From Gemmatimonadota bacterium (GTDB taxonomy: Bacteria > Gemmatimonadota > Gemmatimonadetes > Palauibacterales > KS3-K002): a stretch of DNA of 64,000 nucleotides. Location of the stretch: positions 16,358-80,357 of the forward strand of contig JBDHJS010000003.1 of NCBI GenBank assembly GCA_039586795.1, read 5' to 3'. Shown piece after piece: positions 1 through 64,000 of the stretch. Under the pieces are notes generated by a model that had not been told where the DNA came from, searched no databases, and saw nothing but the letters and a program-made list of their open reading frames with translations. The stretch's first letter is position 1; every line of letters begins with the position of its first letter. Both the position numbers and the translations under genes were made by a program.

Positions 1-650
1 AGGTTTCCCCAGCCGGGTCGATTCCAGTGATCGACTTTCGCCGCCGGCTCGAAGTAGACGCGGCCACCGGCCGTCCGTATGTCGGTTTGCCAACCGAGCT
101 CTTCATGAGCGTAGGCGAGGGGCTGTCTTTCATCGAAGCCACGGGTCTTCTCGAAGGCGGAACGGCGAACGCTCAGGTTGCAGGGTGGATGGCTCCAAAC
201 GGTTCCGGGGCGACGCCATGGGTGGACGTGATACCAGCCGCAGTAGTAGTCGCAGCGGGCAGAAGCGGAGAGGCCGCCAGGAAGGGCGAGTGAGCCGCCG
301 ACGCAGACTTCGCCATTCGAATGGGCGTCGATGATCGTCGTGAGCCAATCGGGATGCGGCGTGCAGTCCGCGTCGAGGAAGACGAGGAGCTCGCCGGTCG
401 CGTGTTCGGCGCCCCGATTGCGCGCCGCCGCGGGATTGCCGCCATCCTTAGAGGGCTTCAGATCGACTACGGACGCGCCGGCGTTACGGGCCGCTGCAGC
501 GGTGTCGTCGTCTGAGGCATCGTCGACGACGATGACCTCGAGCTCGACATCCGGTGGCCGCTGGTCGAGGACGGCTTCGACTATGCGGCGGATGAAGTCG
601 GCGGCGTTGCGGGCCGGTATGATGACCGATACGCGATTGGGGCGGTCCAT
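1..650 (-). CDS. Glycosyltransferase family 2 (partial; 3' end lies beyond the window start)
   Basis: Not in the ORF track because there is no in-window stop. My translation of the reverse complement from the ATG at 650 gives MDRPNRVSVIIPARNAADFIRRIVEAVLDQRPPDVELEVIVVDDASDDDTAAAARNAGASVVDL...LVFLDADC with no stop down to nt 1. This is the classic GT-A/GT2 N-terminus, including the DxD-type DAD motif. Confidence 0.75.
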   Translation of the reverse strand, partial: MDRPNRVSVIIPARNAADFIRRIVEAVLDQRPPDVELEVIVVDDASDDDTAAAARNAGASVVDLKPSKDGGNPAAARNRGAEHATGELLVFLDADCTPHPDWLTTIIDAHSNGEVCVGGSLALPGGLSASARCDYYCGWYHVHPWRRPGTVWSHPPCNLSVRRSAFEKTRGFDERQPLAYAHEELGWQTDIRTAGGRVYFEPAAKVDHWNRPGWGN

Positions 651-1132
651 GAATCCTTTGTTGGCGCGGGAGAGACTACGGCGGGTCGCTATAAGTATAC
701 AGCGGTGAGGCTGATATTCGTAGGTTTTGGAAACGGGGTGTGGTCGGGCGCGATTGGGGTCCTCGCTTCATATCGCGCTGGACGGGCAACCATCTTTCAC
801 GGGCTGTGGCGCTCCAAAGTCCGCTCGTGACCCCAATCGCGCCCTCCCGAAACCCCAGCGTGTCCGACAGAGGACCCAATCGTGCCCTCCCCAAACGGGG
901 TCTCGTACCGCCAGAGGGAACTATCTTGTTGCCAGGGTCCTCCTAGAGTCTGGACCCGGCCGCTGTTGTGACCCGCAACAGTTGAAGAACGTTAGGGTCG
1001 AGCGTGACGGGAACCCCAGAGCGGACTTTGGAGCGCCGCGGCCCGTCCGCGATGGATGCCCGGTGCCGCGCGATATGAAGCGCGGGGTTCCCGTCACGCT
1101 CGACCGCAGATGATCCAGCCAGACAACTCGCT

Positions 1133-2860
1133 CTATGACTCAAGCAGCGGCACGATCCGGAACTCGTTCACATCGACCAGACCGAGATCGGTGATCTTGA
1201 GCTGGGGGATCACGGCGAGAGCGAGGAACGACATGGTCATGAGCGGGTCGGGCAGCGTTCCGCCCAGCTGCTTCGACGCGGCGCCCATCGCTTCGACGCG
1301 ATCGCGCACGTCTTCCAACGGCAGGTCGGACATCAGCCCGGCGATGGGGAGCGGGACCGAGGCGAGGACTGCGCCGTCGGCGACGACCGCCTGGCCGCCA
1401 TCGGTTTCGGCAACGGCGCGGGCCGCGGCCAGCATATCATCATCGGTGGCGCCGACGACGACGATGTTGTGGTTGTCGTGCGCTACGGTGGAGGCGATGG
1501 CGCCGCGCTTCAGGCCGAAGCCGCGGACGAAGCCGACGCCGACGTTACCGGTTCCGCGGTGTCGTTCGATCACCGCGATCTTCAGAAGGTCGCGCTCGGG
1601 ATCGGTGACCGCGTTTCCGCCTTCGATCGTGAGTTCTTCGACGCTCTGATCGGTCACGATCTGGCCGGGGATCGCGTGAATGATTCTTGCTCTCGAATCG
1701 CCGTCCGCGGCGACCGCAAGTTCTGTCTTCGCCCAGTCGACCTGGACGCCGCTACCGGGCGGGGATGGCGGCGTCGGGCGGGCGCCTTTGTACTCGCCGT
1801 CTTCGGCGACGAGGGCGCCCTCGCTGAAGACCATGCGGGCGCGGAAGTCATCGAAGCCATCGAACACGACGAGGTCGGCGCGGTAGCCAGGCGCCACGGC
1901 GCCCAGGCCGGGCAAACCGAAGTAGCGGGCGGTGTTGATCGTCGCCATCTGGATGGCGGTCATGGGGTCGAGGTCTCTGTCGCGGGCCATTCGGATCAGT
2001 GCGTCGATGTGGCCCTCGTCGAGGAGGTCCTCGGGATGGCGATCGTCGGTGCAGAACGAGCAGCTGGCCGCGTTCTCCGGGGTCACCAGAGGCAGCAACG
2101 CATCGAGATTACGCGCCGTCGTCCCTTCGCGAATGAAGAGGTGCATGCCACGGCGGAGCTTCTCCCGTGCTTCATCGATCCCGGTACACTCGTGGTCGGA
2201 GCCGATGCCGGCGGCGACGTACGCATTGAGCAGCGCGCCGGACAGGCCGGGGGAGTGGCCGTCAACTGGTCGATCGCCGGCGGCCTCGATCTTGGCGAGC
2301 ACCTCGGGCACGCCGAGGAAGACGCCGGGGAAGTTCATGACCTCGGCCAGACCGATGACCCGGGGGTGCTCGAACAAGGGCTCGAGGTCCGATGCCGCTA
2401 GGCTGGCTCCGGAAGTTTCCATGTGAGTCGCCGGCACGCAGGACGAAGCCATGGCAAAGACACGGAGCGGCAGACCCTCGCTCGATTCGAGCATGTAGAG
2501 GATGCCGGGCACGCCGAGCACGTTGGCGATCTCGTGGGGATCGGTGACCACCGTGGTGGTGCCGCGGGGGATGATGGCGCGAGCGAACTCGGGCACGGTC
2601 ACCATACTCGACTCGATGTGGACGTGGGCATCGATCAGCCCGGGACATACGTGGGCGCCGCCGAGATCGATGGTCTCCGTCGCCTCATACTTGCCAAACC
2701 CGGCCACGCGGCCGCCGAAGACGGCGATGTCGGCATCGTGCACTTCGCCGGAGAAGACGTTGACGAGTCGCGCGTTCTCGAGCAGCAGGTCGGCCGGCGC
2801 ATCGCCGCGGGCGACCTCGATCAGCTTGCTTCTGGATTCGGAAGGGATCGATTCTCTCAT
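1133..2860 (-). CDS. ade: Adenine deaminase
   Basis: 575 aa. Metal-dependent amidohydrolase motifs (GLIDAHVHIESS, HxH) and the overall length and pattern are typical of adenine deaminase. Confidence 0.8.
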   Translation of the reverse strand: MRESIPSESRSKLIEVARGDAPADLLLENARLVNVFSGEVHDADIAVFGGRVAGFGKYEATETIDLGGAHVCPGLIDAHVHIESSMVTVPEFARAIIPRGTTTVVTDPHEIANVLGVPGILYMLESSEGLPLRVFAMASSCVPATHMETSGASLAASDLEPLFEHPRVIGLAEVMNFPGVFLGVPEVLAKIEAAGDRPVDGHSPGLSGALLNAYVAAGIGSDHECTGIDEAREKLRRGMHLFIREGTTARNLDALLPLVTPENAASCSFCTDDRHPEDLLDEGHIDALIRMARDRDLDPMTAIQMATINTARYFGLPGLGAVAPGYRADLVVFDGFDDFRARMVFSEGALVAEDGEYKGARPTPPSPPGSGVQVDWAKTELAVAADGDSRARIIHAIPGQIVTDQSVEELTIEGGNAVTDPERDLLKIAVIERHRGTGNVGVGFVRGFGLKRGAIASTVAHDNHNIVVVGATDDDMLAAARAVAETDGGQAVVADGAVLASVPLPIAGLMSDLPLEDVRDRVEAMGAASKQLGGTLPDPLMTMSFLALAVIPQLKITDLGLVDVNEFRIVPLLES

Positions 2861-2878
2861 CGCCGTGAAGATCTCGCG

Positions 2879-4162
2879 CTATGAAGTTTGTAGGTTCGAC
2901 GTGACATCTCGATCTGCATAGAGATCCAACTCGGGCTCTTCCGTGATCAAGCGAAACGCGTCGCGTATCTGCTCGTGACCGGTCTGCAACAGAAACGCCG
3001 AGTTCCGACCGTAGCTCTTCATCCCGAGAATGAAGAAGCCGGGTTCGGGGTTGAGCAGCACCTCGGGCCCGAAGCCGCCGAGCTGCAAACAGTCGCCACC
3101 GGCATCGGCCGAGGCGGCGAGGATCGATGCGGAAAGCTTCATCGGTCCGCGGCTGGCGTAGCACTCGTGCACCTGCAACTCTTTGTACAGCGAGCTGTCC
3201 GGCTCGTAACCGACGTTGGCGATGACGCGGTCGAACTCGGATGATCGCCGACCGGACGGCGTCTCGAGGACGACTTCGAAGTGGTGCAGGTCAGCAAGCC
3301 AGCGGACCGAGTGAACGGCGGAGCCCGGCAGCCACTCGCAGCCCGATGTGGAGTCGGCAGCGATGTGGTTAGCCGCCTCCGTCAGTTGAACGCGTCGCGC
3401 CAGGGGGTCGTCGGCGAGCGGCGCGATAGGAGTCGCGTCGGCGTTCCGCGTAACCCAGACGATTTGAGTACCGGGATCCTCGGCGGCGAGGCGGGCGAGG
3501 GCCACCACGGTGGTGGCGGCGGACAAACCGTCACCGACGAGGAGCGTGCGTCGTCCAGCGTAGCTGTCGCGCCGGACGCCCGCCACATCGATGGGGTGGT
3601 ATTCGATTGCGTCCCGGCTCTCTCGCTCGCCCAGCGCCGGCACACCGTCCACGCCCAGCCAGTTCGGATTCGCCCAGCTGCCCGAACAGTCGAGCATGAC
3701 ATCGGCTTCTTCGTAGCTTTCGTCGCCGTCGCGCTCGATGAGCAGTCTGAACGGTCGCCCAGCGCGAACGCCGTTGCCGATCGCCTCGCCTTTGAGCAGG
3801 CCGCTGCGGCCGATTGTGACGACGGATGCGCCAAGAACCAGGGCATCATCTGGAAGCGCGCGCTCGGCCAATGGCAACAGGTAAGTCTCTCGCCATTCGG
3901 CGCCGCTCTGAAACGCGTCGTCGCCGGGGAGCTCGTGGCCTGACTCCTCAAGCATCCGCCGACCCAGCGACGTGTGGTTCATTCCGAACGGGGTGAAGAG
4001 CTGGACGTGGCCCCACTCGCCGATGTGCCGGGCCACCGGGCCGCGCTCGTGGATGCGGACATCGGCGCCGAGCGCTGATGCATAGAGCGCGGCCTCGAGC
4101 CCGATGGGCCCAGCACCGACTATCGCGATGCGTTTGCCAGCCAGCTTTGGACTGCTCGTCAT
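2879..4162 (-). CDS. FAD/NAD(P)-binding oxidoreductase (flavin monooxygenase or pyridine nucleotide-disulfide oxidoreductase-like)
   Basis: N-terminal Rossmann dinucleotide motif IAIVGAGPIGLEAAL, with a second GxGxxG-like motif (LLVGDGLSAAT) further on. Its stop is 19 nt upstream of the ade start, so it likely sits in one operon with the M28 peptidase and ade. Confidence 0.6.
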   Translation of the reverse strand: MTSSPKLAGKRIAIVGAGPIGLEAALYASALGADVRIHERGPVARHIGEWGHVQLFTPFGMNHTSLGRRMLEESGHELPGDDAFQSGAEWRETYLLPLAERALPDDALVLGASVVTIGRSGLLKGEAIGNGVRAGRPFRLLIERDGDESYEEADVMLDCSGSWANPNWLGVDGVPALGERESRDAIEYHPIDVAGVRRDSYAGRRTLLVGDGLSAATTVVALARLAAEDPGTQIVWVTRNADATPIAPLADDPLARRVQLTEAANHIAADSTSGCEWLPGSAVHSVRWLADLHHFEVVLETPSGRRSSEFDRVIANVGYEPDSSLYKELQVHECYASRGPMKLSASILAASADAGGDCLQLGGFGPEVLLNPEPGFFILGMKSYGRNSAFLLQTGHEQIRDAFRLITEEPELDLYADRDVTSNLQTS

Positions 4163-4188
4163 CCAGTAGTCACTTCCAAACGACTTCT

Positions 4189-6282
4189 CTACTGCAAGCG
4201 GATCAGATTTGCCGCCGCAACGTTCTCCAGGTACTGGAGCACCGCTTCAGCGGTCACCGTCCCGTAGTAATGGGCGCCCGCTTCGCGGGCTTCCGCCGCC
4301 ACGTACCGATAGATATCGAGTCCGGTCCGCTCGCCGTTCACCGAGTTGAGGATCTCGAACGACATGAGCCCGTGCAATCCGCGCACGCCCCGGATGTTGC
4401 GTCGACCCTCCAGGAACTCTGCCGGCCCACCGGTGAGCACTGGCGTGTATCCACTCAAACGTCGTTCGGCTTCCGAGAGTTGCCGCTCCGGGAGGCTGCT
4501 GTTCCCGGTCGTGCGCTGGTAGGCGTTTTGCACGGCAGCCAACGAAAGCCGCTGCCACCGGACGAGCTCGCCGAGTAATGGGTCGACCAGTTCGTCACCG
4601 CTGTGATCGATCTCGGCCAGCGACATGATGGCCAGGCGCTCGCGGTTGGCCGCGAAGCGCACTTGATCCATCGCCATATGGAACGCCGCCGCCTTGTCGT
4701 CGGAGCCGGCAATCCAAGTCAGACCGAGCCGTAGATTGCGGCCGAGGCGCTCTTGCCCACGCCCGACGGTCTCGGCGGCGAGGACGTCGACCGAGCGGGC
4801 GTTGGCGCTGGCCATCGTGTAGGCCATGAGCGCGACGGAGGCCGCGTTACGACCCAGCTGGGTGCGGTCAATGTTCCAGAGCTGGTCATCGCTGGAGTGG
4901 ATGTAGTTGTCGGGCCAGTTGGTGAACGTGCTGCCGGGCACACCGATCGGCGTCTCGTTGAACGTCATGTGGTCGGTGTTGTTGTGGAAGAAGATGGTCT
5001 TGGCGTTGTAGCGATGGCGCGTACCGAGGCGCGAAAGGTGCGGCTCGGGGTAGAACCCGGCGCCGGCCTGCAGCTGGGCAAGCTCTGAGCTGTTGCCCGC
5101 CACCATATACTCGATGACCGCTTCGACCACATCGTTGAAGAAATGGAAGCGAGCCGCCGGTAGCCGGGTGATGTTCTGCATGCGCATCACATCTTGCGCC
5201 TGGTTGGCGCCGACCATGTCCTGGTTGACGTTGACCCACATCACCTTGTGCGCTTCGGGGTTGTCCGCGAAGTACTGGCGCTGGCTGGAGATCTCGGTGA
5301 CCCACCAGAAGCGGATGTTGCGCTGCGGCCTGGGCAAGCGTCCCTCTTCGATGAGCCGGTTGAGGGCCCGGGCGATTTCCAACACACTGGCGCAGCCGCT
5401 GGCATCGTCGTTGGCGGAGGTCGCTTCCTCCTGCATATGCCCGGTGAGCATGATGTCCTGCCCGCCGTTCGGGTCGGTGCCACGGATGTAGCCCTCCACC
5501 ATCACCTGCCACGGCTCTTCACCCTGGACCGAGCTGAACTCGGACTCGACGACGGCGTGCACGACGATCGGCTCTTCGGACGCCGCGATCTGGTTGCTGA
5601 GCGCCAGGCCCTGCCGCAGGGTCAGGTTGAAGCCGAAGGTCGGCTCGTAATCGTTCGAGCTTGTGGGCACGCGAGCCCAGCGCAGCTGATCGGGAAAGGC
5701 GCTCTGGCCGCCGAACGGGCTGGGATACCAGATCACACCCAAGGCGCCGCCGTCGCCAACGGCGCGACGCATCACGCTGGAGAGTGAGCCGTAGGTCAGT
5801 ACGACCTTGCCGCGGACGTCAACGTCGGCGAGGTCTTCCGCTGTCCCGGCACCCACATCGACCAACTCGCCCCTCACATCGGTGGGCCGACTGTAGTCCG
5901 CGAGGTGCAGCGGCGATTGGAGCGTGCTGGCCAGGCGCTCCGCCTCAGGCTCGACGATCCACAGATCGGCGAACGTGGCGTTCCATGGCGTTGTCGAGTA
6001 GTCCTGCTTAATCAGCTTCACGTCGACCAGACCGTACTCGCGCGCCTTGCTCTCGAAGTACTCGGCGACCTTCCAGAGCCCGTTGGCGCCACCGCGCGGT
6101 CGGTGGAAGTGGGTCTGGTAGCGGATGTGCTCGTACGCGGCATCGCCCGAGACTTCCTGAAGGATGAGTCGTGTGTAGTCCGGGTCGAGGACGGGCAGGT
6201 CCTGTGCAGCGGCCGGCTGCGGGGCCGTCAGCAGGACGAGCACGGCGATGGTCGCGAGCGCGAAGGCAAGTCGCCTGGCCAT
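4189..6282 (-). CDS. Secreted M28 family metallopeptidase, likely with a PA domain (aminopeptidase-like)
   Basis: Cleavable signal peptide (MARRLAFALATIAVLVLLTAPQPAAAQ). The 697-aa size and motifs such as GTDPNGGQDIMLTGHMQEEATSANDDASGCASVLEIARAL match the M28 zinc-binding HxD...D...E region. Confidence 0.6.
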   Translation of the reverse strand: MARRLAFALATIAVLVLLTAPQPAAAQDLPVLDPDYTRLILQEVSGDAAYEHIRYQTHFHRPRGGANGLWKVAEYFESKAREYGLVDVKLIKQDYSTTPWNATFADLWIVEPEAERLASTLQSPLHLADYSRPTDVRGELVDVGAGTAEDLADVDVRGKVVLTYGSLSSVMRRAVGDGGALGVIWYPSPFGGQSAFPDQLRWARVPTSSNDYEPTFGFNLTLRQGLALSNQIAASEEPIVVHAVVESEFSSVQGEEPWQVMVEGYIRGTDPNGGQDIMLTGHMQEEATSANDDASGCASVLEIARALNRLIEEGRLPRPQRNIRFWWVTEISSQRQYFADNPEAHKVMWVNVNQDMVGANQAQDVMRMQNITRLPAARFHFFNDVVEAVIEYMVAGNSSELAQLQAGAGFYPEPHLSRLGTRHRYNAKTIFFHNNTDHMTFNETPIGVPGSTFTNWPDNYIHSSDDQLWNIDRTQLGRNAASVALMAYTMASANARSVDVLAAETVGRGQERLGRNLRLGLTWIAGSDDKAAAFHMAMDQVRFAANRERLAIMSLAEIDHSGDELVDPLLGELVRWQRLSLAAVQNAYQRTTGNSSLPERQLSEAERRLSGYTPVLTGGPAEFLEGRRNIRGVRGLHGLMSFEILNSVNGERTGLDIYRYVAAEAREAGAHYYGTVTAEAVLQYLENVAAANLIRLQ

Positions 6283-6516
6283 AATGCGGTCTCCCAGTTA
6301 CGAAGTGGTCTTGGTCGGGGATGGGACGAAGATAGGCGTTGGAGAGTAATACTCAATATCTAACACCTAATCCCCAACTCTCAGGGTTGGCACAACCGAG
6401 CACACCTGAACGTTGAGGATTGAGGATTAGGTGTTGAGGATTATATGAGCAGCGTGAAACTACCGTGCCGTTGGCCGTGTAGTGTATTTCAGTAGTGACA
6501 ATAAAGAGGGGACACC

Positions 6517-7548
6517 ATGAGCGACGGGATTGAGCTCCGCCCACTGGCATCCGGCACGGGTCCAAGGAAATCGGCGGACGGTGACGCCACAATAGATGAG
6601 ACGAAGATACTCGACGCTTACAGCCAGGCCGTCATCGATGTAGCCGAGCGGCTGCGCCCGGCGGTGGTGAACGTCTCGATCTGGGGTCTTCAGCGCAGTC
6701 CTTGGGAAGACCCGCCGAGCGGCAATGGGTCGGGGATCATCATGGCGCCGGACGGCCTGATCGCCACGAATCACCACGTGGTGGAGAGCTCGCGACGGGT
6801 CGAGATCACGTTGAGCAACGGCGAGGAGACCGAGGCGGAGGTGCTGGGCACGGACGCGGCCAGCGACCTGGCGGTTCTGCGAGCCAACACCGGCGGATTG
6901 ACGGCCGCCGAGTTCGGCGACGCCTCGCAGCTGCGGGTCGGCCAACTGGTGCTAGCCATCGGCAGCCCGTACGGATACAACTCCACGGTCACGGCCGGCG
7001 TGGTCTCGGCATTGGGCCGGTCGATGCGCGCGGCGGCGGGCCGGCTGATCGATAACGTCATCCAGACCGACGCGGCCATCAATCCCGGGAACTCGGGCGG
7101 CCCGCTGGTCACCAGTCAGGGTCTGGTGGTAGGTATCAATACCGCGGCTATCGGCCGGGGCGCCGGCATCGGTTTTTCGATCCCGGTCAACGAGATGACG
7201 CGGCGCGTGCTGTCGGCGCTGATCACACACGGCATCTACAAGCGCGCCTATCTGGGCATCGCGGGTCGCGAGCGACCGCTCTACGCGCGGGAGGCGCGTC
7301 GCTTGAGCCGCGAACAGGAAATGGGTGTCGAGGTAGCGGAGGTCGAACCTGGCGGTCCCGCGGCGGTTGCCGGCCTGCGTCGCGGCGACGTGATCGTAGG
7401 TCTCGATGATCTCATCATCGCGGGTATGGCCGATCTACAGGAGTCGCTCGCGCCCGAGCGAATCGATAAGTTCGTATCGATCGAGCTGGTTCGAGGTGAC
7501 CAGCGACAGGAGATGGCAATTCAGTTGGGAGAATGGCCCGCGCGTTGA
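6517..7548 (+). CDS. Trypsin-like serine protease with C-terminal PDZ domain (HtrA/DegP family, S1C)
   Basis: His region ATNHHVV, Asp region DLAVL and Ser motif GNSGGPLV. The C-terminal portion has a PDZ-like segment (GVEVAEVEPGGPAAVAGLRRGDVIVGLDD). Confidence 0.8.
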   Translation: MSDGIELRPLASGTGPRKSADGDATIDETKILDAYSQAVIDVAERLRPAVVNVSIWGLQRSPWEDPPSGNGSGIIMAPDGLIATNHHVVESSRRVEITLSNGEETEAEVLGTDAASDLAVLRANTGGLTAAEFGDASQLRVGQLVLAIGSPYGYNSTVTAGVVSALGRSMRAAAGRLIDNVIQTDAAINPGNSGGPLVTSQGLVVGINTAAIGRGAGIGFSIPVNEMTRRVLSALITHGIYKRAYLGIAGRERPLYAREARRLSREQEMGVEVAEVEPGGPAAVAGLRRGDVIVGLDDLIIAGMADLQESLAPERIDKFVSIELVRGDQRQEMAIQLGEWPAR

Positions 7549-8486
7549 GACCGCCCGCGACGCTGACAGCTTTGCTATTCATCGCCTTTCCCACCACCGC
7601 TACGCCGCAAAACGGAGGCAGCGGAGGTTCGTCCGTCTATACTTATCGGCCGGAGCCGATAAAGCTCGCCGAGATCGGCGTGCCCATCCATCCGGCAGTC
7701 GCGCCATCGCCGGACGGCCGCTTCTTCGCCGTACTACAGACTCGACCCAACCCGGTGCTGTGGATCGTCCCGGCCGACGGCGGCGCGCCGTTCGCCTACC
7801 GTGAGATGTGGGCGGCGTACAACCCGCGTTGGGCGCCATCGGGAAACCGCATCGGCTTTGTCGCGGGGATCGGACCGCCACGGGTCTGGACGATCGAGGT
7901 GGACCCCGAAAGCGGACGACCGGTCGACCCGCCCCGCTTACTATATAGAGCGGAAGTCAACGCCTACGCGTTCGCGCCGGATGGCGAGCGGGTGGCGTTC
8001 GTGCCGCGCAGGACGACGGCGGCGGGCGCGAGCGAGATCCATATCATCGAGTGGGAGAGTCGACGCGTCAGGTTTCTGCTTCGAGAAAGCGGACTCATCT
8101 ATAGGCTCGACTGGTCGCCGGACGGCAAGTTTGTCTACTACGGACTAGCGGCCGACGATCCGGATGTCGCATCCCATAGCGTTGTGCGGGCCAGCGTGCG
8201 CGGCGCTTCGAAAAGGACCGTGGCGGAGACCGGAGAGTTTCTTGGGCTCTCGACGGACGGGCTGTGGCTGCTGAATCGGCCCCGGGACTTCGAGGCGATC
8301 CGTGCCAACGCGCTGCAGATCACGACGACGGGCGGCGCGCCGGTGCTCCGCGTTTCAGTGCCCCGGGGCTTGGCGCCGACCTGGGGGGCGACCTCCAACG
8401 CGCTGGTCCAGGTGCGCTCGAACACATCGGGCGACGAGATCATCGCGATCCCGTCGCCCGTTCGCTGGCCGATTGTTCGCTGGTAG
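7533..8486 (+). CDS. TolB-like beta-propeller repeat protein (secreted)
   Basis: N-terminal signal peptide. Repeated PDG/SPDG blades (PDGRFFAV, PSGNRIGFV, PDGERVAFV, WSPDGKFVYY) are typical of TolB/WD40-like propellers. Confidence 0.6.
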   Translation: MARALRPPATLTALLFIAFPTTATPQNGGSGGSSVYTYRPEPIKLAEIGVPIHPAVAPSPDGRFFAVLQTRPNPVLWIVPADGGAPFAYREMWAAYNPRWAPSGNRIGFVAGIGPPRVWTIEVDPESGRPVDPPRLLYRAEVNAYAFAPDGERVAFVPRRTTAAGASEIHIIEWESRRVRFLLRESGLIYRLDWSPDGKFVYYGLAADDPDVASHSVVRASVRGASKRTVAETGEFLGLSTDGLWLLNRPRDFEAIRANALQITTTGGAPVLRVSVPRGLAPTWGATSNALVQVRSNTSGDEIIAIPSPVRWPIVRW

Positions 8487-8489
8487 CGG

Positions 8490-9938
8490 CTACTGGCGAC
8501 TGCAATTCACGCCGCCGCGGCCGCGGCTTCGCCAAGCGCCCTGCAATCCGTCTTCGCCGATCTCAGTGAATCTCAGCTCCATCAGGTTGGCCCCGCCGTC
8601 CACAGTGACGAAGCGCGTCTGATCAGAGCTACTCGCGGCGTAGATCACGCGGTCGACGGTGTCGTTGTTCCAGAACAGGCGACCCCAGTAGTTCGTCGGT
8701 GAGCCGCGAAGACTGAGCGTCGCTCTTGCCACCTCTTCCATTCCTGCTACGGCGACGCACTCGTAGTCACCCGTGATGTCGGGGCCGGTGCCGGCCGAGG
8801 CCACAGCATCCGGGTTAAGGAACGCCTCGGTGATCAACGCCACGATGAGGCCGCCGGTGGGAGCCTGCGACATGTTGCCGACGATGGCGACAGCCGCTTG
8901 CTGTTGCGGTCGAGTTTGGAAGCCCGTGGTGCCGCCGACGGACCCGCCACCGTGACCGGCTTGAGTGACTACTCCGTCATCTACGGCCACCGCCCAACCG
9001 ATCCCGTATCCGGTCGACTGTCCAGCGTTGGTCGACTGGGGCGTCCACATCTCCGCGATCGTCTCGGAAGCGAGTAGATCTTCGCCGAAATGAGCGAAGC
9101 CGAACCGAACCAGGTCGGACGGTGTCGAGATGAACCCGCCGCCCGCCCATTTGTAACTGTTGTCGACGTACGGTGCGTTGAGGACCATGCCGTCGTCGGC
9201 CCGTTCATAAAAACGCGTGCGGTGCGGGATGATGCTATCGGTATAGTCGGCCGCTGTCTGAGTCATCCCGATGGGGTCGAACACGTTCTTCTGCATGTAG
9301 GAAAGGAATTCCTCACCGGACGCGCCCTCGATCACGGCGCTGATCAGGTTCCAACCGTAGCTCGAGTAAGAGAAGCGTTCGCCGGGCTGGAACAACAAAG
9401 TGTCGTCCTCGAAGATCGTCAGACCCTCTAGCACGGTCTCGTACCGCTTGGCGCTCAGGAACTCGGCCGAGCCAGCGTAGTGTCGGATGCCGGCGAGGTG
9501 ACCGGCCACCTGCCGCGTGGTGATGGGCCAGCGCTTCTCGGGAAACGAGGGCACGTAGGTCTGGATGGGCGCGTCGAGGTCGAGCTTGCCCTGCTCCACC
9601 AGCAATCCGACGGCGGCGGCGGTCAACGGCTTGGAGACGCTTCCGATGCGGAACTTCGTCTCCGCCCAGACCGGGACCTTGTTTTCCACGTCCGCCCAGC
9701 CGAAGCCTTCCGCCCAAACGATGCGACCGTCGATACCCACAGCGACGGACATGCCCGGGGTCCCACTCTCTTCCATGACCGCGTTCACCAGATCGCGGGC
9801 GAACTCGATCGCAGCGGCGTAGCGGGTCGATGTTTGTGCTCTGGCAAGGGTGCCCTGGGCGTAGAGAGAGATGGGGGATAGAACGATCAGGATCAGCGCG
9901 AAGGTCAGCGCGGACGCGCCTGATTTCTTCCGATTCAC
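8490..9938 (-). CDS. Serine hydrolase, beta-lactamase/transpeptidase-like family (class C beta-lactamase or esterase fold)
   Basis: Signal peptide plus the S-x-x-K active-site motif (GSVSKPLTAAAV). At 482 aa it has an extra C-terminal domain. Confidence 0.7.
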   Translation of the reverse strand: MNRKKSGASALTFALILIVLSPISLYAQGTLARAQTSTRYAAAIEFARDLVNAVMEESGTPGMSVAVGIDGRIVWAEGFGWADVENKVPVWAETKFRIGSVSKPLTAAAVGLLVEQGKLDLDAPIQTYVPSFPEKRWPITTRQVAGHLAGIRHYAGSAEFLSAKRYETVLEGLTIFEDDTLLFQPGERFSYSSYGWNLISAVIEGASGEEFLSYMQKNVFDPIGMTQTAADYTDSIIPHRTRFYERADDGMVLNAPYVDNSYKWAGGGFISTPSDLVRFGFAHFGEDLLASETIAEMWTPQSTNAGQSTGYGIGWAVAVDDGVVTQAGHGGGSVGGTTGFQTRPQQQAAVAIVGNMSQAPTGGLIVALITEAFLNPDAVASAGTGPDITGDYECVAVAGMEEVARATLSLRGSPTNYWGRLFWNNDTVDRVIYAASSSDQTRFVTVDGGANLMELRFTEIGEDGLQGAWRSRGRGGVNCSRQ

Positions 9939-10139
9939 GATGAAAACCTCCGGTTCGCGTGTATTTATGAAGGAACCATGACAATTCTTTTGGCGTGCAT
10001 GAGGTGGGGCCGAGGCTTTCTTGTCTTAGACGTTTGAGGACAAGTTAGGGTTTCAAGATACATCTGCCACATCGGTACTTTCGACCCGGCTACGCCGGCC
10101 CCATAATCAGGGCGACTCAACCAGACCGGGAGGCCCCGC

Positions 10140-10697
10140 ATGGAAAACTGGCTAATCATCGCCATCGTCGTCGTCGTGTTGTTTGTCGGAATCATCCTTT
10201 ACAACAAGCTGGCATCGCTCAGAGTCCGGGCGGACTCGGCCTGGGCCGATATCGATGCTCAACTGAAGCGACGCTACGACCTGATCCCCAACCTGGTGGA
10301 GACGGTCAAAGGCTACGCGAGCCACGAGAAAGAGACGTTCGAGCGTGTGACCGAGATGCGCGCCGCGGCGATCAACGCGCAGGGCGTGGCGGAGCAGGCG
10401 CAGGCGGAGAACATGCTGACACAAGCGTTGCGATCGGTGTTCGCCGTGGCGGAGAACTACCCGGAGCTGCGCGCTTCGGAGAACTTCAACCAACTGCAAG
10501 GCTCGCTGGTGGAGGTCGAGGACAAGATCCAGGCGGCGCGGCGCTACTACAACGCGGTCGTCCGCGACTATAACACCGCGGTCCATGTGGTCCCGTCCAG
10601 CCTGGTCGCGTTTCTGTTCAGCTTCAAGGATCGGGAGTATTTCGAGCTCGACTCGGAAGCCGAGCGTCAGGCGCCCAAAGTCGACTTCAGCAGCTGA
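10140..10697 (+). CDS. lemA: LemA family protein
   Basis: N-terminal TM helix followed by the characteristic LemA sequence (YNKLASLRVRADSAWADIDAQLKRRYDLIPNLVETVKGYASHE). Confidence 0.85.
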   Translation: MENWLIIAIVVVVLFVGIILYNKLASLRVRADSAWADIDAQLKRRYDLIPNLVETVKGYASHEKETFERVTEMRAAAINAQGVAEQAQAENMLTQALRSVFAVAENYPELRASENFNQLQGSLVEVEDKIQAARRYYNAVVRDYNTAVHVVPSSLVAFLFSFKDREYFELDSEAERQAPKVDFSS

Positions 10698-10706
10698 GCG
10701 GCGACG

Positions 10707-12473
10707 ATGTTAAAGCGCGCATTCGTATTCGCATTCAGCGCGGCCCTCTTCCTCGTACCGAAGACGGTCGCCACCGAGCCGGCGCTGCAATCACGGCAGC
10801 TCACGATCGAAATGTTCAACGCCACCTACACGATCGATCGTGACGGTGTCGTGTTCGTGGAAGAGCGACTTCGGTTTCGGTTCGATGGGTCGTGGAACGG
10901 AGTCTACCGGTGGATTCCGTTCAAGTACGAGATGACGGATGGCGGAAGGCACCAGATTTATCTCGACGTCGAGTCGGTCACCGATGCTGCCGGCAACGAG
11001 CTACGTCACGAGGTGAAGCGCGAAGGCGCGATCGTAAAGATCAAGACCTGGGTGCCTGGGGCGCAGAACGCCACACACACCGTGGTCTACCGCTACAAGG
11101 TGGAGAACGCGCTGCGCTTCTTCGATGATGATGATGGGATGGAGTGGGCCCACGACGAGTTCTATTGGAACGTAAACGGAACCGAGTCGGACCTCGACCA
11201 CGTGCGGGTCCAGGCCACGGTTATCTTGCCAGAAGAGATCACGGGGCTGAAGGCCACGGCCTATACCGGTCGCCGTGGGGCACAGGGCAGCGACATCGCG
11301 CAGATCACGCGTGGCAATACGGTCAGCTTCGAAACGACTCGCCGCCTTGGCTATCGGGAAGGGCTGACGATCGTGGTCGGCTGGGACCCAGGCGTGGTGG
11401 CGCGACCGAGCACGGTGGCGCGAACTCGCTGGTTCATTCTGGACTACCTGCTCGTACCGCTTCCGCTGCTCGCCTTTTTCGGGATGTTCAGACTCTGGCG
11501 AAAGAAGGGTCGTGATCCTGAGCTGAACCGGTCCATCATGCCTGAGTACGAACCGCCGGAGGAGATGACGCCCGCCGAGATTGGCACGTTGATGGACTTC
11601 AGTCTCGATCCGCGCGATCTATCGGCGACGATCATCGACCTGGCGATACGTGGTTACCTGCGCATCGAGGAGATCCCGAACCGCCGGGGTACGCGCCCGA
11701 AGGATCATATCATCTATGTGCTGAAGGACCCGGACGCCGTTACCGACTTGAAGAGTTTCGAGTTGGAAACACTGAGAGCGCTCCACGATCTGGCGGAGGA
11801 AGAAGAGGACGGCACCTCGATCAAGGTCTCGGACCTGAAGCAACGCTTCTATACGTACGTGCCTAAGATCAAGCGGCGCGTGCTGGAGCTGTTGACCACG
11901 CCGCCGAAGTTGTTCACGGCGCGGCCCGAGCGCGTGGTGGGCGCCTGGGTGGGGATCGGCTTCCTGATTGGAATCCTCTGCGTGGGGCTCGGCATCCTGA
12001 TGACAGCGATGGGAATCGGCAACCCGATCGCACGTTGGGTCTCGGTTGCGGCCGTGCCGGTGATCGTGATCGGGTTCGGTGTAGCGATGCCGGCGCGGAC
12101 GTTGAAGGGGACGTTGCTGTTGAATCGCGTCCTGGGTCTTCGCGAGTACATCGACCGGGTAGATCGGGATCGCCTGAAATACGCTACGCTGGAACACTTC
12201 GAGAAGCTGCTTCCGTTCGCGGCGGCGATGGGCCTGGAGGAGAAGTGGACGAAGGCGTTCGAGACGATCATCATCGAGCCGCCGGGTTGGTACGTCAGCC
12301 ATTATCCCGGCTTTCACGCCCACTACTTTTCGGACTCTTTGGGTCGAATGGCGAGCTCCACCGGGTCGGCGCTGGTGACGGCGCCACGCTCGTCGAGTAG
12401 CGGGTCTGGATTCAGCGGAGGGGGAGGATTCTCGGGCGGCGGCTTTGGCGGGGGAGGCAGCGGAGGCTTCTAG
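10707..12473 (+). CDS. DUF2207 domain membrane protein (LemA partner), glycine-rich C-terminus
   Basis: Immediately downstream of lemA. Signal peptide, central TM helices and a C-terminal tail SGSGFSGGGGFSGGGFGGGGSGGF, typical of DUF2207 proteins. Confidence 0.7.
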   Translation: MLKRAFVFAFSAALFLVPKTVATEPALQSRQLTIEMFNATYTIDRDGVVFVEERLRFRFDGSWNGVYRWIPFKYEMTDGGRHQIYLDVESVTDAAGNELRHEVKREGAIVKIKTWVPGAQNATHTVVYRYKVENALRFFDDDDGMEWAHDEFYWNVNGTESDLDHVRVQATVILPEEITGLKATAYTGRRGAQGSDIAQITRGNTVSFETTRRLGYREGLTIVVGWDPGVVARPSTVARTRWFILDYLLVPLPLLAFFGMFRLWRKKGRDPELNRSIMPEYEPPEEMTPAEIGTLMDFSLDPRDLSATIIDLAIRGYLRIEEIPNRRGTRPKDHIIYVLKDPDAVTDLKSFELETLRALHDLAEEEEDGTSIKVSDLKQRFYTYVPKIKRRVLELLTTPPKLFTARPERVVGAWVGIGFLIGILCVGLGILMTAMGIGNPIARWVSVAAVPVIVIGFGVAMPARTLKGTLLLNRVLGLREYIDRVDRDRLKYATLEHFEKLLPFAAAMGLEEKWTKAFETIIIEPPGWYVSHYPGFHAHYFSDSLGRMASSTGSALVTAPRSSSSGSGFSGGGGFSGGGFGGGGSGGF

Positions 12474-13879
12474 CCGTCTTTCTCTTCGCCCGGCTCAATT
12501 CCCAGCTCTTTCATCTTGTTGAAGAGCGTCTTGCGGCTGACACCGAGCAGTTCCGCCGCGCGGGTGCGGCTGCCCTCCGCCTCTCGGAGAGCGCCGACGA
12601 TCATTCTCTCTTCCACGGCGGCACGAGCTCGATCAGCAGCCTCCGCCAGTGTCAGTCGGCCGTCAGCAGCGGCGTCCGTCGACTGAGTCTGAGAGGGGTC
12701 GGCGGAACGCAGGCGAGCGGGCAGGTCAGCGCCGGTGATGGCCGTGCCAGTAGCCAGGGTCAGGGCGCTTTGGACCGCGTTCTCCAGCTCACGGACGTTT
12801 CCCGGCCAGTGGTAGCCGACGAGGAGAGACAGGGCTGTCTGGGCGATCGGCCTGGCTTCGATTCCGAGCTTCTCAGCGTGCTTGGCGACGAAGTGATCGA
12901 CCAGCGGCGGAATGTCCTCCGGGCGCTCGCGTAGCGCGGGCAGATGTATCGAGACGACGTTCAGGCGCCAGTAGAGATCCTCACGGAACCCCCCGCCATC
13001 GATCTCTTTCTGGAGATCGCGATTGGTGGCGGCGATGATGCGTACATTCACCTTTATCGTGCGTTCGCTGCCGACACGCCGGATCTCGCCCTCCTCTAGC
13101 GCGCGCAGGAGACCGGCCTGCGCTGCTTGAGACAGCTCTCCGATCTCGTCAAGAAATAGCGTTCCGCGATCCGCCTGTTCGAAGGCACCGCGCCGGCTCG
13201 TCTTCGCGTCGGTGAACGCGCCGCGCTCATGACCGAAGAAGCTCGACTCCATCAGCGTTTGCGGAACGGCGCCGCAATTGACGGCGATGAACGGCCCGTC
13301 CTTTCGATTCGAGTAGCGGTGTATGGCACGAGCGACCAACTCCTTGCCGGTGCCCGTTTCTCCGACAACCAGCACCGTGGTATCGACCGGCGCGACGCGA
13401 TCGATCATGCGGAAGACCGCGTCCATGGAGCCCGACTGGCCCACCATGTTCTCGGGCCGGAAGCGATCGTCGAGCTGAGTTTCCAGCGCCTCGACCCGCT
13501 GCTCGAGGCGTCGCATCTGCACGGCGCGCTCCACGGTGAGCTTCAGCTCATCGTTGTCGAATGGTTTTGTGACGTAGTCGAGGGCCCCTTTGCGTATCGC
13601 ATCGACGGCGGACTGGATAGTTCCGTGCGCGGTCATGATGATGAAGGCTGGCGCCGCCGCCCCAAGCTGGTCCTGCAGTCGAGTCATCGTTTCGACGCCA
13701 TCGATACCAGCGAGTCGAAGGTCGAGGAGCGCCACGTCGGGCGCGAACTCTGAGGCCCGGCTTAGCGCATTCTCGCCGCTCTCGAGAGCGAGAATGTCGT
13801 AGCCGTCGTCCTCGAGAACGGTGGTCACTATGCCGCGCAGCGTGCGTTCATCATCGACGACAAGAACACGAGCCTTCAT
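12470..13879 (-). CDS. Sigma-54-dependent Fis-family response regulator (NtrC-like)
   Basis: Receiver domain (VLVVDDE...D), AAA+ sigma-54 activation domain with Walker A GETGTGKE, and a C-terminal HTH. Its start overlaps the upstream HK stop by 4 nt. Confidence 0.85.
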   Translation of the reverse strand: MKARVLVVDDERTLRGIVTTVLEDDGYDILALESGENALSRASEFAPDVALLDLRLAGIDGVETMTRLQDQLGAAAPAFIIMTAHGTIQSAVDAIRKGALDYVTKPFDNDELKLTVERAVQMRRLEQRVEALETQLDDRFRPENMVGQSGSMDAVFRMIDRVAPVDTTVLVVGETGTGKELVARAIHRYSNRKDGPFIAVNCGAVPQTLMESSFFGHERGAFTDAKTSRRGAFEQADRGTLFLDEIGELSQAAQAGLLRALEEGEIRRVGSERTIKVNVRIIAATNRDLQKEIDGGGFREDLYWRLNVVSIHLPALRERPEDIPPLVDHFVAKHAEKLGIEARPIAQTALSLLVGYHWPGNVRELENAVQSALTLATGTAITGADLPARLRSADPSQTQSTDAAADGRLTLAEAADRARAAVEERMIVGALREAEGSRTRAAELLGVSRKTLFNKMKELGIEPGEEKDG

Positions 13880-15156
13880 GAGCCGTGACCTTCGGGTAGC
13901 CTGATCATGACTACGGTACCGTGCCCCACATCGCTTTCGACCTCGATCTCGCCGCCGTGGCGCTGCACGATCCCGTAACAGACCGAAAGACCCAGTCCCG
14001 TACCCCCTTTCTTCGTGGTGAAGAAGGGATCGAAGAGTTTCTCCCTATCCTCCATCGCGATACCCGCCCCCGTATCGCTCACCCTGATCTCGACGGTGCG
14101 GCCAGTCGATATCGTGGCAATATCCAGCGCGCCGCCGTCCGGCATCGCCTGTAACGCATTCATCACGACATTGAGGAGTACCTGCGTGATGAGGTTGGGA
14201 TCGGCCCGAACCACAATGTCAGGAACGTCGACGCTGGCTACAACGTTCTGCTCGCCCGCCTGGACTTCCACCAGTGTCACAACATGACGCGCCAATTCTG
14301 CCAGGTTCACTCTCCCGAATTGAGGCTCTGCCGGCCGCGCAAAGGAAAGCAATCCTTCGACTATGTCGTTGATCCGATCGACCTCGGCCAAGATATCGTC
14401 GACCAGGTCGGTCTGTTTGTCGCCTTCAGAGAAACTCCCGCGCAGATGTTGGATGGCCGACCGGATGGAGGCCAGCGGATTCCGAATCTCGTGCGCGGCG
14501 CCGGCCGCCAATTCGCCAGCGGTGGCCAGCCGTTCGGCTCTGTATAGCCGCTTGAGGCGAGCGCGTTGCTCTCTCAGCAGCGCCGCGTTTTCAAAAGCGA
14601 GAGCGGTCTGGCCGGCGAACACGGTAAGCAGTTCGCGCTGCTCGCCGCTCAAAGTGAACGCGTTCGAACCGGCCGTGGAACCGAGGGCAAGGAAGCCTTT
14701 GAGTTGATTCAAAGCGACGAGCGGAAAACACGCGTGGATATCGAGTCGCGCCAGAATCTCTCGCTCGGCATCACCGAGGAAGTCTACGACGCCTGGCTGG
14801 TCGCTAAGCACGAGCGGCTCCTCATTCACCTTCAGCCAGCGAGCCAACCGACCGTTCGGCAAGAACGCAAGGGACGAATCCAGTTCCTCGCCCAAGCCTC
14901 GCGCCGAGGACAACACGAAGGGACCACCGTCCGCCTCCCTAAGAAACACGGCGACGCGCTCCACGCCGAAGAACTCGCGCAGCTTTGCGGGAATGGTCTC
15001 GCGAAGCTGCTCTTCATCGACGATCAGCGTGAGAGAACGGCTGAACTCGTGAACCGCCTGACGGTATTCTGGGGACCGGCTGATCCGCTTTCCGGGAACC
15101 TTCATAGACAGGATGTATTCAGACGCGAGTCCCACGTCAAATCCGATTGCCGTCAT
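13876..15156 (-). CDS. GAF-domain sensor histidine kinase
   Basis: H-box HEIRNPLASI; N, G1 and G2 boxes (DTGAGI, GGTGLGLSV); an N-terminal GAF-like region. Confidence 0.8.
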   Translation of the reverse strand: MTAIGFDVGLASEYILSMKVPGKRISRSPEYRQAVHEFSRSLTLIVDEEQLRETIPAKLREFFGVERVAVFLREADGGPFVLSSARGLGEELDSSLAFLPNGRLARWLKVNEEPLVLSDQPGVVDFLGDAEREILARLDIHACFPLVALNQLKGFLALGSTAGSNAFTLSGEQRELLTVFAGQTALAFENAALLREQRARLKRLYRAERLATAGELAAGAAHEIRNPLASIRSAIQHLRGSFSEGDKQTDLVDDILAEVDRINDIVEGLLSFARPAEPQFGRVNLAELARHVVTLVEVQAGEQNVVASVDVPDIVVRADPNLITQVLLNVVMNALQAMPDGGALDIATISTGRTVEIRVSDTGAGIAMEDREKLFDPFFTTKKGGTGLGLSVCYGIVQRHGGEIEVESDVGHGTVVMIRLPEGHGS

Positions 15157-15205
15157 GCTGCGACGGACTCGGTTTTGACGTGGGACGACGCTGAGTATGG
15201 CAGGA

Positions 15206-16717
15206 TCACCTGCGTGACAACCGCAGACCGAAGATCACGATTCCGACGATCAAGCCGGCAAGCGCGACCAGCAGCGCTCCGGTCCCCAACCAGTTGGCCG
15301 ATGCGGCGACGTGCACGCGGATAGTCTTGTCCTCTGTCTCTACGGCGCGCCCGGCGGCGGCGGATTCCGTTCTCAGACGCGCTTCATAGTCGCCCACCAT
15401 GACATCTACCGGCGGTGTGAGAAGAAGCGAGACTCGTTGCTCGGCATCAACCGCCAGATAGGATATGAACTCGGGCTCGATGGTGGCGTCCCAACCCAGG
15501 GGAAGGTCGATCCGAAAGCGGAGATTATCGAGGGTCCGCGTGCCGCTGTTGCGGACCGTCACATCCATCTCGACCGCGCCGCCCGGCCGGATCTCGTGGT
15601 AGAGGTTCATGGCCCGGAGTTCAGCGCGCCCCACGCCGCGAGGAACGAGCTCCAGCCGCGATTTTCCGGTGGGGAGCGCCTCGATCGCCGCCGAATCCGC
15701 GCTCTCGATGACGTCGCGAGATTCGGCGAGCGCTTCATCGTCCAGCGCCAGCACCCAGAAGTTGATGGGCTCGTCGATATTGAACGAGTCCGCCGAACGC
15801 TGCGGTAGAAAAGCAGACAGCTGAAGGTCCTTCTGGCTTTCCCCCTCCGGAAAACGAATCTGCGTCAGCCGCGCGTTGGTCAGGGGATCCGTGAACTCAT
15901 AGCGAATGTCACGTGGCAGACCGACAGCCAGCAGGCGAAAGGCATTGGCGTCGCCGGTGAAGCGCTCCAGCCGCAAGTCGTATACGGCCTGGCCACCCAG
16001 GTCAGCCTCCTGCGAGAACTGAACCGACTGCACCGAGACGATGTTGGCCGAAGCATCCTTCTCGAGGAAGATTTTTTTCTCCTCGATCTTGTCGGCGTAG
16101 TTGACCGAAACGACGACTTCCTCGACGTCCCGCAGCAACCGGAAGCTGACGACCGCCGGTTCGCCCACGCGCATGACCGGTATGTGGTGTTCGTAGGGTC
16201 TGGAGATGATAGCTCCGTCTATGCCGGGATCCGCCTTGAGACTGACATATACGTTGCTGATCTCGTCGGGCTTTAGGCTCTCGAGCAGCTCTTGCTCGAT
16301 GAGCTCAGACAGCTGCGCCGATTCGACACCACCACCCGTAGTATTTCGAAGTGTGAGTCGTACGTAACTCTTACCATCCGCTGCGCGGCTCTTCACCGCC
16401 CGTTCGATCGTCACGTGTGGCGAAGCGAAGATCACAGCCAGCGATTGCTGCAGGTAGTTCACCCGCGCTCGTTCGAACGCCTGTCTCATCTCGGAGAGCT
16501 CTTGTTCCGAGATGAGACCGTTCTCGAACAACTGCACCGCACGGTCGTGATCCCCGGCGGCTCTCTCGTACTCCGCCTGAGCGCGAACCAGACCGAGAAT
16601 GCGATACTGATCATCGCGGGGGTTATAGGCGCTCTGAATGACTTGAGCATCGAGCGCACGCGGCGCGGCCAATACCAGGCCCGCCAACAGTCCGATTAAC
16701 AGCGGCAGCCTTTTCAT
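15206..16717 (-). CDS. Secreted protein with C-terminal TM anchor (NEW3/COG1470-like), accessory to the ABC-2 exporter
   Basis: Signal peptide and a C-terminal TM segment (LGTGALLVALAGLIVGIVIFGLRLSRR). The last gene of the ATPase-permease-permease operon, with start/stop overlaps. Confidence 0.5.
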   Translation of the reverse strand: MKRLPLLIGLLAGLVLAAPRALDAQVIQSAYNPRDDQYRILGLVRAQAEYERAAGDHDRAVQLFENGLISEQELSEMRQAFERARVNYLQQSLAVIFASPHVTIERAVKSRAADGKSYVRLTLRNTTGGGVESAQLSELIEQELLESLKPDEISNVYVSLKADPGIDGAIISRPYEHHIPVMRVGEPAVVSFRLLRDVEEVVVSVNYADKIEEKKIFLEKDASANIVSVQSVQFSQEADLGGQAVYDLRLERFTGDANAFRLLAVGLPRDIRYEFTDPLTNARLTQIRFPEGESQKDLQLSAFLPQRSADSFNIDEPINFWVLALDDEALAESRDVIESADSAAIEALPTGKSRLELVPRGVGRAELRAMNLYHEIRPGGAVEMDVTVRNSGTRTLDNLRFRIDLPLGWDATIEPEFISYLAVDAEQRVSLLLTPPVDVMVGDYEARLRTESAAAGRAVETEDKTIRVHVAASANWLGTGALLVALAGLIVGIVIFGLRLSRR

Positions 16718-18168
16718 CGCACATCGTACCTGTTAAAGCCGACAATACCAATTACCAGGAAGACGACCCCAAAGCCGAACAGCAGGCCGAGTCGCGGAAG
16801 GACGGCAACGACGCGTGGCCCCAATGGCTCCGGTTGGTAGACGAAATCCGGCGCACCGGAGAGATCCACGTGTGCGTTCGCCCAGTTCGCTGTTGGGTCA
16901 ACGGTTCGAAGCGAATCGTACAACGCGTCGATCCATGGCCGGAGCACGTTCTGGCCGAACACTTCGCTCTGCTCTTCGAGCCGTTGGTCGGCACGCAAGC
17001 CGGTCTCGGTCAGCTGGAGAGCCGCATATACGAACGTGGGATACGGCGACACCGATGAGACGGTTTCGGTGGTTCGCCGTTGCGCGTCCTGTCTGACCTG
17101 GAAGTCTGCTTGAAGCGCCTCGATGGCTTCACGCTGAATCCGGTTCCCGTCCTCGATCGCCTGTCTGCTGAGCTGGCTCAGGGTATCCAGAACAGCGTTC
17201 AACCTGGCGTCCGCTTCTCGGGCTGCCTGCCGTTCCTCACTGCCCAGAGCGAAGTAGCCCTGCAGTTCCGGATGGCGAGCCCGGACCGGAGCCTGATACT
17301 CGTTGGCCAGCTGACTCACGAGTTGATCGCGTTCCGTGTCGCCCATCACCCGAACTCGTCTCTGTAGCTCGGTCACGCTGGGCGTCGGTCTAACGGTCGC
17401 CGCGACATACGGGCTCACGTTAGGGACGATCAGTATGAGGGCCGCCCAAGCGCCAAGCGACACGACCAGCGATGTCCGAGCGGTGCGGGTCAAAGTGGAA
17501 ATCATCACGCCGAGGCAGACGAAGGCGAGCACATAGAGCGCCGCCGCTAGTCCGAGGATGAACGCGGCGCCCCACTCGACAGCCGACCAGCCGAGGTTGG
17601 GTGAAGCGGCGATCAGGACGGCGCCGGCAAGCAATCCAGCGACGAGGGGAACGATGAGCGCGACGAAGCGGCCTGCAACCTTGCCAAGGACCAGTCCGGC
17701 GCGTGGGAGGTCGTAGGCCATCAACAGTTTGAGCGTGCCGTCTTCTCTTTCCCCACTCAGCGCATCATGAGCGAACAGCAGGGCGAGCAAGCTGAAGAGC
17801 ACACCCACTATGACGGTGAAGTCAGGTAACGGGTACGCCACCGCGAGGGGGTCGTTGTCGAACGATTCCAGATTCGCGTTCTGCTCCAGTCCCCTCACCA
17901 CGGCCGTCATCGGGTTGGGGCGCTGTGGCAACGACCAGGCGCCGAAGCGATTCAGGTGCCCGTACTGTCTCAGCGACTGATCTCGCTCAGCAGTGGCTAC
18001 GCCGTAGTCCTCGAGCTCTCGCGCGTAGCTACGAGCCAGGACACCAATCGTCGCGGAGACGAGCCCAAAAACGATGATGGCAGCGACCAGGAAGCGACCG
18101 GTTACGAACAGTTCGCGGCACTCCTTCACCGCCACCAATCTCCAGGAAAACGCGTTCTGATTTCTCAT
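16714..18168 (-). CDS. ABC-2 family transporter permease
   Basis: Multiple TM helices. ATGA overlap with neighbours on both sides, so operon context. Confidence 0.65.
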   Translation of the reverse strand: MRNQNAFSWRLVAVKECRELFVTGRFLVAAIIVFGLVSATIGVLARSYARELEDYGVATAERDQSLRQYGHLNRFGAWSLPQRPNPMTAVVRGLEQNANLESFDNDPLAVAYPLPDFTVIVGVLFSLLALLFAHDALSGEREDGTLKLLMAYDLPRAGLVLGKVAGRFVALIVPLVAGLLAGAVLIAASPNLGWSAVEWGAAFILGLAAALYVLAFVCLGVMISTLTRTARTSLVVSLGAWAALILIVPNVSPYVAATVRPTPSVTELQRRVRVMGDTERDQLVSQLANEYQAPVRARHPELQGYFALGSEERQAAREADARLNAVLDTLSQLSRQAIEDGNRIQREAIEALQADFQVRQDAQRRTTETVSSVSPYPTFVYAALQLTETGLRADQRLEEQSEVFGQNVLRPWIDALYDSLRTVDPTANWANAHVDLSGAPDFVYQPEPLGPRVVAVLPRLGLLFGFGVVFLVIGIVGFNRYDVR

Positions 18169-19427
18169 CGAATGTCATACCGGCTTATAGCCACAAAGAG
18201 GGTGGTAATCGCGATCGCGCCGGCGAGCACTATGGCTCCGATGTCGGCGCCGGCCGCCGCCAGAGTGTCGGCTAGGGACATGCGACGCGGGGTGAACGCC
18301 GGATACGTTGGCTCAATATCACGCATTCTATAGCTGAACAGATCGGGGAGAATCGCGTTCTTGTATCGCCGCACCTCTAGTTTCAGTTGCGCTTCGTGTG
18401 CGACGGAGGTGCCTAATACGCCAGTCGAAACGACGTCGAAGGCGCCGGCCGGGGACAGCCGCACGAGAGCGGCCGAGGTCCGCGCCAATGCGCCCAGCTC
18501 GCCCGCCACGCGCTCGCTCACCATGTCGCCCTGCCGGTGCATCTCGCCCCAAGCCGCTTCGAACGGCGAGCTGCTAGGGTCCGCGTTGCTCGCCTCGAAA
18601 GCCTTCATCATCTCGCTGCCGAAGATTCGCCAGCGCTCCGCCGATACCAGGCCGAGAGGTTGTACGTGCGCCAACTGTCGAGCGACGAGCACGCTCGAGC
18701 TTGGAATGACGAAAACGAGGAGCACCCAGGCGAAAAGCGTGGCGACCAGAGCCGTGGATGCGCGATGGAACAGAGCGGAAAGAGCAACGGCGATGGTGTA
18801 GCACACAGCGAGGTAGATGGAACCCAGCCCCAAGAAGACGGCCAGGCGAGCCCAGTCATCACCTGAGAGGGCAAGTCCGAACAATGGGCGCAACAGAATG
18901 AGCCATAGCGCGGCGGCGATCGCGACGGGGACGAAGAAGGCCAGCCAACCACCGAGCCACTTGCCGGCCGCGATTTCACCGCGTGATGCTCCGTTCGCGA
19001 CCATCAACTTCAATGTACCGCGTTCTTTCTCCGAGCAGATGAGGTCGAACCCGAATAGGAAGGCGATTAGCGCGAACACTACGCGGAACAGATACAGCCA
19101 GTCGGGCGTCGGGAATAGCCCAAACAGTGGATTGGCGGAGGCCTGGCTGCCGCCGATTTCTACATTGATCACGCTGATCTCGAAGCTACGGCCCATGGCA
19201 TCGTCCAGGCCGCGCGCGAAGACAGAGAGCGGGTTGGGCGGCGCCACGGCCACCGATTGGTCCTGACTTGGTCGTATCAAATCGTAGTTCTCGCGACGCG
19301 TGTCGTAGTCACGATCCATCACATAGAGACCGGTGCCCAGCAACAGAACGGCGATGACGAAGAGCAACGCCGACCGCCCGGTTGTGAGCGACTCGAGAAC
19401 TTCGCGTCGCGCGATTGCCCAGATCAT
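18165..19427 (-). CDS. ABC-2 family transporter permease
   Basis: Polytopic membrane protein translationally coupled to the upstream ATPase. Confidence 0.65.
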   Translation of the reverse strand: MIWAIARREVLESLTTGRSALLFVIAVLLLGTGLYVMDRDYDTRRENYDLIRPSQDQSVAVAPPNPLSVFARGLDDAMGRSFEISVINVEIGGSQASANPLFGLFPTPDWLYLFRVVFALIAFLFGFDLICSEKERGTLKLMVANGASRGEIAAGKWLGGWLAFFVPVAIAAALWLILLRPLFGLALSGDDWARLAVFLGLGSIYLAVCYTIAVALSALFHRASTALVATLFAWVLLVFVIPSSSVLVARQLAHVQPLGLVSAERWRIFGSEMMKAFEASNADPSSSPFEAAWGEMHRQGDMVSERVAGELGALARTSAALVRLSPAGAFDVVSTGVLGTSVAHEAQLKLEVRRYKNAILPDLFSYRMRDIEPTYPAFTPRRMSLADTLAAAGADIGAIVLAGAIAITTLFVAISRYDIR

Positions 19428-20143
19428 GCTACCGCCTCCACTTCCATGTAGTCGAGGTAGAGCCGCTCGAGATCCTCTTCGGCAAGCTCTTCCCGGGTGC
19501 GCAGCATGACCAACCGCCCCTCCTTCATGATGCCAACGCGATCTGCATGTTCTTTTGCGCGGAAGAGGTCATGCGTGCTCATGAAGATCGCCTTGCCGTC
19601 GTCCCTCAACTCACCCAGCAATGCCATGAGCTCTGCGGCGGCTTTGGGATCGAGTCCGGAAGTCGGCTCGTCCAGGAGCACAGCCGGCGAATCTTTCACG
19701 ATCGCGATCGCTATCCCCAGTTTCTGCCGCATGCCTTTGGAGAACTGTTTGACGCGCTGTTCGAACGCCTTCTCCTGAAGCCCGACGCGCCGCAAGACCA
19801 TGTAATAGTCATCGCGCGAAAGGTCTTGCCGGCCGCTCAAACGAGCGAAGAAGTCGAGGTTCTGCCTTGCGGTGAAATTGCCGTACAGCATGACGTTTTC
19901 CGACACGTAGGCGACGTGCTTCTTCGCAGCCAGCGGATCGCAGGCCACCTCGAAACCATTGATGTGCGCCGCTCCGTCGGTCGGGGGAATGAAGTCCAGG
20001 AACAGATTGATCGTCGTCGTCTTTCCAGCTCCGTTCGCGCCGAGCAAACAGAACGTCTCACCGGCCTCGACCTTAAGGTTCAGGTGATCGAGAGCGAGGA
20101 GGCCGTCCTCGTAGCGCTTGGTCAGATCGATCGCTTCTAGCAT
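19424..20143 (-). CDS. ABC transporter ATP-binding protein
   Basis: Walker A GANGAGKTT, ABC signature LSGGMRQKL-like (FSKGMRQKLGIA), Walker B LLDEPTSGLD. Confidence 0.9.
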   Translation of the reverse strand: MLEAIDLTKRYEDGLLALDHLNLKVEAGETFCLLGANGAGKTTTINLFLDFIPPTDGAAHINGFEVACDPLAAKKHVAYVSENVMLYGNFTARQNLDFFARLSGRQDLSRDDYYMVLRRVGLQEKAFEQRVKQFSKGMRQKLGIAIAIVKDSPAVLLDEPTSGLDPKAAAELMALLGELRDDGKAIFMSTHDLFRAKEHADRVGIMKEGRLVMLRTREELAEEDLERLYLDYMEVEAVA

Positions 20144-20464
20144 AGGGTCCCTCGGTTGCCGTCAGATTTGTCCGGGTTCAGCGTTCGTGCTGATTCAGTA
20201 AGCGAGGTGCGTGCCAAGATGGCGGCGGCCGGCCCTCGTCGTAATGCTTTATTGTATATAGACTTACGGTGACCACCCGCGGCGCCGACATCGGCAACTG
20301 GGTAACAGGTTACCCGTCAGGGCGCCGTCGACGGGTCATCCGATACTCAGAGGTCGGGGCGTAGTGAGCTCGACAGTTGGGTGGTAGGGGAGGGTTGAAC
20401 AAACTAGATTCGGTGTGCCACTTCACTCGGAAGTAAGACGAACAGACCTGTCTCTAGTGAGAGA

Positions 20465-22261
20465 ATGATGAAACTCAAGCCAGCCGTCGTGTTCTCTTTG
20501 CTGCTGTTTGCTGGGTACATCTTGTCCGGTTGCGACACCGACATGCAGCACGAGGTCGAGGATTACATCTCACGATACAACGAGCGGATGCAGGGTTTGT
20601 ACTACGAGTCATCCAAGGCGGAGTGGGCATCGAACACTCATATCGTCGAGGGTGACACGACCAACGCCGCGCGAACGCGTGCCGCCAACGAAGCATTGGC
20701 AGAGTTCGTCGGCAGTCCAGAGAACATCGAACGCATCCGGCACTTCCTCGACAATCGGGACCGGCTGACCGAGCTCGAGGTACGCCAGCTCGAGGTAATG
20801 CTGTTTGCGGCGGCAAACCAACCGGGTACCGAGCCGGAGCTGGTCGCGAATCGTATCGCGGCGGAGACCAGACAAGTTGAGACGCTGTTCGGTTTCGATT
20901 TCAAGCTGGACGGTCGATCCATAACGCCAAACGAAATCGACGGGCTTCTGCGAAGTAGCGATGACCTGCGCGAGCGCCTGGCCGTTTGGGAGTCTTCGAA
21001 GGAGGTTGGCCCGGTACTCAAACCGGGGATCATCGAGCTTCAACGGTTGCGGAACGAGACGGTTCGAGCCCTGGGCTACTCCGATTTCTTCGCTTATCAG
21101 GTATCCGAATACGGAATGAGCAGCGAAGAGATGCTGGAGATGACGGGCACGCTGATAGAGCAGCTTCAGCCCTTATATCGAGAGTTGCACACCTGGGCGC
21201 GCTACGAGCTGGCGGAACGCTACGGCGAGCCGGTACCGGACATGATACCCGCCCATTGGCTGCCCAACCGGTGGGCTCAGGACTGGACGGCACTGGTGAG
21301 CGTGGAGGGCCTCGACCTGGACGCCTCGTTGAGTGAGAAGTCGCCCGAGTGGATCGTCGAGCAAGGCGAGCAATTCTATGTCAGCCTGGGCTTCGATGAG
21401 CTGCCGGGCAGTTTTTACGAGCTGTCATCTCTGTACCCGTTGGAACCGGGAGCTGACTATAAGAAGAACACCCACGCGTCGGCATGGCACATGGACCTAG
21501 ACACCGACGTGCGCTCGCTGATGAGCGTGGAGACGAACTCGTACTGGTGGGAAACCGTCCTGCACGAGCTTGGACACGTCTACTACTTCATGAGCTACAC
21601 GAATCCCGATGTGCCGCTGGTCCTACGCGAAGGCGCCAATCGCGCCTACCACGAAGGGATCGGCAGCCTCATCGGGCTCGCCTCGATGCAACGCAGCTTC
21701 CTGGTAAATCGTGGGCTTGTGGAGGCTGACGTGGAGGTCGATCAGGTCGCCCAACTGCTGCAGGAGGCACTCAACTACGTAGTGTTCATCCCGTTCTCCG
21801 CCGGCGTGATGACGCGGTTCGAGCACGCGCTGTACGCCGAGGAGCTACCCGCCGATCAACTCAACGCCCGGTGGTGGGACCTGGTGGCGGAGTATCAGGG
21901 CGTCGTGCCGCCCAATCCACGTGGCGAAGATCATGCAGACGGGCTAACGAAGACACATATCAATGACGATGCGGGTCAGTACTATGACTACGCATTGGCG
22001 AACGCGCTGCTGTTCCAATTGCACGATCACATCGCGAGGGAACTCCTCGAACAGGACCCTTACGACACGGACTATTGGGGCTCCAGAGAAGTCGGCGAGT
22101 TCCTCCACGAACTGATGGCGCCAGGCGCGAGCCGGCCATGGCGCGAGGTGCTACAGCAAACGACCGGTCGCGAACTCGATGCTCAGGCGATGGTGGAGTA
22201 CTTCCAGCCGTTATACGAATGGCTGGTAGAACAGAATCGCGGGCGGCGGCACAGCATATAA
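20465..22261 (+). CDS. M2 family metallopeptidase (angiotensin-converting-enzyme-like peptidyl-dipeptidase), lipoprotein
   Basis: Lipobox ILSGC. HEXXH zinc site HELGHVYY followed by LREGANRAYHEGIGSLIGL, which matches ACE's HEMGH...LRRGANPGFHEAIGDVLAL block. The N-terminus is also ACE-like. Confidence 0.75.
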   Translation: MMKLKPAVVFSLLLFAGYILSGCDTDMQHEVEDYISRYNERMQGLYYESSKAEWASNTHIVEGDTTNAARTRAANEALAEFVGSPENIERIRHFLDNRDRLTELEVRQLEVMLFAAANQPGTEPELVANRIAAETRQVETLFGFDFKLDGRSITPNEIDGLLRSSDDLRERLAVWESSKEVGPVLKPGIIELQRLRNETVRALGYSDFFAYQVSEYGMSSEEMLEMTGTLIEQLQPLYRELHTWARYELAERYGEPVPDMIPAHWLPNRWAQDWTALVSVEGLDLDASLSEKSPEWIVEQGEQFYVSLGFDELPGSFYELSSLYPLEPGADYKKNTHASAWHMDLDTDVRSLMSVETNSYWWETVLHELGHVYYFMSYTNPDVPLVLREGANRAYHEGIGSLIGLASMQRSFLVNRGLVEADVEVDQVAQLLQEALNYVVFIPFSAGVMTRFEHALYAEELPADQLNARWWDLVAEYQGVVPPNPRGEDHADGLTKTHINDDAGQYYDYALANALLFQLHDHIARELLEQDPYDTDYWGSREVGEFLHELMAPGASRPWREVLQQTTGRELDAQAMVEYFQPLYEWLVEQNRGRRHSI

Positions 22262-22355
22262 CTCTCTACATCAAACGATCGCGCAACGCCGCGCTTGCCA
22301 ATCCTGCCGCCAGTCCTGACCTTAGTGTCAGTTCCCACCGGCAGGAGGTGGCACC

Positions 22356-24119
22356 ATGTTCCCACAGCGGATCCCACGGGTTCTGGCATTATCAGGAATA
22401 GTTCTTCTCGCATCGCTCGCCTGCAACGGCGATGACGGTACCGGACCACCGACAGTCGTCACCGTCGATTTGAGGCCCGACTCCGCCCAGGTGCAAGCCG
22501 GAGCGACCTTCCAGTTCACGGCAACGGCGCTTAACAGCGTGGGCGACCCGATACAGGGCGTCACCTTCACCTGGACGACGGGAGACCCGAGCTTAGCCAC
22601 CGTGGACGACAACGGACTCGCTACCGGCGTAGTCATGGGCGTAACCAGCGTGCGAGCAACGGCGAGCGGCGTGTTCGACGCGAGTGTGCTGTCGGTAGTT
22701 CCGAACGCGAACCGCGACCTTCCGGACGACAACTTCCTGGACAACAACGGAGACGGCATCGACGGCGAGATAGCCCGAGCGATCTTCGTCGCGCCAGCCG
22801 GATCGGACGCCAACCCGGGCACGATGGAACAGCCGAAGCGATCGATCACGAGCGCGATTGCCGCGGTTGTCGCGGACGGCACCAAGAGCGAGGTCTACGT
22901 TGCCGCGGGGACGTACAGCGAGACCATCGAACTGGTGGAAGGCGTGTCGATCTATGGCGGCTACAGCGCGACAAGTTGGAGCCGGTCATTCACCAACGTG
23001 GCGACGATAGAAGGCGATACGATCGCCATGTCCGGGACATCGATCACGCAGGCTATGGTCATCGACCTGTTGACCGTGGAGTCGGCAGACAACACTACAG
23101 GGGCCGGCAACTCGACGGGCATCTATCTGGCGGACTCGGAAGGAATATCGCTGCGCAACCTGACGATCGTGGCAGGGAATGGCGGCAACGGTTCGGCGGG
23201 AACGAACGGTTTGCAAGGCAGACTGGGGAATGACGGCGCACCTGGCGCGATAACCGCGGGAGGCGCCGGCGGCGACACCGTGATGGTCGGGGGGATCGCG
23301 AGCGGTAAGGGCGGCGACGGCGGGAACGGCGCGGCGACGATCACGCTGGCCGGAGGCAACGGCGGCGACGGGCTGCCACAGCCGGGCGGCGGCATGGGCG
23401 GCAACGGCGGACCGGTACCCGACCCCAACCCGGATAACTGCGGGATCGACGGTTTCGGCGGAGATCTCGGCACGGCGGGCGCGGGCGGATTGGACGGGTC
23501 GCCAGGCGCCGGCGGCGACGGTCAGGGCACCGTTCTGGGCGGCTACTGGCTGGGAAGCCGGGGCGACGATGGTACAGTGGGGACGCCGGGCTTCGGCGGC
23601 GGCGCCGGTGGCGGTGGTTCGGCGGGTCGCGAACCCACCTGCCAGGCCATCCCGGGCGGTGGTGGCGGCGGTGGCGGTAGCGGCGGCCAGGTCGGCGACG
23701 AGGGCGGCGGCGGTGGCGGCGGCGGCGGTTCGTTCGGCGTGTTCGCCTTCAACTCCAGCGTGACCATCGAGAACAGCACGATCACCGCAGGCGACGGCGG
23801 CACGGGTGGCGCCGGCGGCACCGGCGGCCCGGGCGGCCCAGGTGGAGCGGGCGGTATCGGTTCGAACGGCGACGTGGGTCAGGCCGGGATGGTCGGCGGG
23901 CGCGGCGGCGATGGCGGCGCGGGCGGAGCCGGAGGCGATGGTGGCGTAGGCGGTGGTGGCGGTGGCGGTATCTCTTACGCGGTGTATTCGACGGGCACGA
24001 GCGGCGTGACCCTCGATGCGCAGACGACGCTCACCGCCGGCACCGGCGGAGCAGGCGGAGCGGCGCCTGGCACGGGCAACGACGGAGCTCAGGGCGACAG
24101 CGGCGAGAAGAACTTCTAG
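22356..24119 (+). CDS. Lipoprotein with N-terminal Big_2-like Ig domain and long glycine-rich (GGxGGxG) C-terminal region
   Basis: Lipobox LASLAC; Ig-like region (SVRATASGVFDASVLSVVP). The last ~350 aa are dominated by GGAGGDGG/GGNGG repeats encoded by ggcggcggc-rich DNA. Confidence 0.6.
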   Translation: MFPQRIPRVLALSGIVLLASLACNGDDGTGPPTVVTVDLRPDSAQVQAGATFQFTATALNSVGDPIQGVTFTWTTGDPSLATVDDNGLATGVVMGVTSVRATASGVFDASVLSVVPNANRDLPDDNFLDNNGDGIDGEIARAIFVAPAGSDANPGTMEQPKRSITSAIAAVVADGTKSEVYVAAGTYSETIELVEGVSIYGGYSATSWSRSFTNVATIEGDTIAMSGTSITQAMVIDLLTVESADNTTGAGNSTGIYLADSEGISLRNLTIVAGNGGNGSAGTNGLQGRLGNDGAPGAITAGGAGGDTVMVGGIASGKGGDGGNGAATITLAGGNGGDGLPQPGGGMGGNGGPVPDPNPDNCGIDGFGGDLGTAGAGGLDGSPGAGGDGQGTVLGGYWLGSRGDDGTVGTPGFGGGAGGGGSAGREPTCQAIPGGGGGGGGSGGQVGDEGGGGGGGGGSFGVFAFNSSVTIENSTITAGDGGTGGAGGTGGPGGPGGAGGIGSNGDVGQAGMVGGRGGDGGAGGAGGDGGVGGGGGGGISYAVYSTGTSGVTLDAQTTLTAGTGGAGGAAPGTGNDGAQGDSGEKNF

Positions 24120-24158
24120 ATGAAAGCGAGCTCACGGTGAGCCGTAGGCGATCACACA

Positions 24159-26750
24159 TCAGTGGTTGACCTGAGTCGTATCGCGCCGCTGTTGGAGGAG
24201 GCGATTGAGGAGATCGCCCCCCTGACCCTGGAGGAGTCGACCCACCTGAGCTTGAAGCGCCTGCTGATCGACGAGCAGCGCCGGACTGGACATGGTACCG
24301 CCGATGGCGACGCTGACATCCAGCGCCTCGTCCGTTCCGGCAAGCTGACCCAGGAGAGCGGCGAACGGGGTGCCCTGCCCGAGACCGGCCGCGTGCAATG
24401 TCGCGATCGGCACCTCGAGCTCGAGCGCTAAGTCGAGGGAGCCGCCCAGACCCGCCGCGCCGACGATGGTCCCGGTGTAGTCACCCGAGATGACCTCCCA
24501 GTCCTGCACCAGGAAGTTGCCGTCCCTGATCTCGAACCGGCCACCGAAGTCGCGGAAGTCGGCGAGCTGGCTGGTGTCGATCCTCAGCTGACGCGCCAGG
24601 GCGTCGGTGAGGGCGAACTGTTCGAATCGGCCCTGTCGAAACGCGATGTCGCCAACGGCGCGAACCCCATCGGGTGACGGAAGCATGGTGCCGTCGATGA
24701 TCACGCGCCCGTTCATCTCGAGGTCGAGGCGTCCGCTGATCGGTGCGCCGAGCCGCGTCCACCTGCGGAGAACGCCCGCCGCGTTGGCGTCCTGGAGACC
24801 GAGGTCGTAGGTGAGGGGGAAAGGCGGAGCCCCGTCGCTGAAATCGAGACCCAGTCTACCGGAGAGCGTTCCGCCGTATGCTCGTCCCCGCAGGTCGGAA
24901 AGAGACAGCACGCCATTCTGGACTTGGAGCTGGAACGCCAGGTCGTTCACCCGGTTAGGTGGGTTGATGAACGCGGCGATGCGAACATCGCCCCGGGAGT
25001 TGATCGGCGGAATTGGCGGAAGCAGCATCGTCGTGCCCGCTACCTCTACCGGGTCGCGCCCATCGATCTGGCCGCCGGAGAGTCGCGCCGAGACCAGATC
25101 GCCGTAGCCGACGGCTTCGCTTTCGACCGACAGCTCGCTCATGTCCAGCTTGCTTGATGTCAGCGTGAACTCCACGGTGGGTAGCGAGCCGATTTCGCCG
25201 CCGCTGAGCAAGTAGGGCAACGATCCGGGCGCATCGAATGCGAGAGTGAGGTCGCTGGTTCCGAACTGGACAGGTACTGCCTCGGTAACGATGCCGTTTC
25301 CGGTCAGCTGGATCGTCGCTGAGCTCACGACCGCAGGTACGGCGAGGGATTCGCTTCGATAGACGACATCACGCAGCTCGATCGGTCCCGTGACTCGAAC
25401 GGCGCCCAACTGCTTCGTTGGACCCTGGAATGTGAGATCGACGGCCGCCTCACCAACCAGAGGTACCTCGAACTCGAGGAGCGCGGCGAGCTGGGCCAGG
25501 TCGAGCACCCCCGTTACCTGACCTTCGGCCTGCACATCATCGAAATCACGGAGCGCCAACCGCAGGCGAAATGGGCGGCCCATGGACTGCCCTTCGAAGT
25601 CGGAAAGGGTAAGGGCACCCGGATCGAATGTCAGTTCGCCGGAGCCGCCGGTGACAACCTGGCCGTACTCACCATACGTCACATCGATCTCGCGCAGCGA
25701 CATCATGCCGTTGACCTGAGCGCCCGCTGAAGCGGCTACGCTCGACAACGAGAGCGACAGCTGAGCGATTCCTGACGCATCGATGTCCCCGAGCCGCGCC
25801 CGAAGCGAATCAGGCAGACTGGAGATCAGATTTGCGACATCGACATCCTCGGCGAACAGGTCGAGCTCGAGTTCTCTCTCGTCGAATGGATGGTAGACCG
25901 CTCCCGCTCCTTTGAGCGGCAGATCGCCCACGGTCAGACGCAGATCGCGAACGGTCACGCTGTCGCCCGGCAGATCAGCGAACACCTCGTAATCGACCTT
26001 TGTGTCCGCCAGCCTGACGCTGTCCTGACCGAGCTCCGGTGAACGCAACGCGATCGAGCTGAGATCGATCGTGCCGCGGCTTTCCATCGTGTTGTCGCCG
26101 ACCGTGGCACGGTCGATAGACGCGCGAGCCTGGAGAGCCATGCTCGCGCTTCGACCACTGCTATGATCGGAGTAGTGCAACGCCCCATCATCGATTCGCA
26201 GATCGGACACGAAGAACGCGGAAGTGAGCCCGGACTCCTGGAGAAGGAACAGGCCAGCCACGGCGAAGCTGGTCAGCGATGCGGGAATCGCCCTGGCTTC
26301 GAGCGGGTCCGCCGGTCCGAGCCCCTGGAAGTTGCTGCTGCCATCTTCGAGTACGACGTAGCGGATGATCGGCCGCACCATTCGAACCTGTCCGAACTCG
26401 AATTCCCTGCGGAGGAGTGGCCAGAAACGGAGGTCGAGCTCGAGCGCGTCGAGCTCTATCATCGGCTCACTCTCGAACCCGGGCGGGTTGGCGATGGACA
26501 GCTGGTCGAGGCGAACCGCGATCCGCGGTAAGATCTGCAGCCTGACGGAAGCCAGCTCAACGTCGCGCCCCACACGCCTCTCGATCTGCGGCACGACCAG
26601 CGCCCGCAGCTTCTCGGGCGGAAACGCGAGCTTGAGGAATACGGCGCCGCCAACGATCAGGATTACCAACGCGCCGGCGGAAACAAGCAGCCAGCGCGGG
26701 AGGGCAAACCCGCGCACTCCGTGGAACGATCTGTATTCGTCTGAGCTCAT
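24159..26750 (-). CDS. AsmA family outer-membrane biogenesis protein (AsmA/TamB-like)
   Basis: 863 aa. N-terminal TM anchor and the typical AsmA N-terminus (VELASVRLQILPRIAVRLDQLSIANPPGFESEPMIELDALELDLRFWPLLRREF). Confidence 0.7.
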   Translation of the reverse strand: MSSDEYRSFHGVRGFALPRWLLVSAGALVILIVGGAVFLKLAFPPEKLRALVVPQIERRVGRDVELASVRLQILPRIAVRLDQLSIANPPGFESEPMIELDALELDLRFWPLLRREFEFGQVRMVRPIIRYVVLEDGSSNFQGLGPADPLEARAIPASLTSFAVAGLFLLQESGLTSAFFVSDLRIDDGALHYSDHSSGRSASMALQARASIDRATVGDNTMESRGTIDLSSIALRSPELGQDSVRLADTKVDYEVFADLPGDSVTVRDLRLTVGDLPLKGAGAVYHPFDERELELDLFAEDVDVANLISSLPDSLRARLGDIDASGIAQLSLSLSSVAASAGAQVNGMMSLREIDVTYGEYGQVVTGGSGELTFDPGALTLSDFEGQSMGRPFRLRLALRDFDDVQAEGQVTGVLDLAQLAALLEFEVPLVGEAAVDLTFQGPTKQLGAVRVTGPIELRDVVYRSESLAVPAVVSSATIQLTGNGIVTEAVPVQFGTSDLTLAFDAPGSLPYLLSGGEIGSLPTVEFTLTSSKLDMSELSVESEAVGYGDLVSARLSGGQIDGRDPVEVAGTTMLLPPIPPINSRGDVRIAAFINPPNRVNDLAFQLQVQNGVLSLSDLRGRAYGGTLSGRLGLDFSDGAPPFPLTYDLGLQDANAAGVLRRWTRLGAPISGRLDLEMNGRVIIDGTMLPSPDGVRAVGDIAFRQGRFEQFALTDALARQLRIDTSQLADFRDFGGRFEIRDGNFLVQDWEVISGDYTGTIVGAAGLGGSLDLALELEVPIATLHAAGLGQGTPFAALLGQLAGTDEALDVSVAIGGTMSSPALLVDQQALQAQVGRLLQGQGGDLLNRLLQQRRDTTQVNH

Positions 26751-26759
26751 GGTCGTTAC

Positions 26760-27590
26760 TTACCCGCGATTCGCTTCTTGGTTTCCGTAGCCCTCGGCGT
26801 CCAGCGCCCGTTTCTTGGCTTGCGCAAGAACGGCATCGAACATCGCAGGAGTCAACTTGCCGGTGAACGTGTTCTGTTGGCTGGGATGAAACGCCGCGAT
26901 CAACCTCAAGCCGCTCTCCAGTTCGATATCAACGCCGTGGCCAAACTTCGGAGCGGGCGACGGCGTCGCTACACCTCGGCCACGCAACACACGCAGCACC
27001 TGATCAAACGCGTACTTGCCAAGAGCGAGCAAGACACGCGCTTGGGGCAACATGATATCGAACTCGTTCTCCAGATACTCACGGCAGTTGTCTCTCTCTT
27101 CTGTCGTCGGTTTGTTCGCCGGCGGTGCGCAGCGCACAGCCGCCGTGATGTAGGCGCCCTCGAGTATCAGGCCGTCGTCGCGGCTGGTCGATTCTGGTTG
27201 ACTGGCTAGACCGGCTCTATGGAGTGCGGCGTAAAGGAAGTCGCCGGAACGGTCGCCGGTGAACATGCGACCGGTGCGGTTAGCGCCGTGAGCGGCAGGA
27301 GCGAGTCCTATAATAAAGAGCCATGCCTCCGGGTCCCCAAAGCCCGGCACTGGTTTGCCCCAGTACTCCCAGTCACGGAAGGCAGCTCGCTTCTCTATAG
27401 CGATCTGTTGGCGCCATTCGACGAGTCGGGGGCATCGCTTGCAGCGGGTGACTCGTCTCTGGAGTTTCTCGAGCTTGTCGTTTCGGGCCATGGACGCTTC
27501 GTGAGAGAGTTGTCGGATCATCGGTTCGCCTGGTACTGACGTACTGGCGGACGTTCTCCGTGTCAACGAGCCTTGCGCGATCGGCTCCAT
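26760..27590 (-). CDS. Uracil-DNA glycosylase, family 5 (UdgB-like)
   Basis: Motif A GLAPAAHGANRTGRMFTGD (the Ala variant typical of family 5) plus Cys residues CKRCPRL for a 4Fe-4S cluster. Confidence 0.7.
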   Translation of the reverse strand: MEPIAQGSLTRRTSASTSVPGEPMIRQLSHEASMARNDKLEKLQRRVTRCKRCPRLVEWRQQIAIEKRAAFRDWEYWGKPVPGFGDPEAWLFIIGLAPAAHGANRTGRMFTGDRSGDFLYAALHRAGLASQPESTSRDDGLILEGAYITAAVRCAPPANKPTTEERDNCREYLENEFDIMLPQARVLLALGKYAFDQVLRVLRGRGVATPSPAPKFGHGVDIELESGLRLIAAFHPSQQNTFTGKLTPAMFDAVLAQAKKRALDAEGYGNQEANRG

Positions 27591-27591
27591 C

Positions 27592-28092
27592 GTGTGCTAT
27601 TTCTGCGCCATGATGCTCCTATCAAAGCCGCTAAAGATATCGCTGACGATATCAGCCGCCATGCTGGCAGTAATCGTGATCGTCGACCTGATCACGCCGG
27701 TACCACCGCGCGAACGGCTCCGCGCGATGCGGAACGAACTGGTGGAGCTGAGGGCGTCGGCCGACTCCTGCCGTACGGCGCTGGACAGGGAGGAAACCCT
27801 CCTGCAGGCGAGCGACGCGCGGTTCGATTCGCTACGCAACCTCATAGCGCGTTACGAGGGGATCGACCCACGGGGCGTACCCGCCGACAGCTACGACCTC
27901 TATCTAGAGGCGTTCAACTCGTATAACGAAGGGATCCCGGCACGCGAGGCAGCGGGCGAGACGCTGCAAGCCCACTGGGCCAACTGCACGGTGATCATCG
28001 AGCAGCACAACCTGCTGGCCGACTCTGCCCGTCAGCTGGCCGAGGAGAGCGGCCTGGTTACCGACTCGACCCGCCGGGTACCGGTGCCCTGA
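27592..28092 (+). CDS. Hypothetical membrane-anchored protein
   Basis: ORF with one N-terminal TM helix followed by a helical/coiled region. No recognisable motifs. Confidence 0.35.
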   Translation: MCYFCAMMLLSKPLKISLTISAAMLAVIVIVDLITPVPPRERLRAMRNELVELRASADSCRTALDREETLLQASDARFDSLRNLIARYEGIDPRGVPADSYDLYLEAFNSYNEGIPAREAAGETLQAHWANCTVIIEQHNLLADSARQLAEESGLVTDSTRRVPVP

Positions 28093-28242
28093 CCTCCGCC
28101 CACAACCCGGCGACCCTAGCCGGGTGGCGACTCACTCCGCAGATTGCAGTATGAGGCGCGTGCGTAGCGCCCTCACACATCAGCCGTAATCACCTAGCCT
28201 CAACCGGCCCAGCCCGCTCTGCAGTCGCTCGGCGGGCACGAA

Positions 28243-31200
28243 GTGCCTCTGACGAACACGAGTCAAGAAGACATGAGCGCGAAACTGTGGGATGTGATCA
28301 TCGTTGGCGGCGGCCCAGCCGGAATCACCGCCGCGCTCAGGCTAGCCCGAGAGGACCTGGATATCCTGGTCGTCGAAGCCGCGGTCTACCCCGGAGCCGA
28401 GAACTGGTCTGGAGCGGTGTATTTCGCCGAAAACCTGGCCGACCCTAAGGTCCTCGGAGTGGATGGGCTGGAAGCGGCCCCGTACGAAGGGCGCGTGGTC
28501 AAGCGCGGGTTTTTCTCGTGCAACGGTCTGTCGATGGCCGGGCTGGAGTATGAAAACCCGGAGACATTCAAGCACTGCTATACCGTGCTGCGGCCGGTCT
28601 ACGATCGCTACCTGGCCGAGGTGGCACGTCGGGAAGGCGTCACGTTTTTGACCGAGACGACCGTCGACGGCCTGATCCGACGGAACGACCGCGTTGTTGG
28701 CGTGCATACGGATCGCGGTCCGGTCTACGGCCAGATCGTCTTTTTGGCTGAGGGAGATGCGTCACACCTGGTGAGCAAGGAAGGCTTCGAGGGTGACGCG
28801 GTCCGCGCGAAGAAGAACGGCCAACCGGCGTTCTTGCAGGGTGTGAAGGAAGTCATCCAGCTAGAGCCGGAAGTCATCGAGGATCGGTTCGGAGTAGGGC
28901 CCGGCGAAGCGTGCTGCTACGAGATCTTGCTGAGGAACGGTGTCGTCGACGGAAAGCCAGTCCGCCTGAACATGGCGGGTCTCCTGTACACGAATCGAAA
29001 CAGCGTGTCGATCGGGCTCGTGATGCCTCTGGACAACCTCGCCGAGTATCGCGGGGACTACAACGCATTGATGGAGTGGTATAAGAGCCTTCCACCGATC
29101 GCGCGCCTCATCGAAGGCGGCGAGGCCACCTCGTTCGGGGCGAAGATCATCCGCAGTGGCGGCCTGGCCGAGATGCCGCGGCTGGTCGCCGATGGCGTCG
29201 TGGTGGGCGGAGCGGCAACGGGGATCGGCGTTGACTTTCCGTATCCGAACTTCACGGGCCCGGCCACGGCGATGGGCCGGATCTTCGCCGATGCCGTATT
29301 GAAGCTCCAGTCAGAGGGTGCGGAGCCACGGAGCGGGCAGTTGGAAGAACTGTACGTCCAGCCCTTGAAGGAAACGAGCTACTACAAGGATGTCGACTAC
29401 CTCCGCGATTGGCCCGGCTTCATCGAGCACACCGATGCGCTATTCAGCCGCCAGATCGACCTGCTGAACGGTTCGTCCTACGCAATGACTCGACCGACCC
29501 TCCGCTTTCCACACAGCTGGTGGGAGACGGTGCGGGTGGTGAGCGAGACGATGAAGGGCCGCTGGTCGAAGACACTGAAGGACCTTGCGGGTGGGTCGAA
29601 GGCGCTGCGCATGGGCCGATTGATCGCCAAGCACATGCCGGCGGCCCTGCTGCTGTCGGTCCCCAACACGCTCCTGGCGTTGATGCCGTTCGCTTATGGC
29701 AAGGGGCCAGGCAAGATCAGCCTGAGTTTCTGGGTGGACGGCGAGGAGTCGAGAACCCTCCCCTGGTACAAGCGCTGGTCGTACGCCCGGTATCGGTCGG
29801 CCCTGATGAAGGCAACAGCGATCGTCTACGCGAACGACGGTGTCCCGATCCGGACGAAGCTGGATCGCGCGATTGGCACTCTGCTGCGGCGCTTCTCGCT
29901 ATGGGAAATCGTGCTCGGCGTACTCGGGGTCGCCGTATTCTGGCTAACGCGCGGCCTACAGAAGCTTAGCGACGCGATACGCTATTCCCGTAAGAAGCCG
30001 ACGATCGAAGAACTCACGGCGACCTTCTACGGCAGCTGGCTGACGCGCTGGCGCGCGATGACCGACCTGGCGCGGGCGGCGTCGACGGGCCAGACGCATG
30101 ATGCGAAGCTCGGCGAGATCAGCTATGGCGGCGATGTGGGCTCGCACATCAAGGTGTTCTTCCCACCGGACAAGCCCGGTACGCTCGAAGATCCAAGCCG
30201 GTCGGCGCTCTGGAGCGTGTGCCCGGCGTCCGTCTACCAGATCAACGTCGATCGCACAATGCACGCGTCGGTTGCCGTGAACTTCGAGAACTGCGTGAAG
30301 TGCGAGACGTGCTGGCGAATCGAACCACAGCACGTGGACTGGTCACGGTTCGGAAAGCATCGTCTGACCTATGAAGTGTACACGGACGCCGACGCCTCGC
30401 TGCGGCAGCTTTTATCCGAACGTGAATTGCGTGACACGCCTGAGATAGAGCCGAGCTTTTGGAGCGCCACGCTCACGGAAGCGTGGCCCGTCGGTCACGT
30501 CGAGGCGTCCGACGCGCTACGGAGCGACATCACGAACGCGCGACGCGCCATCGACCGGGCTGCCGCGAAGTGCAGCGAACTGAGCGATAACATCTGGCTC
30601 GGCCCGAGGGTACTGGAGCCTGGCCAGGTCAGCTGGTACATCTCGGCTCTCGAGTACTTCGCGGTACTCGCCGATGAGGCTGCCAGCGTCGCCCTATCCG
30701 AACCGATCGAAGACTGGCTGATCGAGCACGAGTTGGCAGGCGCTCATCTGGAGCTTCTGCAAGCGAAGCGGGACCTGGATCTCGTCACGCGAGGGATCCG
30801 GGAGCATGCGGGCTCCCAGAAGTTCTTCGCCGGCGAGGCCGACGCACGACAGGCCGCCGGTCATCATCTAGCGGGCATGCGAGAGATCATCGATCGCATC
30901 GCGCTGGCCTGCCGCATCCCCGACGACTACGTCGATCCCGTGGCGGAGCTACGGAATCAGGAGCAGGAATCACCGGCGCGCGCCGCGGCCCGTGAGGAAC
31001 TGCGGGAGCATCTCGCGGCCATCTTCGATCGCGGCGCGATCCGGCGGTTGGAAGATGGTGGGTCACCGGAAGGAGCAGAGATCGAGGCTCTGCGCGAGTC
31101 GACGCGGGCGGCTTTGGGGGATGAAACGCAGGGCGCATTCGACAGCTGGGCACCGCTCACGAGGAGCGACATCCTCGGCGAGCTATCCCGCATCGACCCA

Positions 31201-34200
31201 TCGCTCGCCATCCTCGTGGCCGGTCACCTTGAGGGACTCGCGGCTCTCGAGGGTGCAGGAGCTACGGCGAAGGTTATCGGACCGCTCAAGAAGGTCGAGG
31301 TGTTCGTCACCCTGGCCACGGAAGTGGCCGGGCAACCCGGCGACGGCAAATGGAACGGAGCCTTGCCGTTCGCGCTGACGGCGTTGGCGGATCGGTTCGT
31401 TTCCCGAGGCGAAGGGCAGGTCGCCGTATTCGGGCTGAAAAGCAAAGGTGTAAAGGCCAGCATCACGCCGGCGATTGGGCTCACCGGCGCGGCGGCATCG
31501 GAGATCTTGCTCAAAGACGCCAAGCCGATGTGGTCGGGCGACTGGACGGAGGCTGACGAGACTGAACTGTTCGCAGCGCGCGTTCGCGATGCTGCGGCCA
31601 TAGCTCTCGGCTCGGCGACGATACTCACCGAACGGGCAATCGATCACGCGCGCAGTCGCATTCAATTCCCGGACATGTTCCAGGATCTGGATGGCCGCGA
31701 CGGCGTTGGCAAGTTCGGCGCCGTGCGTGCGCACCTGAGCCACATCGAGGCTTCACGGCTGGCCATCGAAACGATACTCAACGACTGCGATTGGACCGCG
31801 GACTCGGATCTCGAGGCGATGGTTGGAAAGGTCGCGGTCACGGATCTCTTCGGCCCCGACATGCCGAGCATCACCTATCGGGCGGGTCAGGTGATCGGCG
31901 GCTCCGCGTTCTCGGAGGAGGACATCTTCTCGAAGGCCTACCGCGACAGCTCGGTGTTCACTCACTACATCCGAGAGAACGCGGAGCTGAACGTGGAGAT
32001 CGGTTCGAGGATATCCGCGGGCGACGGTTCGCTGCTGGCGACGATCGCGCCTGACCTATCGGCGGCGCTGGACGTCGTGGCACGACGACCGATCTTCGAC
32101 TTCGAGGTGAATCGCCTACGCGAGGCGGAGATGCAGTTGGCGGAGAACATGCGCGGCGTGCTCTCTCAAGGACAGGAACCAGCCGTCGCCGAGGTCGTGC
32201 ACGACATCGCCGGCGAGCTGGTGACGCGACTGTATGTGTGGGCGCGCCTCATGGTGCGGGCCTACCGACGCCTGGAGGGCGCGCTCCCCGCCCAGCGTTA
32301 CCTAGAGGCCGTCCAGCTATGGGCGGACATCATAGAAGAGCGTCTGCTGGGCCTCGAGGATGAGCTCGCGCAATCCGCCGCTCGAATCGAACTGGGCACC
32401 GACGCGCTTCAGTTGGACGCCTACCCCGACGAGCCGATCGCGACCAGCGGACTCGACTTCGACCTGGACAAAGACGTCATCAAAGGTGAGGTGAACTACC
32501 GCTCCGGCGATTTCCTCTTGAAGCCGTTCCGCATCGATGAGACCCGATACACGCCCGAGCTACAGTGGGTAGACGATGTCACCAGAAACCACTACGACGA
32601 GTATCTGAAGGAGATCCGGGAGCGCTTCCAGACCGGCAGGTACAAGCCTTCCTTCGAACGGGAAACGGAGCGGCTTCACTGTATTCCTCGTGAGGATATC
32701 GACTGGACAGTGGACCGTGGCTACTTCCGCGTGGTGATCCCGGAGGAGTACGGCGGACAGGGTCGATCCAAAGCCGACTACTACAACCTGTGTCAGATCG
32801 CGAAGCGGCACGGCGACGTAAGTCTTACGCTCACAATCCAAGCCAACACTAGTATCGGGACCACACCAATGCTGCTGGGTCTGGATGAAGTGATAGCTGC
32901 CGAACGCGATCTCGCGGGCGCGGTCGCGAGGGCAGCCGATGTCGAGGCCGCGAAGTCAGAGATCGAAAAGCTGATCGAGATGATGTCGATGCCAGATGTC
33001 GATGCGCTGGCGAAGAAGTACATGGAGATTGACAAGAGCGTCCGCAGCTCGATCGGCAAGAGCAGGATTCTGAAAAAGGTGGTATTCGGAAAGTTCCAGT
33101 CGGCCTGGGGCAAAGCTGGGGCGGCCGGAATGAAGAAGGATCTTGTCGGTTTTCGGAAGGGCCTCGAGAAGGCGGTGGTCGCGCTGGGTGGTTGGCAGGA
33201 GCGAGTCGCAGCCGAACTCGATGAGATGCCGCGGCGTCGTATGGCCCACGAATTCTTCCTGCGGCTGATCTCGTCCCGGATCACGTCGGCCTTCTCCCTC
33301 ACCGAGCCGAGCGCCGGATCAGATACGGCTCGGGTCCGTACGGAGGCGCGCCTCGACTCGCGGAGCGTGCTGACGGATGACGACGGCGTGAAACACTTCT
33401 ATCTGGACGAGGATGATCCGGAAAGCCGTCGCAACCTGGCGGACATGCGACGATTCGAGTTTGACGGGCGCCGGATACTGTATCGGTACAGCGACGACGC
33501 CGATCCTGCTGAAGTCCACTCTCAGGAATACACGTACTCGGAGGACGAGGAGAAGTATCGCTACTTCATGATCGGCGACCGACGGGTCGACATCCACGAC
33601 ATGGCGATCGTGCGTGAGCGTGATGGTGAAGAGGTCTACGAGTTCTTCGTGCTGAACGGCGCCAAGATGTGGATCACCAACGGCCACATCGCCGGCGTCA
33701 ACGCCATCTACGCCCGGACTCCAATGGGGCTCACCGGGTTCATGGTCGATGCGCTGACGGATGGGTTCCTAGTCGGCAAGGACGAGGAGAAGACGGGACA
33801 GCGTGGTTCACCGACGAACGAGATCGGACTCACCAACGTACGCATCCCGCGCGAGTGCATGATCGGCATCGAGGGCCGGGGTCAGGAAAACGCGCTGGAG
33901 ACGCTCAACGTCGGTCGGACGGGGCTGTGTATCTCATCGACGGCCGGCATCGACCAGGCGATCGGCGACGCGACGGCCTACCTGGAAGAGACCGGGCGGA
34001 ATTCGTCAGCCGGAGTGCGCTACCGGTTGGGTCTGACGATGGAGGAGATGTATGCCGTCGAATCGATCGCCTACAACCTGGTCGGGATCTACGACGACAA
34101 GACCAGCGACATGCCGCGCGTGGAGTCATCGATTGCCAAGCTCTTCGGGACGGAAGGACTCCACCGAATGCTCCACTTCCTGGAGCCGGTGTATGGCATC

Positions 34201-36726
34201 GATGGTCAGACACAGCGTTACCGCATCGAGAAGGACCGACGCGACGCTAGGGTGATGACGATCTACGAGGGCACGAACGAGATCCAACAGTTCCTGTTGC
34301 TGAAGGATGTGATCGACATGGTCGGGCCGAGGCTGGACAAACTCGAGGAACTGGACGTCTCGGCTGAAGACTCGGTGTTCAAAGCCGAGGTCGATGCCCT
34401 GCGCGAGATGCACGCTGCGGTCAGGGAACGGGTGAAAGAAACACGTGCGACCTATAAGAGCGCCGCCTGGCAGCGCGCGTTGCTGCAGCCTGTGTTCTTC
34501 CGTCTGGCGCGAATGGTCGCGCTGCTGAAGACAGTGGACAGCGTTCTGCACCGCGCCGACTGGGTGGCGCGCAACCTCACGGCGGACGCGGACGCGTTCC
34601 GTCGGAGTTGGAGCGACAAGGCAGCGCGCGGCTTTGTCGCGAGAGCGCGCCGCGAGTTCATGCGGTTGGCGACGGGCTTTGATCGCGATTTCGAGACCTT
34701 GAAGGCGGGCGGCCGCACCGCCGAGTTGAAGCTGGCGGAGACGCTACTCGACGAAACGGAGATCGCCGCCGCGCACGGAAAGGCGGGCACCGGCGGGATC
34801 GAGAGGTCGCCGATCGATCGAGGTTTGGAGATCGTTGTAGCGCTGGAACGAGCGCCGCATTTGGCGCCGCGACCGCGCGTCATTGACGGCGAGCTGGCCG
34901 AGCACGTGTACGGATTCACGGCGGGAGACCGTCGTGCTCTGTCGATGGCTCTGGCTTTGAAATCGGCGTCGCCGGAGCGGGTCCGTGTGACGCTAGTATG
35001 TGCCGCGCCCGTGGAAGTGGAGGACGCGCTGCGCGCCGGGCTGGCCGCAGGCGCGGACCGGGCAATTCTGATCGACACGCGCGGGGAGTTGTACGAGGAG
35101 CATTCGGTTGCCGACGCGATCACCGGTGTTCTGCGACAACGCAACATCGATCCCGACCTGCTTCTTTCTGGCGCGTCGGAGGACGGCCCCAGCGGGGGCC
35201 GGCTCGGCCTCAGACTCGCGAGCGAATTGGACATCGAATGGGCCCCGAACGTGACCGAGCTGTGGGTGGACGGGAGCACGGCGGTAGTGACCAGCGAACG
35301 GTTTCCCGACAGCCTCATAAAGGCGGACCTGCCTGTTGCCGCATCGGTCGCGGGATCGGAAGGCGAGCCCGCTCCGGAGTTCACGGCCGCCGGTTTTGCG
35401 GAGGCGCTACGCAAAGACGTGGATGCCGTCCCGTTCCCAGACGACGCGGAACGCGCCGACGAGGAGCTAGCAACGACATCAGCACAGGCGACAACTGAGT
35501 CGCATGACGATGCCGGTCGCATCGATCCAGAGCGCGCCGCCGAGCTACTGGTTGAAGTCGGCGACCTGGGAGACGGCTCCGCCGTGCCGACGGGCGAACC
35601 ACATGCGGGAGCCATCGAGTCGGTCAGCGTCGACTCGTTGGATTGGCGCGGGGTGGTCTTCATCGCCGAGATCGAAGACGACAACCTGGTTAGAGACGCC
35701 AGAGCGCCGCTCGAGGCAGCGAGCGGCCTGGCAGAACGATCCTCTCTTCCACTATCGGGTTTGGTATTGAGCGAGCGTCTGTCCGATGACCGCCGTCGAG
35801 CGATCGCCGGACGCCTCGCCGCGCACGCGCCGTTCGGGCAGATCGTTTTCGCAGAGCACGATGCTCTGGGCGACGGCGCCTACCGCGCCTACGTCGAAGC
35901 ATTGGAGAAGCTGGTGGGGCCGGAATCCAGAACGCGCCCGACCTATCTAGTATCATCGCCGTGGCTGGCCGACGCGATGCCACCGCTGGCGGAGGTGCTT
36001 CGTCGATCCGACGTCGACGCGGACGAACTGGCCGGTGTTTCGCGGGTGGAGTTCCGCGACGGCGATGGTGTCGCGTTCGTCCAACCCGCGTACGAGCGTA
36101 AGTTGAGAGCACGACGTCACCTTCCTTACGCCGCTGACGCGATGCGGATCCTATGGTTCGAACCCGAAGTTACGTCGGAGCCAGGGGAAGCGACCTCATC
36201 GGATCCGACGGTAGTAGTGGTCGGCCTCGATCTGGACTACGATCCGCAAACAGATGCCCTGACCGAAGCGCTGCTCGAGGCAAAGAAGGCCCTTGGTGTG
36301 GTGACGTTGGAGAACGCCGAGTTCGTCATCGACGTGGGTGCCGGCCTGGGCTCCGTCGACAATCTGGACACGGTTGTGGAGCCATTGCGCCAAGCGCTGC
36401 TCGAGCTCGGGGCGCCGCACGTACTCATCGGCGCAACCCGCAAGGTGACGATAGATATGAGCTGGCTGCCGGAAGAGCTTCAGGTCGGGCAGACCGGCGT
36501 TCGAGTGAATCCGCGTATCATGATCGCGCTGGGCGTTTCAGGCGCGCCTCAGCACATCGACTGGGTGGGCGATCGCGCGGTGATCTTCGCGTTCAACATG
36601 GATGCGCAGGCGCCGCTGATGACGCTCAACCAGAGACGTGAACAGCCGAAGGTCTACCCGATCGTCGGCAACCTGCTCGAGACCGTCCCCCGCTTCATCA
36701 AGGCTCTGAAGCACGGACGCGATTGA
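28243..36726 (+). CDS. Giant multidomain flavoprotein: ETF-quinone oxidoreductase/FixC-like + FixX-like 4Fe-4S + divergent ACAD-like + acyl-CoA dehydrogenase + EtfB-like + EtfA-like (2,827 aa)
   Basis: Single uninterrupted ORF. Approximate aa positions: 14-400 FAD Rossmann (DVIIVGGGPAGITAAL) with ETF-QO/FixC similarity. 655-700 CP...CVKCETC 4Fe-4S. 900-1330 ACAD-like (ERAIDHARSRIQFP, YRDSSVFTHYIRENAE). 1480-2030 ACAD (FSLTEPSAGSD, MWITNG, IYEGTNEIQQ). 2160-2370 EtfB-like. 2450-2827 EtfA N- and C-domains (IALGVSGAPQHIDWVGDRAVIFAFNMDAQAPL, matching GISGAIQH...AINKD..API). Confidence 0.85.
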   Translation: MPLTNTSQEDMSAKLWDVIIVGGGPAGITAALRLAREDLDILVVEAAVYPGAENWSGAVYFAENLADPKVLGVDGLEAAPYEGRVVKRGFFSCNGLSMAGLEYENPETFKHCYTVLRPVYDRYLAEVARREGVTFLTETTVDGLIRRNDRVVGVHTDRGPVYGQIVFLAEGDASHLVSKEGFEGDAVRAKKNGQPAFLQGVKEVIQLEPEVIEDRFGVGPGEACCYEILLRNGVVDGKPVRLNMAGLLYTNRNSVSIGLVMPLDNLAEYRGDYNALMEWYKSLPPIARLIEGGEATSFGAKIIRSGGLAEMPRLVADGVVVGGAATGIGVDFPYPNFTGPATAMGRIFADAVLKLQSEGAEPRSGQLEELYVQPLKETSYYKDVDYLRDWPGFIEHTDALFSRQIDLLNGSSYAMTRPTLRFPHSWWETVRVVSETMKGRWSKTLKDLAGGSKALRMGRLIAKHMPAALLLSVPNTLLALMPFAYGKGPGKISLSFWVDGEESRTLPWYKRWSYARYRSALMKATAIVYANDGVPIRTKLDRAIGTLLRRFSLWEIVLGVLGVAVFWLTRGLQKLSDAIRYSRKKPTIEELTATFYGSWLTRWRAMTDLARAASTGQTHDAKLGEISYGGDVGSHIKVFFPPDKPGTLEDPSRSALWSVCPASVYQINVDRTMHASVAVNFENCVKCETCWRIEPQHVDWSRFGKHRLTYEVYTDADASLRQLLSERELRDTPEIEPSFWSATLTEAWPVGHVEASDALRSDITNARRAIDRAAAKCSELSDNIWLGPRVLEPGQVSWYISALEYFAVLADEAASVALSEPIEDWLIEHELAGAHLELLQAKRDLDLVTRGIREHAGSQKFFAGEADARQAAGHHLAGMREIIDRIALACRIPDDYVDPVAELRNQEQESPARAAAREELREHLAAIFDRGAIRRLEDGGSPEGAEIEALRESTRAALGDETQGAFDSWAPLTRSDILGELSRIDPSLAILVAGHLEGLAALEGAGATAKVIGPLKKVEVFVTLATEVAGQPGDGKWNGALPFALTALADRFVSRGEGQVAVFGLKSKGVKASITPAIGLTGAAASEILLKDAKPMWSGDWTEADETELFAARVRDAAAIALGSATILTERAIDHARSRIQFPDMFQDLDGRDGVGKFGAVRAHLSHIEASRLAIETILNDCDWTADSDLEAMVGKVAVTDLFGPDMPSITYRAGQVIGGSAFSEEDIFSKAYRDSSVFTHYIRENAELNVEIGSRISAGDGSLLATIAPDLSAALDVVARRPIFDFEVNRLREAEMQLAENMRGVLSQGQEPAVAEVVHDIAGELVTRLYVWARLMVRAYRRLEGALPAQRYLEAVQLWADIIEERLLGLEDELAQSAARIELGTDALQLDAYPDEPIATSGLDFDLDKDVIKGEVNYRSGDFLLKPFRIDETRYTPELQWVDDVTRNHYDEYLKEIRERFQTGRYKPSFERETERLHCIPREDIDWTVDRGYFRVVIPEEYGGQGRSKADYYNLCQIAKRHGDVSLTLTIQANTSIGTTPMLLGLDEVIAAERDLAGAVARAADVEAAKSEIEKLIEMMSMPDVDALAKKYMEIDKSVRSSIGKSRILKKVVFGKFQSAWGKAGAAGMKKDLVGFRKGLEKAVVALGGWQERVAAELDEMPRRRMAHEFFLRLISSRITSAFSLTEPSAGSDTARVRTEARLDSRSVLTDDDGVKHFYLDEDDPESRRNLADMRRFEFDGRRILYRYSDDADPAEVHSQEYTYSEDEEKYRYFMIGDRRVDIHDMAIVRERDGEEVYEFFVLNGAKMWITNGHIAGVNAIYARTPMGLTGFMVDALTDGFLVGKDEEKTGQRGSPTNEIGLTNVRIPRECMIGIEGRGQENALETLNVGRTGLCISSTAGIDQAIGDATAYLEETGRNSSAGVRYRLGLTMEEMYAVESIAYNLVGIYDDKTSDMPRVESSIAKLFGTEGLHRMLHFLEPVYGIDGQTQRYRIEKDRRDARVMTIYEGTNEIQQFLLLKDVIDMVGPRLDKLEELDVSAEDSVFKAEVDALREMHAAVRERVKETRATYKSAAWQRALLQPVFFRLARMVALLKTVDSVLHRADWVARNLTADADAFRRSWSDKAARGFVARARREFMRLATGFDRDFETLKAGGRTAELKLAETLLDETEIAAAHGKAGTGGIERSPIDRGLEIVVALERAPHLAPRPRVIDGELAEHVYGFTAGDRRALSMALALKSASPERVRVTLVCAAPVEVEDALRAGLAAGADRAILIDTRGELYEEHSVADAITGVLRQRNIDPDLLLSGASEDGPSGGRLGLRLASELDIEWAPNVTELWVDGSTAVVTSERFPDSLIKADLPVAASVAGSEGEPAPEFTAAGFAEALRKDVDAVPFPDDAERADEELATTSAQATTESHDDAGRIDPERAAELLVEVGDLGDGSAVPTGEPHAGAIESVSVDSLDWRGVVFIAEIEDDNLVRDARAPLEAASGLAERSSLPLSGLVLSERLSDDRRRAIAGRLAAHAPFGQIVFAEHDALGDGAYRAYVEALEKLVGPESRTRPTYLVSSPWLADAMPPLAEVLRRSDVDADELAGVSRVEFRDGDGVAFVQPAYERKLRARRHLPYAADAMRILWFEPEVTSEPGEATSSDPTVVVVGLDLDYDPQTDALTEALLEAKKALGVVTLENAEFVIDVGAGLGSVDNLDTVVEPLRQALLELGAPHVLIGATRKVTIDMSWLPEELQVGQTGVRVNPRIMIALGVSGAPQHIDWVGDRAVIFAFNMDAQAPLMTLNQRREQPKVYPIVGNLLETVPRFIKALKHGRD

Positions 36727-38248
36727 GCGGGAGGACGCCAAAGCGCCGGGCGAGAAGCCAGAGCAGCGATCCAGCTCCGATGACGACGAACAGGCAACGG
36801 AGCATCGTCCACGTTATGTCCGCACCCAGCCCAACCTCCGACTCCGGAACGAACCGCAGAACAAGGGCGACGGCGAGGAACACGATTGCGTAGGGCGCTA
36901 GGATAGATGCGATGAACGAGGCCGCCCTCACACCCGGCATCTCCAGTGCCCTGATCGCGGCGACCATGGTCAACGCGGAGTACGCCAGATAACCTGCTGC
37001 GGCGCCCCACGCTACACCGACGAGCCCGTACCCACCGAGAATCATGCCGGTCACGGCTCCGCCGGCTATTACGATCGCCGCGACCGTGAGGGCGACCAAC
37101 TGTTTCTGCCTGTTGAGCGATACGAGAACAACTTGCGGCATGCGCGTCAGCACCATGAAGAAGATCGCCGCAATGAGGACCTTCCCGGGAGTAATCGTCG
37201 GCGTGTACCTGGGCAGCAGCCAAACGATCGGCAGGTGAAAGGACAGGAAGAGGAGACCCAGCACCGGGCTGGCGAAATAGCTGAGAACCAGGCTGGGTCT
37301 CGTCAGGAAATCTTGAAGCTCACCGACCTCTTTCACTCTGGCGCTCTTCTCCATGAGGCGAGGATACAGCACGACCGAAACTGCCTCGGGCACCAGCATA
37401 ACGGAAACGACGAGATACGAACCCAGAGCATAGATTCCCATGCTCTCACGTGACATGAATATCCAGACGGCGATCTTGTCTACGTTCCATAATGTGATCA
37501 GCAGAGCGCCTGCAATCATGATCGGGAAGCCGATTCGCAGCAGTTCCCTCAGGGCGTCAAGATTCCACCGTGGACGAACGAACGGCGTGCTTCCTCCGCC
37601 CGCCCATAACAAAGCAGCGGCATATGAAAAGATCACGGCGACCAGAAAACCAGGCAGTCCGTAGCGCAGCGCTGCGAGTACCCCACCGACGCTAGACAGA
37701 AGCGCGAAGCCGACCATGATTCGCCCAGCCTGACCGAACCGCTTCCTGGCTCGCAACTTGACGTGCGCGAACCAATACAGTTGAGCCAGCGCGTGTAAAA
37801 CGGCGAGCATCAGCCATGCAACGCGCAACTCCGTCGACCAACCCCGCAAGAAGGTTAGCACGAATGCGGCGATCACAATCGCAAAGACCGCCGCACTGAG
37901 CATCGAGAACCCGAACACCGTGCTCTCGATCCCGCTCGCCCGCTCCTCGTTTCCAGCGCCCGCCGCATGAGCCACTTCACGAAGCAGCGCTTCGTTAACG
38001 CCTAGTTGTCCGTATTGGAGGAACTGGAGCGCGATCTTTATCTGTGACCAGACACCGAACAGCGCCGGCCCCAGGACCCGCGCGAGCAGCAACCCGCGCA
38101 GCAGGAAGAGGAACTCAGAGAGGTAACGCGCGATGGAATAGTCCGAGAAGTGCGCCCAGACAGACCGTTCGCTATCCGCGAGGTCCAATACCGCGGGCGC
38201 GGTGCGGCCGCCCGTTTCATCGTTAGCAGCAGGGGGCAATTCGGACAT
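36698..38248 (-). CDS. Polysaccharide biosynthesis protein / oligosaccharide flippase (Wzx-like, MOP superfamily)
   Basis: 516 aa with about 12-14 predicted TM helices and N-terminal similarity to Wzx/RfbX flippases. Its 3' end overlaps the giant gene's 3' end by 29 nt (convergent). Confidence 0.65.
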   Translation of the reverse strand: MSELPPAANDETGGRTAPAVLDLADSERSVWAHFSDYSIARYLSEFLFLLRGLLLARVLGPALFGVWSQIKIALQFLQYGQLGVNEALLREVAHAAGAGNEERASGIESTVFGFSMLSAAVFAIVIAAFVLTFLRGWSTELRVAWLMLAVLHALAQLYWFAHVKLRARKRFGQAGRIMVGFALLSSVGGVLAALRYGLPGFLVAVIFSYAAALLWAGGGSTPFVRPRWNLDALRELLRIGFPIMIAGALLITLWNVDKIAVWIFMSRESMGIYALGSYLVVSVMLVPEAVSVVLYPRLMEKSARVKEVGELQDFLTRPSLVLSYFASPVLGLLFLSFHLPIVWLLPRYTPTITPGKVLIAAIFFMVLTRMPQVVLVSLNRQKQLVALTVAAIVIAGGAVTGMILGGYGLVGVAWGAAAGYLAYSALTMVAAIRALEMPGVRAASFIASILAPYAIVFLAVALVLRFVPESEVGLGADITWTMLRCLFVVIGAGSLLWLLARRFGVLPLNRVRASEP

Positions 38249-38374
38249 CGCATGGTTTGTTGGTGACCGAAGCGCTCGCTCACTGTTAGGGTCAACGGTA
38301 CACTGGCCGACAGGCGTCGGGATGGCAAGCGCGAGGCCAGCGACAGCTCAGTGTCGCTGGCGCAGTCCCTGGTC

Positions 38375-39604
38375 TCAGGAGGGATCGTGAATGACGCCGA
38401 TGAAGAGGATGGTGCCGGAGAAGCGTTCACGGATCGCGAAGAGAAACGGCCTATCGACACGCACAGCCATCGGCGCGCTGGTAACACCCACCTCGACAGA
38501 GGTGACAGCGGCCGCCTCGGTGCCCTCTTCGTTGACATCGACAAAGGTCTTGTGTTTGACTTTGCTGATGAAGAGCTGAGCCTGGTCGTTGATCCTGGAG
38601 AAATCGGCGTTCAGTTCGTCGAAGGCGATCTCCATGCCGAGGGCCTTCAGCGCTTCGTTCAACTCGATCTCGTACTCGAGGGTGAACTTGGGGAGGTACA
38701 CCTCCATTTCAGCGGCCAGCAGCCCGTCGATCCAACCCTGCCATGTGGCCGCGTCAATCGAAGCGACCAGCGAATCGATGTCACGACCACGGTCCGGCAG
38801 AACGATCGTCATGCTATACGCCTTACCGCCATACGGAAGGTCGGCTACAAGAACGCCTTCATCGTAGTAGGATCGCAATTCCGCTTCGCCGCCGTGGGTC
38901 ATCATCGGCACCTGGACCGTACCGCCGTCGGCCAGGGTGAAGACGCCAGGCGCGGTCCGATCCGGATCGAATTGGGTGGTCCAGTTCCCCTTGAAGTAGA
39001 TGGCATTGATGAGGAACATGATGATCTCGGGCGCGATCGCATCGACAATCTCACTGATCCGACCGTTGGTTTTATCGTCTACCCAGCTGTTGATGATCCC
39101 CGGTGCGCCAGGGTCGTCGAAGTCGAGCGTCGCCACCTCGGCGTCGAAGTGCTCGATGTTTACATCGATGAAATCCTGTTCGACGGGAAAGTTCTCACGA
39201 ATCCAGATCGAGTTGGCCAGAGTGAACTGCACGGAAGAGTCGAGGTTAGCAAGAAGATCGATCAGGCTGCGATAGGAGTCGTTTACGTCATCGATCGATA
39301 GCCCCTGTAGCTCGAGCGTCTCTTGCATAGCCTCGAGCGTTGTGCCATCGGCGCCGTTGTATACCATGCCGAGCGCCATGGCGACGCTGAGCGGTGATAG
39401 AAAGATGTTGGCACCAACTTCCTCGCCCTGATGAACTTCGCGGAAGAGCTTGAGGCCGAAGCTGTTGTCCGACTCGATGAGCTGCTCTTCACCCGCTTCG
39501 AGGTCGCGAGGAAGCCCTTCGATCTGCGGATTCTGGATATCTTCGTCGCATCCCAGCGCGACCAGCACCCAAAGACCCGCTACGATAGCTGTGAGTCGTC
39601 TCAT
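38375..39604 (-). CDS. Serpin (serine protease inhibitor) family lipoprotein
   Basis: Lipobox LVALGC. Serpin blocks NIFLSPLSVAMALGMVYNGA and C-terminal PFLFAIRERFSGTILFIGVIHDP; the ~400-aa length fits. Confidence 0.8.
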   Translation of the reverse strand: MRRLTAIVAGLWVLVALGCDEDIQNPQIEGLPRDLEAGEEQLIESDNSFGLKLFREVHQGEEVGANIFLSPLSVAMALGMVYNGADGTTLEAMQETLELQGLSIDDVNDSYRSLIDLLANLDSSVQFTLANSIWIRENFPVEQDFIDVNIEHFDAEVATLDFDDPGAPGIINSWVDDKTNGRISEIVDAIAPEIIMFLINAIYFKGNWTTQFDPDRTAPGVFTLADGGTVQVPMMTHGGEAELRSYYDEGVLVADLPYGGKAYSMTIVLPDRGRDIDSLVASIDAATWQGWIDGLLAAEMEVYLPKFTLEYEIELNEALKALGMEIAFDELNADFSRINDQAQLFISKVKHKTFVDVNEEGTEAAAVTSVEVGVTSAPMAVRVDRPFLFAIRERFSGTILFIGVIHDPS

Positions 39605-39846
39605 CGCTCAGCTCCCAACTTGACTGGCTCTCTAACCGGCAAACGGCACACGGCAGCCGGTACGACGTCTAACCCCATTTAGAACGTCAACCGTATGCCG
39701 CATACCGCTTACCGAAATATTCCACCTGCCTCGTTTCCTCTGTCCGGGCCTAATTTAGATGTCGCCAACCCGCCGAAAGTTAAATGGGCCGCCGTGGCGG
39801 AACCCTGGAAGGCCGCCAGCGGTTCTAGCCAGCGAGGAGGCCGTAA

Positions 39847-40377
39847 ATGCAGCGAAAGACCACAAGGATCCTGATCATCGCGGCGCTGGTCATGCTGGCC
39901 GCCTGGCGGCTACCACGCAGCCCCGAGCCGCCGCCGGCACCGGAGACCCGCCCGGAGTTCCCGAGCTTCAGTCTCGAGACGTTCGACGGCGCGCTGGTGA
40001 CACAGGAGGAGCTGGCGGGCAAGGTTACGCTCGTGACGTTCTGGGCGAGCTGGTGCCCCGCCTGCCGGGCCGAACTGCCGCTGCTCGACAGCCTGAACAA
40101 CGCCGTCGACCATCCGGACTTTGTGGTTATCGGTATCAACGAGGATCGGCATGAAGCCCCGGCACGCTTCCTTGCGGAGCAGTTAGGGCTGGAGATGAAG
40201 CAGCTACTTGGCCGCGGATACCAACAGGCGCGCTACGGCTACTGGGGACTGCCGTATACGGTTCTGCTGGATCGTGAGCGTCGGATTGTGGGCACCTGGT
40301 ACGGTTACCCGGGACGGCGCGGCTTTGACGAGAAGATCGCCGGTCTGGTCCAAACAGTATTGGATGAAGAAGGTTAG
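39847..40377 (+). CDS. TlpA-family thiol:disulfide oxidoreductase (thioredoxin fold)
   Basis: N-terminal TM/signal and redox motif WASWCPACRAE (CxxC). Confidence 0.8.
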   Translation: MQRKTTRILIIAALVMLAAWRLPRSPEPPPAPETRPEFPSFSLETFDGALVTQEELAGKVTLVTFWASWCPACRAELPLLDSLNNAVDHPDFVVIGINEDRHEAPARFLAEQLGLEMKQLLGRGYQQARYGYWGLPYTVLLDRERRIVGTWYGYPGRRGFDEKIAGLVQTVLDEEG

Positions 40378-40613
40378 GCGTTGACTTCGCCGTCCGGCGC
40401 ACCCAGGCTCTTGTCTCCCAAGCGGGGACGCAGAGCCGGGTAGCCCTTCCCACCGCAGTGTACGCACGCTTCCACCAAGGACCAAAGCAGACCGTCACAA
40501 AGAGCGCACTGCGACTTTTCCCCTGCATCGGCGCGGTCATCGGTAGGCGCTCCACAGGCCTTGCAGGATGCAGCCTCAGCGCCCAGCGGCGCGCCGCAGA
40601 TCGAGCAATCCAT
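40374..40613 (-). CDS. Small double zinc-ribbon protein (79 aa)
   Basis: Start at 40613 preceded by AGGAG. Four CxxC pairs (CSIC, CKAC, CALC, CVHC). The longer ORF to 40691 is probably a spurious extension. Confidence 0.45.
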   Translation of the reverse strand: MDCSICGAPLGAEAASCKACGAPTDDRADAGEKSQCALCDGLLWSLVEACVHCGGKGYPALRPRLGDKSLGAPDGEVNA

Positions 40614-40796
40614 CGTGAATCTCCTGTTCCCGCAATTACTTACGGACACTGAGGTGTCCAAACAACGCGACAATCGCCCTTGCCCCGCCACCTGAGTCTC
40701 GTTTACCTTCCGGCCTCAATAATCCTCGGAGTGGAGGGTCCCAAGCGACCCAGCGACAATATAACGACTGCTCCGGGCTTCGCTCGTAGGGGATAA

Positions 40797-41504
40797 GTGA
40801 ACGATTCAGCCACCGTGGCCGCAAAGCCGTTCCCGGAGAAGGAGTACGACCGGCTACCCTGGCACGTGTACGTGTTGGGCGGCGTGATCATCCTGATCGG
40901 GATCGCGACGTTCATACTCATGTCGATAGAGGGCGAACGGAAGGACGGATATCTCTACCTGTTCTTCTACTCCATCCCGGCAAACACGGCGATCTCTGTA
41001 TTCCCTCACGAACCGATTCTGATCTACTACGGCAAGTTCGCCAACTTGTGGATCACTTCGCTAGCCGCAACAGGAGGCACGATCGTAGCCGGCTGGCTCG
41101 ACCACCGGGTATTCGTACCGGTCCTCAACTACAGCAAGATCACGGGATACAAGCAGAGCAGGTTCTACAAGAAGATGACGGACATGTTCATGAAGTATCC
41201 CTTCGCGACGCTTCTAGTGACCGGGGCTACGCCAATACCTTTCTGGCCCTTCAAGCTGTTGGTGTTCTCTATACACTACCCGTTGTGGAAGTACCTGACG
41301 GCGCTGGTCATAGCACGATTCCCAAGGTACCTGTTCCTCGCGTGGGCCGGCTCGATCTTCAATATTCCCAACTGGGTGTTGATCGGGATCGTCATACTTA
41401 TCTTCTCGACCTACGCTGTGCGGGGCATCCCTGAGTTGTGGCGCCGAATCAAGGAGTCGCGGCGACGCAAAGAGGAAGGCGCTGAGAACACGTATCGAGT
41501 CTAG
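40797..41504 (+). CDS. VTT-domain (DedA/YqaA/TVP38-like) membrane protein
   Basis: Polytopic. The central region (FPHEPILIYYGKF...) resembles the VTT/SNARE-associated domain. Local GC is clearly lower than the flanks. Confidence 0.5.
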   Translation: MNDSATVAAKPFPEKEYDRLPWHVYVLGGVIILIGIATFILMSIEGERKDGYLYLFFYSIPANTAISVFPHEPILIYYGKFANLWITSLAATGGTIVAGWLDHRVFVPVLNYSKITGYKQSRFYKKMTDMFMKYPFATLLVTGATPIPFWPFKLLVFSIHYPLWKYLTALVIARFPRYLFLAWAGSIFNIPNWVLIGIVILIFSTYAVRGIPELWRRIKESRRRKEEGAENTYRV

Positions 41505-41570
41505 AGGTTGGATGACGCGATTTCAAAGTCGCGGCGTACGTAACAATGGGGACTGAAAGGTTACTACTGG

Positions 41571-42659
41571 ATGAACGTATCCGGGAAGATGGCTCTGAAG
41601 ATGCTCGCCCGGGGCATCCGGAACAAATACGCCCAGAAACCGATCTCGATATCGTTCGAGATCACCCATTACTGCACGGCCAACTGCTGGCACTGCAATT
41701 GGGGAGGGCCGGTAAAGGACGAGAATCGCCTCCAGGCAGAGGATTACGCCGCGATCTGCCGCGAATTGAATCCTGTGGTCTCACACATCTCGGGCGGCGA
41801 GCCGCTGGCTCGAAGCGACGTGGTCGAGATCACGCGAGCGATGGCCAATCCCGGCGACCTGCCCTTCATGGTTTTGGTTTCCAATGCCGCGGCCCTCACC
41901 GTCGATAAGTACCACAAGCTGCGGGACGCGGGTATCCACCAGTTCTCTATCTCCCTCGACTTCCCGGATGAGCGGCACAGCGACTTCCGCCGCATCCCCG
42001 GTCTGTTCGAAAAAATGAACGAGCGGATTCCGGAGATCACGGCGCTGGGAAACAACGACCTGTCGCTCAACGTCTGTATCACGGCGTGGAACTACAAAGA
42101 CCTGGCCGACATGGTGAAGCTGGCCAGGAAGTGGAACACCAAGATCAACTTCTCGGTCTACACCCCGTTGCGCATTAATGACGAGCAGGGATTACCGGCT
42201 GAGGAGAAGCTGCATGAAGTACGGCAGTCGTTCCAAACGCTAATCGATATGAAGAAGGCCGGTTGGCCGGTCTATTCGTCGGAACGGGTGTTGTGGAAGT
42301 ACTTCCAGTTCTTTACTGACCGGGGGATACCCGGATGCCAGGCGGGTCGCCGCTTCCTAGTCATCAATCCTGACGGGATGCTCACTCCATGCGCGATGGT
42401 CTGGGCGAAGTACAAGACACAACGCGAGATGTTGGGAAACTTCACGTCCATCAACACGTGCCAGGAATGCTATATCTCGACCCGCGCCAACACGGAGAAG
42501 AAGCTGAGTGACTTCATCTCCGACAACTGGGGCATGATGATGAAGCAGCTCTTCTCCCGTAAGCCGGCTCTTCCTTCCCCAGGCGACGACGCGGTGGAAT
42601 TGCCCTCCCCGGAGGACGCTGAAGCCAGGCCCGAGCGTCACCGGGCAGCCGCACAGTAG
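41571..42659 (+). CDS. Radical SAM protein with C-terminal SPASM/twitch-type auxiliary cluster domain
   Basis: CxxxCxxC motif CTANCWHC right after ISFEITHY. C-terminal motif GCQAGRRFLVINPDGMLTPC...CQEC matches the CxAG...I.pDG.v.PC SPASM/twitch pattern. Confidence 0.75.
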   Translation: MNVSGKMALKMLARGIRNKYAQKPISISFEITHYCTANCWHCNWGGPVKDENRLQAEDYAAICRELNPVVSHISGGEPLARSDVVEITRAMANPGDLPFMVLVSNAAALTVDKYHKLRDAGIHQFSISLDFPDERHSDFRRIPGLFEKMNERIPEITALGNNDLSLNVCITAWNYKDLADMVKLARKWNTKINFSVYTPLRINDEQGLPAEEKLHEVRQSFQTLIDMKKAGWPVYSSERVLWKYFQFFTDRGIPGCQAGRRFLVINPDGMLTPCAMVWAKYKTQREMLGNFTSINTCQECYISTRANTEKKLSDFISDNWGMMMKQLFSRKPALPSPGDDAVELPSPEDAEARPERHRAAAQ

Positions 42660-42980
42660 ACCATAGGCCGGCGGAACCCGGCCAGCCGACGAATCGGCTC
42701 AATTTGGCCGCGCCTCGAGGCACAGAAACCGCGGCCAGATCCATTTCGGCGCCCCACACTGGCCGCGGCCGCTCGTTGCGCCGGCGCGACAGGGCCGCGA
42801 CACCGCACGCTACTCCCACCCCGACTGTAGCCAATATCCCGCAAGAACAGGGCACCGCAGCCGGGATTGCGCATGAATTAGGGGTTTTTGGGGCCCCGTG
42901 TTGTGCACGCCTCTTGCTACCACCCGTAGAAGTGAAGCCCGCAAAAGACTGACGCTGTAAGGCAGAAGCCAAAACAGGAC

Positions 42981-44000
42981 GTGGATATGGTGGGATTAGA
43001 GCCGAATCGTCCGCCACTGGTGCTGGTAGCGAATGATGAGGAATGGTGGGCCCGATCGCTGGAGAGCCTGCTGTCGCCTGGAGGATATGCCATCCTCCGC
43101 GCCTATACGGGCAGACAGACTCTGGAGCGGGCACACGAGGTGGGGCCCGACCTGATTATCCTTGACGCGAGCCTACCCGACATACCCGGCATCGAGCTGT
43201 GCCGACGGCTGCGCAGCGACCGTCGAGTCAGTAGCGCGACGCCGATCCTGATCACGACAGCCGGCCGCTGCACCAGGGAAGAGCGACTGGAGGCGCTGAG
43301 CGCGGGCGCATGGGACTTCATCGGTCTGCCGTTGGACGCCGATGACCTGATCTTGAGGCTCAACGCTTACATGCGGGCCAAGCTGGAAGCCGAGCGTACG
43401 AAAGAGGAAGGTCTCATCGACCCCCTCACCGGCCTGTACAACCTACAGGGCCTGAGGCGTCGAGCCCGCGAACTGGGCACAGATGCTTATCGGCACGGCC
43501 GGGCGTTGGCCTGCGTTGCCCTGGCCTTGAGGATAGAAGATCCCTCCAACTCTGACAGCTCCGATGTCTTCTGGGACGCGATAGACAGGGCTGGCACCGT
43601 GCTACGCGACTCGGGTCGCATCTCCGACGCCATAGGTCGGATCCGTGATGGCGAGTTCGTGATCATCGCACCGGAGACGGACGACACCGGCGCGCACCAG
43701 CTGGCGCAGCGGTTGTCGACCGAGGTCGAAGAGATCATGGCCGTCGGTGAGAGTATGCCTCCCGTTCAGGTGCTCGCGGGATACAGTGCCGTACCCAACC
43801 TTCAATCCGCCGGCGTTCGGCCGAGCGCCATATTGGCAAACGCGAAGATGGCGCTGAGCCGCTTGCAGGCACAGCCCGGCGGATCGGGAGTCCTCCGGTA
43901 CGAAGGAGACTACGACGACAGTGATCTGGATGATGGCGGAGATCTGGGGCAGAGCCTGGCTGACATAACTGTGGAGCCACAGCGTCACGCTACGCACTGA
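42981..44000 (+). CDS. Response regulator: receiver domain + degenerate GGDEF domain
   Basis: Receiver (LIILDAS...); GGDEF fold starting DPLTGLYN, with the active-site GG(D/E)EF replaced by RDGEF. Paralog of 52421..53347. Confidence 0.7.
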   Translation: MDMVGLEPNRPPLVLVANDEEWWARSLESLLSPGGYAILRAYTGRQTLERAHEVGPDLIILDASLPDIPGIELCRRLRSDRRVSSATPILITTAGRCTREERLEALSAGAWDFIGLPLDADDLILRLNAYMRAKLEAERTKEEGLIDPLTGLYNLQGLRRRARELGTDAYRHGRALACVALALRIEDPSNSDSSDVFWDAIDRAGTVLRDSGRISDAIGRIRDGEFVIIAPETDDTGAHQLAQRLSTEVEEIMAVGESMPPVQVLAGYSAVPNLQSAGVRPSAILANAKMALSRLQAQPGGSGVLRYEGDYDDSDLDDGGDLGQSLADITVEPQRHATH

Positions 44001-44027
44001 CAGAAGGCTGGACTTGCTGTTAGGGAA

Positions 44028-46964
44028 TCACTTCCAGAGACGGACGTGATTTCTACGCTGGTGCTCGCGGAAGGATTCGATGCGAGCGTCGACTCCCGCG
44101 AGATCTTCGTCAATCGCCCTTCCTAAGCGGCCTTCGCCGTTGCCGTTGCCATTCCCACTCCCGTTCCCGTTCCCGTGGCTGTTCCCCTCTTCGTTGCTAT
44201 CAACCTGCCAATCGAGGATTTCGAAGTCGGTGATTTCGAGATCGGCAACTTCCACAGGTTCCACTTCCTGGATGACCGACTCGATTTCCAGATCCAGTAG
44301 TTCATCGAGCCGCGAATACCGAGACGCATTGAAGTCGACCTGAATCTCCGCAGCGATCGGCAACTCACTTCCGTTTCCGTTCCGCTTTCTGTTGCCGCTG
44401 TGAGTGCCGTTACCGTTGTTCCTTCCGTTTCCGTTGCCATCGGGGAGCGTGACCCGTTCCACGCGGTCGACCTCGGTCCGCGGATCGACCTTCGGGGGTT
44501 CAGTCTGCGAGTCGTCGACGGACGCGCCTTCACGGAGGTCGATGCTCCGCTGTATCCGTTTTCCGGGCAGCGCGCGCTTGGCCTCGTCAGGCAGATACAA
44601 GCTAGCGTAAGCCTTACGATGGTAACGATAGACGCCAACGTGTGGAACGTCGTTGAGGATCGCGCCGAGTAGCCGGACCGGCAATCGAGCCAGCGAATCG
44701 AGCCGCCATTCCGTCGCGGACCGATTGGTCGTACCCGTTCGGACGACCAACACCATGTTGCGGGTGAGCGTGCCGAGAGCCAGCGGGTCGGCACAAGCTG
44801 CGAGGGGCGGCGTGTCCACCAGGATCACGTCGTACTCCTTACGCATCTGAGCCAAGAGATAAGTCATGGCCCGAGATTGCAGCAATTCGGGCCCATCCTG
44901 ACGGCGGGTCCCGCTGGCTATTCGAGAGAGTGCCCTGTGACTGGTCGAACGCACGACCTTCTCTAGCGGCGCGTTGCCGGCGAGATAGTCGGTAAGTCCT
45001 GGCTTGCGGCCGCCGCCCAACAGGCGATGCTGGGAACCGCGTCGAACATCGGCGTCGATGATCAGCGTGCGGTACCCCATGCCGGAAAACGCCATTCCCA
45101 AGTTGGCCAGCACGAACGACTTACCATCCTCGGGCTCGGGGCTGGTTACCGACAGGACCACGGGCCCAGCCGTCCCGTGGGCGTGAGCGACGTTGAGGCG
45201 AATGACCCTGAAGGCCTCGACGACCTGTGCTGCCTTGAGGGCGCTCAGCCCGCGGGAGCCGTTGTTCACGTGTGGCACGGAGCCGATGACCGGCACGCCA
45301 AGACCGTCGCTAACTTGCTGAGGGTAACTCAGTCGCGTGTCCAAGAAGTCCAGAAGAATGCCGACGCCCACCGCGATACACAGGCTGGCCATGAGAGCCA
45401 TGAGGATGAACTGCTCTTCCTGGCTCTCATTGATCGGCTGCTGCGGCGGGAAGGCGGCGTCCATGACGCGGACATCTGGAATACTGCTCTCCGCGGCGAG
45501 GTGTGCTTCATCGCGGCGCGCCTGGAGCGTATTGAAGAGATTGGCGGCGATCGCTACCCTGCGCTCCAGCCGCGCCTCACCGATTGCCCGCATCGGAGTC
45601 CTGCGCAACTCATCGGCCGCGGCCACGATCATGCTCTCGAGAATCACTTCCCGATCGGCGAGCGTCCGAGAAAGATCGGCGGCCAGGCGGGGCACCGTCG
45701 ATGTCTCGAGTGATTGGATCTCGCTTCTAAGGTCCCGGACGGCCTGGTGCTCTTCCGTGTAGCGATTGAGCTGCGAGCGCAACTCGGATCGCTTTGACGT
45801 GAGCTCGCCCATCGCCAGAACCAGATCAGAGGATGCTCTCACAGACGGGATGATCTCGAGCCCCTCGATCGAGGGTCCAGATTCCGACGCGTTCCTCAGC
45901 ACACGATCGATTGACCAACGATCGCGTCTCAGCTGTTCACGCTCGATCAGCAAGCTCGAGTAGTTCGAGAAGGCGGACTCGCGTGTCGACTCGACTCCAG
46001 GCGCGACCGGCGTGGCGCGCTGCGCCGGGAGTGTGATGGTCCTGACCCGAAACGACTCGAGCTCACCCTCAGCCTCAAGCAGTTGCTGATGGGCCTGCGA
46101 CAGTTGCTCGTTCAGAATGCGGGTGGATTCGAGGAGCCTTTCACGCTTGAGGTCATGCACGACCTGCACGTAGCGCTGGCTCACCGCGTTGAGCACTTCC
46201 GAGATCTGAACCGGATCCTCGCCCGTCAGGCTGAGGTTGAGGAATGTATGCTCTGAATCGATTTCGGTATTGATGCGCTCGCCGAGACTCCTGGCGACGT
46301 CTCGCAAGCTCTCGACACTGAACTCTATGTCGCCCCCGAGGGCCGACACACGCTCCAGAGTTTCCTGGCCTGTTAGCGGACCGCTCAAGTCGTCGATCGC
46401 GCCCTCATGCACCAGCTTGTCGCCAGCGGCAATCAGCTGGAAACGGCGGCCGTCAGGATCGACGGCGAGTCGGTAATGGCCGGCCGCCAGACCATCATCC
46501 AGCTGGAACTGGGCGAGCAGGTTAGCTTCCTGCGGCGAAGCGGCTCTGAGATACAGGCGCAGGTCGCCGACGACTTCGTCGAGCACCCGGTACGATCGGA
46601 GGAGCTCTACCCATGCGGCACCGGCCTGAAGCAGCTGGCCCGTCTGCACAGGTGCCTGCTCGTTGGCGCGGCTATCGCTAGGCTCGATCCAGATGGTCGT
46701 TTGCGCTTTGTACTGGGGCTTTATCTGGTGAGCCAATGCGAATCCGCTCGCCGAACCCAACACGGCAACCAGCAAGACAACCCAGCGGTAGCGCCACACC
46801 GCGACTATGAATCGACGCCAGTCCAGCGAAGAAGCGAGCGGGAGCTCGTGTGCGGCGCTGCCGTTTGACGGGCGTGCACCATTACCACGACCTGCACCGT
46901 TCCCCTGCGGGGTCGTGTGATGCGGCAGTTTCCTGCCGTTATGGCTGGTGAACGCGCTGGGCAT
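44028..46964 (-). CDS. Polysaccharide co-polymerase/tyrosine autokinase (Wzc/GumC-like BY-kinase), copy 1
   Basis: Wzz-type N-terminal TM plus a periplasmic coiled region. P-loop kinase domain SVTSPEPEDGKSFVLANLGMAF (Walker A), IIDADVRRG. C-terminal Tyr cluster YRYHRKAYASLY. Start chosen at MPSAFTSH by alignment with the paralog; the ORF is open up to 47303. Confidence 0.75.
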   Translation of the reverse strand: MPSAFTSHNGRKLPHHTTPQGNGAGRGNGARPSNGSAAHELPLASSLDWRRFIVAVWRYRWVVLLVAVLGSASGFALAHQIKPQYKAQTTIWIEPSDSRANEQAPVQTGQLLQAGAAWVELLRSYRVLDEVVGDLRLYLRAASPQEANLLAQFQLDDGLAAGHYRLAVDPDGRRFQLIAAGDKLVHEGAIDDLSGPLTGQETLERVSALGGDIEFSVESLRDVARSLGERINTEIDSEHTFLNLSLTGEDPVQISEVLNAVSQRYVQVVHDLKRERLLESTRILNEQLSQAHQQLLEAEGELESFRVRTITLPAQRATPVAPGVESTRESAFSNYSSLLIEREQLRRDRWSIDRVLRNASESGPSIEGLEIIPSVRASSDLVLAMGELTSKRSELRSQLNRYTEEHQAVRDLRSEIQSLETSTVPRLAADLSRTLADREVILESMIVAAADELRRTPMRAIGEARLERRVAIAANLFNTLQARRDEAHLAAESSIPDVRVMDAAFPPQQPINESQEEQFILMALMASLCIAVGVGILLDFLDTRLSYPQQVSDGLGVPVIGSVPHVNNGSRGLSALKAAQVVEAFRVIRLNVAHAHGTAGPVVLSVTSPEPEDGKSFVLANLGMAFSGMGYRTLIIDADVRRGSQHRLLGGGRKPGLTDYLAGNAPLEKVVRSTSHRALSRIASGTRRQDGPELLQSRAMTYLLAQMRKEYDVILVDTPPLAACADPLALGTLTRNMVLVVRTGTTNRSATEWRLDSLARLPVRLLGAILNDVPHVGVYRYHRKAYASLYLPDEAKRALPGKRIQRSIDLREGASVDDSQTEPPKVDPRTEVDRVERVTLPDGNGNGRNNGNGTHSGNRKRNGNGSELPIAAEIQVDFNASRYSRLDELLDLEIESVIQEVEPVEVADLEITDFEILDWQVDSNEEGNSHGNGNGSGNGNGNGEGRLGRAIDEDLAGVDARIESFREHQRRNHVRLWK

Positions 46965-47447
46965 CGTTTCGGTGCCGGATGCCTGGCTGAGGGTTCTGGC
47001 GGGTAACCATTCCATCCAGCAACAGGGATGCCGCTGGGCCGAGTTTTCCACAAAACGCTGAAAGGCGTTGGAAGATAAGGTGTTTGCGGCACTGGCAGGG
47101 GTCGGTGCTGGAAGTGGGAATGTGGTGTGTAGACGCAGCGCTACAGATCGGCCCCGTAGGCGGGATAGGGTGTGGCTTTGGTCCGACCCTCTAGGGAGGA
47201 CCGCGGTCACGTCGGCTTTACTATTGACATTTCTCTCTTTCATCCGTACTGTTGCATTCCCGCTGCTTCTGCGACGTCGGCTCCACAGTTCGCGTCGCTC
47301 CACGTCGGCCCCATCGCCGCAGCAGGTAAGCGGGCCTACGTAGACTTTGGGCCGCCGGTCCCGCCACGGCTGAAGTTCTCAACGGATCTCACAGGACGTT
47401 CTATCGCCACTTCGCGGTGCGCGATCCTGAAACGTGGGAGGCTCCCG

Positions 47448-48983
47448 ATGCCCCGTGCCCTGTCCGGCATACGCTCCGACAGCGTAAGCCCCTTTGTGCC
47501 CGCCGACACCGAGTTTGAAGAGAGAGCAGATTTCGCTGACGCCCCGAGAACGTCGCTGCGTCTCGTCGTGATCGACGATGAACGGACGTTGAGGGAGAGT
47601 TGCGCCAGCATACTGGAAATCGATGGCCACGACGTCACCAAGGTGAGTCGAGGCGACCAGGCCCTGGACCTTCTGCGTCGCCGCAGGTTCGACGTGGCCC
47701 TGATCGATCTCAACATGTCAGAGACCCACGGTCTCGATCTGTTGCGGGCCGGCCTGAAAGCGAACCCTGACATGATCCCGATCATGATCACGGGTAGGCC
47801 AAGCGTGGACTCGAACCTCGAGGCGCTGCAAGCGGGCGCGTGGGATTACCTTCCCAAGCCATTCTCAGCCAGCCAGTTGCAGCTTTTGATCGGGCGCGCC
47901 GCTCACGCGGTGGTATCGTCACGAGAGATCGGCGAGAAGCAGAAACAGCTGGAAGGCGCGCACGACCATGGCGAGCAGGTAACGTTGCTGGGCGTGTCGT
48001 CGGCGTTTACTCGCGTGATAGAAACTGCCCGACAAGTGGCCCGCACCGACGCCTCGGTGTTCATCACGGGTGAGAGTGGAACGGGCAAAGAGCTGATCGC
48101 CCAATTCATCCACCACCACAGTCGGCGCAGCCGGCGAATGCTCGTTCCCCTGAACTGCGCGGCGCTGCCGGAGACGCTTCTGGAGTCGGAGATGTTCGGG
48201 CATTGCAGAGGCTCGTTCACGGGAGCGGACCGCGACAAGCCGGGGTTGTTGGAAGTCGCGGACGGCGGAACGATGTTCTTGGACGAAGTGACGGAGATGT
48301 CGCACGCGACCCAAGCCAAGTTACTTCGTGTTCTTCAGGACGGCGTGCTGCGGCGAGTTGGAAGTACCAAGACCGACGCGGTAGTGAACGTACGGTTCAT
48401 CGCTGCCACGAATCGCGAGCCGGCGCAGGCGGTGGAGGATGGAGATATGCGACAGGATCTCTTCTTCCGCCTCAAGGTCGTACCGATCAGGATACCGCCA
48501 CTCCGTGAGCGGCCGGACGACATACCGGTTCTGGCGAACCACTTCTTGATGCATTACTGGAAAAGGCATCGCGACGTAGGCGCGGAGTTGCCCCGTTTCT
48601 CAACCGGCGCGATGTTGGCCCTGCAGACTCGTGCCTGGCCGGGCAACGTGCGGGAGCTACAGAACGCGATCGAGCACGCAGTCGTGTTCCTCGAGCCCGG
48701 GATGGAGATTACGGCGGCTGACATCCCGTCGATCCAAGGCGCTGAGGAAGCGATGGTTTCTGCCCCGATGGGGTTCCGCGGATTCGACGAGCCTTACCAC
48801 GCCGCGCGCGAACGGCTGACGGCTGAATTCGAGAAACGCTATTTGACCGCAATGGTAAACCGTGCTGGCGGCAATATGTCCGAGGCTGCTCGACTCGCCG
48901 GCATCGACCGTACGACGATCTATCGTTTGATGGAAAAGCACGGACTGGATCGCGAAGAGATCGTTCTGGACTCCGGAATGTAA
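47448..48983 (+). CDS. Sigma-54-dependent response regulator (NtrC/PrsR-like), copy 1
   Basis: Receiver (LVVIDDERTL...D), AAA+ GESGTGKE and GAFTGA-like sigma-54 interaction motif (GSFTGA), C-terminal HTH. Start at 47448 preceded by GGGAGG; the ORF-track start at 47172 is likely an upstream extension. Confidence 0.8.
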   Translation: MPRALSGIRSDSVSPFVPADTEFEERADFADAPRTSLRLVVIDDERTLRESCASILEIDGHDVTKVSRGDQALDLLRRRRFDVALIDLNMSETHGLDLLRAGLKANPDMIPIMITGRPSVDSNLEALQAGAWDYLPKPFSASQLQLLIGRAAHAVVSSREIGEKQKQLEGAHDHGEQVTLLGVSSAFTRVIETARQVARTDASVFITGESGTGKELIAQFIHHHSRRSRRMLVPLNCAALPETLLESEMFGHCRGSFTGADRDKPGLLEVADGGTMFLDEVTEMSHATQAKLLRVLQDGVLRRVGSTKTDAVVNVRFIAATNREPAQAVEDGDMRQDLFFRLKVVPIRIPPLRERPDDIPVLANHFLMHYWKRHRDVGAELPRFSTGAMLALQTRAWPGNVRELQNAIEHAVVFLEPGMEITAADIPSIQGAEEAMVSAPMGFRGFDEPYHAARERLTAEFEKRYLTAMVNRAGGNMSEAARLAGIDRTTIYRLMEKHGLDREEIVLDSGM

Positions 48984-48995
48984 GCGGAAGATCTG

Positions 48996-50129
48996 ATGGA
49001 AGTCGTTCACCCGCCACGGCCAACCGAACACGACGCCGGCCTGGACGTCCAGCCGCGGAATCTGTCTGCGGCTGCGCTCCAGTTCGCCAAAGTGCCGAAC
49101 CGTGCTCTGCTCGCGGCGGCCCAGGGCGTGATGACCCGTTGGCAGGACGCCCTCGGCACGGTGACGCCGTGGCCAGCGGCGGCGGACGAACTCGCCCGGC
49201 TTACGATAGCGGTGCACGAAATCGCGTCCAGCGGTGAAGCGGCGCTAGAGCTACCGATCGGTACTCCGTTGCGGCGGCAGTTGCTGGCGCTGCTGGAGAC
49301 CGAGGTCGAAGAGTGCCGCGGCAGGATTTGCTCCGACGCCGAGGTAGACGAGCTCAAGGACGCTTTCACCGTCGTGCATGGCGCGTTGGAATGCGAGGAC
49401 ATGCAGGAGGTGGAGGCTCGGCTGGCCAGCCCGGACGGGCCCGAGCTGCTCGCTGAGGTCGCCCACGATCTGCGCTCCCCGCTGACATCCATTCTGACAC
49501 TCGCCGATGCGCTCCGTAGCGGCCGTAGCGGCGACGTGAACGGAGTTCAGCAGCGTCAACTCGGACTGATTTACAGCGCGGCGCTGGCGTTGAGTTCGAC
49601 GGCGAGCAACCTGATAGAGCTGGCCCATGGAGGCGATCGCCTTGCGCAAAAGGAGCCTTCGCCGTTCTCGATCCTCGAGATCATGGAGTCGGTTCGCGAC
49701 GTGCTGCTGCCGATGGCCGAAGAGAAAGAGATCGAGCTACGCTTCGCGCCTGGCGACAATCAGCGTCGGCTTGGCTATCCGCTGGCGCTTTCCCGCGTTC
49801 TGCTGAACCTGGCGACGAACTCTCTGAAGTTCACCGAAGAAGGGTACGTGGAAGTCACGGCGCGCCCGCTCGACCCGACGCACGTGGAATTCGCAGTGCG
49901 CGACACCGGCAAGGGGATCAGCGCTACCGCCGTGGACACGCTTTACCAACCGTTCCGGCGCTCGCCCGCCAGAGACGGCTACTTCTTCTCGGGGACCGGA
50001 CTGGGACTCATGATCTGCCGCAGGCTGGTGGAGGCGATGGGTTCGAGGTTGGAGTTCGAGACGCGACCGGATTGGGGCACCCGATTCTACTTCGAGCTCG
50101 AGCTGCGGCAGGTAGACGAATTCGTCTGA
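48996..50129 (+). CDS. Histidine kinase (soluble)
   Basis: H-box AHDLRSPLTSI; catalytic domain with DTGKGI and GTGLGLMI boxes. No TM segments. Confidence 0.75.
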   Translation: MEVVHPPRPTEHDAGLDVQPRNLSAAALQFAKVPNRALLAAAQGVMTRWQDALGTVTPWPAAADELARLTIAVHEIASSGEAALELPIGTPLRRQLLALLETEVEECRGRICSDAEVDELKDAFTVVHGALECEDMQEVEARLASPDGPELLAEVAHDLRSPLTSILTLADALRSGRSGDVNGVQQRQLGLIYSAALALSSTASNLIELAHGGDRLAQKEPSPFSILEIMESVRDVLLPMAEEKEIELRFAPGDNQRRLGYPLALSRVLLNLATNSLKFTEEGYVEVTARPLDPTHVEFAVRDTGKGISATAVDTLYQPFRRSPARDGYFFSGTGLGLMICRRLVEAMGSRLEFETRPDWGTRFYFELELRQVDEFV

Positions 50130-50150
50130 AGCAGAGGGCTCTCCCGCTCG

Positions 50151-51263
50151 CTAACTTCGCGAGACAATCCCCCTTACGATCACATCGGCGATCCGCTCCG
50201 CAGCTTTCCCATCCCAGAGTTCCGGCGCCTTCTTCAAAGGCCGGCTACCGTTCCTCTTTTCGGTGGCCTGCAGGGCAGCTCCGACAATCGCATCCGCCTC
50301 GAGGCTGACCAAACGATTGGTGCCCTGCTCCACCGTAACCGGACGCTCGGTGTTGAGACGAAGCGTGACACACGGGACTCCGAGGACGGTGGTCTCCTCC
50401 TGGATACCCCCCGAATCGGTGAGCATGACCGCCGCCTCCGACATAAGAGCCAGAAACTCCTGATATCCGAGCGGATCGATCAAGCGCACGCGCCCCAGCT
50501 TTGAGCGCAGCCCGAACGAATCGAGTTTGCTCTGCGTTCTCGGGTGCACGGGAAAGACCACGGGCAGTGTCTCCGCGACATCCGCCAGGGCGTTGACTAT
50601 CGGTTCGAGCGATTCGGGGCTGTCCACATTGGACGGCCGGTGTAACGTGACCAGCGCGTAGCTTCGCTCCGACAGGTCGTAGCTGGCCAGCGTCTTCAGC
50701 GTCGGAACGTGCTCGAGCTGTTTCAGCAGCGTGTCGATCATCACGTTTCCGACAAAGTGAATCCGGTCTTCGGACACGCCCTCTTTCTTCAGGTTCTCGT
50801 TGGCAGCACGCTCAGTCGTGAAAAGGAAATCGGACAGACGATCGGTGACCACGCGATTAATCTCTTCCGGCATGCCCCAGTCGAACGAGCGGAGTCCGGC
50901 TTCGACGTGCGCCACCGAGATTCCCAGCTTGGCTGCGACCAGCGAGCATGCGACTGTCGAGTTCACATCGCCCACAACGACCACGAGGTCAGGCTGGCGC
51001 TCCAGGCAGATGGGCTCGAACGCCTGCATGACGCGAGCCGTCTGTTCCGCATGAGTGCCCGATCCGACACCGAGATCCACATCCGGTCGTTGAATTCCGA
51101 GCTGGTCGAAGAAGATCTTTGAAAGGGCCTCGTCGTAGTGCTGGCCGGTATGAACGAGTATCTGCTCGACCTCGGGATAGGCGCGAAGCGCCTCCATAAC
51201 GGGCGCTATCTTCATGAAGTTGGGCCGCGCGCCCGCTACGTGTAGAACTCGCCGACTCGTCAT
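50151..51263 (-). CDS. wecB: UDP-N-acetylglucosamine 2-epimerase (non-hydrolysing)
   Basis: Conserved N-terminus (LHVAGARPNFMKIAPV, HTGQHYD, VVGDVNSTVA) and C-terminal blocks typical of WecB/MnaA. Confidence 0.85.
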   Translation of the reverse strand: MTSRRVLHVAGARPNFMKIAPVMEALRAYPEVEQILVHTGQHYDEALSKIFFDQLGIQRPDVDLGVGSGTHAEQTARVMQAFEPICLERQPDLVVVVGDVNSTVACSLVAAKLGISVAHVEAGLRSFDWGMPEEINRVVTDRLSDFLFTTERAANENLKKEGVSEDRIHFVGNVMIDTLLKQLEHVPTLKTLASYDLSERSYALVTLHRPSNVDSPESLEPIVNALADVAETLPVVFPVHPRTQSKLDSFGLRSKLGRVRLIDPLGYQEFLALMSEAAVMLTDSGGIQEETTVLGVPCVTLRLNTERPVTVEQGTNRLVSLEADAIVGAALQATEKRNGSRPLKKAPELWDGKAAERIADVIVRGIVSRS

Positions 51264-51281
51264 AGTTGTGCGATTACGCGA

Positions 51282-52145
51282 TTAGCGACGGAGAACCCGG
51301 TCGACCAGAATGATGATGCTGGTAACCGCGGCTGTGTAACTTATGATTTGGCCGAACGTGAAGACCGGCCGCCTGGGGACTTCGATCGAATCGCCCTCGC
51401 GCAACTGAAGCGCATCGAGCGTTTCCCCAAGGGCGAGGGCGAGCTCGAGCTCCTTCCCCTCCAGCACCGTGCCGTCCGCACGCCTGACCTTCAGCTTGTG
51501 GAGGTTGGCCGCCGTCGTCGGCCCACCCACTGACATGATCGCGTCCGGCAGCGGAGTCTCGATAGGTAACATGTGGTAACCCGGCTGCAGAATCTCTCCG
51601 GCGAACGTAAGCCGCACGTAGGTCCGGGCTCTCACGTCGGGCTGAGCGACGAATCGACTCAGCTGCTGTGTGAGATACGGCTGAAGCTCCGTCCGTAGAA
51701 CGCCCCTGAGGGAAATCGCCCCCACCACGGGCAACTCGATGGCCGGACCTGCCGTGACGACGAAGGTATCGGTGAGCTGCAGCTCACCCTCCACCACCAT
51801 CACCACTCGATCGCCTACGCGGAAATCCCCCTGCTGCAAACGCCGGCGGACGATCGCCGCCTCGCCCCTCGCTTTCTCGCGCAGCACCGGGCTATAAGCC
51901 TGCGACCGGGCTCCGTTCTCGAAAAACGTTGCCAGCTGCTCCAGCGTGTCGCGCGTCGCGCCGACGCCGGGAATCTGCCACGGATCCTGCTGGGCACTGA
52001 GTTCAGCCGGGTGAACCGCACCAGCGATGAGTACAGCTGTAAGAGCTACGATCGACAGTCGAGACACGGTACCTCCAAGAGTCGAATTCCCTTGCACAGC
52101 CACACGCCCGCACGGATTCAAGATTGAGGCCGAACGTGGCGACAC
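51282..52145 (-). CDS. Polysaccharide export protein (Wza/EpsA-like, SLBB domain)
   Basis: Signal/TM; the motif FRVGDRVVMVVEGELQLTDTFVVTAGPAIELPVVGAISLRG is typical of Wza-family polysaccharide export proteins. Confidence 0.7.
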   Translation of the reverse strand: MSPRSASILNPCGRVAVQGNSTLGGTVSRLSIVALTAVLIAGAVHPAELSAQQDPWQIPGVGATRDTLEQLATFFENGARSQAYSPVLREKARGEAAIVRRRLQQGDFRVGDRVVMVVEGELQLTDTFVVTAGPAIELPVVGAISLRGVLRTELQPYLTQQLSRFVAQPDVRARTYVRLTFAGEILQPGYHMLPIETPLPDAIMSVGGPTTAANLHKLKVRRADGTVLEGKELELALALGETLDALQLREGDSIEVPRRPVFTFGQIISYTAAVTSIIILVDRVLRR

Positions 52146-52420
52146 ACCGGTTCTGGTCGTAAACCGCTGAACGATAGAGGATTACGCTGCCAGAAGCCAC
52201 ACCGCTGTTTCGGCTCTACAACGCCGATTTGGTGCACCCGTGCCACGCGAGGCTTGCGCAAGTCGGCTGCAAAGGCCACAATACGACCGCTGAAACGGAT
52301 GATTCCCTCCGGCAACCGCATTCCCCCGAACGCCCAAGCACGGGACTTTCCGCTTGGCGATGCACCAGTTCTGTAGGATCGCTGACAGCGACCGTTCCCG
52401 TGGTAAAGGCAGGGAAGGAA

Positions 52421-53347
52421 ATGGCTGATCAGGCTCCGGTCCGCCCGACGTTGGCTCTGATCGCGAATGATCAGGAGTGGTCAAGCCGATCGCTCGAGAG
52501 CACGCTGGCCCCGTTGGGGTACGCCTTCATACGAGCATACAACGGCCAACAGGCGATCGAGCTTGCGGGTGACAGCTCGCCTGATGTGATCATCATCGAT
52601 GCCACGCTGCCGGACATGCCTGGGATCGAGGCCTGTCGTCGAATCCGCAGGGATCCACGCGTTACCATCGTCACACCCATCATCGTCACGACCGCGGGCC
52701 GTCTGACGCGGCACGATCGTTTGGAGGCCCTGAAAGCTGGGGCGTGGGATTTCTGCGGCTGGCCGATAGACGTGGAAGAGTTCACGCTGAGGCTGGGGTT
52801 GTATCTGAAAGCGAAGTTGGAGGCTGACCAGACCCGAGAAGACAGTCTGATCGACCATGACACGGGTTTGTACAATCTGCGAGGACTGATGCGCCGCGCC
52901 CGGGAGTTGGGGTCCGACGCGTACCGCCACTCGCGGGCGCTGGCCTGCGTAGCCCTGGCACTGCAGCCTCCCAACGGGATGATGATCGGCAACGGGGATG
53001 ACTCCGAGTTATGGGAGATTCTGGAGATTCTCGGCGACGCGCTCAAGACGAACGCGCGCATCTCGGACGCAGTGGGACGCGTACGGCTGGGAGAGTTCCT
53101 GGTCGTCGCCCCGGCTACCGACGATGTGGGAGCGTTGACTTTGGCGGAGCGACTTACGACCGCCATCCAAGGTGTCGTTGAAGAAAGCGAAAAAGCGCCG
53201 CTGACGGTCCTTGCTGGCTACCACGCGGTGGATGACCTGCGCGAATCGGGCGTACAGCCGTCGGAGCTCATGGCAGGAGCGACGACGGCTCTTCGTCGTT
53301 TGCAGATCGATCCAGGAGAAGCGAGGATCAGCCGCCACGTTGGGTGA
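52421..53347 (+). CDS. Response regulator: receiver + degenerate GGDEF domain (paralog of 42981..44000)
   Basis: High similarity to the copy at 42981 (ALIANDQEW..., DHDTGLYNLRGLMRRARELG). GGDEF site is RLGEF. Start at 52421 preceded by AGGGAAGG; the ORF is open from 52229. Confidence 0.7.
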   Translation: MADQAPVRPTLALIANDQEWSSRSLESTLAPLGYAFIRAYNGQQAIELAGDSSPDVIIIDATLPDMPGIEACRRIRRDPRVTIVTPIIVTTAGRLTRHDRLEALKAGAWDFCGWPIDVEEFTLRLGLYLKAKLEADQTREDSLIDHDTGLYNLRGLMRRARELGSDAYRHSRALACVALALQPPNGMMIGNGDDSELWEILEILGDALKTNARISDAVGRVRLGEFLVVAPATDDVGALTLAERLTTAIQGVVEESEKAPLTVLAGYHAVDDLRESGVQPSELMAGATTALRRLQIDPGEARISRHVG

Positions 53348-53388
53348 CTGATCCTCGAGATGTTAAGCCTGCCTTCAGTCTACTTGCA

Positions 53389-56118
53389 TCACCGCCGGGC
53401 ACTCTTACGATGCTTGCGCCTACGTTGGGCGCCGGGCTTGTGAGTCTTCTCGGCATTCTCGTCCCGGCCATCACCGCCGTCCGCTGAGAGATCCTCGGGT
53501 TGGTCTCCGTCGGAGCCGTTGACCTGAACTTCTGGCACATCCAACCCTTCTTCAGACGAGACGTCTTCGGTCTGGGCACCGAATTCGAACTCAGGCTCGA
53601 CGACCGAGATCTCTTCTATTTCGGGACTCTCATCGGCTGATGTGTCAGCGGTCGTGAAGCTAATCTCCCCGACGGCGTCTTCCTCGGTAACCGCCTCTCC
53701 GCCCGGCGTCCAGACCTGCACGCGCTCTTCTGATTCCTCCTCATCCCACGCTTCGTAGCCGGGTGAGTAGTAACTGTAGTACTGGCGGTAGAGTCCGCCC
53801 GGCGGAACATCATTCAAGACGGCGCCGAGCAGGCGAATGGGTAACCGCTCCAGGACATCGAGCTTCGCTTCGGTCGTCTCGCGGTCCGTAGCACCGGTTC
53901 GCACGACGAGCAGCATGCTGCCTGTGAGCGTTCCCATGGCCAGTGGATCGACTCCGGCCGTGAGCGGCGGTGTGTCGAGAAGCACGACGTCGTAGCTACT
54001 TCTGAGCTGCAAGAGGAGCGTCGACATCTCCTGTGACTGAATCAACTCCGGGCCGTCTTGCCGACGCGTACCGCAGCCGATTCGATCGACCATCTCGTAC
54101 ATCGTGGACTGAATGATCTGTTCGCGTGAAGCCTGGCCGGCCAGGTAGTCAGTGAGTCCCGGCTTTCTTGCCCCGCCGAACAAGCGGTGCAGCACGCCTC
54201 TGCGAACATCACCGTCGATAACCAACGTCCTTCGGCCGAGGTCCGCGAACGCCAACGCGAGGTTGGACGTCACGAACGACTTCCCGTCCTCAGGCGACGT
54301 GCTGCTTATCGTCACCACGACAGGGCCGGCGGAGCCGTAAGCGTGCAGCAGGTTGAGGCGAATGACCCTGAACGCCTCGACGAGCTGTTCGGTGGCTTTG
54401 ATGGCCTGACCGCGGCGGCCGGCGACGTGGGGGATCGTCCCGATGATGGGGAGGCCGAGCTCCTCGCTGAGCTGTTCGGGGTACTTGAAGCGAGGGTCGA
54501 TGCGATCGAGAACCAACGCTGCGCCCACGGCGCCCATGAAGCTGACCATGAACGCCAGAATGAACAGTCGCGGCTTCTGGCTCTCGTTGATCGGTCGCTG
54601 GGGCGCCACAGCGGCATCGAGGATTCTCACGTCCGGAATACTGCTCACGGCGGCGAGTCGCGCTTCTTCGTATCGCGCCTGCAGCATGGTGAACAGGTTG
54701 GCGGCTATTGCCACTCGTCGCTCGAGTCGCGCCTCGTCGATCAACCGGGGCGGAATCTCGCTCAACTCATCTGAAGCGGATGCGATGAGATCGTCCAGTT
54801 CACGCTCGCGCTCGACGACCTCCGCGACCAACGAACGCACCAAAGTAGGTATGGTCCTCCGCTCCAGCGACTCAAGCTCGTCCTTGAGCTGCTGGATGGG
54901 TGGGTATTCGTCGGTGTAGCGGTAGTACAGAGTCCGCAGCTCAGCTCGTTTCACCGTGAGCTCATCGAGCACGCCCAGAAGTTCCGAAGCCTCGCGCACG
55001 GCCGGTATGACCTCAAGGGCCGCTACCGAGAACTCGACGGTGGGATCTCTGGCCAGCACTTCTTCGAGCGCCTCTCTATCACGTCGCAGCTGCTCGGACT
55101 GAACCTTCAGGTCGAAGTAGCCGCCGAAAGCAGGCGCCGTCGTCTGCTGCAGACCCGGGGTCACCGGAGTAGCGGGACTCGAAGGCAGAGTGATGGTCTC
55201 GACACGGAAGTTCTCCAGCGCCGCTTCCGCCTCGGCCAGCTGCTGCGCCGCGAGATCCAGCTGCTCGTCGAGGATCTCGGTGACCTCCTCAAGCTTGTCG
55301 CTCTTGAGATCCGCGGCGACCTCTACGTAGCGCTCACCGATCGCGTTCAGCGTTCTGGCGATGCGGCCCGGGCTCGACCCCCGGAGCGATAGCCGGAGGA
55401 AGCTGCCGTTGCCGTCCAGGTCGATACCCAGGGTCCTGCCGAGCCGGGTCGCTCTGTCGCGGGGATTCCCAACGCCGAACTCGATGACGCGCCCGGCCGT
55501 CAGCTCCTCGGCCGGCGGGATCCACACGAAGCCGAACTGCTGGCCCACGGAGTCGCCAACCGCACCCCGCTGGACGACCAATTCGTCCGCCGTCCGCAAC
55601 TCGAACCCTTCACCGTCTGGCGTCACGGTGAGCTTATAGTCGCCGTAGGCCGCTCGCTCGTAACTGTCGGCGAGCCTGAAATCCTCAAACACTGAGGCAT
55701 TTGCCGGGTCTCCCCGACTCAGGTAGAGCCGCATGTCGAGAACAGCGTGCTCGAGGACCATGTAGGACGTGAGGAGATTCACCCAGGCGGCGGACTCGAG
55801 GAGCTCGGTCTGGCGAATCGGGCCCTGGGCGGCCTCGCCGCGGTTGGTCCTCTCGATCCAGAGCGTCGCCTGAGCCTCGTACTGCGGCGTCACGAACCTG
55901 CCTGCCGCCACACCCGCGGCACTGCCGAGAATGGTCACCAGGATGATCAGCCACTTGTAGCGCCACAGAGCTACGGCGTAGCGGCGCCAGTCGAAACCAG
56001 GCTGCGCGAACGTCGGGGTAACCGGCACGCCCTCCCATCCGGTATCGACAGCGCCGGCCGGCTGGATCTCTCCAGCGCCGGTCACATCCTCGGGCTTGGC
56101 GGGCAGATTGTCCGACAT
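53389..56118 (-). CDS. Polysaccharide co-polymerase/tyrosine autokinase (Wzc-like BY-kinase), copy 2
   Basis: Paralog of 44028..46964. Walker A VTISSTSPEDGKSFVTSNLALAF, Tyr cluster YRQYYSYYSPGY, and a strongly acidic then basic C-terminal tail. Confidence 0.75.
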   Translation of the reverse strand: MSDNLPAKPEDVTGAGEIQPAGAVDTGWEGVPVTPTFAQPGFDWRRYAVALWRYKWLIILVTILGSAAGVAAGRFVTPQYEAQATLWIERTNRGEAAQGPIRQTELLESAAWVNLLTSYMVLEHAVLDMRLYLSRGDPANASVFEDFRLADSYERAAYGDYKLTVTPDGEGFELRTADELVVQRGAVGDSVGQQFGFVWIPPAEELTAGRVIEFGVGNPRDRATRLGRTLGIDLDGNGSFLRLSLRGSSPGRIARTLNAIGERYVEVAADLKSDKLEEVTEILDEQLDLAAQQLAEAEAALENFRVETITLPSSPATPVTPGLQQTTAPAFGGYFDLKVQSEQLRRDREALEEVLARDPTVEFSVAALEVIPAVREASELLGVLDELTVKRAELRTLYYRYTDEYPPIQQLKDELESLERRTIPTLVRSLVAEVVERERELDDLIASASDELSEIPPRLIDEARLERRVAIAANLFTMLQARYEEARLAAVSSIPDVRILDAAVAPQRPINESQKPRLFILAFMVSFMGAVGAALVLDRIDPRFKYPEQLSEELGLPIIGTIPHVAGRRGQAIKATEQLVEAFRVIRLNLLHAYGSAGPVVVTISSTSPEDGKSFVTSNLALAFADLGRRTLVIDGDVRRGVLHRLFGGARKPGLTDYLAGQASREQIIQSTMYEMVDRIGCGTRRQDGPELIQSQEMSTLLLQLRSSYDVVLLDTPPLTAGVDPLAMGTLTGSMLLVVRTGATDRETTEAKLDVLERLPIRLLGAVLNDVPPGGLYRQYYSYYSPGYEAWDEEESEERVQVWTPGGEAVTEEDAVGEISFTTADTSADESPEIEEISVVEPEFEFGAQTEDVSSEEGLDVPEVQVNGSDGDQPEDLSADGGDGRDENAEKTHKPGAQRRRKHRKSARR

Positions 56119-56610
56119 ACACAGACTCACGGCAAAGGTGGTATTCACTCGCGGACTCCAGGCGCCCGCGACGCTCAAGATAACCCTAACAATCCGGGAT
56201 GCAGCAAGCCCGATACTCCGTAGCAAGCACGATGCCGGGCGCGCGGCGAAGCGAGAGATCTCTTTCCAACAACAAGGTTCTACCGGCAGCCGACGCGGTG
56301 GGCCGGGCAGCGTTGTATATTTCGCAGACCTGCTATGTAGCGAGGCTGCTACAGCACTTCAGGCGACTTGAAGGCGATTGTGGTATTGGGCCAACAGGGC
56401 TGGGCCAGGTGGTCCGCCTCGCTGGCCCGTCAGAAGGCCGGAACGCAAGTGATGGGTTGAGAACCCCAAGCCTTCCGGCCCCTAACCGCCCGGGCGGTGG
56501 GGTTCAAATGTTCCGGCCTGATCCCTGCAAGATCCAATTGAGTCACGATAATACCCGCCGCGGCCACTGCCTCCGGAGACGAGGCAGCCAGTGGAAAACA
56601 CCGTGGAGGC

Positions 56611-58164
56611 TTGTTGATGTCCAGTTCCCTGTCCGGCACAAACAGCGGCGATGGAGACGTGCTAACGCCAGCCCCCGCTGGCCTTTCATCTGAGGAAGGT
56701 ACGCGCGGTACCGAATCGGTGATCCCGCTGAGGATCCTGATTGCGGATGACGACCGTACGTTGCTCGAGAGCTGCGCGAGTATCTTGGAAATTCAGGGTC
56801 ACGAGGTGACCTTGTCGGCGCGAGGCCAGGAAGCGCTGGATATTCTGCGACGTCGCCGTTTCGACCTGGCGCTGATCGATCTGTACATGCTGGACGTGTC
56901 GGGGATGGAGCTATTGCGGGCCAGCCTCAAAGCGAACCCCGACCTGATTCCGATCATCATCACGGGCAAGCCAAGCGTGGATTCGAACATGGAGGCGATC
57001 CGCGCCGGCGCCTGGGACTATCTTCCGAAGCCATTCTCCGCGACACAATTGCAGGTGATGATCGGCCGGGCGGCGCACGCCGTGCTGGGAGCGCGCAAGA
57101 CGCAGGCTCTCCAGCAGGATATCGAGACGCAGCACGGCCACAGCGAAAAGGTGAAGGTGCTGGGGATCTCACCCGCGTTCCAGCGGATCGTCGAGGTCTG
57201 CCGCCGGGTGGCGCCCACCGATGCCTCAGCTTTTGTCACCGGAGAAAGCGGGACGGGCAAGGAACTGATCGCCCAGTTCATTCATCACCACAGTCGACGG
57301 GCGCGGAAGCCGCTCGTCCCGATCAATTGCGCCGCCTTGCCGGAGACGCTTCTGGAATCCGAGATGTTCGGACATTGCAAAGGCTCGTTCACGGGTGCGG
57401 TGCGGGACAAGCCTGGCCTCCTGGAGATCGCCGACGGCGGCACGATGTTCCTGGATGAGATCACCGAGATGTCACAGGCCATTCAGGCGAAGTTGCTGCG
57501 GGTAATCCAGGACGGCGTGGTTCGACGAGTCGGCAGCACGAAGACGGACGCCGTGGTCAACGTCCGCTTCATCGCCGCGACGAACCGCGACCCGGAGGAA
57601 GCCGTCGAATCCGGCACACTCCGCCAGGACCTGTACTTCCGGCTACGTGTGGTGCCGATACGCGTACCACCGCTGCGGGAGCGGCCCGAGGACGTCCCGA
57701 TTCTGGCCGAGCACTTCCTGCTGACCTACTGGAAGCGGCACCGTGAGCGGGGCGCCGAGCCGCCGAAGTTCACCGCCGCCGCCACGCGAGCGCTGCAGGA
57801 CCGGCAGTGGCCAGGCAACGTCCGCGAGCTGCAGAACGCTATCGAGCACGCGGTCGTGTTCCTCGAGCCGGGAGCCGATATCAAGGCCGAGGACGTCCCA
57901 TCCGTTCAGGACAAGGTGCCTGCTCAGGAGGGCTCCCTATTCGAACTCAATTGGCTCGACGAGCCCTATCACATCGCCCGCGATCGGATGACCGCGGAGT
58001 TCGAGCGGCGTTACCTGGTTTGGGTCGTGAACCGAGCGGCCGGCAACATGTCCAAGGCCGCCCGCATAGCGGGAATCGACAGGACGACGATCTATCGGCT
58101 GATGGAGAAGCACGGCCTGCGGCGTGATGCCATGGTCGCGCAGAACTCTCAAGACACTCCGTGA
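56611..58164 (+). CDS. Sigma-54-dependent response regulator (NtrC/PrsR-like), copy 2
   Basis: Same architecture as 47448..48983 ([17 protein letters not shown]), with a nearly identical C-terminal block ([26 protein letters not shown]). Confidence 0.85.
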
Positions 58165-58189
58165 CGCCGACAGGATCGGTTTGATCGTA

Positions 58190-58240
58190 GCACCACGTTT
58201 CTTTTTCGTTGGTGCTGTCGAGTTTTCTTCTTCTTCAAGC
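58190..58240 (+). terminator. Putative rho-independent terminator after the sigma-54 regulator
   Basis: Hairpin GCACCA...TGGTGC followed by a T-rich tract GTCGAGTTTTCTTCTTCTTC. Confidence 0.35.
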
Positions 58241-58479
58241 AAGCGCTTTCCTGTAGCACCGTCTCCACAACTAGCAGATGCATTGCTACGTAGCGTGAGT
58301 ACATCAGTTTCCGGACGGCCCACCTAAGTACTTGTAAATAAACAACTTGGATATTGGCACGGAACGGCCCAAACGCGCACAGCCGTTGCACCTGCATGTG
58401 AGCGCTTAACCGAAGTACGCCTTGGCTTGCCAACCCGCCGGCGAGTCAGACCTGAATCACCACACAACGCGGAGTTGGG

Positions 58480-59244
58480 ATGGAGGCATCGACAGTACCC
58501 ACGCGAGAGCACTATCGCGCTCAGACTAAGCCACTTGCGCTGGAGAACGGCAACGGATCCGCGGGCGGGTTGAGTGAAGGGTCCACTGCTTCGCATGAGT
58601 TGGCTAGCGAGCGTGCTCGACGCATTCTGAATTTGGCGGCCGCATTTGTGTTGCTTGTTCTCAGCACTCCGGTCATGATCGTCATCGCGCTGGCGATCAG
58701 GCTGACCTCTTCCGGTCCGATCTTCTTCGTTCAGCAGCGCGTTGGCATCGACCGCCGCAACGGTGGACGGCCAACCGGCAACTGTCGGCGGCAGACGGAT
58801 GCGGGTGGGCGGCCCTTCAAGATCTACAAGTTTCGCACGATGCATTGGAACGGCGGCAACGGTGATCGTCAGGTGTGGGCAAGTCCTGAAGACCCACGCG
58901 TCACTCGGTTGGGCCGCGTTCTGCGCACGTACAGGCTGGACGAGCTACCTCAGCTCATCAACATCCTGCGCGGAGACATGAACCTGGTCGGGCCACGGCC
59001 AGAACAGCCCAAGATATTTGACGATCTGCGTTCCAAAGTGACCGGCTACGAACGGCGCCAAGCTGTGCGACCGGGGATCACGGGGTGGGCGCAGGTCAAT
59101 CAGCATTACGACCGGTCGGTCGAGGATGTGAAGAAGAAGCTGGCGCTGGACCTCGAGTACATCGGCAAGCAGTCGGTACGAGAGGACTTGAAGATCATGC
59201 TCCGTACGGTGCCGGTAATCCTGTTCAAGGAAGGCGCCTGGTAA
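58480..59244 (+). CDS. Undecaprenyl-phosphate sugar phosphotransferase (bacterial sugar transferase; WbaP/EpsL-type priming enzyme)
   Basis: Motifs KIYKFRTM, RVTRLGRVLRTYRLDELPQL and GDMNLVGPRP. Carries a ~20-aa insertion (DRRNGGRPTGNCRRQTDAGGRP) ahead of KFRTM. Confidence 0.85.
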   Translation: MEASTVPTREHYRAQTKPLALENGNGSAGGLSEGSTASHELASERARRILNLAAAFVLLVLSTPVMIVIALAIRLTSSGPIFFVQQRVGIDRRNGGRPTGNCRRQTDAGGRPFKIYKFRTMHWNGGNGDRQVWASPEDPRVTRLGRVLRTYRLDELPQLINILRGDMNLVGPRPEQPKIFDDLRSKVTGYERRQAVRPGITGWAQVNQHYDRSVEDVKKKLALDLEYIGKQSVREDLKIMLRTVPVILFKEGAW

Positions 59245-59265
59245 GCGGAGACCCGCCAGGTAGCG

Positions 59266-59309
59266 AACGCCGGTCCCCTCTCACTGCAGAGGGACCGGCG
59301 TTCTTCTTT
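59266..59309. terminator. Bidirectional rho-independent terminator between convergent genes
   Basis: Near-perfect hairpin AACGCCGGTCCCCTC-tcactgcaga-GAGGGACCGGCGTT followed by TCTTCTTT. It sits between the + gene ending at 59244 and the - gene ending at 59365. Confidence 0.8.
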
Positions 59310-59364
59310 AGGTAGCTGCTAGACTGGGCAACCGTTAGGTACACCCCAACAATCTCGGGTTCCG

Positions 59365-60675
59365 CTAAGGCAACAACGAGGGAAGTTGCCCTGCAGGCGC
59401 CACGATGACCGTATACATGCTCACCGGCGGTCCCATATCCTGTGCAACGTTGCTTCCCAGGGTAACACGCCCTGCTGGGAAGATCGCCAGCAGCACGCTG
59501 AAGCCGCCCGTGTCGTCCTTCTCGTTGTAGATGTCCAGTCCGGTATCCACGAAGCCATCCAGCCAGTCGGGCCGTGGGCTGACGCGGTCGTCATGGGCGA
59601 CGAAGACCGCGACCTCCTCACCGACGTCGAACGACAGGAAGTTGCTGGCAGATGGGCTCATATTCTTGTCATCGTTCGCCGTGCGGATATAGGTCACGCC
59701 AACGAAACTGGGCGGAATCGTCCGGAATTCACGATTCCGATCGGTATACTGGTGGACGTTGGACTGTTGCGGGAACAGATCGGTGGCCGCGAGTCCGCCC
59801 TGGTCGGCCTGGTAGGATCGGCCGCTCGATGCCGACACGCTCGACACCTGGGCCGGGCTGGCCGGCGCCGGCGTCGACAGCCCCACGGAGAAGGCGACGG
59901 TATAGTCGCTGTTATTGGTGGTGCCGCCCGAATCGGCACACCGCACATAGAGCTGATAGGACTGCCCAGTCTGTAGACCGACGATGGGCGTAGCATGTCC
60001 CGTCGTGTTGGTCTGCTCGAAGGGGGTCATCTGGCCATAGGAGGTACCGCTCTGATTGCTCCAGGCGCAGACGGCATTCTCGTCGGTGGCCACGTGGAGC
60101 ACCGTCTCACTCGTGCCGCTAGCGAGGTCTCCCCGTGGCTGAGAGTGCACGATGCGTGGTGAGCCCGCCGGGCTCGCCGATGGCAGGAATCCGACCGTGA
60201 AACCGACCTCGTAGTCGGTGTCGTTCACGTTTCCGGCGCCATCGTCACACCTGACATACGCCGAGTAGGCGCCGCCATCTTGAAGTCCACCGTACCGCGC
60301 GACGTGTTCCCGGCCTCCGGTACTGGAGAACGGAGTCATCGACCCGAAAGCGGTCCCCGCGACATCACTCCAGCCGCACGTCGCGGCCCTGTCAGTCGCA
60401 ACCGCGATGATAGCCGAGCTAACACCACCAGCCAGCTCCCCGCTGGGGTAGCCGGCCGATATGACCGGCGCCACGCCCGGGTTGGGTGGCGGCGGTGGCG
60501 GCGGTGGTGGTGGAGGCGGCGGCTCGTTCTCACCCTCGTTCTCCGTAGGGTCTTCCTCGGGCGGATCGTTCCCATCGTCTGGGGGAGCCACTAGATCACC
60601 ACAGGAGGCGAGGACAAGGGCCATGCTGAAGAGAATACTCCAGCGAGCCAGTCCTCTGGACTGCTTTCGAGACAT
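59365..60675 (-). CDS. Lipoprotein with poly-proline linker and two tandem ~100-aa repeat domains
   Basis: Lipobox LASCG, an acidic stretch, a run of 13 prolines (ggNggNggN-rich codons), then two copies of ATDxxAxCxWSxxxGTxxGxMTPFxxT...GLQxGxxYxxYVRCxDxxGxxNxSDYxVxFxVG. Confidence 0.6.
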   Translation of the reverse strand: MSRKQSRGLARWSILFSMALVLASCGDLVAPPDDGNDPPEEDPTENEGENEPPPPPPPPPPPPPNPGVAPVISAGYPSGELAGGVSSAIIAVATDRAATCGWSDVAGTAFGSMTPFSSTGGREHVARYGGLQDGGAYSAYVRCDDGAGNVNDTDYEVGFTVGFLPSASPAGSPRIVHSQPRGDLASGTSETVLHVATDENAVCAWSNQSGTSYGQMTPFEQTNTTGHATPIVGLQTGQSYQLYVRCADSGGTTNNSDYTVAFSVGLSTPAPASPAQVSSVSASSGRSYQADQGGLAATDLFPQQSNVHQYTDRNREFRTIPPSFVGVTYIRTANDDKNMSPSASNFLSFDVGEEVAVFVAHDDRVSPRPDWLDGFVDTGLDIYNEKDDTGGFSVLLAIFPAGRVTLGSNVAQDMGPPVSMYTVIVAPAGQLPSLLP

Positions 60676-61126
60676 CCTACTTCACCTCTTCGGGGACTCA
60701 CGACATGTGGGGTCCGCCGCGCTTGCAGCTTAGACTAACAAAGCGCGCTACTAGCCGGCGGGTACGCGCCTTGGTCTAAGATGCGTCAAAGCTGCCTTCT
60801 TCTCAACCCCGCCGCCTTAGTGGACTCCATCGAGACGTGCAAGCGAGGTGCCGCCGCCGCCGAGGGAGGGCCCTGCCAGCTAAATCATTCTAGAACAACA
60901 GCTTACGGTCTCCGTGATACGCCGATTGCCCGGTTTTGGCCAGCGATATGCGGTAGTTCCTGCAGATCCTAGGCAGACTCTGCACACCGGTACGGGACGT
61001 GCGACCGAGACATCGTCATGCTGTTCACCGAACCAGTCGTTATCTTGGGGCTGGCCACGCCGAGCAGCGGAGGACAGCGAGGCGGGTAACACCGGCGGAG
61101 AATTGAACATCTATTTGCGACTCTTG

Positions 61127-62764
61127 ATGGCTCGGCTTTCCCGCGGCGTTGTGACCCTGGAGCAACGTGGTCGGAAACGTCTGCTACTGGGATCGTCCCT
61201 CGTGATCGCCATCGCGGGGCTCGCGTTCTCCTGGTATCCGCTGCTCGCCGCAGGACTGTTGGTGGCGGCGCCGCTATCGATCAGCTACGCCAGGGACCGC
61301 GCATTCAGAACGGTGCGCCTACGAGCGGCGATTCGTCGACACCGCGATCTCTCCAATCTCGAGCCGGCGAGCCAGGTCCTTTCGAAGATGGGGATAGACG
61401 AGCAGCGGATCGACGATCTGCTTCGCCGAGCGAAACTCGAGACCGAACTTCCAATCGCCGAGCTGGATCAGAACAATCGTGTAGTGAGCGACGTCGGGCC
61501 GATCCCGCTGTTCGAGAATGCGCTGATAGAACGGGACGCGTTTCAGAAACGGTCGAGGAACAAGGTAGAGATCGTCATCATTTCGAACGTGGTGGCGCTG
61601 AAGAAGAGCTATCGGGATTTCACCTCTTTCCGTAATGAGGTGATCGCGCTCGATGCACTCAAGCGTCTCGAGCGAGTGCCAAAGATCGTCGCGCTCGATG
61701 AACAGCGTCAGTCGTTGTGTCAGAGCTTCGTTCCGGGACCCAACCTCGGTACGCTGATGGTGACAAAGGGGGCCAGCGTCAGCAACCAGTATCAGGCGGG
61801 GAGGAAGTACCCTGGCATCGACGGCTGGTCGAGGACGCCGCCTACCGAAAGCGAGCGTTCATCGGTGCTGCGAGCACAGAGCGAGGTTGTCGACGAAGCC
61901 TTCATCGCCGCTCTCCAAAAGTTGTTCGTCGCGGTCCATGCCGAAGGAGTCGGGATGACCGACGTCAAACACGGCAACGTCATCAGCTACGGTGGACAGC
62001 CCTACTTCTGCGATTTCGACTTCGCGCGCGTTCAGCGTAGCAATGACATTTCGTTCCTGCTGACGCGGAACAGGGAGCGGGACAAGTTCAATTACCTGTT
62101 CAACGGCGACCTGCCCACGAGCTCATCCCTGCAAGCCGCGCTTGCGCACCTGACAACCCGTAGCACAGGAAGCGAGCTTCCATCCGTCTATTTCGGAGGA
62201 GGATACAGTTTCGGCGACCTCGGCGGCGCCAACGATGCGACGGCGTTGTGGCTGAAGCTCCGGACGGCGTTACTGGGCTCGGTAGGCGCCACCGTCATCG
62301 ACTTCGGGAGTAGGGGAGGAGTGATCGCCCTTGAACTGCTGCGCTCCGGCGTAGAGCGTGTCTGCGCGTATGAACCCGATCCTCAACTTCTGACTTTTGC
62401 CCGCCTGACTCATCAGTTCTTCGAGTTAGTGGACAATCGCGCCTACGACTTTCGGTGCGAACCGTTCGACCGCTCCCAGGCACTCGCGCGCGATGCAGGC
62501 GGCTACGACACGGCGCTGGCCCTCGACGGACTGAGCGGTAAGCGTGAGGAGCTCGAGCAGTTGATCGCCTGGCTGAACGAGAACGTGCAGTCGCTGATCA
62601 TTGGCTGCCCCAATCGAGTCTCGTCGGGCGCCGAGGTGCTGGCGACTGCTACAGCGGAAGAAGTGCGCGAGCTGCTCGTGGGCTCCAAGTTTTTGCGATC
62701 AAAGCAGTTAGCGGTGCCGCGCGGCTCTCTGATCGCGGCTGCCACAACCAAATTCAATACCTGA
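61127..62764 (+). CDS. Membrane-anchored protein-kinase-like domain fused to a class I SAM-dependent methyltransferase domain
   Basis: N-terminal TM helices. Kinase-fold motifs VVALKK (beta3 Lys), DVKHGNVI (catalytic loop D.K..N), DFDFA (DFG-like). C-terminal VIDFGSRGGVIALELL Rossmann motif I. The ORF is open from 60914; start at 61127 chosen. Confidence 0.55.
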   Translation: MARLSRGVVTLEQRGRKRLLLGSSLVIAIAGLAFSWYPLLAAGLLVAAPLSISYARDRAFRTVRLRAAIRRHRDLSNLEPASQVLSKMGIDEQRIDDLLRRAKLETELPIAELDQNNRVVSDVGPIPLFENALIERDAFQKRSRNKVEIVIISNVVALKKSYRDFTSFRNEVIALDALKRLERVPKIVALDEQRQSLCQSFVPGPNLGTLMVTKGASVSNQYQAGRKYPGIDGWSRTPPTESERSSVLRAQSEVVDEAFIAALQKLFVAVHAEGVGMTDVKHGNVISYGGQPYFCDFDFARVQRSNDISFLLTRNRERDKFNYLFNGDLPTSSSLQAALAHLTTRSTGSELPSVYFGGGYSFGDLGGANDATALWLKLRTALLGSVGATVIDFGSRGGVIALELLRSGVERVCAYEPDPQLLTFARLTHQFFELVDNRAYDFRCEPFDRSQALARDAGGYDTALALDGLSGKREELEQLIAWLNENVQSLIIGCPNRVSSGAEVLATATAEEVRELLVGSKFLRSKQLAVPRGSLIAAATTKFNT

Positions 62765-62793
62765 TCCAAGCGATCGGAGACGGCCCAGCACCC

Positions 62794-64000
62794 CTATTCG
62801 GTGCCCCCGGGCGGTACGTCCTTGAGGAAGGTCTTCCGCAATTCTTGGCGTTTCGGTTTCCCTGAGGCGGTGCGCGGGATCTCTTCGACTTCGGCTATCT
62901 GTCGCGGCCATTTGTAGTCGGGCAGGACATCGCGCAGATGTCTTCGTACGTCCGCGATTAGTGGAGAGGAGCCCTGACGGAAGCAAGCGATTATCGTTTC
63001 GCCCCAGATCTCGTCCGGCACTCCGATGACCACACATTCGTGGACCCCGTCCATCGAGATGATGGCTTCCTCGATCTCTTTAGGGTGAACGCGGTAGGCT
63101 CCCGTCTTTATCAGGTCGCTTCGCCGACCCGTGATGAAGATGAATCCTTCGTCATCGACAGTAGCCAGGTCACCCGTCCACAAGCCTCCATCCCTCAACA
63201 CCTGCCGACTAGTCTCAGCATCGTCCCAGTAGCCCGACATCAGGTTCTCGCCGCTGGCGACGATCTCTCCTTCCTGTCCCGGCGTGACCGGCTCTCCACG
63301 CTCATCCAGGACCTGAAGCGCTACACCCGGCATGCCTTTGCCAATACTGTTGGGTCGGCTCGGGAGCTCGGATGTCGGCAGATAGCTCAATCGAGCCGAT
63401 GCCTCCGTCTGGCCGTACATCAAAAACACCTCGACGTCAGGCAGGGCTCGCTGCAAGCGACGCAGATTGGCGGCGGGAAGGGCACCGCCCGCACAGGTGA
63501 GATAGCGGAGCGACGGTGCTGGATGCTCATCGAGCTTCCCACGCTGAAGCAGCATGGCAAAAGTAGACGGAACGCCACTCAACCCCGTACACTCGCGATC
63601 GCGCAGTAGCTTAACGACCCGGGCCGGAAACGCCATCGCACCCAGCAGCGCCATACTACCGCCCACGCGACAGTGCGTTTGCAGAAGCGAGTTGCCGTAG
63701 CTGTAGACAAAGTCGAGGACGACGCCCACTCGATCCTCGGACGTCAAGCTGAGATACTCAACGATCCCGGTGGTGTTCGAACGTAACGCCCGATGGCTGA
63801 GCATTACGCCCTTCGGTGTACCTGTAGTTCCGCTCGTGTAGATGATCTGGGCGAGCTCCGTCCCACCACCCAGGGGTAGCTCATCGAACGGCGGTTCATT
63901 TTCCAGCTCTTCAACGGTCCATGTATGCTCGACACCGATCTCGGCAAGCGCGGGATAGTCACGCGCTGGATCGGTGATACAGATATTCGGCTGACAATTC
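62794..64000 (-). CDS. AMP-dependent synthetase/ligase (adenylate-forming enzyme), partial; 5' end lies beyond the window end
   Basis: The reading frame continues upstream of the ORF-track start; my translation gives IYTSGTTGTPKGVMLSHRAL (P-loop motif of the ANL superfamily). Further motifs YGQTEA and GDLATVDDEGFIFITGRRSDLIKTGAYRVHPKEIE. Confidence 0.8.
   Translation of the reverse strand, partial: NCQPNICITDPARDYPALAEIGVEHTWTVEELENEPPFDELPLGGGTELAQIIYTSGTTGTPKGVMLSHRALRSNTTGIVEYLSLTSEDRVGVVLDFVYSYGNSLLQTHCRVGGSMALLGAMAFPARVVKLLRDRECTGLSGVPSTFAMLLQRGKLDEHPAPSLRYLTCAGGALPAANLRRLQRALPDVEVFLMYGQTEASARLSYLPTSELPSRPNSIGKGMPGVALQVLDERGEPVTPGQEGEIVASGENLMSGYWDDAETSRQVLRDGGLWTGDLATVDDEGFIFITGRRSDLIKTGAYRVHPKEIEEAIISMDGVHECVVIGVPDEIWGETIIACFRQGSSPLIADVRRHLRDVLPDYKWPRQIAEVEEIPRTASGKPKRQELRKTFLKDVPPGGTE

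Follow-up and report, generated by a model that had tools for sequence, protein, structure and literature searches.

Within the window, by which we mean the whole 64,000-nucleotide stretch of Gemmatimonadota DNA analyzed here, an ORF scan identifies one giant frame that extends for 2,827 aa from a GTG codon (Table 1); the longest other ORF overlapping it reaches 410 aa. By our own arithmetic, 2,827 stop-free codons would arise by chance with a probability of ~1e-35, taking ~0.028 stops per codon for random sequence at ~63% GC, in agreement with the original prediction that this uninterrupted ORF of ~8.5 kb is no accident. The frame proposed there stands, but translation probably begins at the ATG at 28273 (MSAKLWDV...), 10 codons downstream of the GTG. 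This start is preferred because a 100%-identical database protein, P0001 (2,817 aa), begins there. The product predicted from this ATG has a mass of ~310 kDa and a pI of ~5.0. In the window, the gene is monocistronic and lies among unrelated genes (UDG, AsmA, flippase, serpin).

Table 1. Features of the giant ORF (positions in the window; residues counted from the GTG codon)
Feature	Position	Strand	Residues	Remarks
Whole ORF	28243..36726	+		2,827 codons from GTG; stop 36724-36726
ETF-QO/FixC-type FAD and quinone-reductase domain	28273..29451	+	11-403	VGGGPAG at aa 21-27
All-helical insertion (putative membrane anchor)	29452..30192	+	404-650	Two hydrophobic helices, aa 467-485 and 551-569
ETF-QO-type [4Fe-4S] domain (predicted)	30193..30402	+	651-720	Cys660, Cys684, Cys687, Cys690
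Linker and helical bundle	30403..31074	+	721-944	
Pseudo-ACAD	31075..32427	+	945-1395	ACAD alpha/beta/alpha fold without catalytic Glu
Canonical VLCAD-like ACAD	32620..34332	+	1460-2030	Catalytic Glu2009
C-terminal helical extension of ACAD	34333..34857	+	2031-2205	Like VLCAD, ACAD9 and long bacterial ACADs
EtfB-like domain (ETF domain III)	34858..35442	+	2206-2400	Nucleotide loop diverged
Acidic interdomain linker	35443..35616	+	2401-2458	Poorly conserved
EtfA domain I	35617..36207	+	2459-2655	Diverged
EtfA domain II, electron-transferring FAD domain	36208..36723	+	2656-2827	

The order of the modules is the same by Pfam and NCBIfam, by sequence matches in the PDB, by comparison of profiles and in two confident AlphaFold models: an ETF-QO/FixC FAD module, a hydrophobic helical insertion, a [4Fe-4S] motif, a helical bundle, a pseudo-ACAD, a canonical ACAD, an EtfB-like domain, an acidic linker and EtfA domains I and II. 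The original prediction of a fusion of ETF-QO/FixC, Fe-S, ACAD, EtfB and EtfA parts, in that order, is thereby borne out. Across the whole translation, Pfam matches above gathering scores (FAD, ACAD N, M and C, ETF, ETF_alpha) are ordered and non-overlapping, and Fer4_ETF_QO (aa 658-700) reaches 21.7 bits with the whole protein as query and passes as a segment (25.2 bits, cutoff 24). Every motif quoted in that prediction was located, namely CPASVY (aa 660-665), CVKCETC (684-690), FSLTEPSAGSD (1684-1694), IYEGTNEIQQ (2007-2016, containing Glu2009), GVSGAPQH (2764-2771) and FAFNMDAQAPL (2782-2792). The fusion joins in one chain what is normally four or five separate proteins.

At the N-terminus, FAD Rossmann families of Pfam match aa 17-157, and the whole domain matches PRK10015 (E 2.3e-45) and FixC (E 5.8e-44) in NCBIfam. 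Its PDB matches include the FixC/EtfC chain of Thermotoga maritima (7koe_C, E 4.4e-30, query aa 16-408 on chain residues 5-391) and pig ETF-QO (2gmh_A, E 6e-14), while the quinone-binding subdomain ETFQO_UQ-bd is matched weakly (Pfam E 0.013). The conserved hydrophobic helical insertion of ~250 aa that follows did not figure in the earlier domain list. It has no Pfam match, and aa 400-608 are helical in the AF2 model (block pLDDT ~63-90). The 19-mer of highest hydrophobicity in the protein falls within aa 380-720, the span containing the insertion, in 99 of 120 homologues, and 109 of the 120 show one or more segments with KD >= 1.6 inside the insertion itself. By this hydropathy window, the insertion is a likely membrane anchor, either hairpin or monotopic. 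Beyond it lies the Fe-S domain, originally called FixX-like. The four Cys are indeed nearly invariant (70 homologues), but the stretch 'vCPAsVY...nCvkCetC' aligns with the cluster motif of pig ETF-QO (2gmh residues 527-570) and, because it has four conserved Cys, is predicted to bind one cluster of the ETF-QO type, whereas EtfX holds two (PMC10734219). Its pLDDT is low in the AF2 model, which was built without the FAD domain. The linker and helical bundle (aa 721-944) have no Pfam match; aa 757-935 are modeled as helical, with pLDDT mostly 85-96. This region is shorter in a Verrucomicrobial size class, in which alignment occupancy is reduced over about aa 721-1400.

Two ACAD folds follow in tandem. 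The first had been described simply as ACAD-like, and the fold is real: Foldseek, given the model without the canonical ACAD, returns ACAD9, VLCAD, FadE1 and FadE5 at E ~5e-11, with a TM-score of 0.65 normalized to target. What the description missed is that the domain is degenerate. At the sequence level it is matched weakly by Pfam Acyl-CoA_dh_1 (E 1.6e-3), and also by the canonical C-domain in hhalign (E 5e-4); the PDB yields no more than six sequence matches, all ACADs and all non-significant (E 0.13 to 1). The six PDB alignments place Ile at the position of the catalytic Glu, and HYIREN stands in place of the ACAD IFEGTN/IYEGTN. No Glu is present at the MCAD-type base position (hhalign and PDB alignments), nor, by our reading of the hhalign alignment, at the presumed IVD/LCAD-type position. 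As judged from its sequence, the domain is a pseudo-enzyme. It nonetheless ranks with the best-conserved regions of the protein (0.75-0.76 for blocks 1121-1160 and 1201-1240), with invariant SRIQFP (aa 1138-1143) and GQVIGG (aa 1215-1220) and an invariant extra loop, QFP..F.D..GRD...KFGAV.

In the second, Acyl-CoA_dh_N (aa 1464-1544), _M (aa 1791-1866) and _1 (aa 1878-2016) all exceed the Pfam cutoff, and its TEPSAGSD and YEGT motifs, together with KMWITNG (aa 1808-1814), are invariant across 70 homologues. Its PDB matches include ACAD9 (E 4.5e-31), CarC (E 1.5e-30) and VLCAD (E ~3e-27), although NCBIfam ACAD matches fall far below the equivalog cutoffs (best 138 bits versus a cutoff of 600). 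Insertions are a helical one of ~145 aa after the N-domain and another of ~75 aa in the beta-domain. The C-terminal extension has no Pfam match over aa 2031-2205 and is modeled as helices as far as aa 2130; with it, the ACAD finds its best fold matches among long ACADs (2uxw, 3b96, 8phe, 3owa; 720-760 aligned columns). By sequence and fold, the nearest ACADs are thus long-chain fatty-acyl types (VLCAD, ACAD9, Bacillus FadE).

AF2 models the two ACADs with confidence as one body (pLDDT 86, pTM 0.86), and the best Foldseek matches of the model are VLCAD and ACAD9 (E ~1e-13). The two have degenerated in a complementary manner. The pseudo-ACAD has Ile for the catalytic Glu yet keeps R-x-Q-F and Q-x-x-G-G invariant, whereas the catalytic ACAD retains the Glu and reads LEETGRN and EPVYGIDG where these motifs would stand. 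We take these two sites to be those of the residues that touch FAD in trans in MCAD and VLCAD. The motifs and the pTM suggest that the pair most likely forms an intramolecular heterodimer. Known ACADs are homodimers or homotetramers, whereas the partner here is a pseudo-enzyme. Mycobacterial ACADs of the FadE26-FadE27/ChsE4-ChsE5 type would be comparable: they pair an active subunit with an inactive one, which has neither a catalytic base nor an FAD site of its own but contributes to that of its partner, giving one flavin per heterodimer. Those enzymes are two polypeptides in an alpha2beta2 arrangement that act on steroid side-chain CoA esters, in contrast to two ACAD folds in tandem in one chain inside a larger redox fusion.

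The EtfB-like domain is recognized by Pfam ETF (60.7 bits, aa 2223-2392), by PDB matches (1o94_C, E 1.5e-7; 5ol2_B, E 3.6e-7) and by hhalign against genuine EtfB (probability 98.8%, E 8.8e-17). Its nucleotide loop, which holds the AMP/FAD phosphates in known ETFs, reads SGASEDGPSGGRLG versus GRQAIDGDTAQVG in known EtfBs; the columns are variable, and ~50 of 120 homologues are gapped there in the alignment. The acidic linker, originally placed at aa 2370-2450, was found at about aa 2396-2460 (17 D/E versus 3 K/R in 65 aa, column conservation 0.36-0.38), and aa 2370-2395 turned out to be the diverged C-terminal 'recognition-loop' region of EtfB. Both EtfA domains are present, as predicted. Domain II is matched by Pfam ETF_alpha (62.1 bits, aa 2689-2772), and domain I, invisible to Pfam, by hhalign, in which the EtfA part aligns with residues 1-362 of 365 of genuine EtfA (probability 99.8%). 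Domain I also matches the family's own EtfB-like domain (E 3.7e-5). Within it, Gln2614 replaces the Arg of 'TRPAFGG' found in bifurcating ETFs, a column that holds T43, S24, R15 and M11 across 118 family members. Domain II, which also carries QVGQTGV (aa 2747-2753), matches 5ol2_A (E 2.4e-15) as well as 5ow0_A, 6fah_A, 1efp_A and 1efv_A; it is among the most conserved regions (0.71-0.77), with FAD-binding motifs that hardly vary across the family.

More than 110 full-length homologues (2,470-3,036 aa, 33-69% identity) share the architecture and linkers. Carriers belong to at least six phyla and include Gemmatimonadota, Acidobacteriota, Planctomycetota, Verrucomicrobiota, Nitrospirota and Acidiferrobacterales MAGs. 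This retention of the architecture across homologues and phyla argues that selection maintains the fusion. All homologues with a source name come from MAGs or metagenomes, and none of the 62 best genome loci is from an isolate. Such an ORF could also arise if separate, adjacent fixC, fixX, acd, etfB and etfA genes were joined by a collapsed frameshift, the loss of a stop or a mis-assembly; the source sequence is itself probably a metagenome-assembled genome, and in a few related MAG loci (L005, L029, L036, L053, L058, L082) the gene is broken into two or three ORFs. However, the homologues are independent, and the gene is fused, as one giant ORF, in all 33 related loci analyzed in detail. Three separate contigs (210, 82 and 37 kb) in the protein's own 90% cluster each encode 2,817 aa; between the modules lie conserved helical domains that are modeled with confidence and do not resemble translated intergenic DNA; and the order QO, pseudo-ACAD, ACAD, EtfB, EtfA is atypical for an operon. 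The probability of an artefact is therefore practically negligible, and on these comparisons the single giant ORF is genuine. A full-text literature search found no published description or characterization of this fusion, as the original prediction had supposed. The architecture is not unique, though; public databases already contain this conserved family, with generic names assigned automatically, and its novelty is the lack of a description or characterization.

In 8 of the 33 loci, thiolase and FadB (enoyl-CoA hydratase/3-hydroxyacyl-CoA dehydrogenase) genes are adjacent on the same strand (Nitrospirota L019 and L027, Gemmataceae L046, Acidiferrobacterales L049/50/56/57/62), and six of these eight also contain an AMP-forming acyl-CoA synthetase. 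Most loci, this window included, are without beta-oxidation neighbors; in Acidobacteriota the neighbors are unrelated housekeeping genes. Shorter relatives of 1,400-1,700 aa, which comprise the QO module, the pseudo-ACAD and sometimes an EtfB-like domain, directly follow fadA-fadB.

We consider that the protein is probably a membrane-anchored, self-contained, non-bifurcating acyl-CoA:quinone oxidoreductase for the FadE step of beta-oxidation. The catalytic and cofactor motifs are intact and the modules in the right order: TEPxAGSD, WITNG and YEGT-Glu in the ACAD; QxGQTG, SGAPQH and N-x-D-x-x-AP in EtfA; the Fe-S Cys; and the FixC Rossmann motif. The canonical ACAD, with Glu2009 and its own FAD, would oxidize acyl-CoA to enoyl-CoA, while the pseudo-ACAD packed on it would lend Arg/Gln/Gly-Gly contacts in trans to that FAD. 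A tethered ETF unit, made of the EtfB-like base, EtfA domain I and a mobile FAD-bearing EtfA domain II, would then collect electrons singly from the ACAD flavin and pass them from its own flavin through the single [4Fe-4S] cluster to the FAD of the ETF-QO/FixC-type module, which would reduce membrane quinone. The hydrophobic insertion between the FAD and Fe-S domains may keep the protein on the membrane. The canonical ETF route, as outlined in passages of PMC12042025, likewise leads from ACAD through ETF and ETF-QO to quinone. The idea of a hard-wired chain from acyl-CoA to quinone, put forward originally, is supported. If this reading is true, three FAD and one [4Fe-4S] are expected per chain, and neither NADH reactivity nor ferredoxin reduction.

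The original prediction had also offered a covalently linked bifurcating module, of the FixABCX/EtfABCX or Bcd-EtfAB type. It is very improbable that the ETF base holds an additional, bifurcating FAD which NADH reduces, and that the two electrons then part ways, one reaching ferredoxin or flavodoxin and the other quinone or enoyl-CoA. The homologies that suggest it are those of the QR module, whose nearest sequence relative is FixC/EtfC in the bifurcating complex of T. maritima (7koe_C), of EtfA and EtfB, whose best PDB matches include bifurcating systems (5ol2, 6fah, 4kpu), and of the top-scoring ETF-type NCBIfam matches, which include an acryloyl-CoA reductase ETF subunit and mft_etfA. However, an acyl-CoA donor (acyl-CoA/enoyl-CoA potential ~-10 mV) is too weak for ferredoxin reduction, an ACAD and a quinone reductase in one chain fit a donor and an acceptor rather than two competing high-potential acceptors, and the operon partners are beta-oxidation genes. 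The single cluster motif is as in non-bifurcating ETF-QO, and the EtfB loop is diverged or gapped. Finally, R140 of T. maritima, the Arg beside the bifurcating flavin that is essential for bifurcation (PMC10734219), corresponds to Gln2614, a position with Arg in 15 of 118 family members.

Operation of the same chain in reverse, as a (mena)quinol-driven enoyl-CoA reductase, or on a non-fatty acyl-CoA (an amino-acid-, aromatic- or steroid-derived thioester), is unlikely. The specificity of the ACAD is not readable from these data, its two insertions are unusual, its NCBIfam scores are low and beta-oxidation neighbors are missing from most loci; menaquinol, at -74 mV (PMC10734219), could in principle reduce enoyl-CoA. 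Nevertheless, the operons that exist combine thiolase and FadB, usually with acyl-CoA synthetase, in a classical degradative set, and the closest ACADs are fatty-acyl types. The host phyla are mostly respiratory heterotrophs. Quite improbable, too, is that the ETF-like part is a structural relic, electrons passing directly from the ACAD flavin to the Fe-S/QO flavin, or that the pseudo-ACAD acts independently, as a catalyst or a regulator. The strong divergence of the EtfB loop and EtfA domain I would suit a relic, as would the short relatives, which are found in fadAB operons although they have neither a canonical ACAD nor an EtfA flavin domain, but the conservation of EtfA domain II and its FAD motifs argues against it. 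Similarly, the conservation and extra loop of the pseudo-ACAD would suit an independent role, whereas a catalytic one is opposed by the missing Glu at the MCAD-type and, presumably, the IVD/LCAD-type base position.

The proposed non-bifurcating acyl-CoA:quinone chain shares its module types with the mitochondrial/alphaproteobacterial chain of ACAD, ETF and ETF-QO (1t9g/2a1t MCAD:ETF; 2gmh ETF-QO). The electron route would be alike (ACAD FAD, ETF FAD, single [4Fe-4S], QO FAD, quinone), the Fe-S motif aligns with ETF-QO, the EtfA FAD domain is canonical, and the ACAD resembles VLCAD and carries a helical extension at its C-terminus. However, the mitochondrial chain comprises three enzymes from four genes rather than one 2,817-aa chain, the EtfB nucleotide loop of the fusion is degenerate, its QO FAD domain is nearer FixC than mitochondrial ETF-QO (108 versus 54 bits), and the 250-aa hydrophobic insertion is absent from both. 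The closest solved homologue of the N-terminal QR domain belongs to T. maritima EtfABCX/FixABCX (7koe), a membrane-associated bifurcating NADH:ferredoxin/menaquinone oxidoreductase with the common logic of ET-FAD, Fe-S, QR-FAD and menaquinone and a membrane-associated EtfC (PMC10734219). That complex has four separate subunits, two [4Fe-4S] clusters and no ACAD, and bifurcates from NADH; the fusion has one cluster motif, an ACAD pair and Gln2614 instead of the bifurcating-flavin Arg. Stable assemblies of an ACAD with an ETF are known in Bcd-EtfAB (5ol2) and the caffeyl-CoA reductase CarCDE (6fah). The fusion's ACAD has some of its best sequence matches in CarC and the 5ol2 Bcd subunit (E ~1e-30 to 3e-29), and its ETF parts in the ETF subunits of these complexes. 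Both assemblies, however, are non-covalent and soluble, bifurcate, and work in the reductive direction, reducing enoyl-CoA with NADH; they contain no quinone reductase. The passages of PMC12042025 considered here describe no ACAD-ETF-QO fusion; they list fusions to a ferredoxin at the N-terminus and a butyryl-CoA reductase that includes EtfA domain II, and call a B-A fusion an 'expected discovery'. In SaETF of Sulfolobus acidocaldarius, according to the same passages, EtfB precedes EtfA in one polypeptide, the order found in the fusion, although SaETF is an ETF alone, bifurcating, with two FADs and separate partner proteins.

The giant ORF runs uninterrupted from 28243 to 36726 (+) in the ORF listing of the window and encodes 2,827 aa counted from a GTG; the longest of the ORFs overlapping it has 410 aa. 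At the window GC content of approximately 63%, random sequence would carry approximately 0.028 stops per codon, which by our own arithmetic gives P ~1e-35 for 2,827 open codons. The first in-frame ATG lies at 28273 (MSAKLWDVIIVGGGPAG). Because the 100% identical database protein P0001 (2,817 aa) begins at this ATG, a start shared by homologs, the real product is probably 2,817 aa long, with a predicted mass of ~310 kDa and pI of ~5.0. Residue numbers throughout are counted from the GTG.

A homolog search returned 482 proteins at E ≤1e-10. Among the best 120 of these, >110 are full-length (2,470-3,036 aa, 33-69% identity) with the same Pfam content, and column occupancy in the full-length alignment is near-complete from end to end. 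When one genome per GTDB species was scanned, the giant gene turned up in MAGs of Gemmatimonadota (64-70% identity), Acidobacteriota, Planctomycetia/Gemmataceae, Verrucomicrobiia, Nitrospirota and Acidiferrobacterales/Gammaproteobacteria. All 33 loci analyzed in detail carry one giant ORF (2,010-3,041 aa from the first Met), and the most distant copies, those of gammaproteobacteria (~31% identity), have an identical domain order. Outside these 33, the gene is broken into two or three ORFs in L005, L029, L036, L053 and L058, for instance as 1,013 + 1,837 aa in 'Ca. Kutchimonas denitrificans' (L005); such breaks are most likely frameshift or assembly errors. The 90% cluster of the giant protein has the 2,817-aa form on three different contigs. 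An artefactual origin of the ORF was rejected because the fusion is conserved across full-length homologs, the 33 single-ORF loci and these contigs. An exhaustive HMMER search of 1.84 billion proteins with the family-specific middle region (aa 400-1400) recovered only 146 clusters (50% identity), of which, by our count of the listed lengths, ~45 exceed 2,200 aa and most others are fragment-like. Judged from these searches, the family appears broad in phylogeny and modest in size. Public databases give it generic labels: 'FAD-binding protein', 'acyl-CoA dehydrogenase family protein' and 'electron transfer flavoprotein-quinone oxidoreductase'.

The original prediction of a single-polypeptide fusion in one uninterrupted 8.5-kb ORF is thus borne out by the ORF listing and the conserved homologs, and its question of whether orthologs in related genomes are fused or split is answered by the loci just described. 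The domain order it proposed (ETF-QO/FixC, Fe-S, ACAD-like, ACAD, EtfB and both EtfA domains) agrees with the domain anatomy; the ETF-QO, ACAD and ETF modules sought by Pfam occur in the stated order, and the acidic linker it noted between modules is real, if poorly conserved.

Domains of the giant protein, with selected genes of the window and of related loci (aa, residues counted from the GTG; other coordinates are nucleotides of the window or of the locus named)
Feature	Position	Strand	Basis or remark
FixC/ETF-QO-type FAD oxidoreductase	aa 11-403	+	NCBIfam and PDB matches
Family-specific insertion	aa 404-650	+	Hydropathy, AF2 model; no Pfam match
ETF-QO-type Fe-S domain	aa 651-720	+	Fer4_ETF_QO; 2gmh alignment
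Linker and helical bundle	aa 721-944	+	AF2 pLDDT mostly 85-96
Pseudo-ACAD	aa 945-1395	+	Fold search, profile alignment
Canonical ACAD	aa 1460-2030	+	Pfam N, M and C domains; PDB; AF2
Helical C-terminal extension of ACAD	aa 2031-2205	+	Fold search
EtfB-like domain	aa 2206-2400	+	Pfam ETF, 60.7 bits
Acidic, poorly conserved linker	aa 2401-2458	+	17 D/E vs 3 K/R
EtfA domain I	aa 2459-2655	+	Profile alignment; no Pfam match
EtfA domain II	aa 2656-2827	+	ETF_alpha, 62.1 bits
UDG-family gene, upstream of giant gene	window 26760-27590	-	Divergent from giant gene
Polysaccharide-biosynthesis/flippase gene	window 36698-38248	-	Convergent with giant gene
Serpin gene	window 38375-39604	-	Pfam Serpin, E 4e-112
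Two large Wzz/GNVR chain-length-determinant or tyrosine-kinase-like proteins	window 44028-47303; 53389-56226	-	
Two sigma-54-dependent response regulators	window 47172-48983; 56611-58164	+	
MutY-like genes	L010 2051-3229; L045 4950-6065		HhH-GPD + NUDIX_4; Acidobacteriota and Planctomycetota loci
Giant gene in operon with thiolase and FadB-type genes	L019; L027; L046; L049, L050, L056, L057, L062		Nitrospirota; unclassified; Gemmataceae; Acidiferrobacterales
Shorter relatives, loci	L083 7153-12069; L084 10001-14263; L082 4120-8298		
Shorter relatives, proteins	P0222 (L083), P0233 (L084), P0225, P0178, P0191, P0183, P0220, P0230		

The N-terminal oxidoreductase module matches NCBIfam PRK10015 at E 2.3e-45 and FixC at E 5.8e-44, with scores well short of the equivalog cutoffs (150 bits for FixC vs 610), so that it is best described by sequence as a homolog of the E. 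coli-type proteins, orthology being unsupported by the score. T. maritima FixC/EtfC (PDB 7koe_C) aligns over nearly the full chain length (E 4.4e-30), and pig ETF-QO (2gmh_A) matches the giant protein in three collinear pieces; these alignments identify an FAD-dependent domain homologous to FixC/ETF-QO. The match to the quinone-binding model ETFQO_UQ-bd is weak (E 0.013, 16.5 bits vs a cutoff of 27.7). In the insertion that follows, AF2 models aa 400-608 as all-helical (block pLDDT ~63-90). Pfam searches of aa 400-720, 1545-1700, 2030-2215 and 2390-2690 gave the Fe-S match and nothing else. The two most hydrophobic segments of the entire protein, aa 467-485 and 551-569, both lie within the insertion. 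Across homologs, the most hydrophobic 19-mer falls at aa 380-720, the span containing the insertion, in 99 of 120, and the insertion has at least one segment with a Kyte-Doolittle score ≥1.6 in 109 of 120. This suggests a putative membrane anchor, either a hairpin or monotopic. Since the FAD and Fe-S domains must share one side, membrane crossings would be even in number or absent.

Scanned alone, the Fe-S segment scores 25.2 bits against Fer4_ETF_QO (cutoff 24), and its 'vCPAsVY...nCvkCetC...W' aligns to residues 527-570 of 2gmh. This region conserves no Cys besides Cys660, 684, 687 and 690, which hardly vary in the family; this points to one cluster in a predicted [4Fe-4S] domain of the kind that ends ETF-QO, held by four Cys (CPxxVY ... 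CxxCxxC). ETF-QO likewise has a single [4Fe-4S], whereas T. maritima EtfX has two clusters to the one motif of the giant protein (PMC10734219). The Fe-S domain is poorly modeled in isolation (pLDDT <50). The stretch of linker and helical bundle beyond it is shortened in the verrucomicrobial size class (~2,470-2,590 aa), where alignment occupancy is reduced at ~aa 721-1400.

Structure models were built from an alignment of 27 homologs. With the canonical ACAD excluded, the model of aa 400-1400 matches ACAD9, VLCAD, FadE1 and FadE5 in Foldseek (E ~5e-11 to 1e-10, target-normalized TM-score 0.57-0.65). By sequence, aa 945-1395 has only six PDB matches, all to ACADs and all non-significant (E 0.13 to 1), and a sub-threshold Pfam score (19 bits vs 22.4). 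Self-BLAST of the four quarters of the protein gives a marginal match of this module to the canonical ACAD (E 0.18), and hhalign pairs the two at E 0.005 by fast global alignment and at E 5e-4 with sub-regions re-aligned. It is the fold search, with its ACAD matches, that settled the identity of the module, which on the model has an ACAD fold. No catalytic glutamate base was found in it by PDB sequence or profile alignment: VLCAD 'RIFEGTN' aligns to 'THYIREN', with Ile at the Glu position, and hhalign against the canonical domain likewise sets Ile ('HYIREN') against the Glu of 'IFEGTN/IYEGTN'. We call it a pseudo-ACAD because the Glu is absent, its column is unconserved across the family and the Pfam score is sub-threshold. 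Of the ACAD-like domain that the original prediction placed before the canonical ACAD, the fold therefore stands, but as that of a pseudo-enzyme.

The canonical ACAD passes the Pfam cutoffs of all three domains (Acyl-CoA_dh_N 27.0 bits vs 22.9, _M 56.0 vs 33.3, _1 76.7 vs 22.4), consistent with the alpha/beta/alpha three-domain ACAD architecture. Its AF2 model matches VLCAD and ACAD9 in Foldseek (E ~1e-13), and its sequence matches ACAD9 (E 4.5e-31), CarC (E 1.5e-30) and VLCAD (E ~3e-27) in the PDB. IYEGTNEIQQ at aa 2007-2016, which includes Glu2009, aligns to the IYEGT of CarC, 2dvl and 3nf4; FSLTEPSAGSD and KMWITNG are also present, and TEPSAGSD, WITNG and IYEGT are invariant in 70 homologs. 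The domain thus has a predicted MCAD-type catalytic Glu (YEGT) together with the cis FAD-binding motifs (TEPxAGSD, WITNG). No substrate-specific subfamily was reached among the NCBIfam ACAD equivalogs, the best being Bacillus FadE (NF058590, 138 bits vs 600) and the rest scoring far under their cutoffs. Two conserved insertions interrupt the domain, one helical (~aa 1545-1683) and one of extra strands (~aa 1715-1790). The best fold matches of the C-terminal extension are long ACADs, namely VLCAD (2uxw/3b96), ACAD9 (8phe), 3owa and 2z1q, at E ~1e-13.

The two ACAD folds have lost complementary motifs. The pseudo-ACAD keeps an invariant 'SRIQFP' (aligned to VLCAD 'NRTQFG') and an invariant 'GQVIGGSAF' (aligned to VLCAD 'IQIMGGMGF'), whereas the catalytic ACAD is without both, having 'LEETGRN' for CarC 'KERKQFG' and 'EPVYGIDG' for CarC 'VQIHGGYG'. 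In ACADs, those Arg, Gln and Gly-Gly residues reach across the dimer interface to contact the FAD bound by the other subunit. Such complementary losses would be expected of tandem folds that pair as an intramolecular heterodimer with one FAD and one active site, an arrangement known from heteromeric mycobacterial ACADs. The model of the two ACADs (1,196 residues) is confident as one body (pLDDT 86.2, pTM 0.86), which is consistent with such a heterodimer. Per-column conservation of the pseudo-ACAD (0.75-0.76, vs 0.82-0.86 for the catalytic core) is among the highest in the giant protein, so the module is under selection, without sign of decay. The pseudo-ACAD also has an extra loop, 'SRIQFPDMFQDLDGRDGVGKFGAV' (window 31654-31716, aa 1138-1158), an insertion relative to ordinary ACADs, where the VLCAD equivalent is 'NRTQFGEKIHNFG'. 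The loop positions R, Q, F, P, F, D, K, F and G do not vary among 70 homologs, and such strict conservation where catalysis has been lost suggests a dedicated function, for example in docking or electron transfer.

The EtfB-like domain matches 1o94_C and 5ol2_B in the PDB, and the family profile aligns to genuine EtfB with a probability of 98.8% (E 8.8e-17). The profile of aa 2445-2827 aligns to residues 1-362 of the 365 of genuine EtfA (probability 99.8%, E 1.4e-27). The reference EtfA is that of Olsenella massiliensis, adjoining bcd-etfB at locus L077, which supplied the sole usable pair when bifurcating EtfAB genes were sought in 18 Firmicute ACAD loci. Within the family, EtfA domain I can further be aligned to the EtfB-like domain (E 3.7e-5). 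Domain II has fully canonical, conserved FAD motifs and matches 5ol2_A, 5ow0_A, 6fah_A, 1efp_A and 1efv_A. All parts of an ETF, namely an EtfB-type domain III and EtfA domains I and II, are present.

The giant protein is probably a self-contained, non-bifurcating acyl-CoA:quinone oxidoreductase. For modules whose presence, order, conservation and context are directly observed, we infer a reaction direction, cofactor content, shuttle motion and membrane anchor as follows. Electrons from an acyl-CoA would pass to the ACAD FAD with Glu2009 as base, thence to the FAD of a mobile EtfA domain II, to the single [4Fe-4S] and to the QO FAD, and would finally reduce quinone in the membrane. The order of Fe-S, QR-FAD and menaquinone is that of T. 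maritima EtfABCX (PMC10734219), and likewise of ETF-QO. The ACAD and quinone reductase offer a natural donor and acceptor in one chain, which speaks against the other option of the original prediction, a covalent flavin-based bifurcating module (a Bf-ETF, as in EtfAB-Bcd and EtfABCX). Genuine EtfA (L077) carries the motif 'TRPAFGG', whose Arg we take to be R140 of T. maritima. R140 lies beside N5 of the bifurcating FAD and is essential (PMC10734219). In the giant protein this Arg aligns to Gln2614, a register fixed by the conserved neighboring P-A-F/Y-G-G-K, and the column reads T43, S24, R15, M11, L5 and A5 of 118 family-wide. The EtfB nucleotide loop for the AMP/FAD phosphates, GRQAIDGDTAQVG in known EtfBs (5ol2_B, L077), is SGASEDGPSGGRLG here, gapped in ~50 of 120 homologs and variable in the others; in canonical ETFs it binds a structural AMP. 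Ferredoxin reduction, moreover, is beyond the energetic reach of an acyl-CoA donor. With the Arg replaced and the loop diverged, a second FAD and NADH oxidation are unlikely; bifurcation is unsupported and we hold it to be very improbable.

The EtfA FAD domain is strongly conserved, which contradicts the reading of the ETF part as a purely structural relic; that reading is scarcely more credible than bifurcation. Operation in reverse, or on a substrate other than a fatty acyl-CoA, is unlikely, less so than a relic. The acyl-CoA:quinone oxidoreductase reading may be carried further, to a distinct enzyme class: a membrane-anchored, single-chain enzyme in which the pseudo-ACAD/ACAD heterodimer and the family-specific helical inserts would be a fixed cradle, with the tethered EtfA flavin domain swinging between ACAD flavin and Fe-S cluster, and which would form a graded series with shorter relatives. 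This fuller proposal is tentative, and we give it somewhat less than even credence.

Those shorter relatives are complete genes of 1,397-1,713 aa recovered by the exhaustive HMMER search. Their QO module, with insertion and Fe-S domain, is 34-40% identical to aa 11-710, and they carry part of the pseudo-ACAD; some add the ACAD C-terminal extension and the EtfB-like domain. The canonical ACAD and the EtfA FAD domain are absent from every shorter relative examined. In the three places examined (P0222, P0233 and P0225), the gene is directly downstream of fadB; fadA precedes fadB at P0222 and P0225, and fadD is also found at P0222. One possibility is that the shorter relatives act as scaffolds, recruiting free ACAD and EtfA subunits through heterodimerization; another is that they are evolutionary intermediates. 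They suggest a stepwise route toward the full fusion.

The full-length gene, too, occurs in such settings. In 8 of the 33 loci, from at least three phyla, it adjoins same-strand genes for a thiolase and a FadB-type enoyl-CoA hydratase/3-hydroxyacyl-CoA dehydrogenase, and six of the eight also have an AMP-forming acyl-CoA synthetase; here it stands where the acyl-CoA dehydrogenase gene, otherwise missing from the fadD-fadA-fadB operon, would be expected. Acidobacteriota loci have unrelated housekeeping genes as neighbors. A functional link to the MutY, prephenate dehydrogenase, amidohydrolase and Asp-tRNA synthetase genes that adjoin it in Acidobacteriota, Planctomycetota and Nitrospirota was rejected in favor of lineage synteny.

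Functionally, the giant protein resembles the mitochondrial and bacterial ACAD-ETF-ETF-QO chain; by sequence, FixC/EtfC comes closest to its quinone reductase, and VLCAD, ACAD9 and Bacillus FadE come closest to its ACAD. All of its chemistry is of known kinds. To our knowledge, the switching of the mobile ETF flavin domain between dehydrogenase and ETF-QO, and the docking of ETF on ETF-QO, are known piecemeal, from separate complexes. No description of an ACAD-ETF-QO fusion was found in a full-text literature search of incomplete coverage, in keeping with the original prediction that no protein of this architecture had been characterized. Known fusions cover only parts of it: PMC12042025 describes the EtfB-EtfA fusion of Sulfolobus acidocaldarius as a bifurcating ETF, and names two further cases, fusions of ferredoxin with EtfA and a butyryl-CoA reductase with an EtfA domain II. 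What sets the giant protein apart is a fusion, both extreme and conserved, that takes in an entire electron-transfer pathway and, within it, the complementary degeneration of a duplicated enzyme fold in pseudo-ACAD and ACAD; for protein evolution, the partial fusions add a modular series. With its components naturally joined at 1:1:1 by covalent linkage, such an assembly would make an attractive target for cryo-EM and kinetics, as the whole acyl-CoA-to-quinone path could be seen in one particle. If the cradle arrangement is correct, the complete hand-off from ACAD to ETF, ETF-QO and quinone would gain its first model that is structurally tractable and locked in stoichiometry, and several poorly cultured phyla would have this protein as their main FadE. 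Because the family is labeled generically, metabolic reconstructions would miscount FadE, EtfAB and ETF-QO functions, a concern for the host groups, which are abundant soil and groundwater lineages. A self-sufficient acyl-CoA:quinone module could also simplify engineered beta-oxidation or reverse beta-oxidation.

In the window, the giant gene stands alone, without operon partners, and no other lipid-related gene is present in the 64 kb. An AsmA-family gene also lies upstream on the opposite strand. The divergent gene of the uracil-DNA glycosylase (UDG) family is separated from the giant gene by a gap of ~680 bp (27591-28272), which contains a 166-aa ORF (27592-28092, +) without Pfam match, and a promoter/terminator scan found no sigma-70-like promoter upstream of the giant gene. 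The 3' ends of the giant ORF and the flippase gene overlap by 29 nt (36698-36726), so that there is no room for an intergenic terminator. Downstream of the flippase gene are serpin, peroxiredoxin and other genes.

In three phyla, the giant gene has a DNA glycosylase gene upstream, of the UDG family in the window and MutY-like in L010 and L045; this recurrence is probably a coincidence. Bacterial serpins are uncommon, and serpin genes recur near the giant gene in Gemmatimonadota loci (L001 17535-23252, with four tandem paralogs; L003 19751-21274; L007 12822-13742), while at L082 (1830-2834) one adjoins a broken shorter relative. The linkage may be mere lineage synteny. At 20465-22261 (+), the window encodes a 598-aa Peptidase_M2, a homolog of angiotensin-converting enzyme (E 7e-97), and after it a 587-aa protein containing a Big_2 domain; ACE-like peptidases are known in bacteria, if uncommon. 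The stretch 44028-58164 is an exopolysaccharide-type region that bears no relation to the giant gene.

Follow-up and report, generated by a model that had tools for sequence, protein, structure and literature searches.

A degenerate acyl-CoA dehydrogenase copy as probable FAD-site partner of a catalytic copy in a 2,827-residue fusion protein of Gemmatimonadota

The giant open reading frame in this window (the whole 64,000-nucleotide stretch of a Gemmatimonadota contig that was analysed) encodes a canonical acyl-CoA dehydrogenase (ACAD), and the question it raises is whether the long segment upstream of that domain is a second, divergent ACAD and, if so, what such a copy might do. The order of domains recognised with Pfam and NCBIfam is FixC/ETF-QO-like, FixX-like 4Fe-4S, the upstream copy (pseudo-ACAD), the catalytic ACAD, EtfB and EtfA (Table 1). 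Residues are counted from the GTG at 28243, although the ATG at 28273 is probably the true start because homologues begin MSKKLWDV. Orthologous uninterrupted frames of 2,600-2,930 aa are found at nine Gemmatimonadota MAG loci, some of them cut by contig ends, and 34 distant homologues measure 2,200 aa or more. The fusion of ETF-QO, ACAD and ETF around a pseudo-ACAD is itself undescribed.

Table 1. Features of the giant open reading frame, with nucleotide positions in the window
Feature	Residues (aa)	Position	Strand	Basis
Giant ORF	2,827 in all	28243..36726	+	ORF list and translation; Pfam and NCBIfam domains
Extra N-terminal helical bundle, five long helices	757-889	30511..30909	+	AlphaFold2 H17-149, pLDDT mostly >90
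Pseudo-ACAD N-terminal α-domain	899-1016	30937..31290	+	Model helices H159-276; profile alignment
Pseudo-ACAD middle β-domain, without TEPxxGSD and W-I-T-N	1022-1100	31306..31542	+	Model strands E282-360
Pseudo-ACAD C-terminal α-domain, the module's conserved core	1103-1260	31549..32022	+	Pfam; CarC/VLCAD/SCAD alignments
R-x-Q-F motif	R1139-I-Q1141-F1142	31657..31668	+	43/43 members; invariant or near-invariant columns
Region resembling ACAD signature 2	Q1216-VIGGSAFSEEDIFSKAY-R1234-D1235	31888..31947	+	Invariant columns; census
Ile in place of the catalytic glutamate of ACADs (YEGT)	Ile1243	31969..31971	+	CarC and VLCAD alignments
VLCAD/ACAD9-type C-terminal helical extension of the pseudo copy	1264-1390	32032..32412	+	Profile; Foldseek; hhalign
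Catalytic (canonical) ACAD copy	~1415-2030	32485..34332	+	Pfam N, M and C domains
TEPSAGSD of the catalytic copy		33301-33324	+	
WITNG of the catalytic copy		33670-33684	+	
YEGTNEIQ of the catalytic copy	contains Glu2009	34264-34287	+	
C-terminal helical extension of the catalytic copy	2031-2200	34333..34842	+	hhalign

The sequence-only reading had proposed a complete ACAD fold at 30940-32240, and the strings on which it drew are present in the frame (ERAIDHARSRIQFP...LAIETIL at aa 1130-1178 and YRDSSVFTHYIRENAE at aa 1233-1248). Profile and structure comparison bear the fold out. As a single sequence the segment has CarC as its best PDB match (6fah_C, E=2.9e-4), a 4-sequence profile gives an ACAD match at E=6.1e-6, and a 24-sequence profile matches VLCAD (8ca1_B) at E=1.6e-15, SCAD (7p98) at 3e-11 and BCD at 7e-10, its alignment covering residues 10-386 of 8i4p_A, which is the whole fold. 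Among 1.84 billion proteins, pseudo-ACAD queries recover genuine ACADs (P0107, P0112) at E values of about 4e-5 to 1e-4. The AlphaFold2 model of aa 741-1440 (pLDDT 90.3, pTM 0.90) has the three-domain order of an ACAD, in segment numbering α(159-276), β(282-360) and α(363 to ~520), and Foldseek against PDB finds VLCAD 3b96 (E=4.8e-13, TM(target) 0.67, 588 columns), ACAD9 likewise with VLCAD at E about 5e-13, and tetrameric ACADs at TM(target) 0.72-0.74. By Pfam gathering scores the segment falls outside the family, with Acyl-CoA_dh_1 sub-threshold on the single sequence (19.5 bits against a cutoff of 22.4) and no match of Acyl-CoA_dh_N or Acyl-CoA_dh_M in the segment; PF21343 (ACAD9-ACADV_C) was not detected anywhere on the window protein. 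Judged by profiles and model, the pseudo copy is a member of the ACAD superfamily at the level of fold, with a similarity well above chance.

The ACAD core occupies aa ~899-1260 (nt ~30937-32022), and the interval first proposed needs adjusting, as its end at 32240 cuts through the C-terminal extension. The whole module reaches from aa ~757, where the extra N-terminal helices begin, to aa ~1390, at the end of the VLCAD-like C-terminal domain. The N-terminal bundle contains the conserved motifs GPRVLEPGQ and FFAAEADARQ, and its profile alignment with the VLCAD N-terminus is a weak match that is not significant alone. The α-domain that follows aligns with SCAD 7p98 from residue 68 and with 8i4p_A from residue 10, and the alignment of the pseudo copy runs on into VLCAD residues ~445-634, the C-terminal helical domain. 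Fold and homology identify the upstream copy as a degenerate, predicted non-catalytic ACAD domain of the VLCAD/ACAD9 type.

That prediction rests on a motif census of 43 family members, in which the pseudo and catalytic copies were scored separately with patterns that we take to be the PROSITE ACAD signatures, signature 1 being the TEPxxGSD loop. Signature 1 and YEG[TS] are each found in 0/43 pseudo copies and WITN in 1/43, whereas R.QF is found in all 43 and the relaxed pattern of signature 2 (Q..GG) in 36 (the strict pattern in 7, the window protein's own region failing it by an Ala at the third Gly position). The catalytic copies carry the core of signature 1 and YEGT in every case and WITN in 42/43, but signature 2 in none (0/43), with ETGRNSSAG replacing R-x-Q-F(-G) and EPVYGIDG replacing Q..GG.G in the alignments. 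The loss of motifs is thus complementary between the two copies.

It had also been claimed that the catalytic Glu of the upstream copy is substituted, and this holds, as YRDSSVFTHYI of the pseudo copy aligns to YRDCRVFTIYE of CarC and RDLRIFRIFEGT of VLCAD, placing Ile1243 opposite the Glu of both. The wider claim that the signature residues are substituted is true of those that would contact the copy's own flavin, but nowhere is the domain more conserved than in the signature 2 region (GQVIGGSAFSEEDIFSKAYRD) and R-x-Q-F. R1139 is conserved in at least 90% of members and aligns with the Arg that this motif has in VLCAD (R-T-Q-F) and CarC, and Q476, G479, G480, R494 and D495 in segment numbering are invariant across 43 sequences. 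Over the whole 700-aa segment the family-invariant residues (Q1141, F1142, D1148, K1157, G1159, Q1216, G1219, G1220, R1234, D1235) cluster in the R-x-Q-F and Q..GG motifs. With both the Glu and the contacts to its own FAD missing, the pseudo copy is predicted to be catalytically incompetent.

The pseudo module is kept by every full-length member, in lineages that are very divergent (20-30% identity). Its C-domain has an identity of 0.75 among Gemmatimonadota orthologues and 0.35 to distant members, against 0.76 and 0.43 for the catalytic C-domain; the corresponding values are 0.55 and 0.24 for the N-terminal α-domain and 0.50 and 0.20 for the β-domain, which is the least conserved part of the module. 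In variants of 2,285-2,442 aa the β-domain is largely deleted and the C-domain motifs remain.

The catalytic copy matches ACAD9 and VLCAD by profile at E=6.5e-34, and the best NCBIfam match of its region is a 586-aa Bacillus FadE model. The suggestion that the two copies arose by internal duplication is plausible from such comparisons: each resembles VLCAD and ACAD9, each has a C-terminal extension, and sub-domains align between them only with their counterparts, the extensions at hhalign E=2.9e-4. The direct similarity of the two copies is nonetheless weak (hhalign E=0.0085), and in HMM-sequence mode the pseudo profile does not match the canonical copy in the same chain.

What the retained residues may do is suggested by the way in which ACADs hold their cofactor. 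The FAD sits at the dimer interface, where one subunit holds the isoalloxazine and provides the catalytic Glu, whilst its neighbour takes hold of the ADP part through an Arg (R-x-x-F-G) and a Gln and Gly (Q..GG). In human SCAD it is R297, Q365 and G369 of the adjacent monomer that bind FAD, with S155, G160, S161, T187 and E396 acting within the same monomer (PMC13027082). R1139, Q1216 and G1220 would, by motif-level alignment, be the equivalents of SCAD R297, Q365 and G369, and equivalences drawn to MCAD are of the same kind.

We consider it likely that the pseudo copy is a β-like partner that completes the FAD site of the catalytic copy next door, giving one FAD and one active site between them, and the suggestion of a non-catalytic module that contributes to flavin binding is the best reading of the motif partition in the 43 members. 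The downstream copy would hold the flavin with its own residues in TEPSAGSD, WITNG and YEGTNEIQ, with Glu2009 as catalytic residue, and from the upstream copy would come no more than the residues that reach over the interface. Assignment to the β-type class of partners rests on motifs: the residues for the ADP part of the partner's FAD are retained in the pseudo copy, and their reciprocal loss from the catalytic copy leaves one complete FAD site per pair. Packed against each other, most simply inside one chain, the two copies would form a pseudo-heterodimer, and electrons would pass from its single active site to the fused EtfBA and then to the fused FixC/FixX (ETF-QO-like) module; that the copies physically pair, that a pair holds one FAD and that electrons flow in this direction is what we infer. 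The joint AlphaFold2 model of both copies (aa 900-2090, pLDDT 91.3, pTM 0.91) indicates one confidently packed assembly and not two independent modules, with pTM an indirect measure for an interface. The data fit equally well with pairing across two chains, as in a domain-swapped homodimer.

The same module might be a purely structural scaffold, or a platform on which, for example, the fused ETF docks or by which the protein associates with the membrane as through the VLCAD C-terminal domain, and have no part in the catalytic copy's FAD site. The fold has been kept though the catalytic apparatus is gone, extra helical bundles are borne at both ends, and partial ACAD duplications that are mere interface mimics are documented in the C-terminal extension of VLCAD and the N-terminal extension of PdMCD (PMC5798300). 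Such a scaffold is rather unlikely, as it leaves unexplained that invariance falls precisely on the Arg and Gln/Gly motifs with which ACADs bind FAD from the other side of the interface, and that the catalytic copy has lost these motifs in 43/43. The segment might also be what is left of a duplication or fusion, decaying and serving as a spacer without a role of its own. This would fit the fast divergence of its N- and β-domains and its low Pfam score, yet we find this scarcely credible for a module with invariant motifs in every full-length member, a very confident fold prediction and a C-domain about as conserved as that of the catalytic copy.

Some ACADs, such as IVD and LCAD, carry the catalytic base elsewhere, on helix G. 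The upstream copy could by the same token still be active, as a dehydrogenase or other flavoenzyme that binds an FAD of its own and uses an unconventional base, and Glu1245, two residues past the canonical Glu position, is conserved among the Gemmatimonadota orthologues. This Glu is not kept by distant members, and a manual register count on the family alignment finds the position equivalent to helix G variable, with no conserved Glu seen there. An active copy would furthermore have to work with neither the TEPxxGSD loop nor the WITN motif (0-1/43) and with a β-domain that is fast-evolving and in some members deleted, which makes it very unlikely.

If the pseudo copy is a β-like partner, a wider proposal can be made with less assurance, as a possibility for which the odds fall a little short of even. 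The whole protein would act by itself as a membrane-anchored acyl-CoA:quinone oxidoreductase, its one chain combining ACAD, ETF and ETF-QO. The dead ACAD copy would exist because a single chain has to bring along the dimer partner without which its interfacial FAD site is incomplete. Active site, ETF and quinone reductase would then be present in a fixed ratio of 1:1:1. The origin of the asymmetric pair would be separate from that of the steroid α2β2 and CasC enzymes: a VLCAD-like ancestor would have been duplicated in tandem, and the two copies would have degenerated in complementary ways.

The bifurcating Bcd/Etf complexes, to which the sequence-only reading had likened this arrangement as heteromeric ACADs within one chain, are not an apt analogy because Bcd is, as far as is known, homomeric. 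In Bcd/EtfAB and CarCDE, as here, an ACAD works with an ETF, but their ACAD components are to our knowledge homomeric and fully catalytic, and we know of no precedent among them for a dead partner domain. The closest systems by sequence and fold are the long ACADs of VLCAD, ACAD9 and bacterial FadE type, which are the best profile and fold matches of both copies, the extra C-terminal helical domain included. These are competent homodimers with all motifs in each subunit, unlike the upstream copy here, which is without the Glu and the contacts to its own flavin.

The documented precedent lies instead in the ChsE4-ChsE5 and ChsE1-ChsE2 enzymes and the fused CasC (PMC11153573, PMC8399759). The α subunit of ChsE4-ChsE5 carries the Glu and holds the isoalloxazine, and it is the β subunit that contacts the ADP-ribose of FAD (PMC11153573); each αβ pair of the α2β2 ACADs has a single FAD and a single active site (PMC11153573, PMC8399759). 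The arrangement in ChsE4-ChsE5 (FadE26-FadE27), ChsE1-ChsE2 (FadE28-FadE29) and IpdE1-IpdE2 of Mycobacterium tuberculosis predicts the motif partition seen here, although these are separate polypeptides of ordinary size that form tetramers, whereas the partners here are fused and of the dimeric VLCAD type. Unlike the steroid α2β2 ACADs, the giant ORF has no steroid-catabolic neighbours, and ChsE chains are absent from the 60 best PDB sequence matches and the 50 best fold matches, which VLCAD, ACAD9 and FadE types lead; CasC is not among the best matches either. On these matches the resemblance to ChsE and CasC may be functional or convergent and does not by itself speak for descent.

CasC, the cholate side-chain dehydrogenase of Rhodococcus jostii RHA1, comes nearest in form, being a fusion of two ACAD domains in which the Glu is confined to the C-terminal domain and FAD binding depends on the N-terminal one (PMC8399759). 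It shares with the protein described here a single chain, the order of a Glu-less and a Glu-bearing domain and the probable division of labour between them. CasC, which is compared here by its published description, is a stand-alone enzyme of a steroid gene cluster, whereas the copies here resemble VLCAD and ACAD9, bear large inserts and a helical extension at the C-terminal end, and sit between FixC/FixX and EtfBA. The design of a dead ACAD partner is already known from bacterial steroid-degrading enzymes; what would be new here is its setting, an undescribed fusion of 2,827 residues.

The giant protein, which probably starts at the ATG at 28273 given that its homologues open with MSKKLWDV, has some 700 residues running from the ferredoxin-like domain to the canonical ACAD in which no Pfam or NCBIfam family is found above threshold. 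The segment examined here lies within them, and it contains an upstream copy (pseudo copy) that is a member of the ACAD superfamily at the level of both fold and profile. For the single sequence Acyl-CoA_dh_1 is below the Pfam cutoff (19.5 bits vs 22.4, E=0.0012), and the top phmmer match among PDB sequences is the caffeyl-CoA reductase ACAD CarC (E=2.9e-4), which improves to E=6.1e-6 with a profile of 4 sequences. With a 24-sequence profile of aa 741-1440 the E-values are 1.6e-15 for mouse VLCAD, ~1e-11 for human VLCAD, 3e-11 for an SCAD-type enzyme and 7e-10 for Megasphaera BCD; the ACAD 8i4p_A is aligned over its entire fold (residues 10-386), and the VLCAD alignment runs on through the extra C-terminal helical domain of that enzyme to residue ~634. 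The AlphaFold2 model of the same residues, built on a 43-sequence alignment, has a pLDDT of 90.3, a pTM of 0.90 and the order α/β/α, with Foldseek against the PDB returning VLCAD, ACAD9, Pseudomonas FadE1, M. smegmatis FadE5 and a B. anthracis ACAD (E ~1e-12 to 5e-13). TM(target) reaches 0.67 over ~590 columns for these long ACADs and 0.72-0.74 for ordinary tetrameric ACADs.

As the support from profiles, AlphaFold2 and Foldseek grows when sequences are added, the ACAD fold is regarded as confirmed, and the complete fold proposed by the sequence-only reading is borne out, with the strings it quoted located at aa 1130-1178 and 1233-1248. The bounds it gave take in the ACAD core, but the whole module is wider, starting with five extra N-terminal helices and ending with a VLCAD-like C-terminal domain. 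A concrete reading is now given to ~650 residues of a large and uncharacterised fusion. An antisense ORF is also found within this region, most likely a by-product of high G+C, since such ORFs are expected at ~64% G+C and the plus-strand frame is conserved in all homologues.

Features of the giant protein and its surroundings (residues counted from the GTG at 28243)
Feature	Window position	Strand	Residues (aa)	Remarks
Giant ORF	28243-36726	+		2,827 codons; FixC/ETF-QO-like, FixX-like 4Fe-4S, two ACADs, EtfB, EtfA
FixC/ETF-QO-like FAD oxidoreductase			11-403	Pfam/NCBIfam
Hydrophobic stretch 1	29641-29697	+	467-485	FixC-like/FixX-like gap; Kyte-Doolittle 19-residue mean 1.55
Hydrophobic stretch 2	29893-29949	+	551-569	FixC-like/FixX-like gap; Kyte-Doolittle 19-residue mean 1.91
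ETF-QO-type 4Fe-4S domain			659-700	Pfam/NCBIfam
Pseudo copy, whole module			~757 to ~1390	
Pseudo copy, helices before the N-domain	30511-30909		757-889 (weak hhalign match at ~797-863)	
Pseudo copy, segment examined	30940-32240		900-1333	
Pseudo copy, ACAD core			~899-1260	
Antisense ORF	31183-31743	-		186 aa
Canonical ACAD			N 1464-1544, M 1791-1866, C 1878-2016	Pfam/NCBIfam
Catalytic copy, helical insert	~32878-33312		1546-1690	~145 aa; N-domain/β-domain junction
Catalytic copy, β-strand-rich insert	~33325-33669		1695-1809	~115 aa; TEPSAGSD-WITNG interval
EtfB-like domain			2223-2392	Pfam/NCBIfam
EtfA FAD domain			2689-2772	Pfam/NCBIfam
Serpin gene	38375-39604	-		409 aa, full length; Pfam Serpin E=4e-112

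Whilst the fold is that of an ACAD, the catalytic Glu, signature 1 and a match above the Pfam thresholds are all missing, and in the CarC and VLCAD alignments Ile1243 occupies the position of the catalytic YEGT glutamate. The loss of motifs from the pseudo copy is non-random. In a census of 43 full-length family members, made with PROSITE-style patterns, the TEPxxGSD loop that forms the core of signature 1 and YEG(T/S) are each found in every catalytic copy and in no pseudo copy, with a W-I-T-N-like motif in 42 catalytic copies and one pseudo copy. R-x-Q-F shows the opposite distribution, being present in all 43 pseudo copies and missing from the catalytic copy in alignments (a looser pattern is found in 8 of the 43), and signature 2 is never found in the catalytic copy, whilst 7 pseudo copies have it in strict form and 36 when one G→A change is allowed. 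Alignments to ACAD9 and to the pseudo copy place ETGRNSSAG of the catalytic copy where R-x-Q-F would be and EPVYGIDG where Q..GG.G would be. The claim that signature and catalytic residues are substituted is therefore right for the Glu, TEPxxGSD, WITN and YEGT, and wrong for R-x-Q-F and the relaxed signature 2.

Conservation is concentrated on the motifs that are kept. Across the 700-aa segment in 43 sequences Q1141, F1142, D1148, K1157, G1159, Q1216, G1219, G1220, R1234 and D1235 are invariant, with R1139 conserved at 90% or more, and nearly all of the invariant residues lie within or between the R-x-Q-F and Q..GG motifs. The C-terminal α-domain of the pseudo copy has an identity of 0.75 among Gemmatimonadota orthologues and 0.35 with distant members, comparable to the C-domain of the catalytic copy (0.76 and 0.43), and the N- and β-domains of the pseudo copy are relaxed (0.50-0.55 and 0.20-0.24).

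The FAD of ACADs is located at the dimer interface. According to a recent cryo-EM study of human SCAD (PMC13027082), S155, G160, S161, T187 and E396 of one monomer contact the isoalloxazine, ribityl and pyrophosphate, with further ligands R297, Q365 and G369 provided by the adjacent monomer. Judged by motif position, the former set corresponds to the TEPxxGSD, WIT and YEGT..E motifs and the latter to R-x-x-F-G and Q..GG. The catalytic copy thus retains the set for its own flavin without the set that reaches across the interface, and the pseudo copy the reverse, with this complementary loss leading to the prediction of a pseudo-heterodimer with a single active site and a single complete FAD site, in which the dead pseudo copy would bind the ADP end of the FAD of the catalytic copy. 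We consider a pseudo-heterodimer with a single FAD to be the likely mechanism, with some room left for doubt. A single-chain AlphaFold2 model that spans the two copies (aa 900-2090) has a pLDDT of 91.3 and a pTM of 0.91, which would be hard to reach if the modules were not placed with confidence relative to each other; this supports the predicted interface geometry indirectly. The copies may instead pair across two chains. The matches of the two-copy model in the PDB, as found by Foldseek, are single-ACAD chains only. The sequence-only interpretation is partly supported, as a non-catalytic flavin-binding module: the loss of the Glu and signature 1 makes the pseudo copy non-catalytic, and the motifs for the FAD of a partner are kept, which suggests that it completes a flavin site.

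The two copies alike belong to the VLCAD/ACAD9/FadE type, the best PDB matches of the catalytic copy being ACAD9 and VLCAD (E ~1e-33 to 1e-30). The catalytic copy carries two large inserts, one helical and one rich in β-strands, both modelled with high confidence. An HMM of the pseudo copy finds nothing significant in the catalytic copies of the same chains beyond the overlap of the chosen ranges, apart from a weak match of one C-terminal extension to the other, and hhalign of the whole regions is colinear but marginal (E=0.0085, probability 4.7%, 14% identity). A recent internal duplication is ruled out by these results. Weak similarity would be expected of copies that each retained the parts missing from the other. 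Only 4 of 45 sub-region pairs passed a threshold of E<0.05 in hhalign, and three of these are cognate and colinear (β with β, E=0.046; C with C, E=0.0062; C-extension with C-extension, E=2.9e-4), whilst the fourth matches the helices before the N-domain, weakly (E=0.013) and out of line with the rest, to the helical insert in the catalytic copy. These cognate pairs make it plausible that a VLCAD-like unit was duplicated in tandem long ago, and the internal duplication suggested earlier may stand as such an ancient event.

A word-indexed homology search gave only 3 relatives, all fragmentary. An exhaustive HMM search and a genome scan were needed. The scan of GTDB genomes found 18 loci; every one lies in a Gemmatimonadota MAG, and 9 have uninterrupted frames of 2,600-2,930 aa. 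Among 1.84 billion representative proteins the HMM search had only 118 matches at E≤1e-3, mostly of 2,300-2,900 aa with the architecture of the giant protein and 34 of them of at least 2,200 aa. The giant homologues come solely from MAGs and metagenomes, and their names are generic ('hypothetical protein', 'electron transfer flavoprotein-quinone oxidoreductase', 'AidB-like acyl-CoA dehydrogenase' and 'FAD-binding protein [Acidiferrobacter sp.]' among them). The pseudo-ACAD domain slips under Pfam thresholds and is at present annotated as hypothetical or under such generic names. The division of motifs is conserved over ~40 sequence clusters from bacteria that are uncultured, Gemmatimonadota and Acidiferrobacter-like organisms among them. 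In a shorter sub-family of related proteins (P0069, P0083, P0093, P0095 and P0097; 2,285-2,442 aa), one member of which is named Acidiferrobacter sp., the β-domain of the pseudo copy is mostly deleted, with RVQF, GQIFGG and YRD kept. At least one related locus (L019:439-3992; GCA_016209155.1, JACQWU010000049.1) has split genes: a 529-aa FixC-like gene comes first, then one of 220 aa, and last the pseudo-ACAD gene (P0064), which shares 19 nt with the gene before it and inside which the contig stops. A stand-alone relative of 760 aa (P0110) is found in an unrelated gene context.

The enclosing fusion is more unusual than the asymmetric ACAD pair inside it, and a full-text literature search found no description of such a giant fusion. 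The second hydrophobic stretch resembles a transmembrane helix, so the protein may be anchored in a membrane, and it plausibly holds the whole path from ACAD to ETF to ETF-QO in one membrane-anchored polypeptide, potentially taking electrons all the way from acyl-CoA to quinone. Given this apparent path, it would suit structural study of inter-flavin electron transfer. The neighbours of the ORF are unrelated (AsmA-like, uracil-DNA glycosylase family (UDG), polysaccharide biosynthesis protein, serpin and peroxiredoxin) and offer no clue to the substrate; the serpin, a bacterial gene two genes downstream, is full length.

The heteromeric arrangement that had been read into Bcd/Etf complexes is the wrong precedent, as those ACADs are, to our knowledge, homomeric and fully catalytic. 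Asymmetric pairing of ACADs around one FAD is already documented for the steroid-degrading α2β2 enzyme ChsE4-ChsE5 and for CasC, with its two fused ACAD domains (PMC11153573, PMC8399759), and the domain order of CasC, an N-terminal partner and then a catalytic domain, is that of the giant protein. By analogy the pseudo copy may act like the β subunit or the N-domain of CasC. It is not assigned to that clade, however, since ChsE chains are missing among its best PDB sequence and fold matches, which are led by the VLCAD, ACAD9 and FadE types. That a catalytic ACAD is completed by a dead paralogue holding the ADP end of FAD is thus already known; what is new is an asymmetric pair of VLCAD type, the earlier descriptions drawn on here being of steroid-degrading enzymes only, and the same split in a VLCAD-type lineage suggests that subfunctionalisation recurs when ACADs turn asymmetric.

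Follow-up and report, generated by a model that had tools for sequence, protein, structure and literature searches.

Radical SAM (rSAM) enzymes with a twitch or SPASM domain include the peptide-modifying PqqE, MftC, SkfB, CteB and SuiB, as well as BlsE, BtrN and MoaA; to our knowledge, none of these families has been described with DedA and zinc-ribbon partners. A further group of rSAM enzymes, with Tes (GDGT-MAS), Mss, Gms and HpnH as members, modifies membrane lipids. Tes has about 500 amino acids and combines an rSAM core and auxiliary clusters with a rubredoxin-like domain that holds a Cys metal site, with three extra metal domains on one chain (PMC13459092). Dph3 (Kti11) is a small Cys4 iron protein that gives electrons or iron to the rSAM-like Dph1–Dph2 and makes function in aerobes possible (PMC8251694). 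DedA proteins are lipid scramblases or flippases, and COG1238 is an uncharacterised DedA subfamily with uncharged or cationic lipids as its proposed cargo; about 99% of its proteins are reported to be single-domain, and the section devoted to the subfamily names no partner (PMC10127716). Lipid flipping is also the function of the transmembrane domain of MprF, which moves lysyl-PG (PMC8131360).

The locus studied here lies in a window of 64,000 nucleotides, the whole stretch of Gemmatimonadota DNA that was analysed. Its unit is made of three genes, which encode the zinc-ribbon protein DZR, the DedA membrane protein VTT and an rSAM enzyme. The features of the region, in window positions, are the following:

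39847–40377: upstream redoxin, with AhpC/TSA and Redoxin matches
40374–40613, minus strand: DZR, a putative double zinc ribbon of 79 aa with four CxxC knuckles, from the translation; divergent from VTT–rSAM
40401–40445, minus strand: DZR tail motif GYPALRPRLGDKSLG, consensus GYPALRPRxGxxxxG, from the translation and the orthologue alignment
40614–40796, no strand: divergent intergenic region of 183 nt between DZR and VTT, from the sequence
40797–41504, plus strand: VTT, an integral membrane protein of the VTT/DedA superfamily, probably of YqaA (COG1238) type, 235 aa with a GTG start, from Pfam and JGI names
41571–42659, plus strand: rSAM enzyme of 362 aa with the signature CxxxCxHC ... SLDFPDERHxxFRRIPGLF ... 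TRANTEK, from Pfam and the alignment
41673–41696, plus strand: CX3CX2C motif CTANCWHC (C35, C39, C42) for the SAM-cleaving [4Fe-4S] cluster, from the translation
42336–42470, plus strand: twitch-like (half-SPASM) region CQAGRRFLVINPDGMLTPC...CQEC, C256-X12-G269-X4-C274 ... C297-X2-C300, from the translation

The conservation of this neighbourhood, which the original prediction had proposed as a check, is high. The three genes stand together in 72 of 80 GTDB species loci. Four of the remaining eight are cut by a contig end or an N gap and give no information, which leaves 72 of 76 informative loci with the complete trio. The search in the other direction, which started from the tail motif of DZR and then looked at the neighbours, gave the same picture: among the true metagenome hits, VTT or rSAM adjoins DZR in all 54 that have 700 nt or more of upstream sequence, and in all 38 that have 900 nt or more on each side. 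DZR is thus not a flank of the other two genes, as had been supposed, but the obligate third member of the module. VTT and rSAM are separated by a median of about 27 nt and frequently overlap. Five gene orders occur among the 118 loci with a complete trio (103, 7, 5, 2 and 1 loci); DZR is divergent from VTT–rSAM in 103 of them, and at 7 it is co-oriented with the enzyme genes, within or behind the operon. The gene content 3' of rSAM varies among genomes, with the neighbours of the trio in Palauibacter being a SpoU methylase, Rho and proline dehydrogenase.

VTT matches the Pfam profile PF09335 (VTT_dom) with 35.4 bits, above the cut-off of 33.9, over profile positions 1–122 of 123, in agreement with the VTT/DedA-like gene first recognised at 40797–41504; the divergent VTT partner of Gemmatimonadaceae reaches 36.0 bits. 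Homologues of VTT carry the JGI name 'membrane protein YqaA with SNARE-associated domain'. Residues N63, S67, P70, E72, P73, P146, P148, F149, R174, P176 and R177 do not vary within the phylum; E72 is located in an FPHEP loop, and a second Pro-rich loop, TPIPFWPFK, contains a single Lys. COG1238 is marked by an acidic residue in the first re-entrant loop and by few basic residues in the second; the acidic residue of the FPHEP loop and the Pro-rich motifs are compatible with its description (PMC10127716), and together with the YqaA names of the homologues they make membership in it probable. By contrast with that subfamily, the VTT gene of the module is locked to rSAM and zinc-ribbon genes, and in one relative it is fused to rSAM.

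The rSAM protein matches the Pfam Radical_SAM family (PF04055) with 51.9 bits against a cut-off of 29.5 and shows no second Pfam domain; its reading frame and its CTANCWHC motif are as originally noted. In an alignment of 95 sequences, C35 and C39 of this motif are invariant and C42 is conserved in at least 90%; the GGE region (S74, G75, G76, E77 and P78) and a basic cluster formed by R135, H136, R140 and R141 are invariant as well. The CTANCWHC motif has His where an aromatic residue is usual before the last Cys. This xHC form is retained in the relatives P0242–P0250, and a more distant sister group has Phe or Met at the position. Downstream of the core, C256, C274, C297 and C300 are invariant in the same alignment. 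A full SPASM domain was defined by the pattern CX9-15GX4C-gap-CX2CX5CX3C-gap-C together with a PF13186 match, and a twitch domain by the CX9-15GX4C hairpin with the Cys that complete one cluster. The hairpin and the completing Cys are found in rSAM, but the continuation CX5CX3C and Cys for a second cluster are not, and Pfam SPASM (PF13186) gives no match at E <= 0.01. Since only four Cys follow the core, the C-terminal domain is, to judge from its sequence, twitch-like (half-SPASM) and not a full SPASM. Of the SPASM/twitch motif in the original prediction, the twitch half stands with its four invariant Cys, and the SPASM half is left without a Pfam match.

The enzyme shares with the twitch/SPASM families the partial TIM-barrel core, the CX3CX2C and GGE motifs, and a C-terminal beta-hairpin (CX12GX4C, then CX2C) with the predicted ligands of an auxiliary Fe–S cluster, and these families are its best matches in both sequence and fold. 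An AF2 model with a pLDDT of 84.3 displays alternating beta and alpha elements; the best Foldseek matches are PqqE, BlsE, SkfB, CteB, MoaA and SuiB with TM values of 0.48–0.56, and the fold aligns to BlsE and SkfB across about 260–270 columns. The identity to these enzymes is, however, 14–20%, and the NCBIfam scores fall 4 to 13 times under the cut-offs. The rSAM of the window also differs in its four auxiliary Cys (one cluster), in the His of CWHC and in the lack of an RRE/PqqD-like domain, of which neither a domain nor a gene was found in rSAM, the trio or its flanks by Pfam, NCBIfam and the ORF list. No curated NCBIfam cut-off is reached, with a best score of 75 bits (AhbD, 74.9) versus 500; the other scores include those for PqqE (67.4 versus 381), MoaA (60 versus 325), MftC (58.8 versus 265), BlsE (45.6 versus 400) and HpnH (29.3 versus 225). 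The models of SkfB, AlbA and further peptide maturases either give no match or stay far under their cut-offs, and none of ten relatives (P0243–P0272) reaches an NCBIfam cut-off. By these profiles rSAM represents an uncharacterised family, outside MoaA, QueE, PqqE, AhbD and every other curated family.

Viperin appears among the Foldseek matches too, and PADLOC yields weak pVip matches of 26.6 and 25.8 bits, which would be compatible with a viperin-like rSAM of anti-phage defence. These matches span the generic rSAM core only, VTT and DZR have no PADLOC match, and the 54–87% identity across the phylum in syntenic, housekeeping-like contexts is unlike that of defence islands. Such a role is highly improbable, and it was rejected because the pVip matches do not go beyond the core.

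Relatives outside the phylum bear on the substrate of rSAM. P0242, found on one metagenomic contig only, is a single VTT–rSAM reading frame of 568 aa, with an N-terminal half that is 46% identical to the VTT of the window (9e-59) and another half that is 46% identical to its rSAM (4e-99). P0244, 41% identical to rSAM (1e-92), overlaps by 8 nt a membrane gene of the MprF flippase type that scores 124.9 bits against PF03706, in a pairing present on two contigs. The more distant P0310 is a fusion of NTP_transferase and rSAM, and the genes behind it encode PF03706, PMT_2 and CDP-alcohol phosphatidyltransferase proteins. P0244 and P0310 thus have a gene of lipid-flippase type after rSAM, in the place of VTT. 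The PF03706 family is unrelated to VTT; its fusion partner in MprF is an aminoacyl-PG synthase, and there it is not paired with an rSAM (PMC8131360). The gene context of the relatives points to lipids rather than peptides as substrates, and the occurrence of the same enzyme with an unrelated flippase suggests a general arrangement of a radical SAM enzyme plus a lipid translocase.

On these grounds we favour, with a probability of about 45%, a reading in which the substrate of rSAM is a membrane lipid and the enzyme acts jointly with a lipid translocase. For the trio we infer a model in which rSAM would work at the cytoplasmic face of the inner membrane, cleave SAM reductively at its CX3CX2C cluster and abstract a hydrogen atom from its substrate. 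This would be a membrane lipid or the head group of one, with an anionic group that may be held by the basic patch R135, H136, R140 and R141, a candidate site. The enzyme would carry one fully Cys-ligated auxiliary cluster of the twitch type. VTT, as the lipid translocase-like partner, would present the substrate or move the product over the bilayer. DZR would dock onto the complex via its unstructured GYPALRPRxG tail, most likely as a dedicated accessory, which could be a Cys4 metal site that gives electrons or iron, or a structural subunit. What the sequences show directly is the trio and its conservation, the fusion, the cluster ligands and the lack of signs of horizontal transfer; the lipid substrate, the direction of translocation, the part played by DZR and the chemistry belong to the model.

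Several observations count against a lipid substrate. A conserved lipid-biosynthesis gene was not found beside the trio, the pairing of rSAM with PF03706 is known from two lineages only, and five loci with rSAM relatives in other phyla (L082, L084, L086, L168 and L171) have no membrane partner. The nearest solved structures belong to enzymes that modify peptides (PqqE, SkfB, CteB and SuiB) or nucleotides (BlsE, MoaA and viperin), not lipids. With the lipid rSAMs Tes, Mss, Gms and HpnH the enzyme would have membrane-lipid work in common, and the rSAM core, auxiliary clusters and rubredoxin-like Cys metal site of Tes (PMC13459092) recall the components of the trio. The similarity of Tes to rSAM is weak (7TOL, E = 0.006 by sequence; rank 40 in Foldseek), and the Tes and HpnH NCBIfam models leave rSAM far from their cut-offs. 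Moreover, at about 335 aa the enzyme is shorter than Tes and has the Cys for one auxiliary cluster, and a protein of its own, DZR, takes the place of a Cys-rich domain. A literature search on VTT, DedA or YqaA jointly with radical SAM returned no relevant paper.

DZR was found as first described, as a protein of 79 aa with four CxxC pairs on the minus strand, and is identical to a called product of the same length in a public collection (P0406). It scores 22.1 bits against Pfam DZR (PF12773; cut-off 27.3) and 19.3 bits against Zn_ribbon_3 (PF13248; cut-off 27), and some homologues carry a precomputed Pfam match; the Pfam search gave no rubredoxin match. The knuckles resemble ordinary zinc ribbons, which counts against the favoured reading, as does the fact that typical rubredoxin potentials are too high to reduce an rSAM cluster. 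All eight Cys are invariant in 32 diverse orthologues, and the second knuckle is CxC in one clade. In the tail of the same orthologues, G57, Y58, P59, L61, R62, R64 and G71 are invariant, and A60, P63 and G66 reach a conservation of at least 90%. The AF2 model of DZR alone is poor (pLDDT 59), with the tail below 50–57 and predicted to be unstructured. Because the tail is conserved like the metal ligands, it is probably a docking or substrate motif, and DZR may be a partner, a substrate or a regulator.

Among small Cys-rich proteins, tails are functional in LysW, where the tail is a carrier arm, in QhpC, which receives rSAM-made cross-links, and in eL37, which binds rRNA. DZR resembles these proteins in its size, its Cys content and its conserved tail, but the similarity is that of zinc ribbons in general, and the GYPALRPRxG motif is absent from their families. 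The profile match to LysW is weak (E = 0.18). The second ribbon and basic tail resemble eL37 (E = 0.011; CGYPAKRKR versus CGETGYPALRPRRGK), and kinship with eL37 was discarded, as this match is no better than those to other, generic zinc ribbons. By analogy, DZR could be likened to Dph3, a protein of about 80 aa with a Cys4 site that is dedicated to a SAM-radical enzyme (PMC8251694). The two proteins have no sequence kinship; DZR differs in its pair of ribbons and its conserved tail, and Dph1–Dph2 is a non-canonical rSAM with a protein as its substrate. The complete picture of a new three-component machine for lipid modification is rather unlikely. In it, a twitch-type rSAM would be docked on a COG1238 DedA translocase, with a fusion of the two in one lineage and an MprF-type flippase in the place of DedA in others, and in the largely aerobic Gemmatimonadota it would be served via the GYPALRPRxG tail by DZR as a dedicated, Dph3-like double zinc/iron-ribbon protein. 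Its product would be a novel neutral or cationic membrane lipid or head group.

The tail of DZR also bears on a different explanation, namely a protein or RiPP-like modification in which rSAM would alter a tail residue (Tyr58, Pro59, Arg62 or Arg64). A cross-link, an epimerisation or a C-methylation would give rise to a modified small protein or a peptide-derived cofactor, and VTT would serve for anchoring or export. A RiPP-like module without a precursor had been proposed at the outset; indeed, no conserved short reading frame is present in 42660–42980 or between the genes of the trio, and no RRE was found, and the context of the relatives points to lipids. The idea survives only in a modified form, with the zinc-ribbon protein and its GYPALRPRxG tail as a candidate for the missing substrate. 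Small-protein substrates without a RiPP-recognition domain do exist, as in QhpC with QhpD and in sulfatases with anSME, and the strict co-occurrence of DZR and rSAM in both search directions speaks for this explanation. An unstructured tail as conserved as the metal ligands fits entry into an active site, and DZR is mostly transcribed apart from the enzyme genes. However, DZR is a folded Cys8 protein, and its motif does not form the C-terminus. Neither Pfam nor NCBIfam finds a PqqD-like domain, a peptidase or an ABC exporter, and genes like DZR are missing from the vicinity of the closest relatives outside the phylum, among them the VTT–rSAM fusion and P0244. In sequence and in structure, the best matches are to the peptide-modifying PqqE, MftC, SkfB, CteB and SuiB, and yet they are generic, with TM values of about 0.5 and 14–20% identity. 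The need for a lipid translocase-like partner is left unexplained, and we consider this explanation unlikely.

The divergent arrangement of the genes raises the alternative that DZR is a nucleic-acid-binding regulator of the operon, or else has no part in the enzyme's work. In that case rSAM would convert a soluble small molecule or cofactor, an anionic compound of nucleotide-linked or tetrapyrrole-like kind, as BlsE, MoaA, viperin or AhbD do, with VTT as its transporter. A regulator and its target are typically divergent, as the genes are at 103 of 118 loci, and the interval 40614–40796 presumably holds the promoters of both DZR and VTT. No sigma-70-like promoter was matched within it, and a scan for promoters and terminators gave no excess over shuffled sequence. 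Rfam has no match in the interval and yielded just a chance miRNA match in 39500–43500. No conserved operator-like motif or k-mer is common to the 114 DZR–VTT intergenic regions across the phylum, and the co-orientation of DZR with the operon at 7 loci likewise disfavours a regulator. The weak likeness to the rRNA-binding eL37 would suit nucleic-acid binding, but is equalled by other zinc ribbons. As for the chemistry, the Foldseek and HMM matches include BlsE, MoaA, viperin and AhbD/NirJ, all with family scores far under the cut-offs; the invariant R135, H136, R140 and R141 would suit phosphate or carboxylate binding, and P0310 joins a nucleotidyltransferase to rSAM. The known cargo of DedA and PF03706 proteins consists of lipids and not of soluble metabolites, and a small-molecule substrate seems quite unlikely.

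The VTT and rSAM genes had further been interpreted as a horizontally acquired low-GC islet with an accessory biosynthetic cassette, in surroundings of about 66% GC. The interval 40797–42659 does have a low GC content of 0.568, which places it in the bottom 0.6% of equally long sliding windows, and its two genes are the lowest in GC among the 35 genes of the window; the surroundings are nevertheless at about 62% (window mean 0.6235, sd 0.022). Only the first and second codon positions show the deficit, with GC1 values of 0.479 and 0.537 for VTT and rSAM versus 0.652 (sd 0.046), whereas GC3 (0.788 and 0.793) exceeds the window mean of 0.756. The deviation in synonymous codon usage, which was to be calculated along with GC, is ordinary (z = 2.3 for VTT, 10th of 35 genes, and z = -1.4 for rSAM). 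Phe, Tyr, Asn, Lys, Ile and Met are abundant in both proteins (fractions of 0.343 and 0.284 versus 0.185, sd 0.044), which accounts for the low total GC. With native GC3 and codons, the deficit therefore reflects amino-acid composition and not foreign codon usage.

The distribution of the genes leads to the same result. Homologues with 54–87% identity are present in at least 142 Gemmatimonadota species genomes, all close homologues belong to this phylum, and the flanking serpin, Wzc and response regulator-GGDEF genes are syntenic in close relatives. No integrase, tRNA gene or repeat boundary is seen at the borders of the locus in the regional ORF list. The marks of a genomic island are thus missing, as neither GC3 nor codon usage deviates, the distribution is not patchy and no mobility genes border the locus, and horizontal acquisition, to which we give next to no probability, is ruled out by GC3, codon usage, phylum-wide distribution and synteny. 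The trio is vertically inherited within Gemmatimonadota and is not an island. For annotation, the lesson is that low total GC here marks a constrained protein composition rich in Phe, Tyr, Lys and Asn, for which foreign origin is a tempting misreading.

The TlpA-type redoxin assigned to the upstream flank is present as a thioredoxin-fold redoxin, with 60 bits against the TlpA equivalog model (cut-off 230). A TlpA homologue lies within 6 kb of the trio in only 3 of 80 loci (L003, L005 and L008), all of them close relatives, and the linkage does not extend beyond these. TlpA, the serpin, the response regulator-GGDEF and Wzc were rejected as functional partners because they are syntenic in close relatives only.

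DedA/VTT proteins are nearly universal, yet the YqaA/COG1238 type has no known substrate (PMC10127716). The gene pair and its natural fusion provide a concrete handle on YqaA, as the product of rSAM would probably reveal the cargo of the transporter, and the module provides a first hint from genomic data about the most poorly understood of the DedA subfamilies. If the three-component machine is real, it would constitute the first biochemical function for the COG1238 (YqaA) subfamily. Gemmatimonadota are mostly aerobic, and DZR, with its invariant linear motif, may be a new bacterial protein that serves as a dedicated accessory or substrate of a radical SAM enzyme in such organisms.

The locus encodes a radical SAM enzyme (rSAM), a YqaA/COG1238-type DedA membrane protein (VTT) and a 79-aa double zinc-ribbon protein (DZR), next to a redoxin gene:

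39847–40377, plus strand: thioredoxin-fold redoxin (TlpA-like), Pfam AhpC/TSA and Redoxin matches
40374–40613, minus strand: DZR, small Cys-rich protein, 79 aa, Pfam DZR and Zn_ribbon_3 matches, both below cut-off
40797–41504, plus strand: VTT membrane protein, 235 aa, Pfam VTT_dom at 35.4 bits (cut-off 33.9)
41571–42659, plus strand: rSAM, 362 aa, Pfam Radical_SAM alone, 51.9 bits

A called product identical to the DZR over 79 aa is present in public data (P0406). The redoxin and DZR genes are convergent, with stop codons that overlap by 4 nt (40374–40377). An unclassified twitch-type rSAM coupled to a YqaA-type DedA protein and a small double zinc-ribbon protein constitutes a well-supported three-gene module, of which literature searches found no description.

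Gemmatimonadota is the source of every close homologue of both rSAM and VTT. An rSAM relative was found in 142 species-representative loci, 80 of which were fetched and searched with the window proteins. The VTT and DZR genes adjoin rSAM in 72 of the 80; four loci are uninformative (contig ends in L007, L010 and L059, an N gap within the VTT gene in L004), and four (L029, L049, L050 and L051) carry rSAM without VTT and DZR. In the reverse test, metagenome contigs were scanned with the DZR tail motif, which yielded 79 loci. Where 700 nt or more is available upstream, VTT or rSAM adjoins every true DZR gene (54 of 54), and the same holds for all 38 flanked by 900 nt or more on each side; the sole exception, L154, and also L166, are chance out-of-frame matches to the motif. 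Five gene orders occur among the 118 loci that hold the complete trio, and the VTT–rSAM gap has an estimated median of ~27 nt, with frequent gene overlap.

Gene orders in 118 trio loci (D, DZR; V, VTT; R, rSAM; > and <, strand)
D<V>R>: 103 loci
D<R>V<: 7 loci
V>D>R>: 5 loci
V>R>D>: 2 loci
D<R>V>: 1 locus

The persistence of the trio through rearrangement is strong evidence that the three genes form a functional unit. The Gemmatimonadaceae-type loci L067, L069, L070, L073, L074, L078, L079 and L080 have a rearranged trio. In this clade, the second knuckle of DZR is CxC, not CxxC, and VTT is 26–31% identical to the window protein, with rSAM still at 54–57%.

The surroundings of the trio are variable. 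In the window they are of exopolysaccharide (EPS) type, with a Wzx-like flippase, a serpin, a GGDEF-domain response regulator and a Wzc-like kinase; across the 80 loci, serpin, Wzc and response regulator accompany the trio in close relatives only. The TlpA-like redoxin, originally listed with the trio, lies near rSAM in just three close relatives and was rejected as part of the unit. In Candidatus Palauibacter, a SpoU methylase gene lies on one side of the trio and unrelated genes on the other; its locus L081 has, ~2 kb downstream of the trio, a prophage-like or integrative element (13280–20855) with numerous unannotated ORFs as well as a phage integrase, an HTH protein and a Peptidase_S24 repressor. 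The window EPS-type locus includes:

36698–38248: Wzx-like flippase
48996–50129: histidine kinase
50151–51263: UDP-GlcNAc 2-epimerase
51282–52145: Wza-like exporter

It also contains, twice (42981–47303 and 52229–56226, ~9 kb apart), a response regulator-GGDEF gene (plus strand) paired with a gene for a Wzc-like Wzz-GNVR-P-loop protein (minus strand). The first response regulator (42981–44000, plus strand; Pfam GGDEF 36.3 bits) adjoins rSAM and has RDGEF at the GGDEF signature site, and is possibly a degenerate diguanylate cyclase that lacks catalytic activity. Its Wzc-like partner (44028–47303, minus strand, 1091 aa) has a long extension N-terminal to the Wzz domain and Asn-Gly (NGNG) low-complexity repeats close to both termini. 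The serpin (38375–39604, minus strand; Pfam Serpin 375 bits) is bacterial, with a lipoprotein-like N-terminus (LVALGC). A single unbroken ORF of 2827 aa (28243–36726, plus strand) comprises an N-terminal FAD-binding domain, acyl-CoA dehydrogenase N/M/C domains (residues 1464–2016), ETF (2223–2392) and ETF-alpha FAD (2689–2772), and would seem to be an ACAD-ETF fusion protein of unusual size.

The VTT and rSAM genes had been proposed to be a horizontally acquired islet of low GC. The low GC was borne out: the 1863 bp of 40797–42659 have a GC content of 0.568, versus 0.6235 for the window, which is among the lowest 0.6% of same-size windows, and the two genes are the lowest of 35 in the window. 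The deficit sits at codon positions 1 and 2 (GC1 of 0.479 for VTT and 0.537 for rSAM, versus 0.652, sd 0.046, for window genes), whereas GC3 is above the window mean (0.788 and 0.793 versus 0.756). Protein composition is, therefore, the origin of the low GC; Phe, Tyr, Asn, Lys, Ile and Met make up 0.343 of VTT and 0.284 of rSAM, versus 0.185 (sd 0.044) in window genes. Synonymous-codon divergence from the rest of the window, assessed by multinomial simulation, gave z = 2.3 for VTT (10th of 35 genes) and z = -1.4 for rSAM. Because the GC is composition-driven and orthologues are distributed across the phylum, horizontal acquisition was rejected and is most improbable. A role of the trio in anti-phage defence is also considered very improbable.

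The rSAM is 54–87% identical across Gemmatimonadota. Both motifs noted in the original prediction were located, CTANCWHC at 41673–41696 and CQAG...PDGMLTPC...CQEC at 42336–42470. In the alignment, the cluster motif is CxxxCxHC, with His replacing the usual aromatic residue (C35 and C39 invariant, C42 at least 90%). Also invariant are the SAM-binding motif SGGEP, the basic cluster R135, H136, R140 and R141 of SLDFPDERHxxFRRIPGLF, C169, the hairpin C256-X12-G-X4-C274, C297-X2-C300, and T304, R305, A306 and E309 of TRANTEK, whose N307, T308 and K310 are at least 90% conserved. The four post-core Cys fit one putative auxiliary cluster in a twitch or half-SPASM arrangement; the predicted SPASM/twitch character thus holds for the twitch part, and the Pfam SPASM model had no match. 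No NCBIfam model came near its cut-off (best AhbD, 74.9 versus 500, followed by TIGR04053, TIGR04133, NirJ2, PqqE, MoaA and MftC), and the same was true of ten more distant relatives. The best PDB matches by sequence were PqqE (1e-9) and BlsE. Foldseek with the confident AF2 model (pLDDT 84.3) retrieved PqqE, BlsE, SkfB, CteB, MoaA, SuiB and viperins at TM scores of just 0.48–0.56. Sub-threshold NCBIfam scores together with the PDB and Foldseek matches place rSAM, as judged from sequence and model, in the twitch/SPASM branch but within no described family.

When 1.84 billion representatives were searched by profile, 93 clusters of rSAM relatives scored E < 1e-30. One member, P0242, is a 568-aa ORF whose N-terminal half is 46% identical to VTT (9e-59) and whose C-terminal half is 46% identical to rSAM (4e-99); it is a Rosetta-stone fusion, although found on a single 5-kb contig of 52% GC. 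The relative P0244 (41% full-length identity, 1e-92, with common family signatures) is encoded on two contigs by a gene that overlaps by 8 nt that of a PF03706 (LPG_synthase_TM) membrane protein (124.9 bits). The more distant P0310, an NTP_transferase-rSAM fusion, is followed by PF03706 (97 bits), PMT_2 and CDP-alcohol phosphatidyltransferase genes. The remaining relatives examined (Poribacteria, unassigned contigs) are stand-alone in unrelated contexts; P0243, on a Poribacteria contig (L082, 7453–9005), has a NusG-paralogue gene before it and GH2 glycosidase and neutral ceramidase genes after it. Proteins of the VTT/DedA type scramble or flip lipids, and COG1238/YqaA is the uncharacterised subfamily, 99% single-domain, with uncharged or cationic lipids as proposed cargo (PMC10127716); PF03706 is the MprF flippase domain (PMC8131360). 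The same position beside rSAM is thus taken by two unrelated lipid-translocase families, which is the main reason for favouring a membrane lipid as substrate or product. A soluble substrate with DZR as regulator is an arrangement that we regard as improbable. AsmA proteins have been proposed as COG1238 DedA partners (PMC10127716). An AsmA-family gene (24159–26750, minus strand) and an angiotensin-converting-enzyme-like Peptidase_M2 gene (20465–22261, plus strand) lie 14–20 kb upstream; no linkage of the window AsmA gene to the trio was seen.

Across 32 diverse orthologues, DZR follows the consensus CPxCG-x10-CxxCG-x14-CxxC-x10-CPxCGxxGYPALRPRxGxxxxG, with eight Cys and G57, Y58, P59, L61, R62, R64 and G71 invariant. 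Its AF2 model is weak and the tail unstructured; a tail that is invariant yet predicted to be disordered is the signature of a linear motif that serves a partner as binding site or target. Profile searching against the PDB gave zinc-ribbon-level matches only (eL37, E = 0.011; LysW, 0.18), and CGYPAKRKR of eL37 resembles CGETGYPALRPRRGK of DZR. DZR could be a substrate with the tail as its core, which would revive the RiPP idea of the original prediction. No DZR-like gene adjoins the relatives outside Gemmatimonadota, so DZR is a phylum-specific addition and not a universal need of the enzyme; this mildly favours accessory or regulatory roles over that of substrate. Modification of DZR is an unlikely reading, slightly less so than a soluble substrate. 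DZR may regulate the divergent operon or bind nucleic acid there. It may also be a dedicated accessory of rSAM; analogous cases are the small Cys4 iron protein Dph3, which gives Dph1-Dph2 electrons or iron and permits aerobic function (PMC8251694), and the rubredoxin-like domain carried by the lipid rSAM Tes (PMC13459092). The leading reading, held tentatively at a probability of about 0.45, is that the trio comprises a lipid-directed rSAM that would work with a translocase, with DZR as its accessory.
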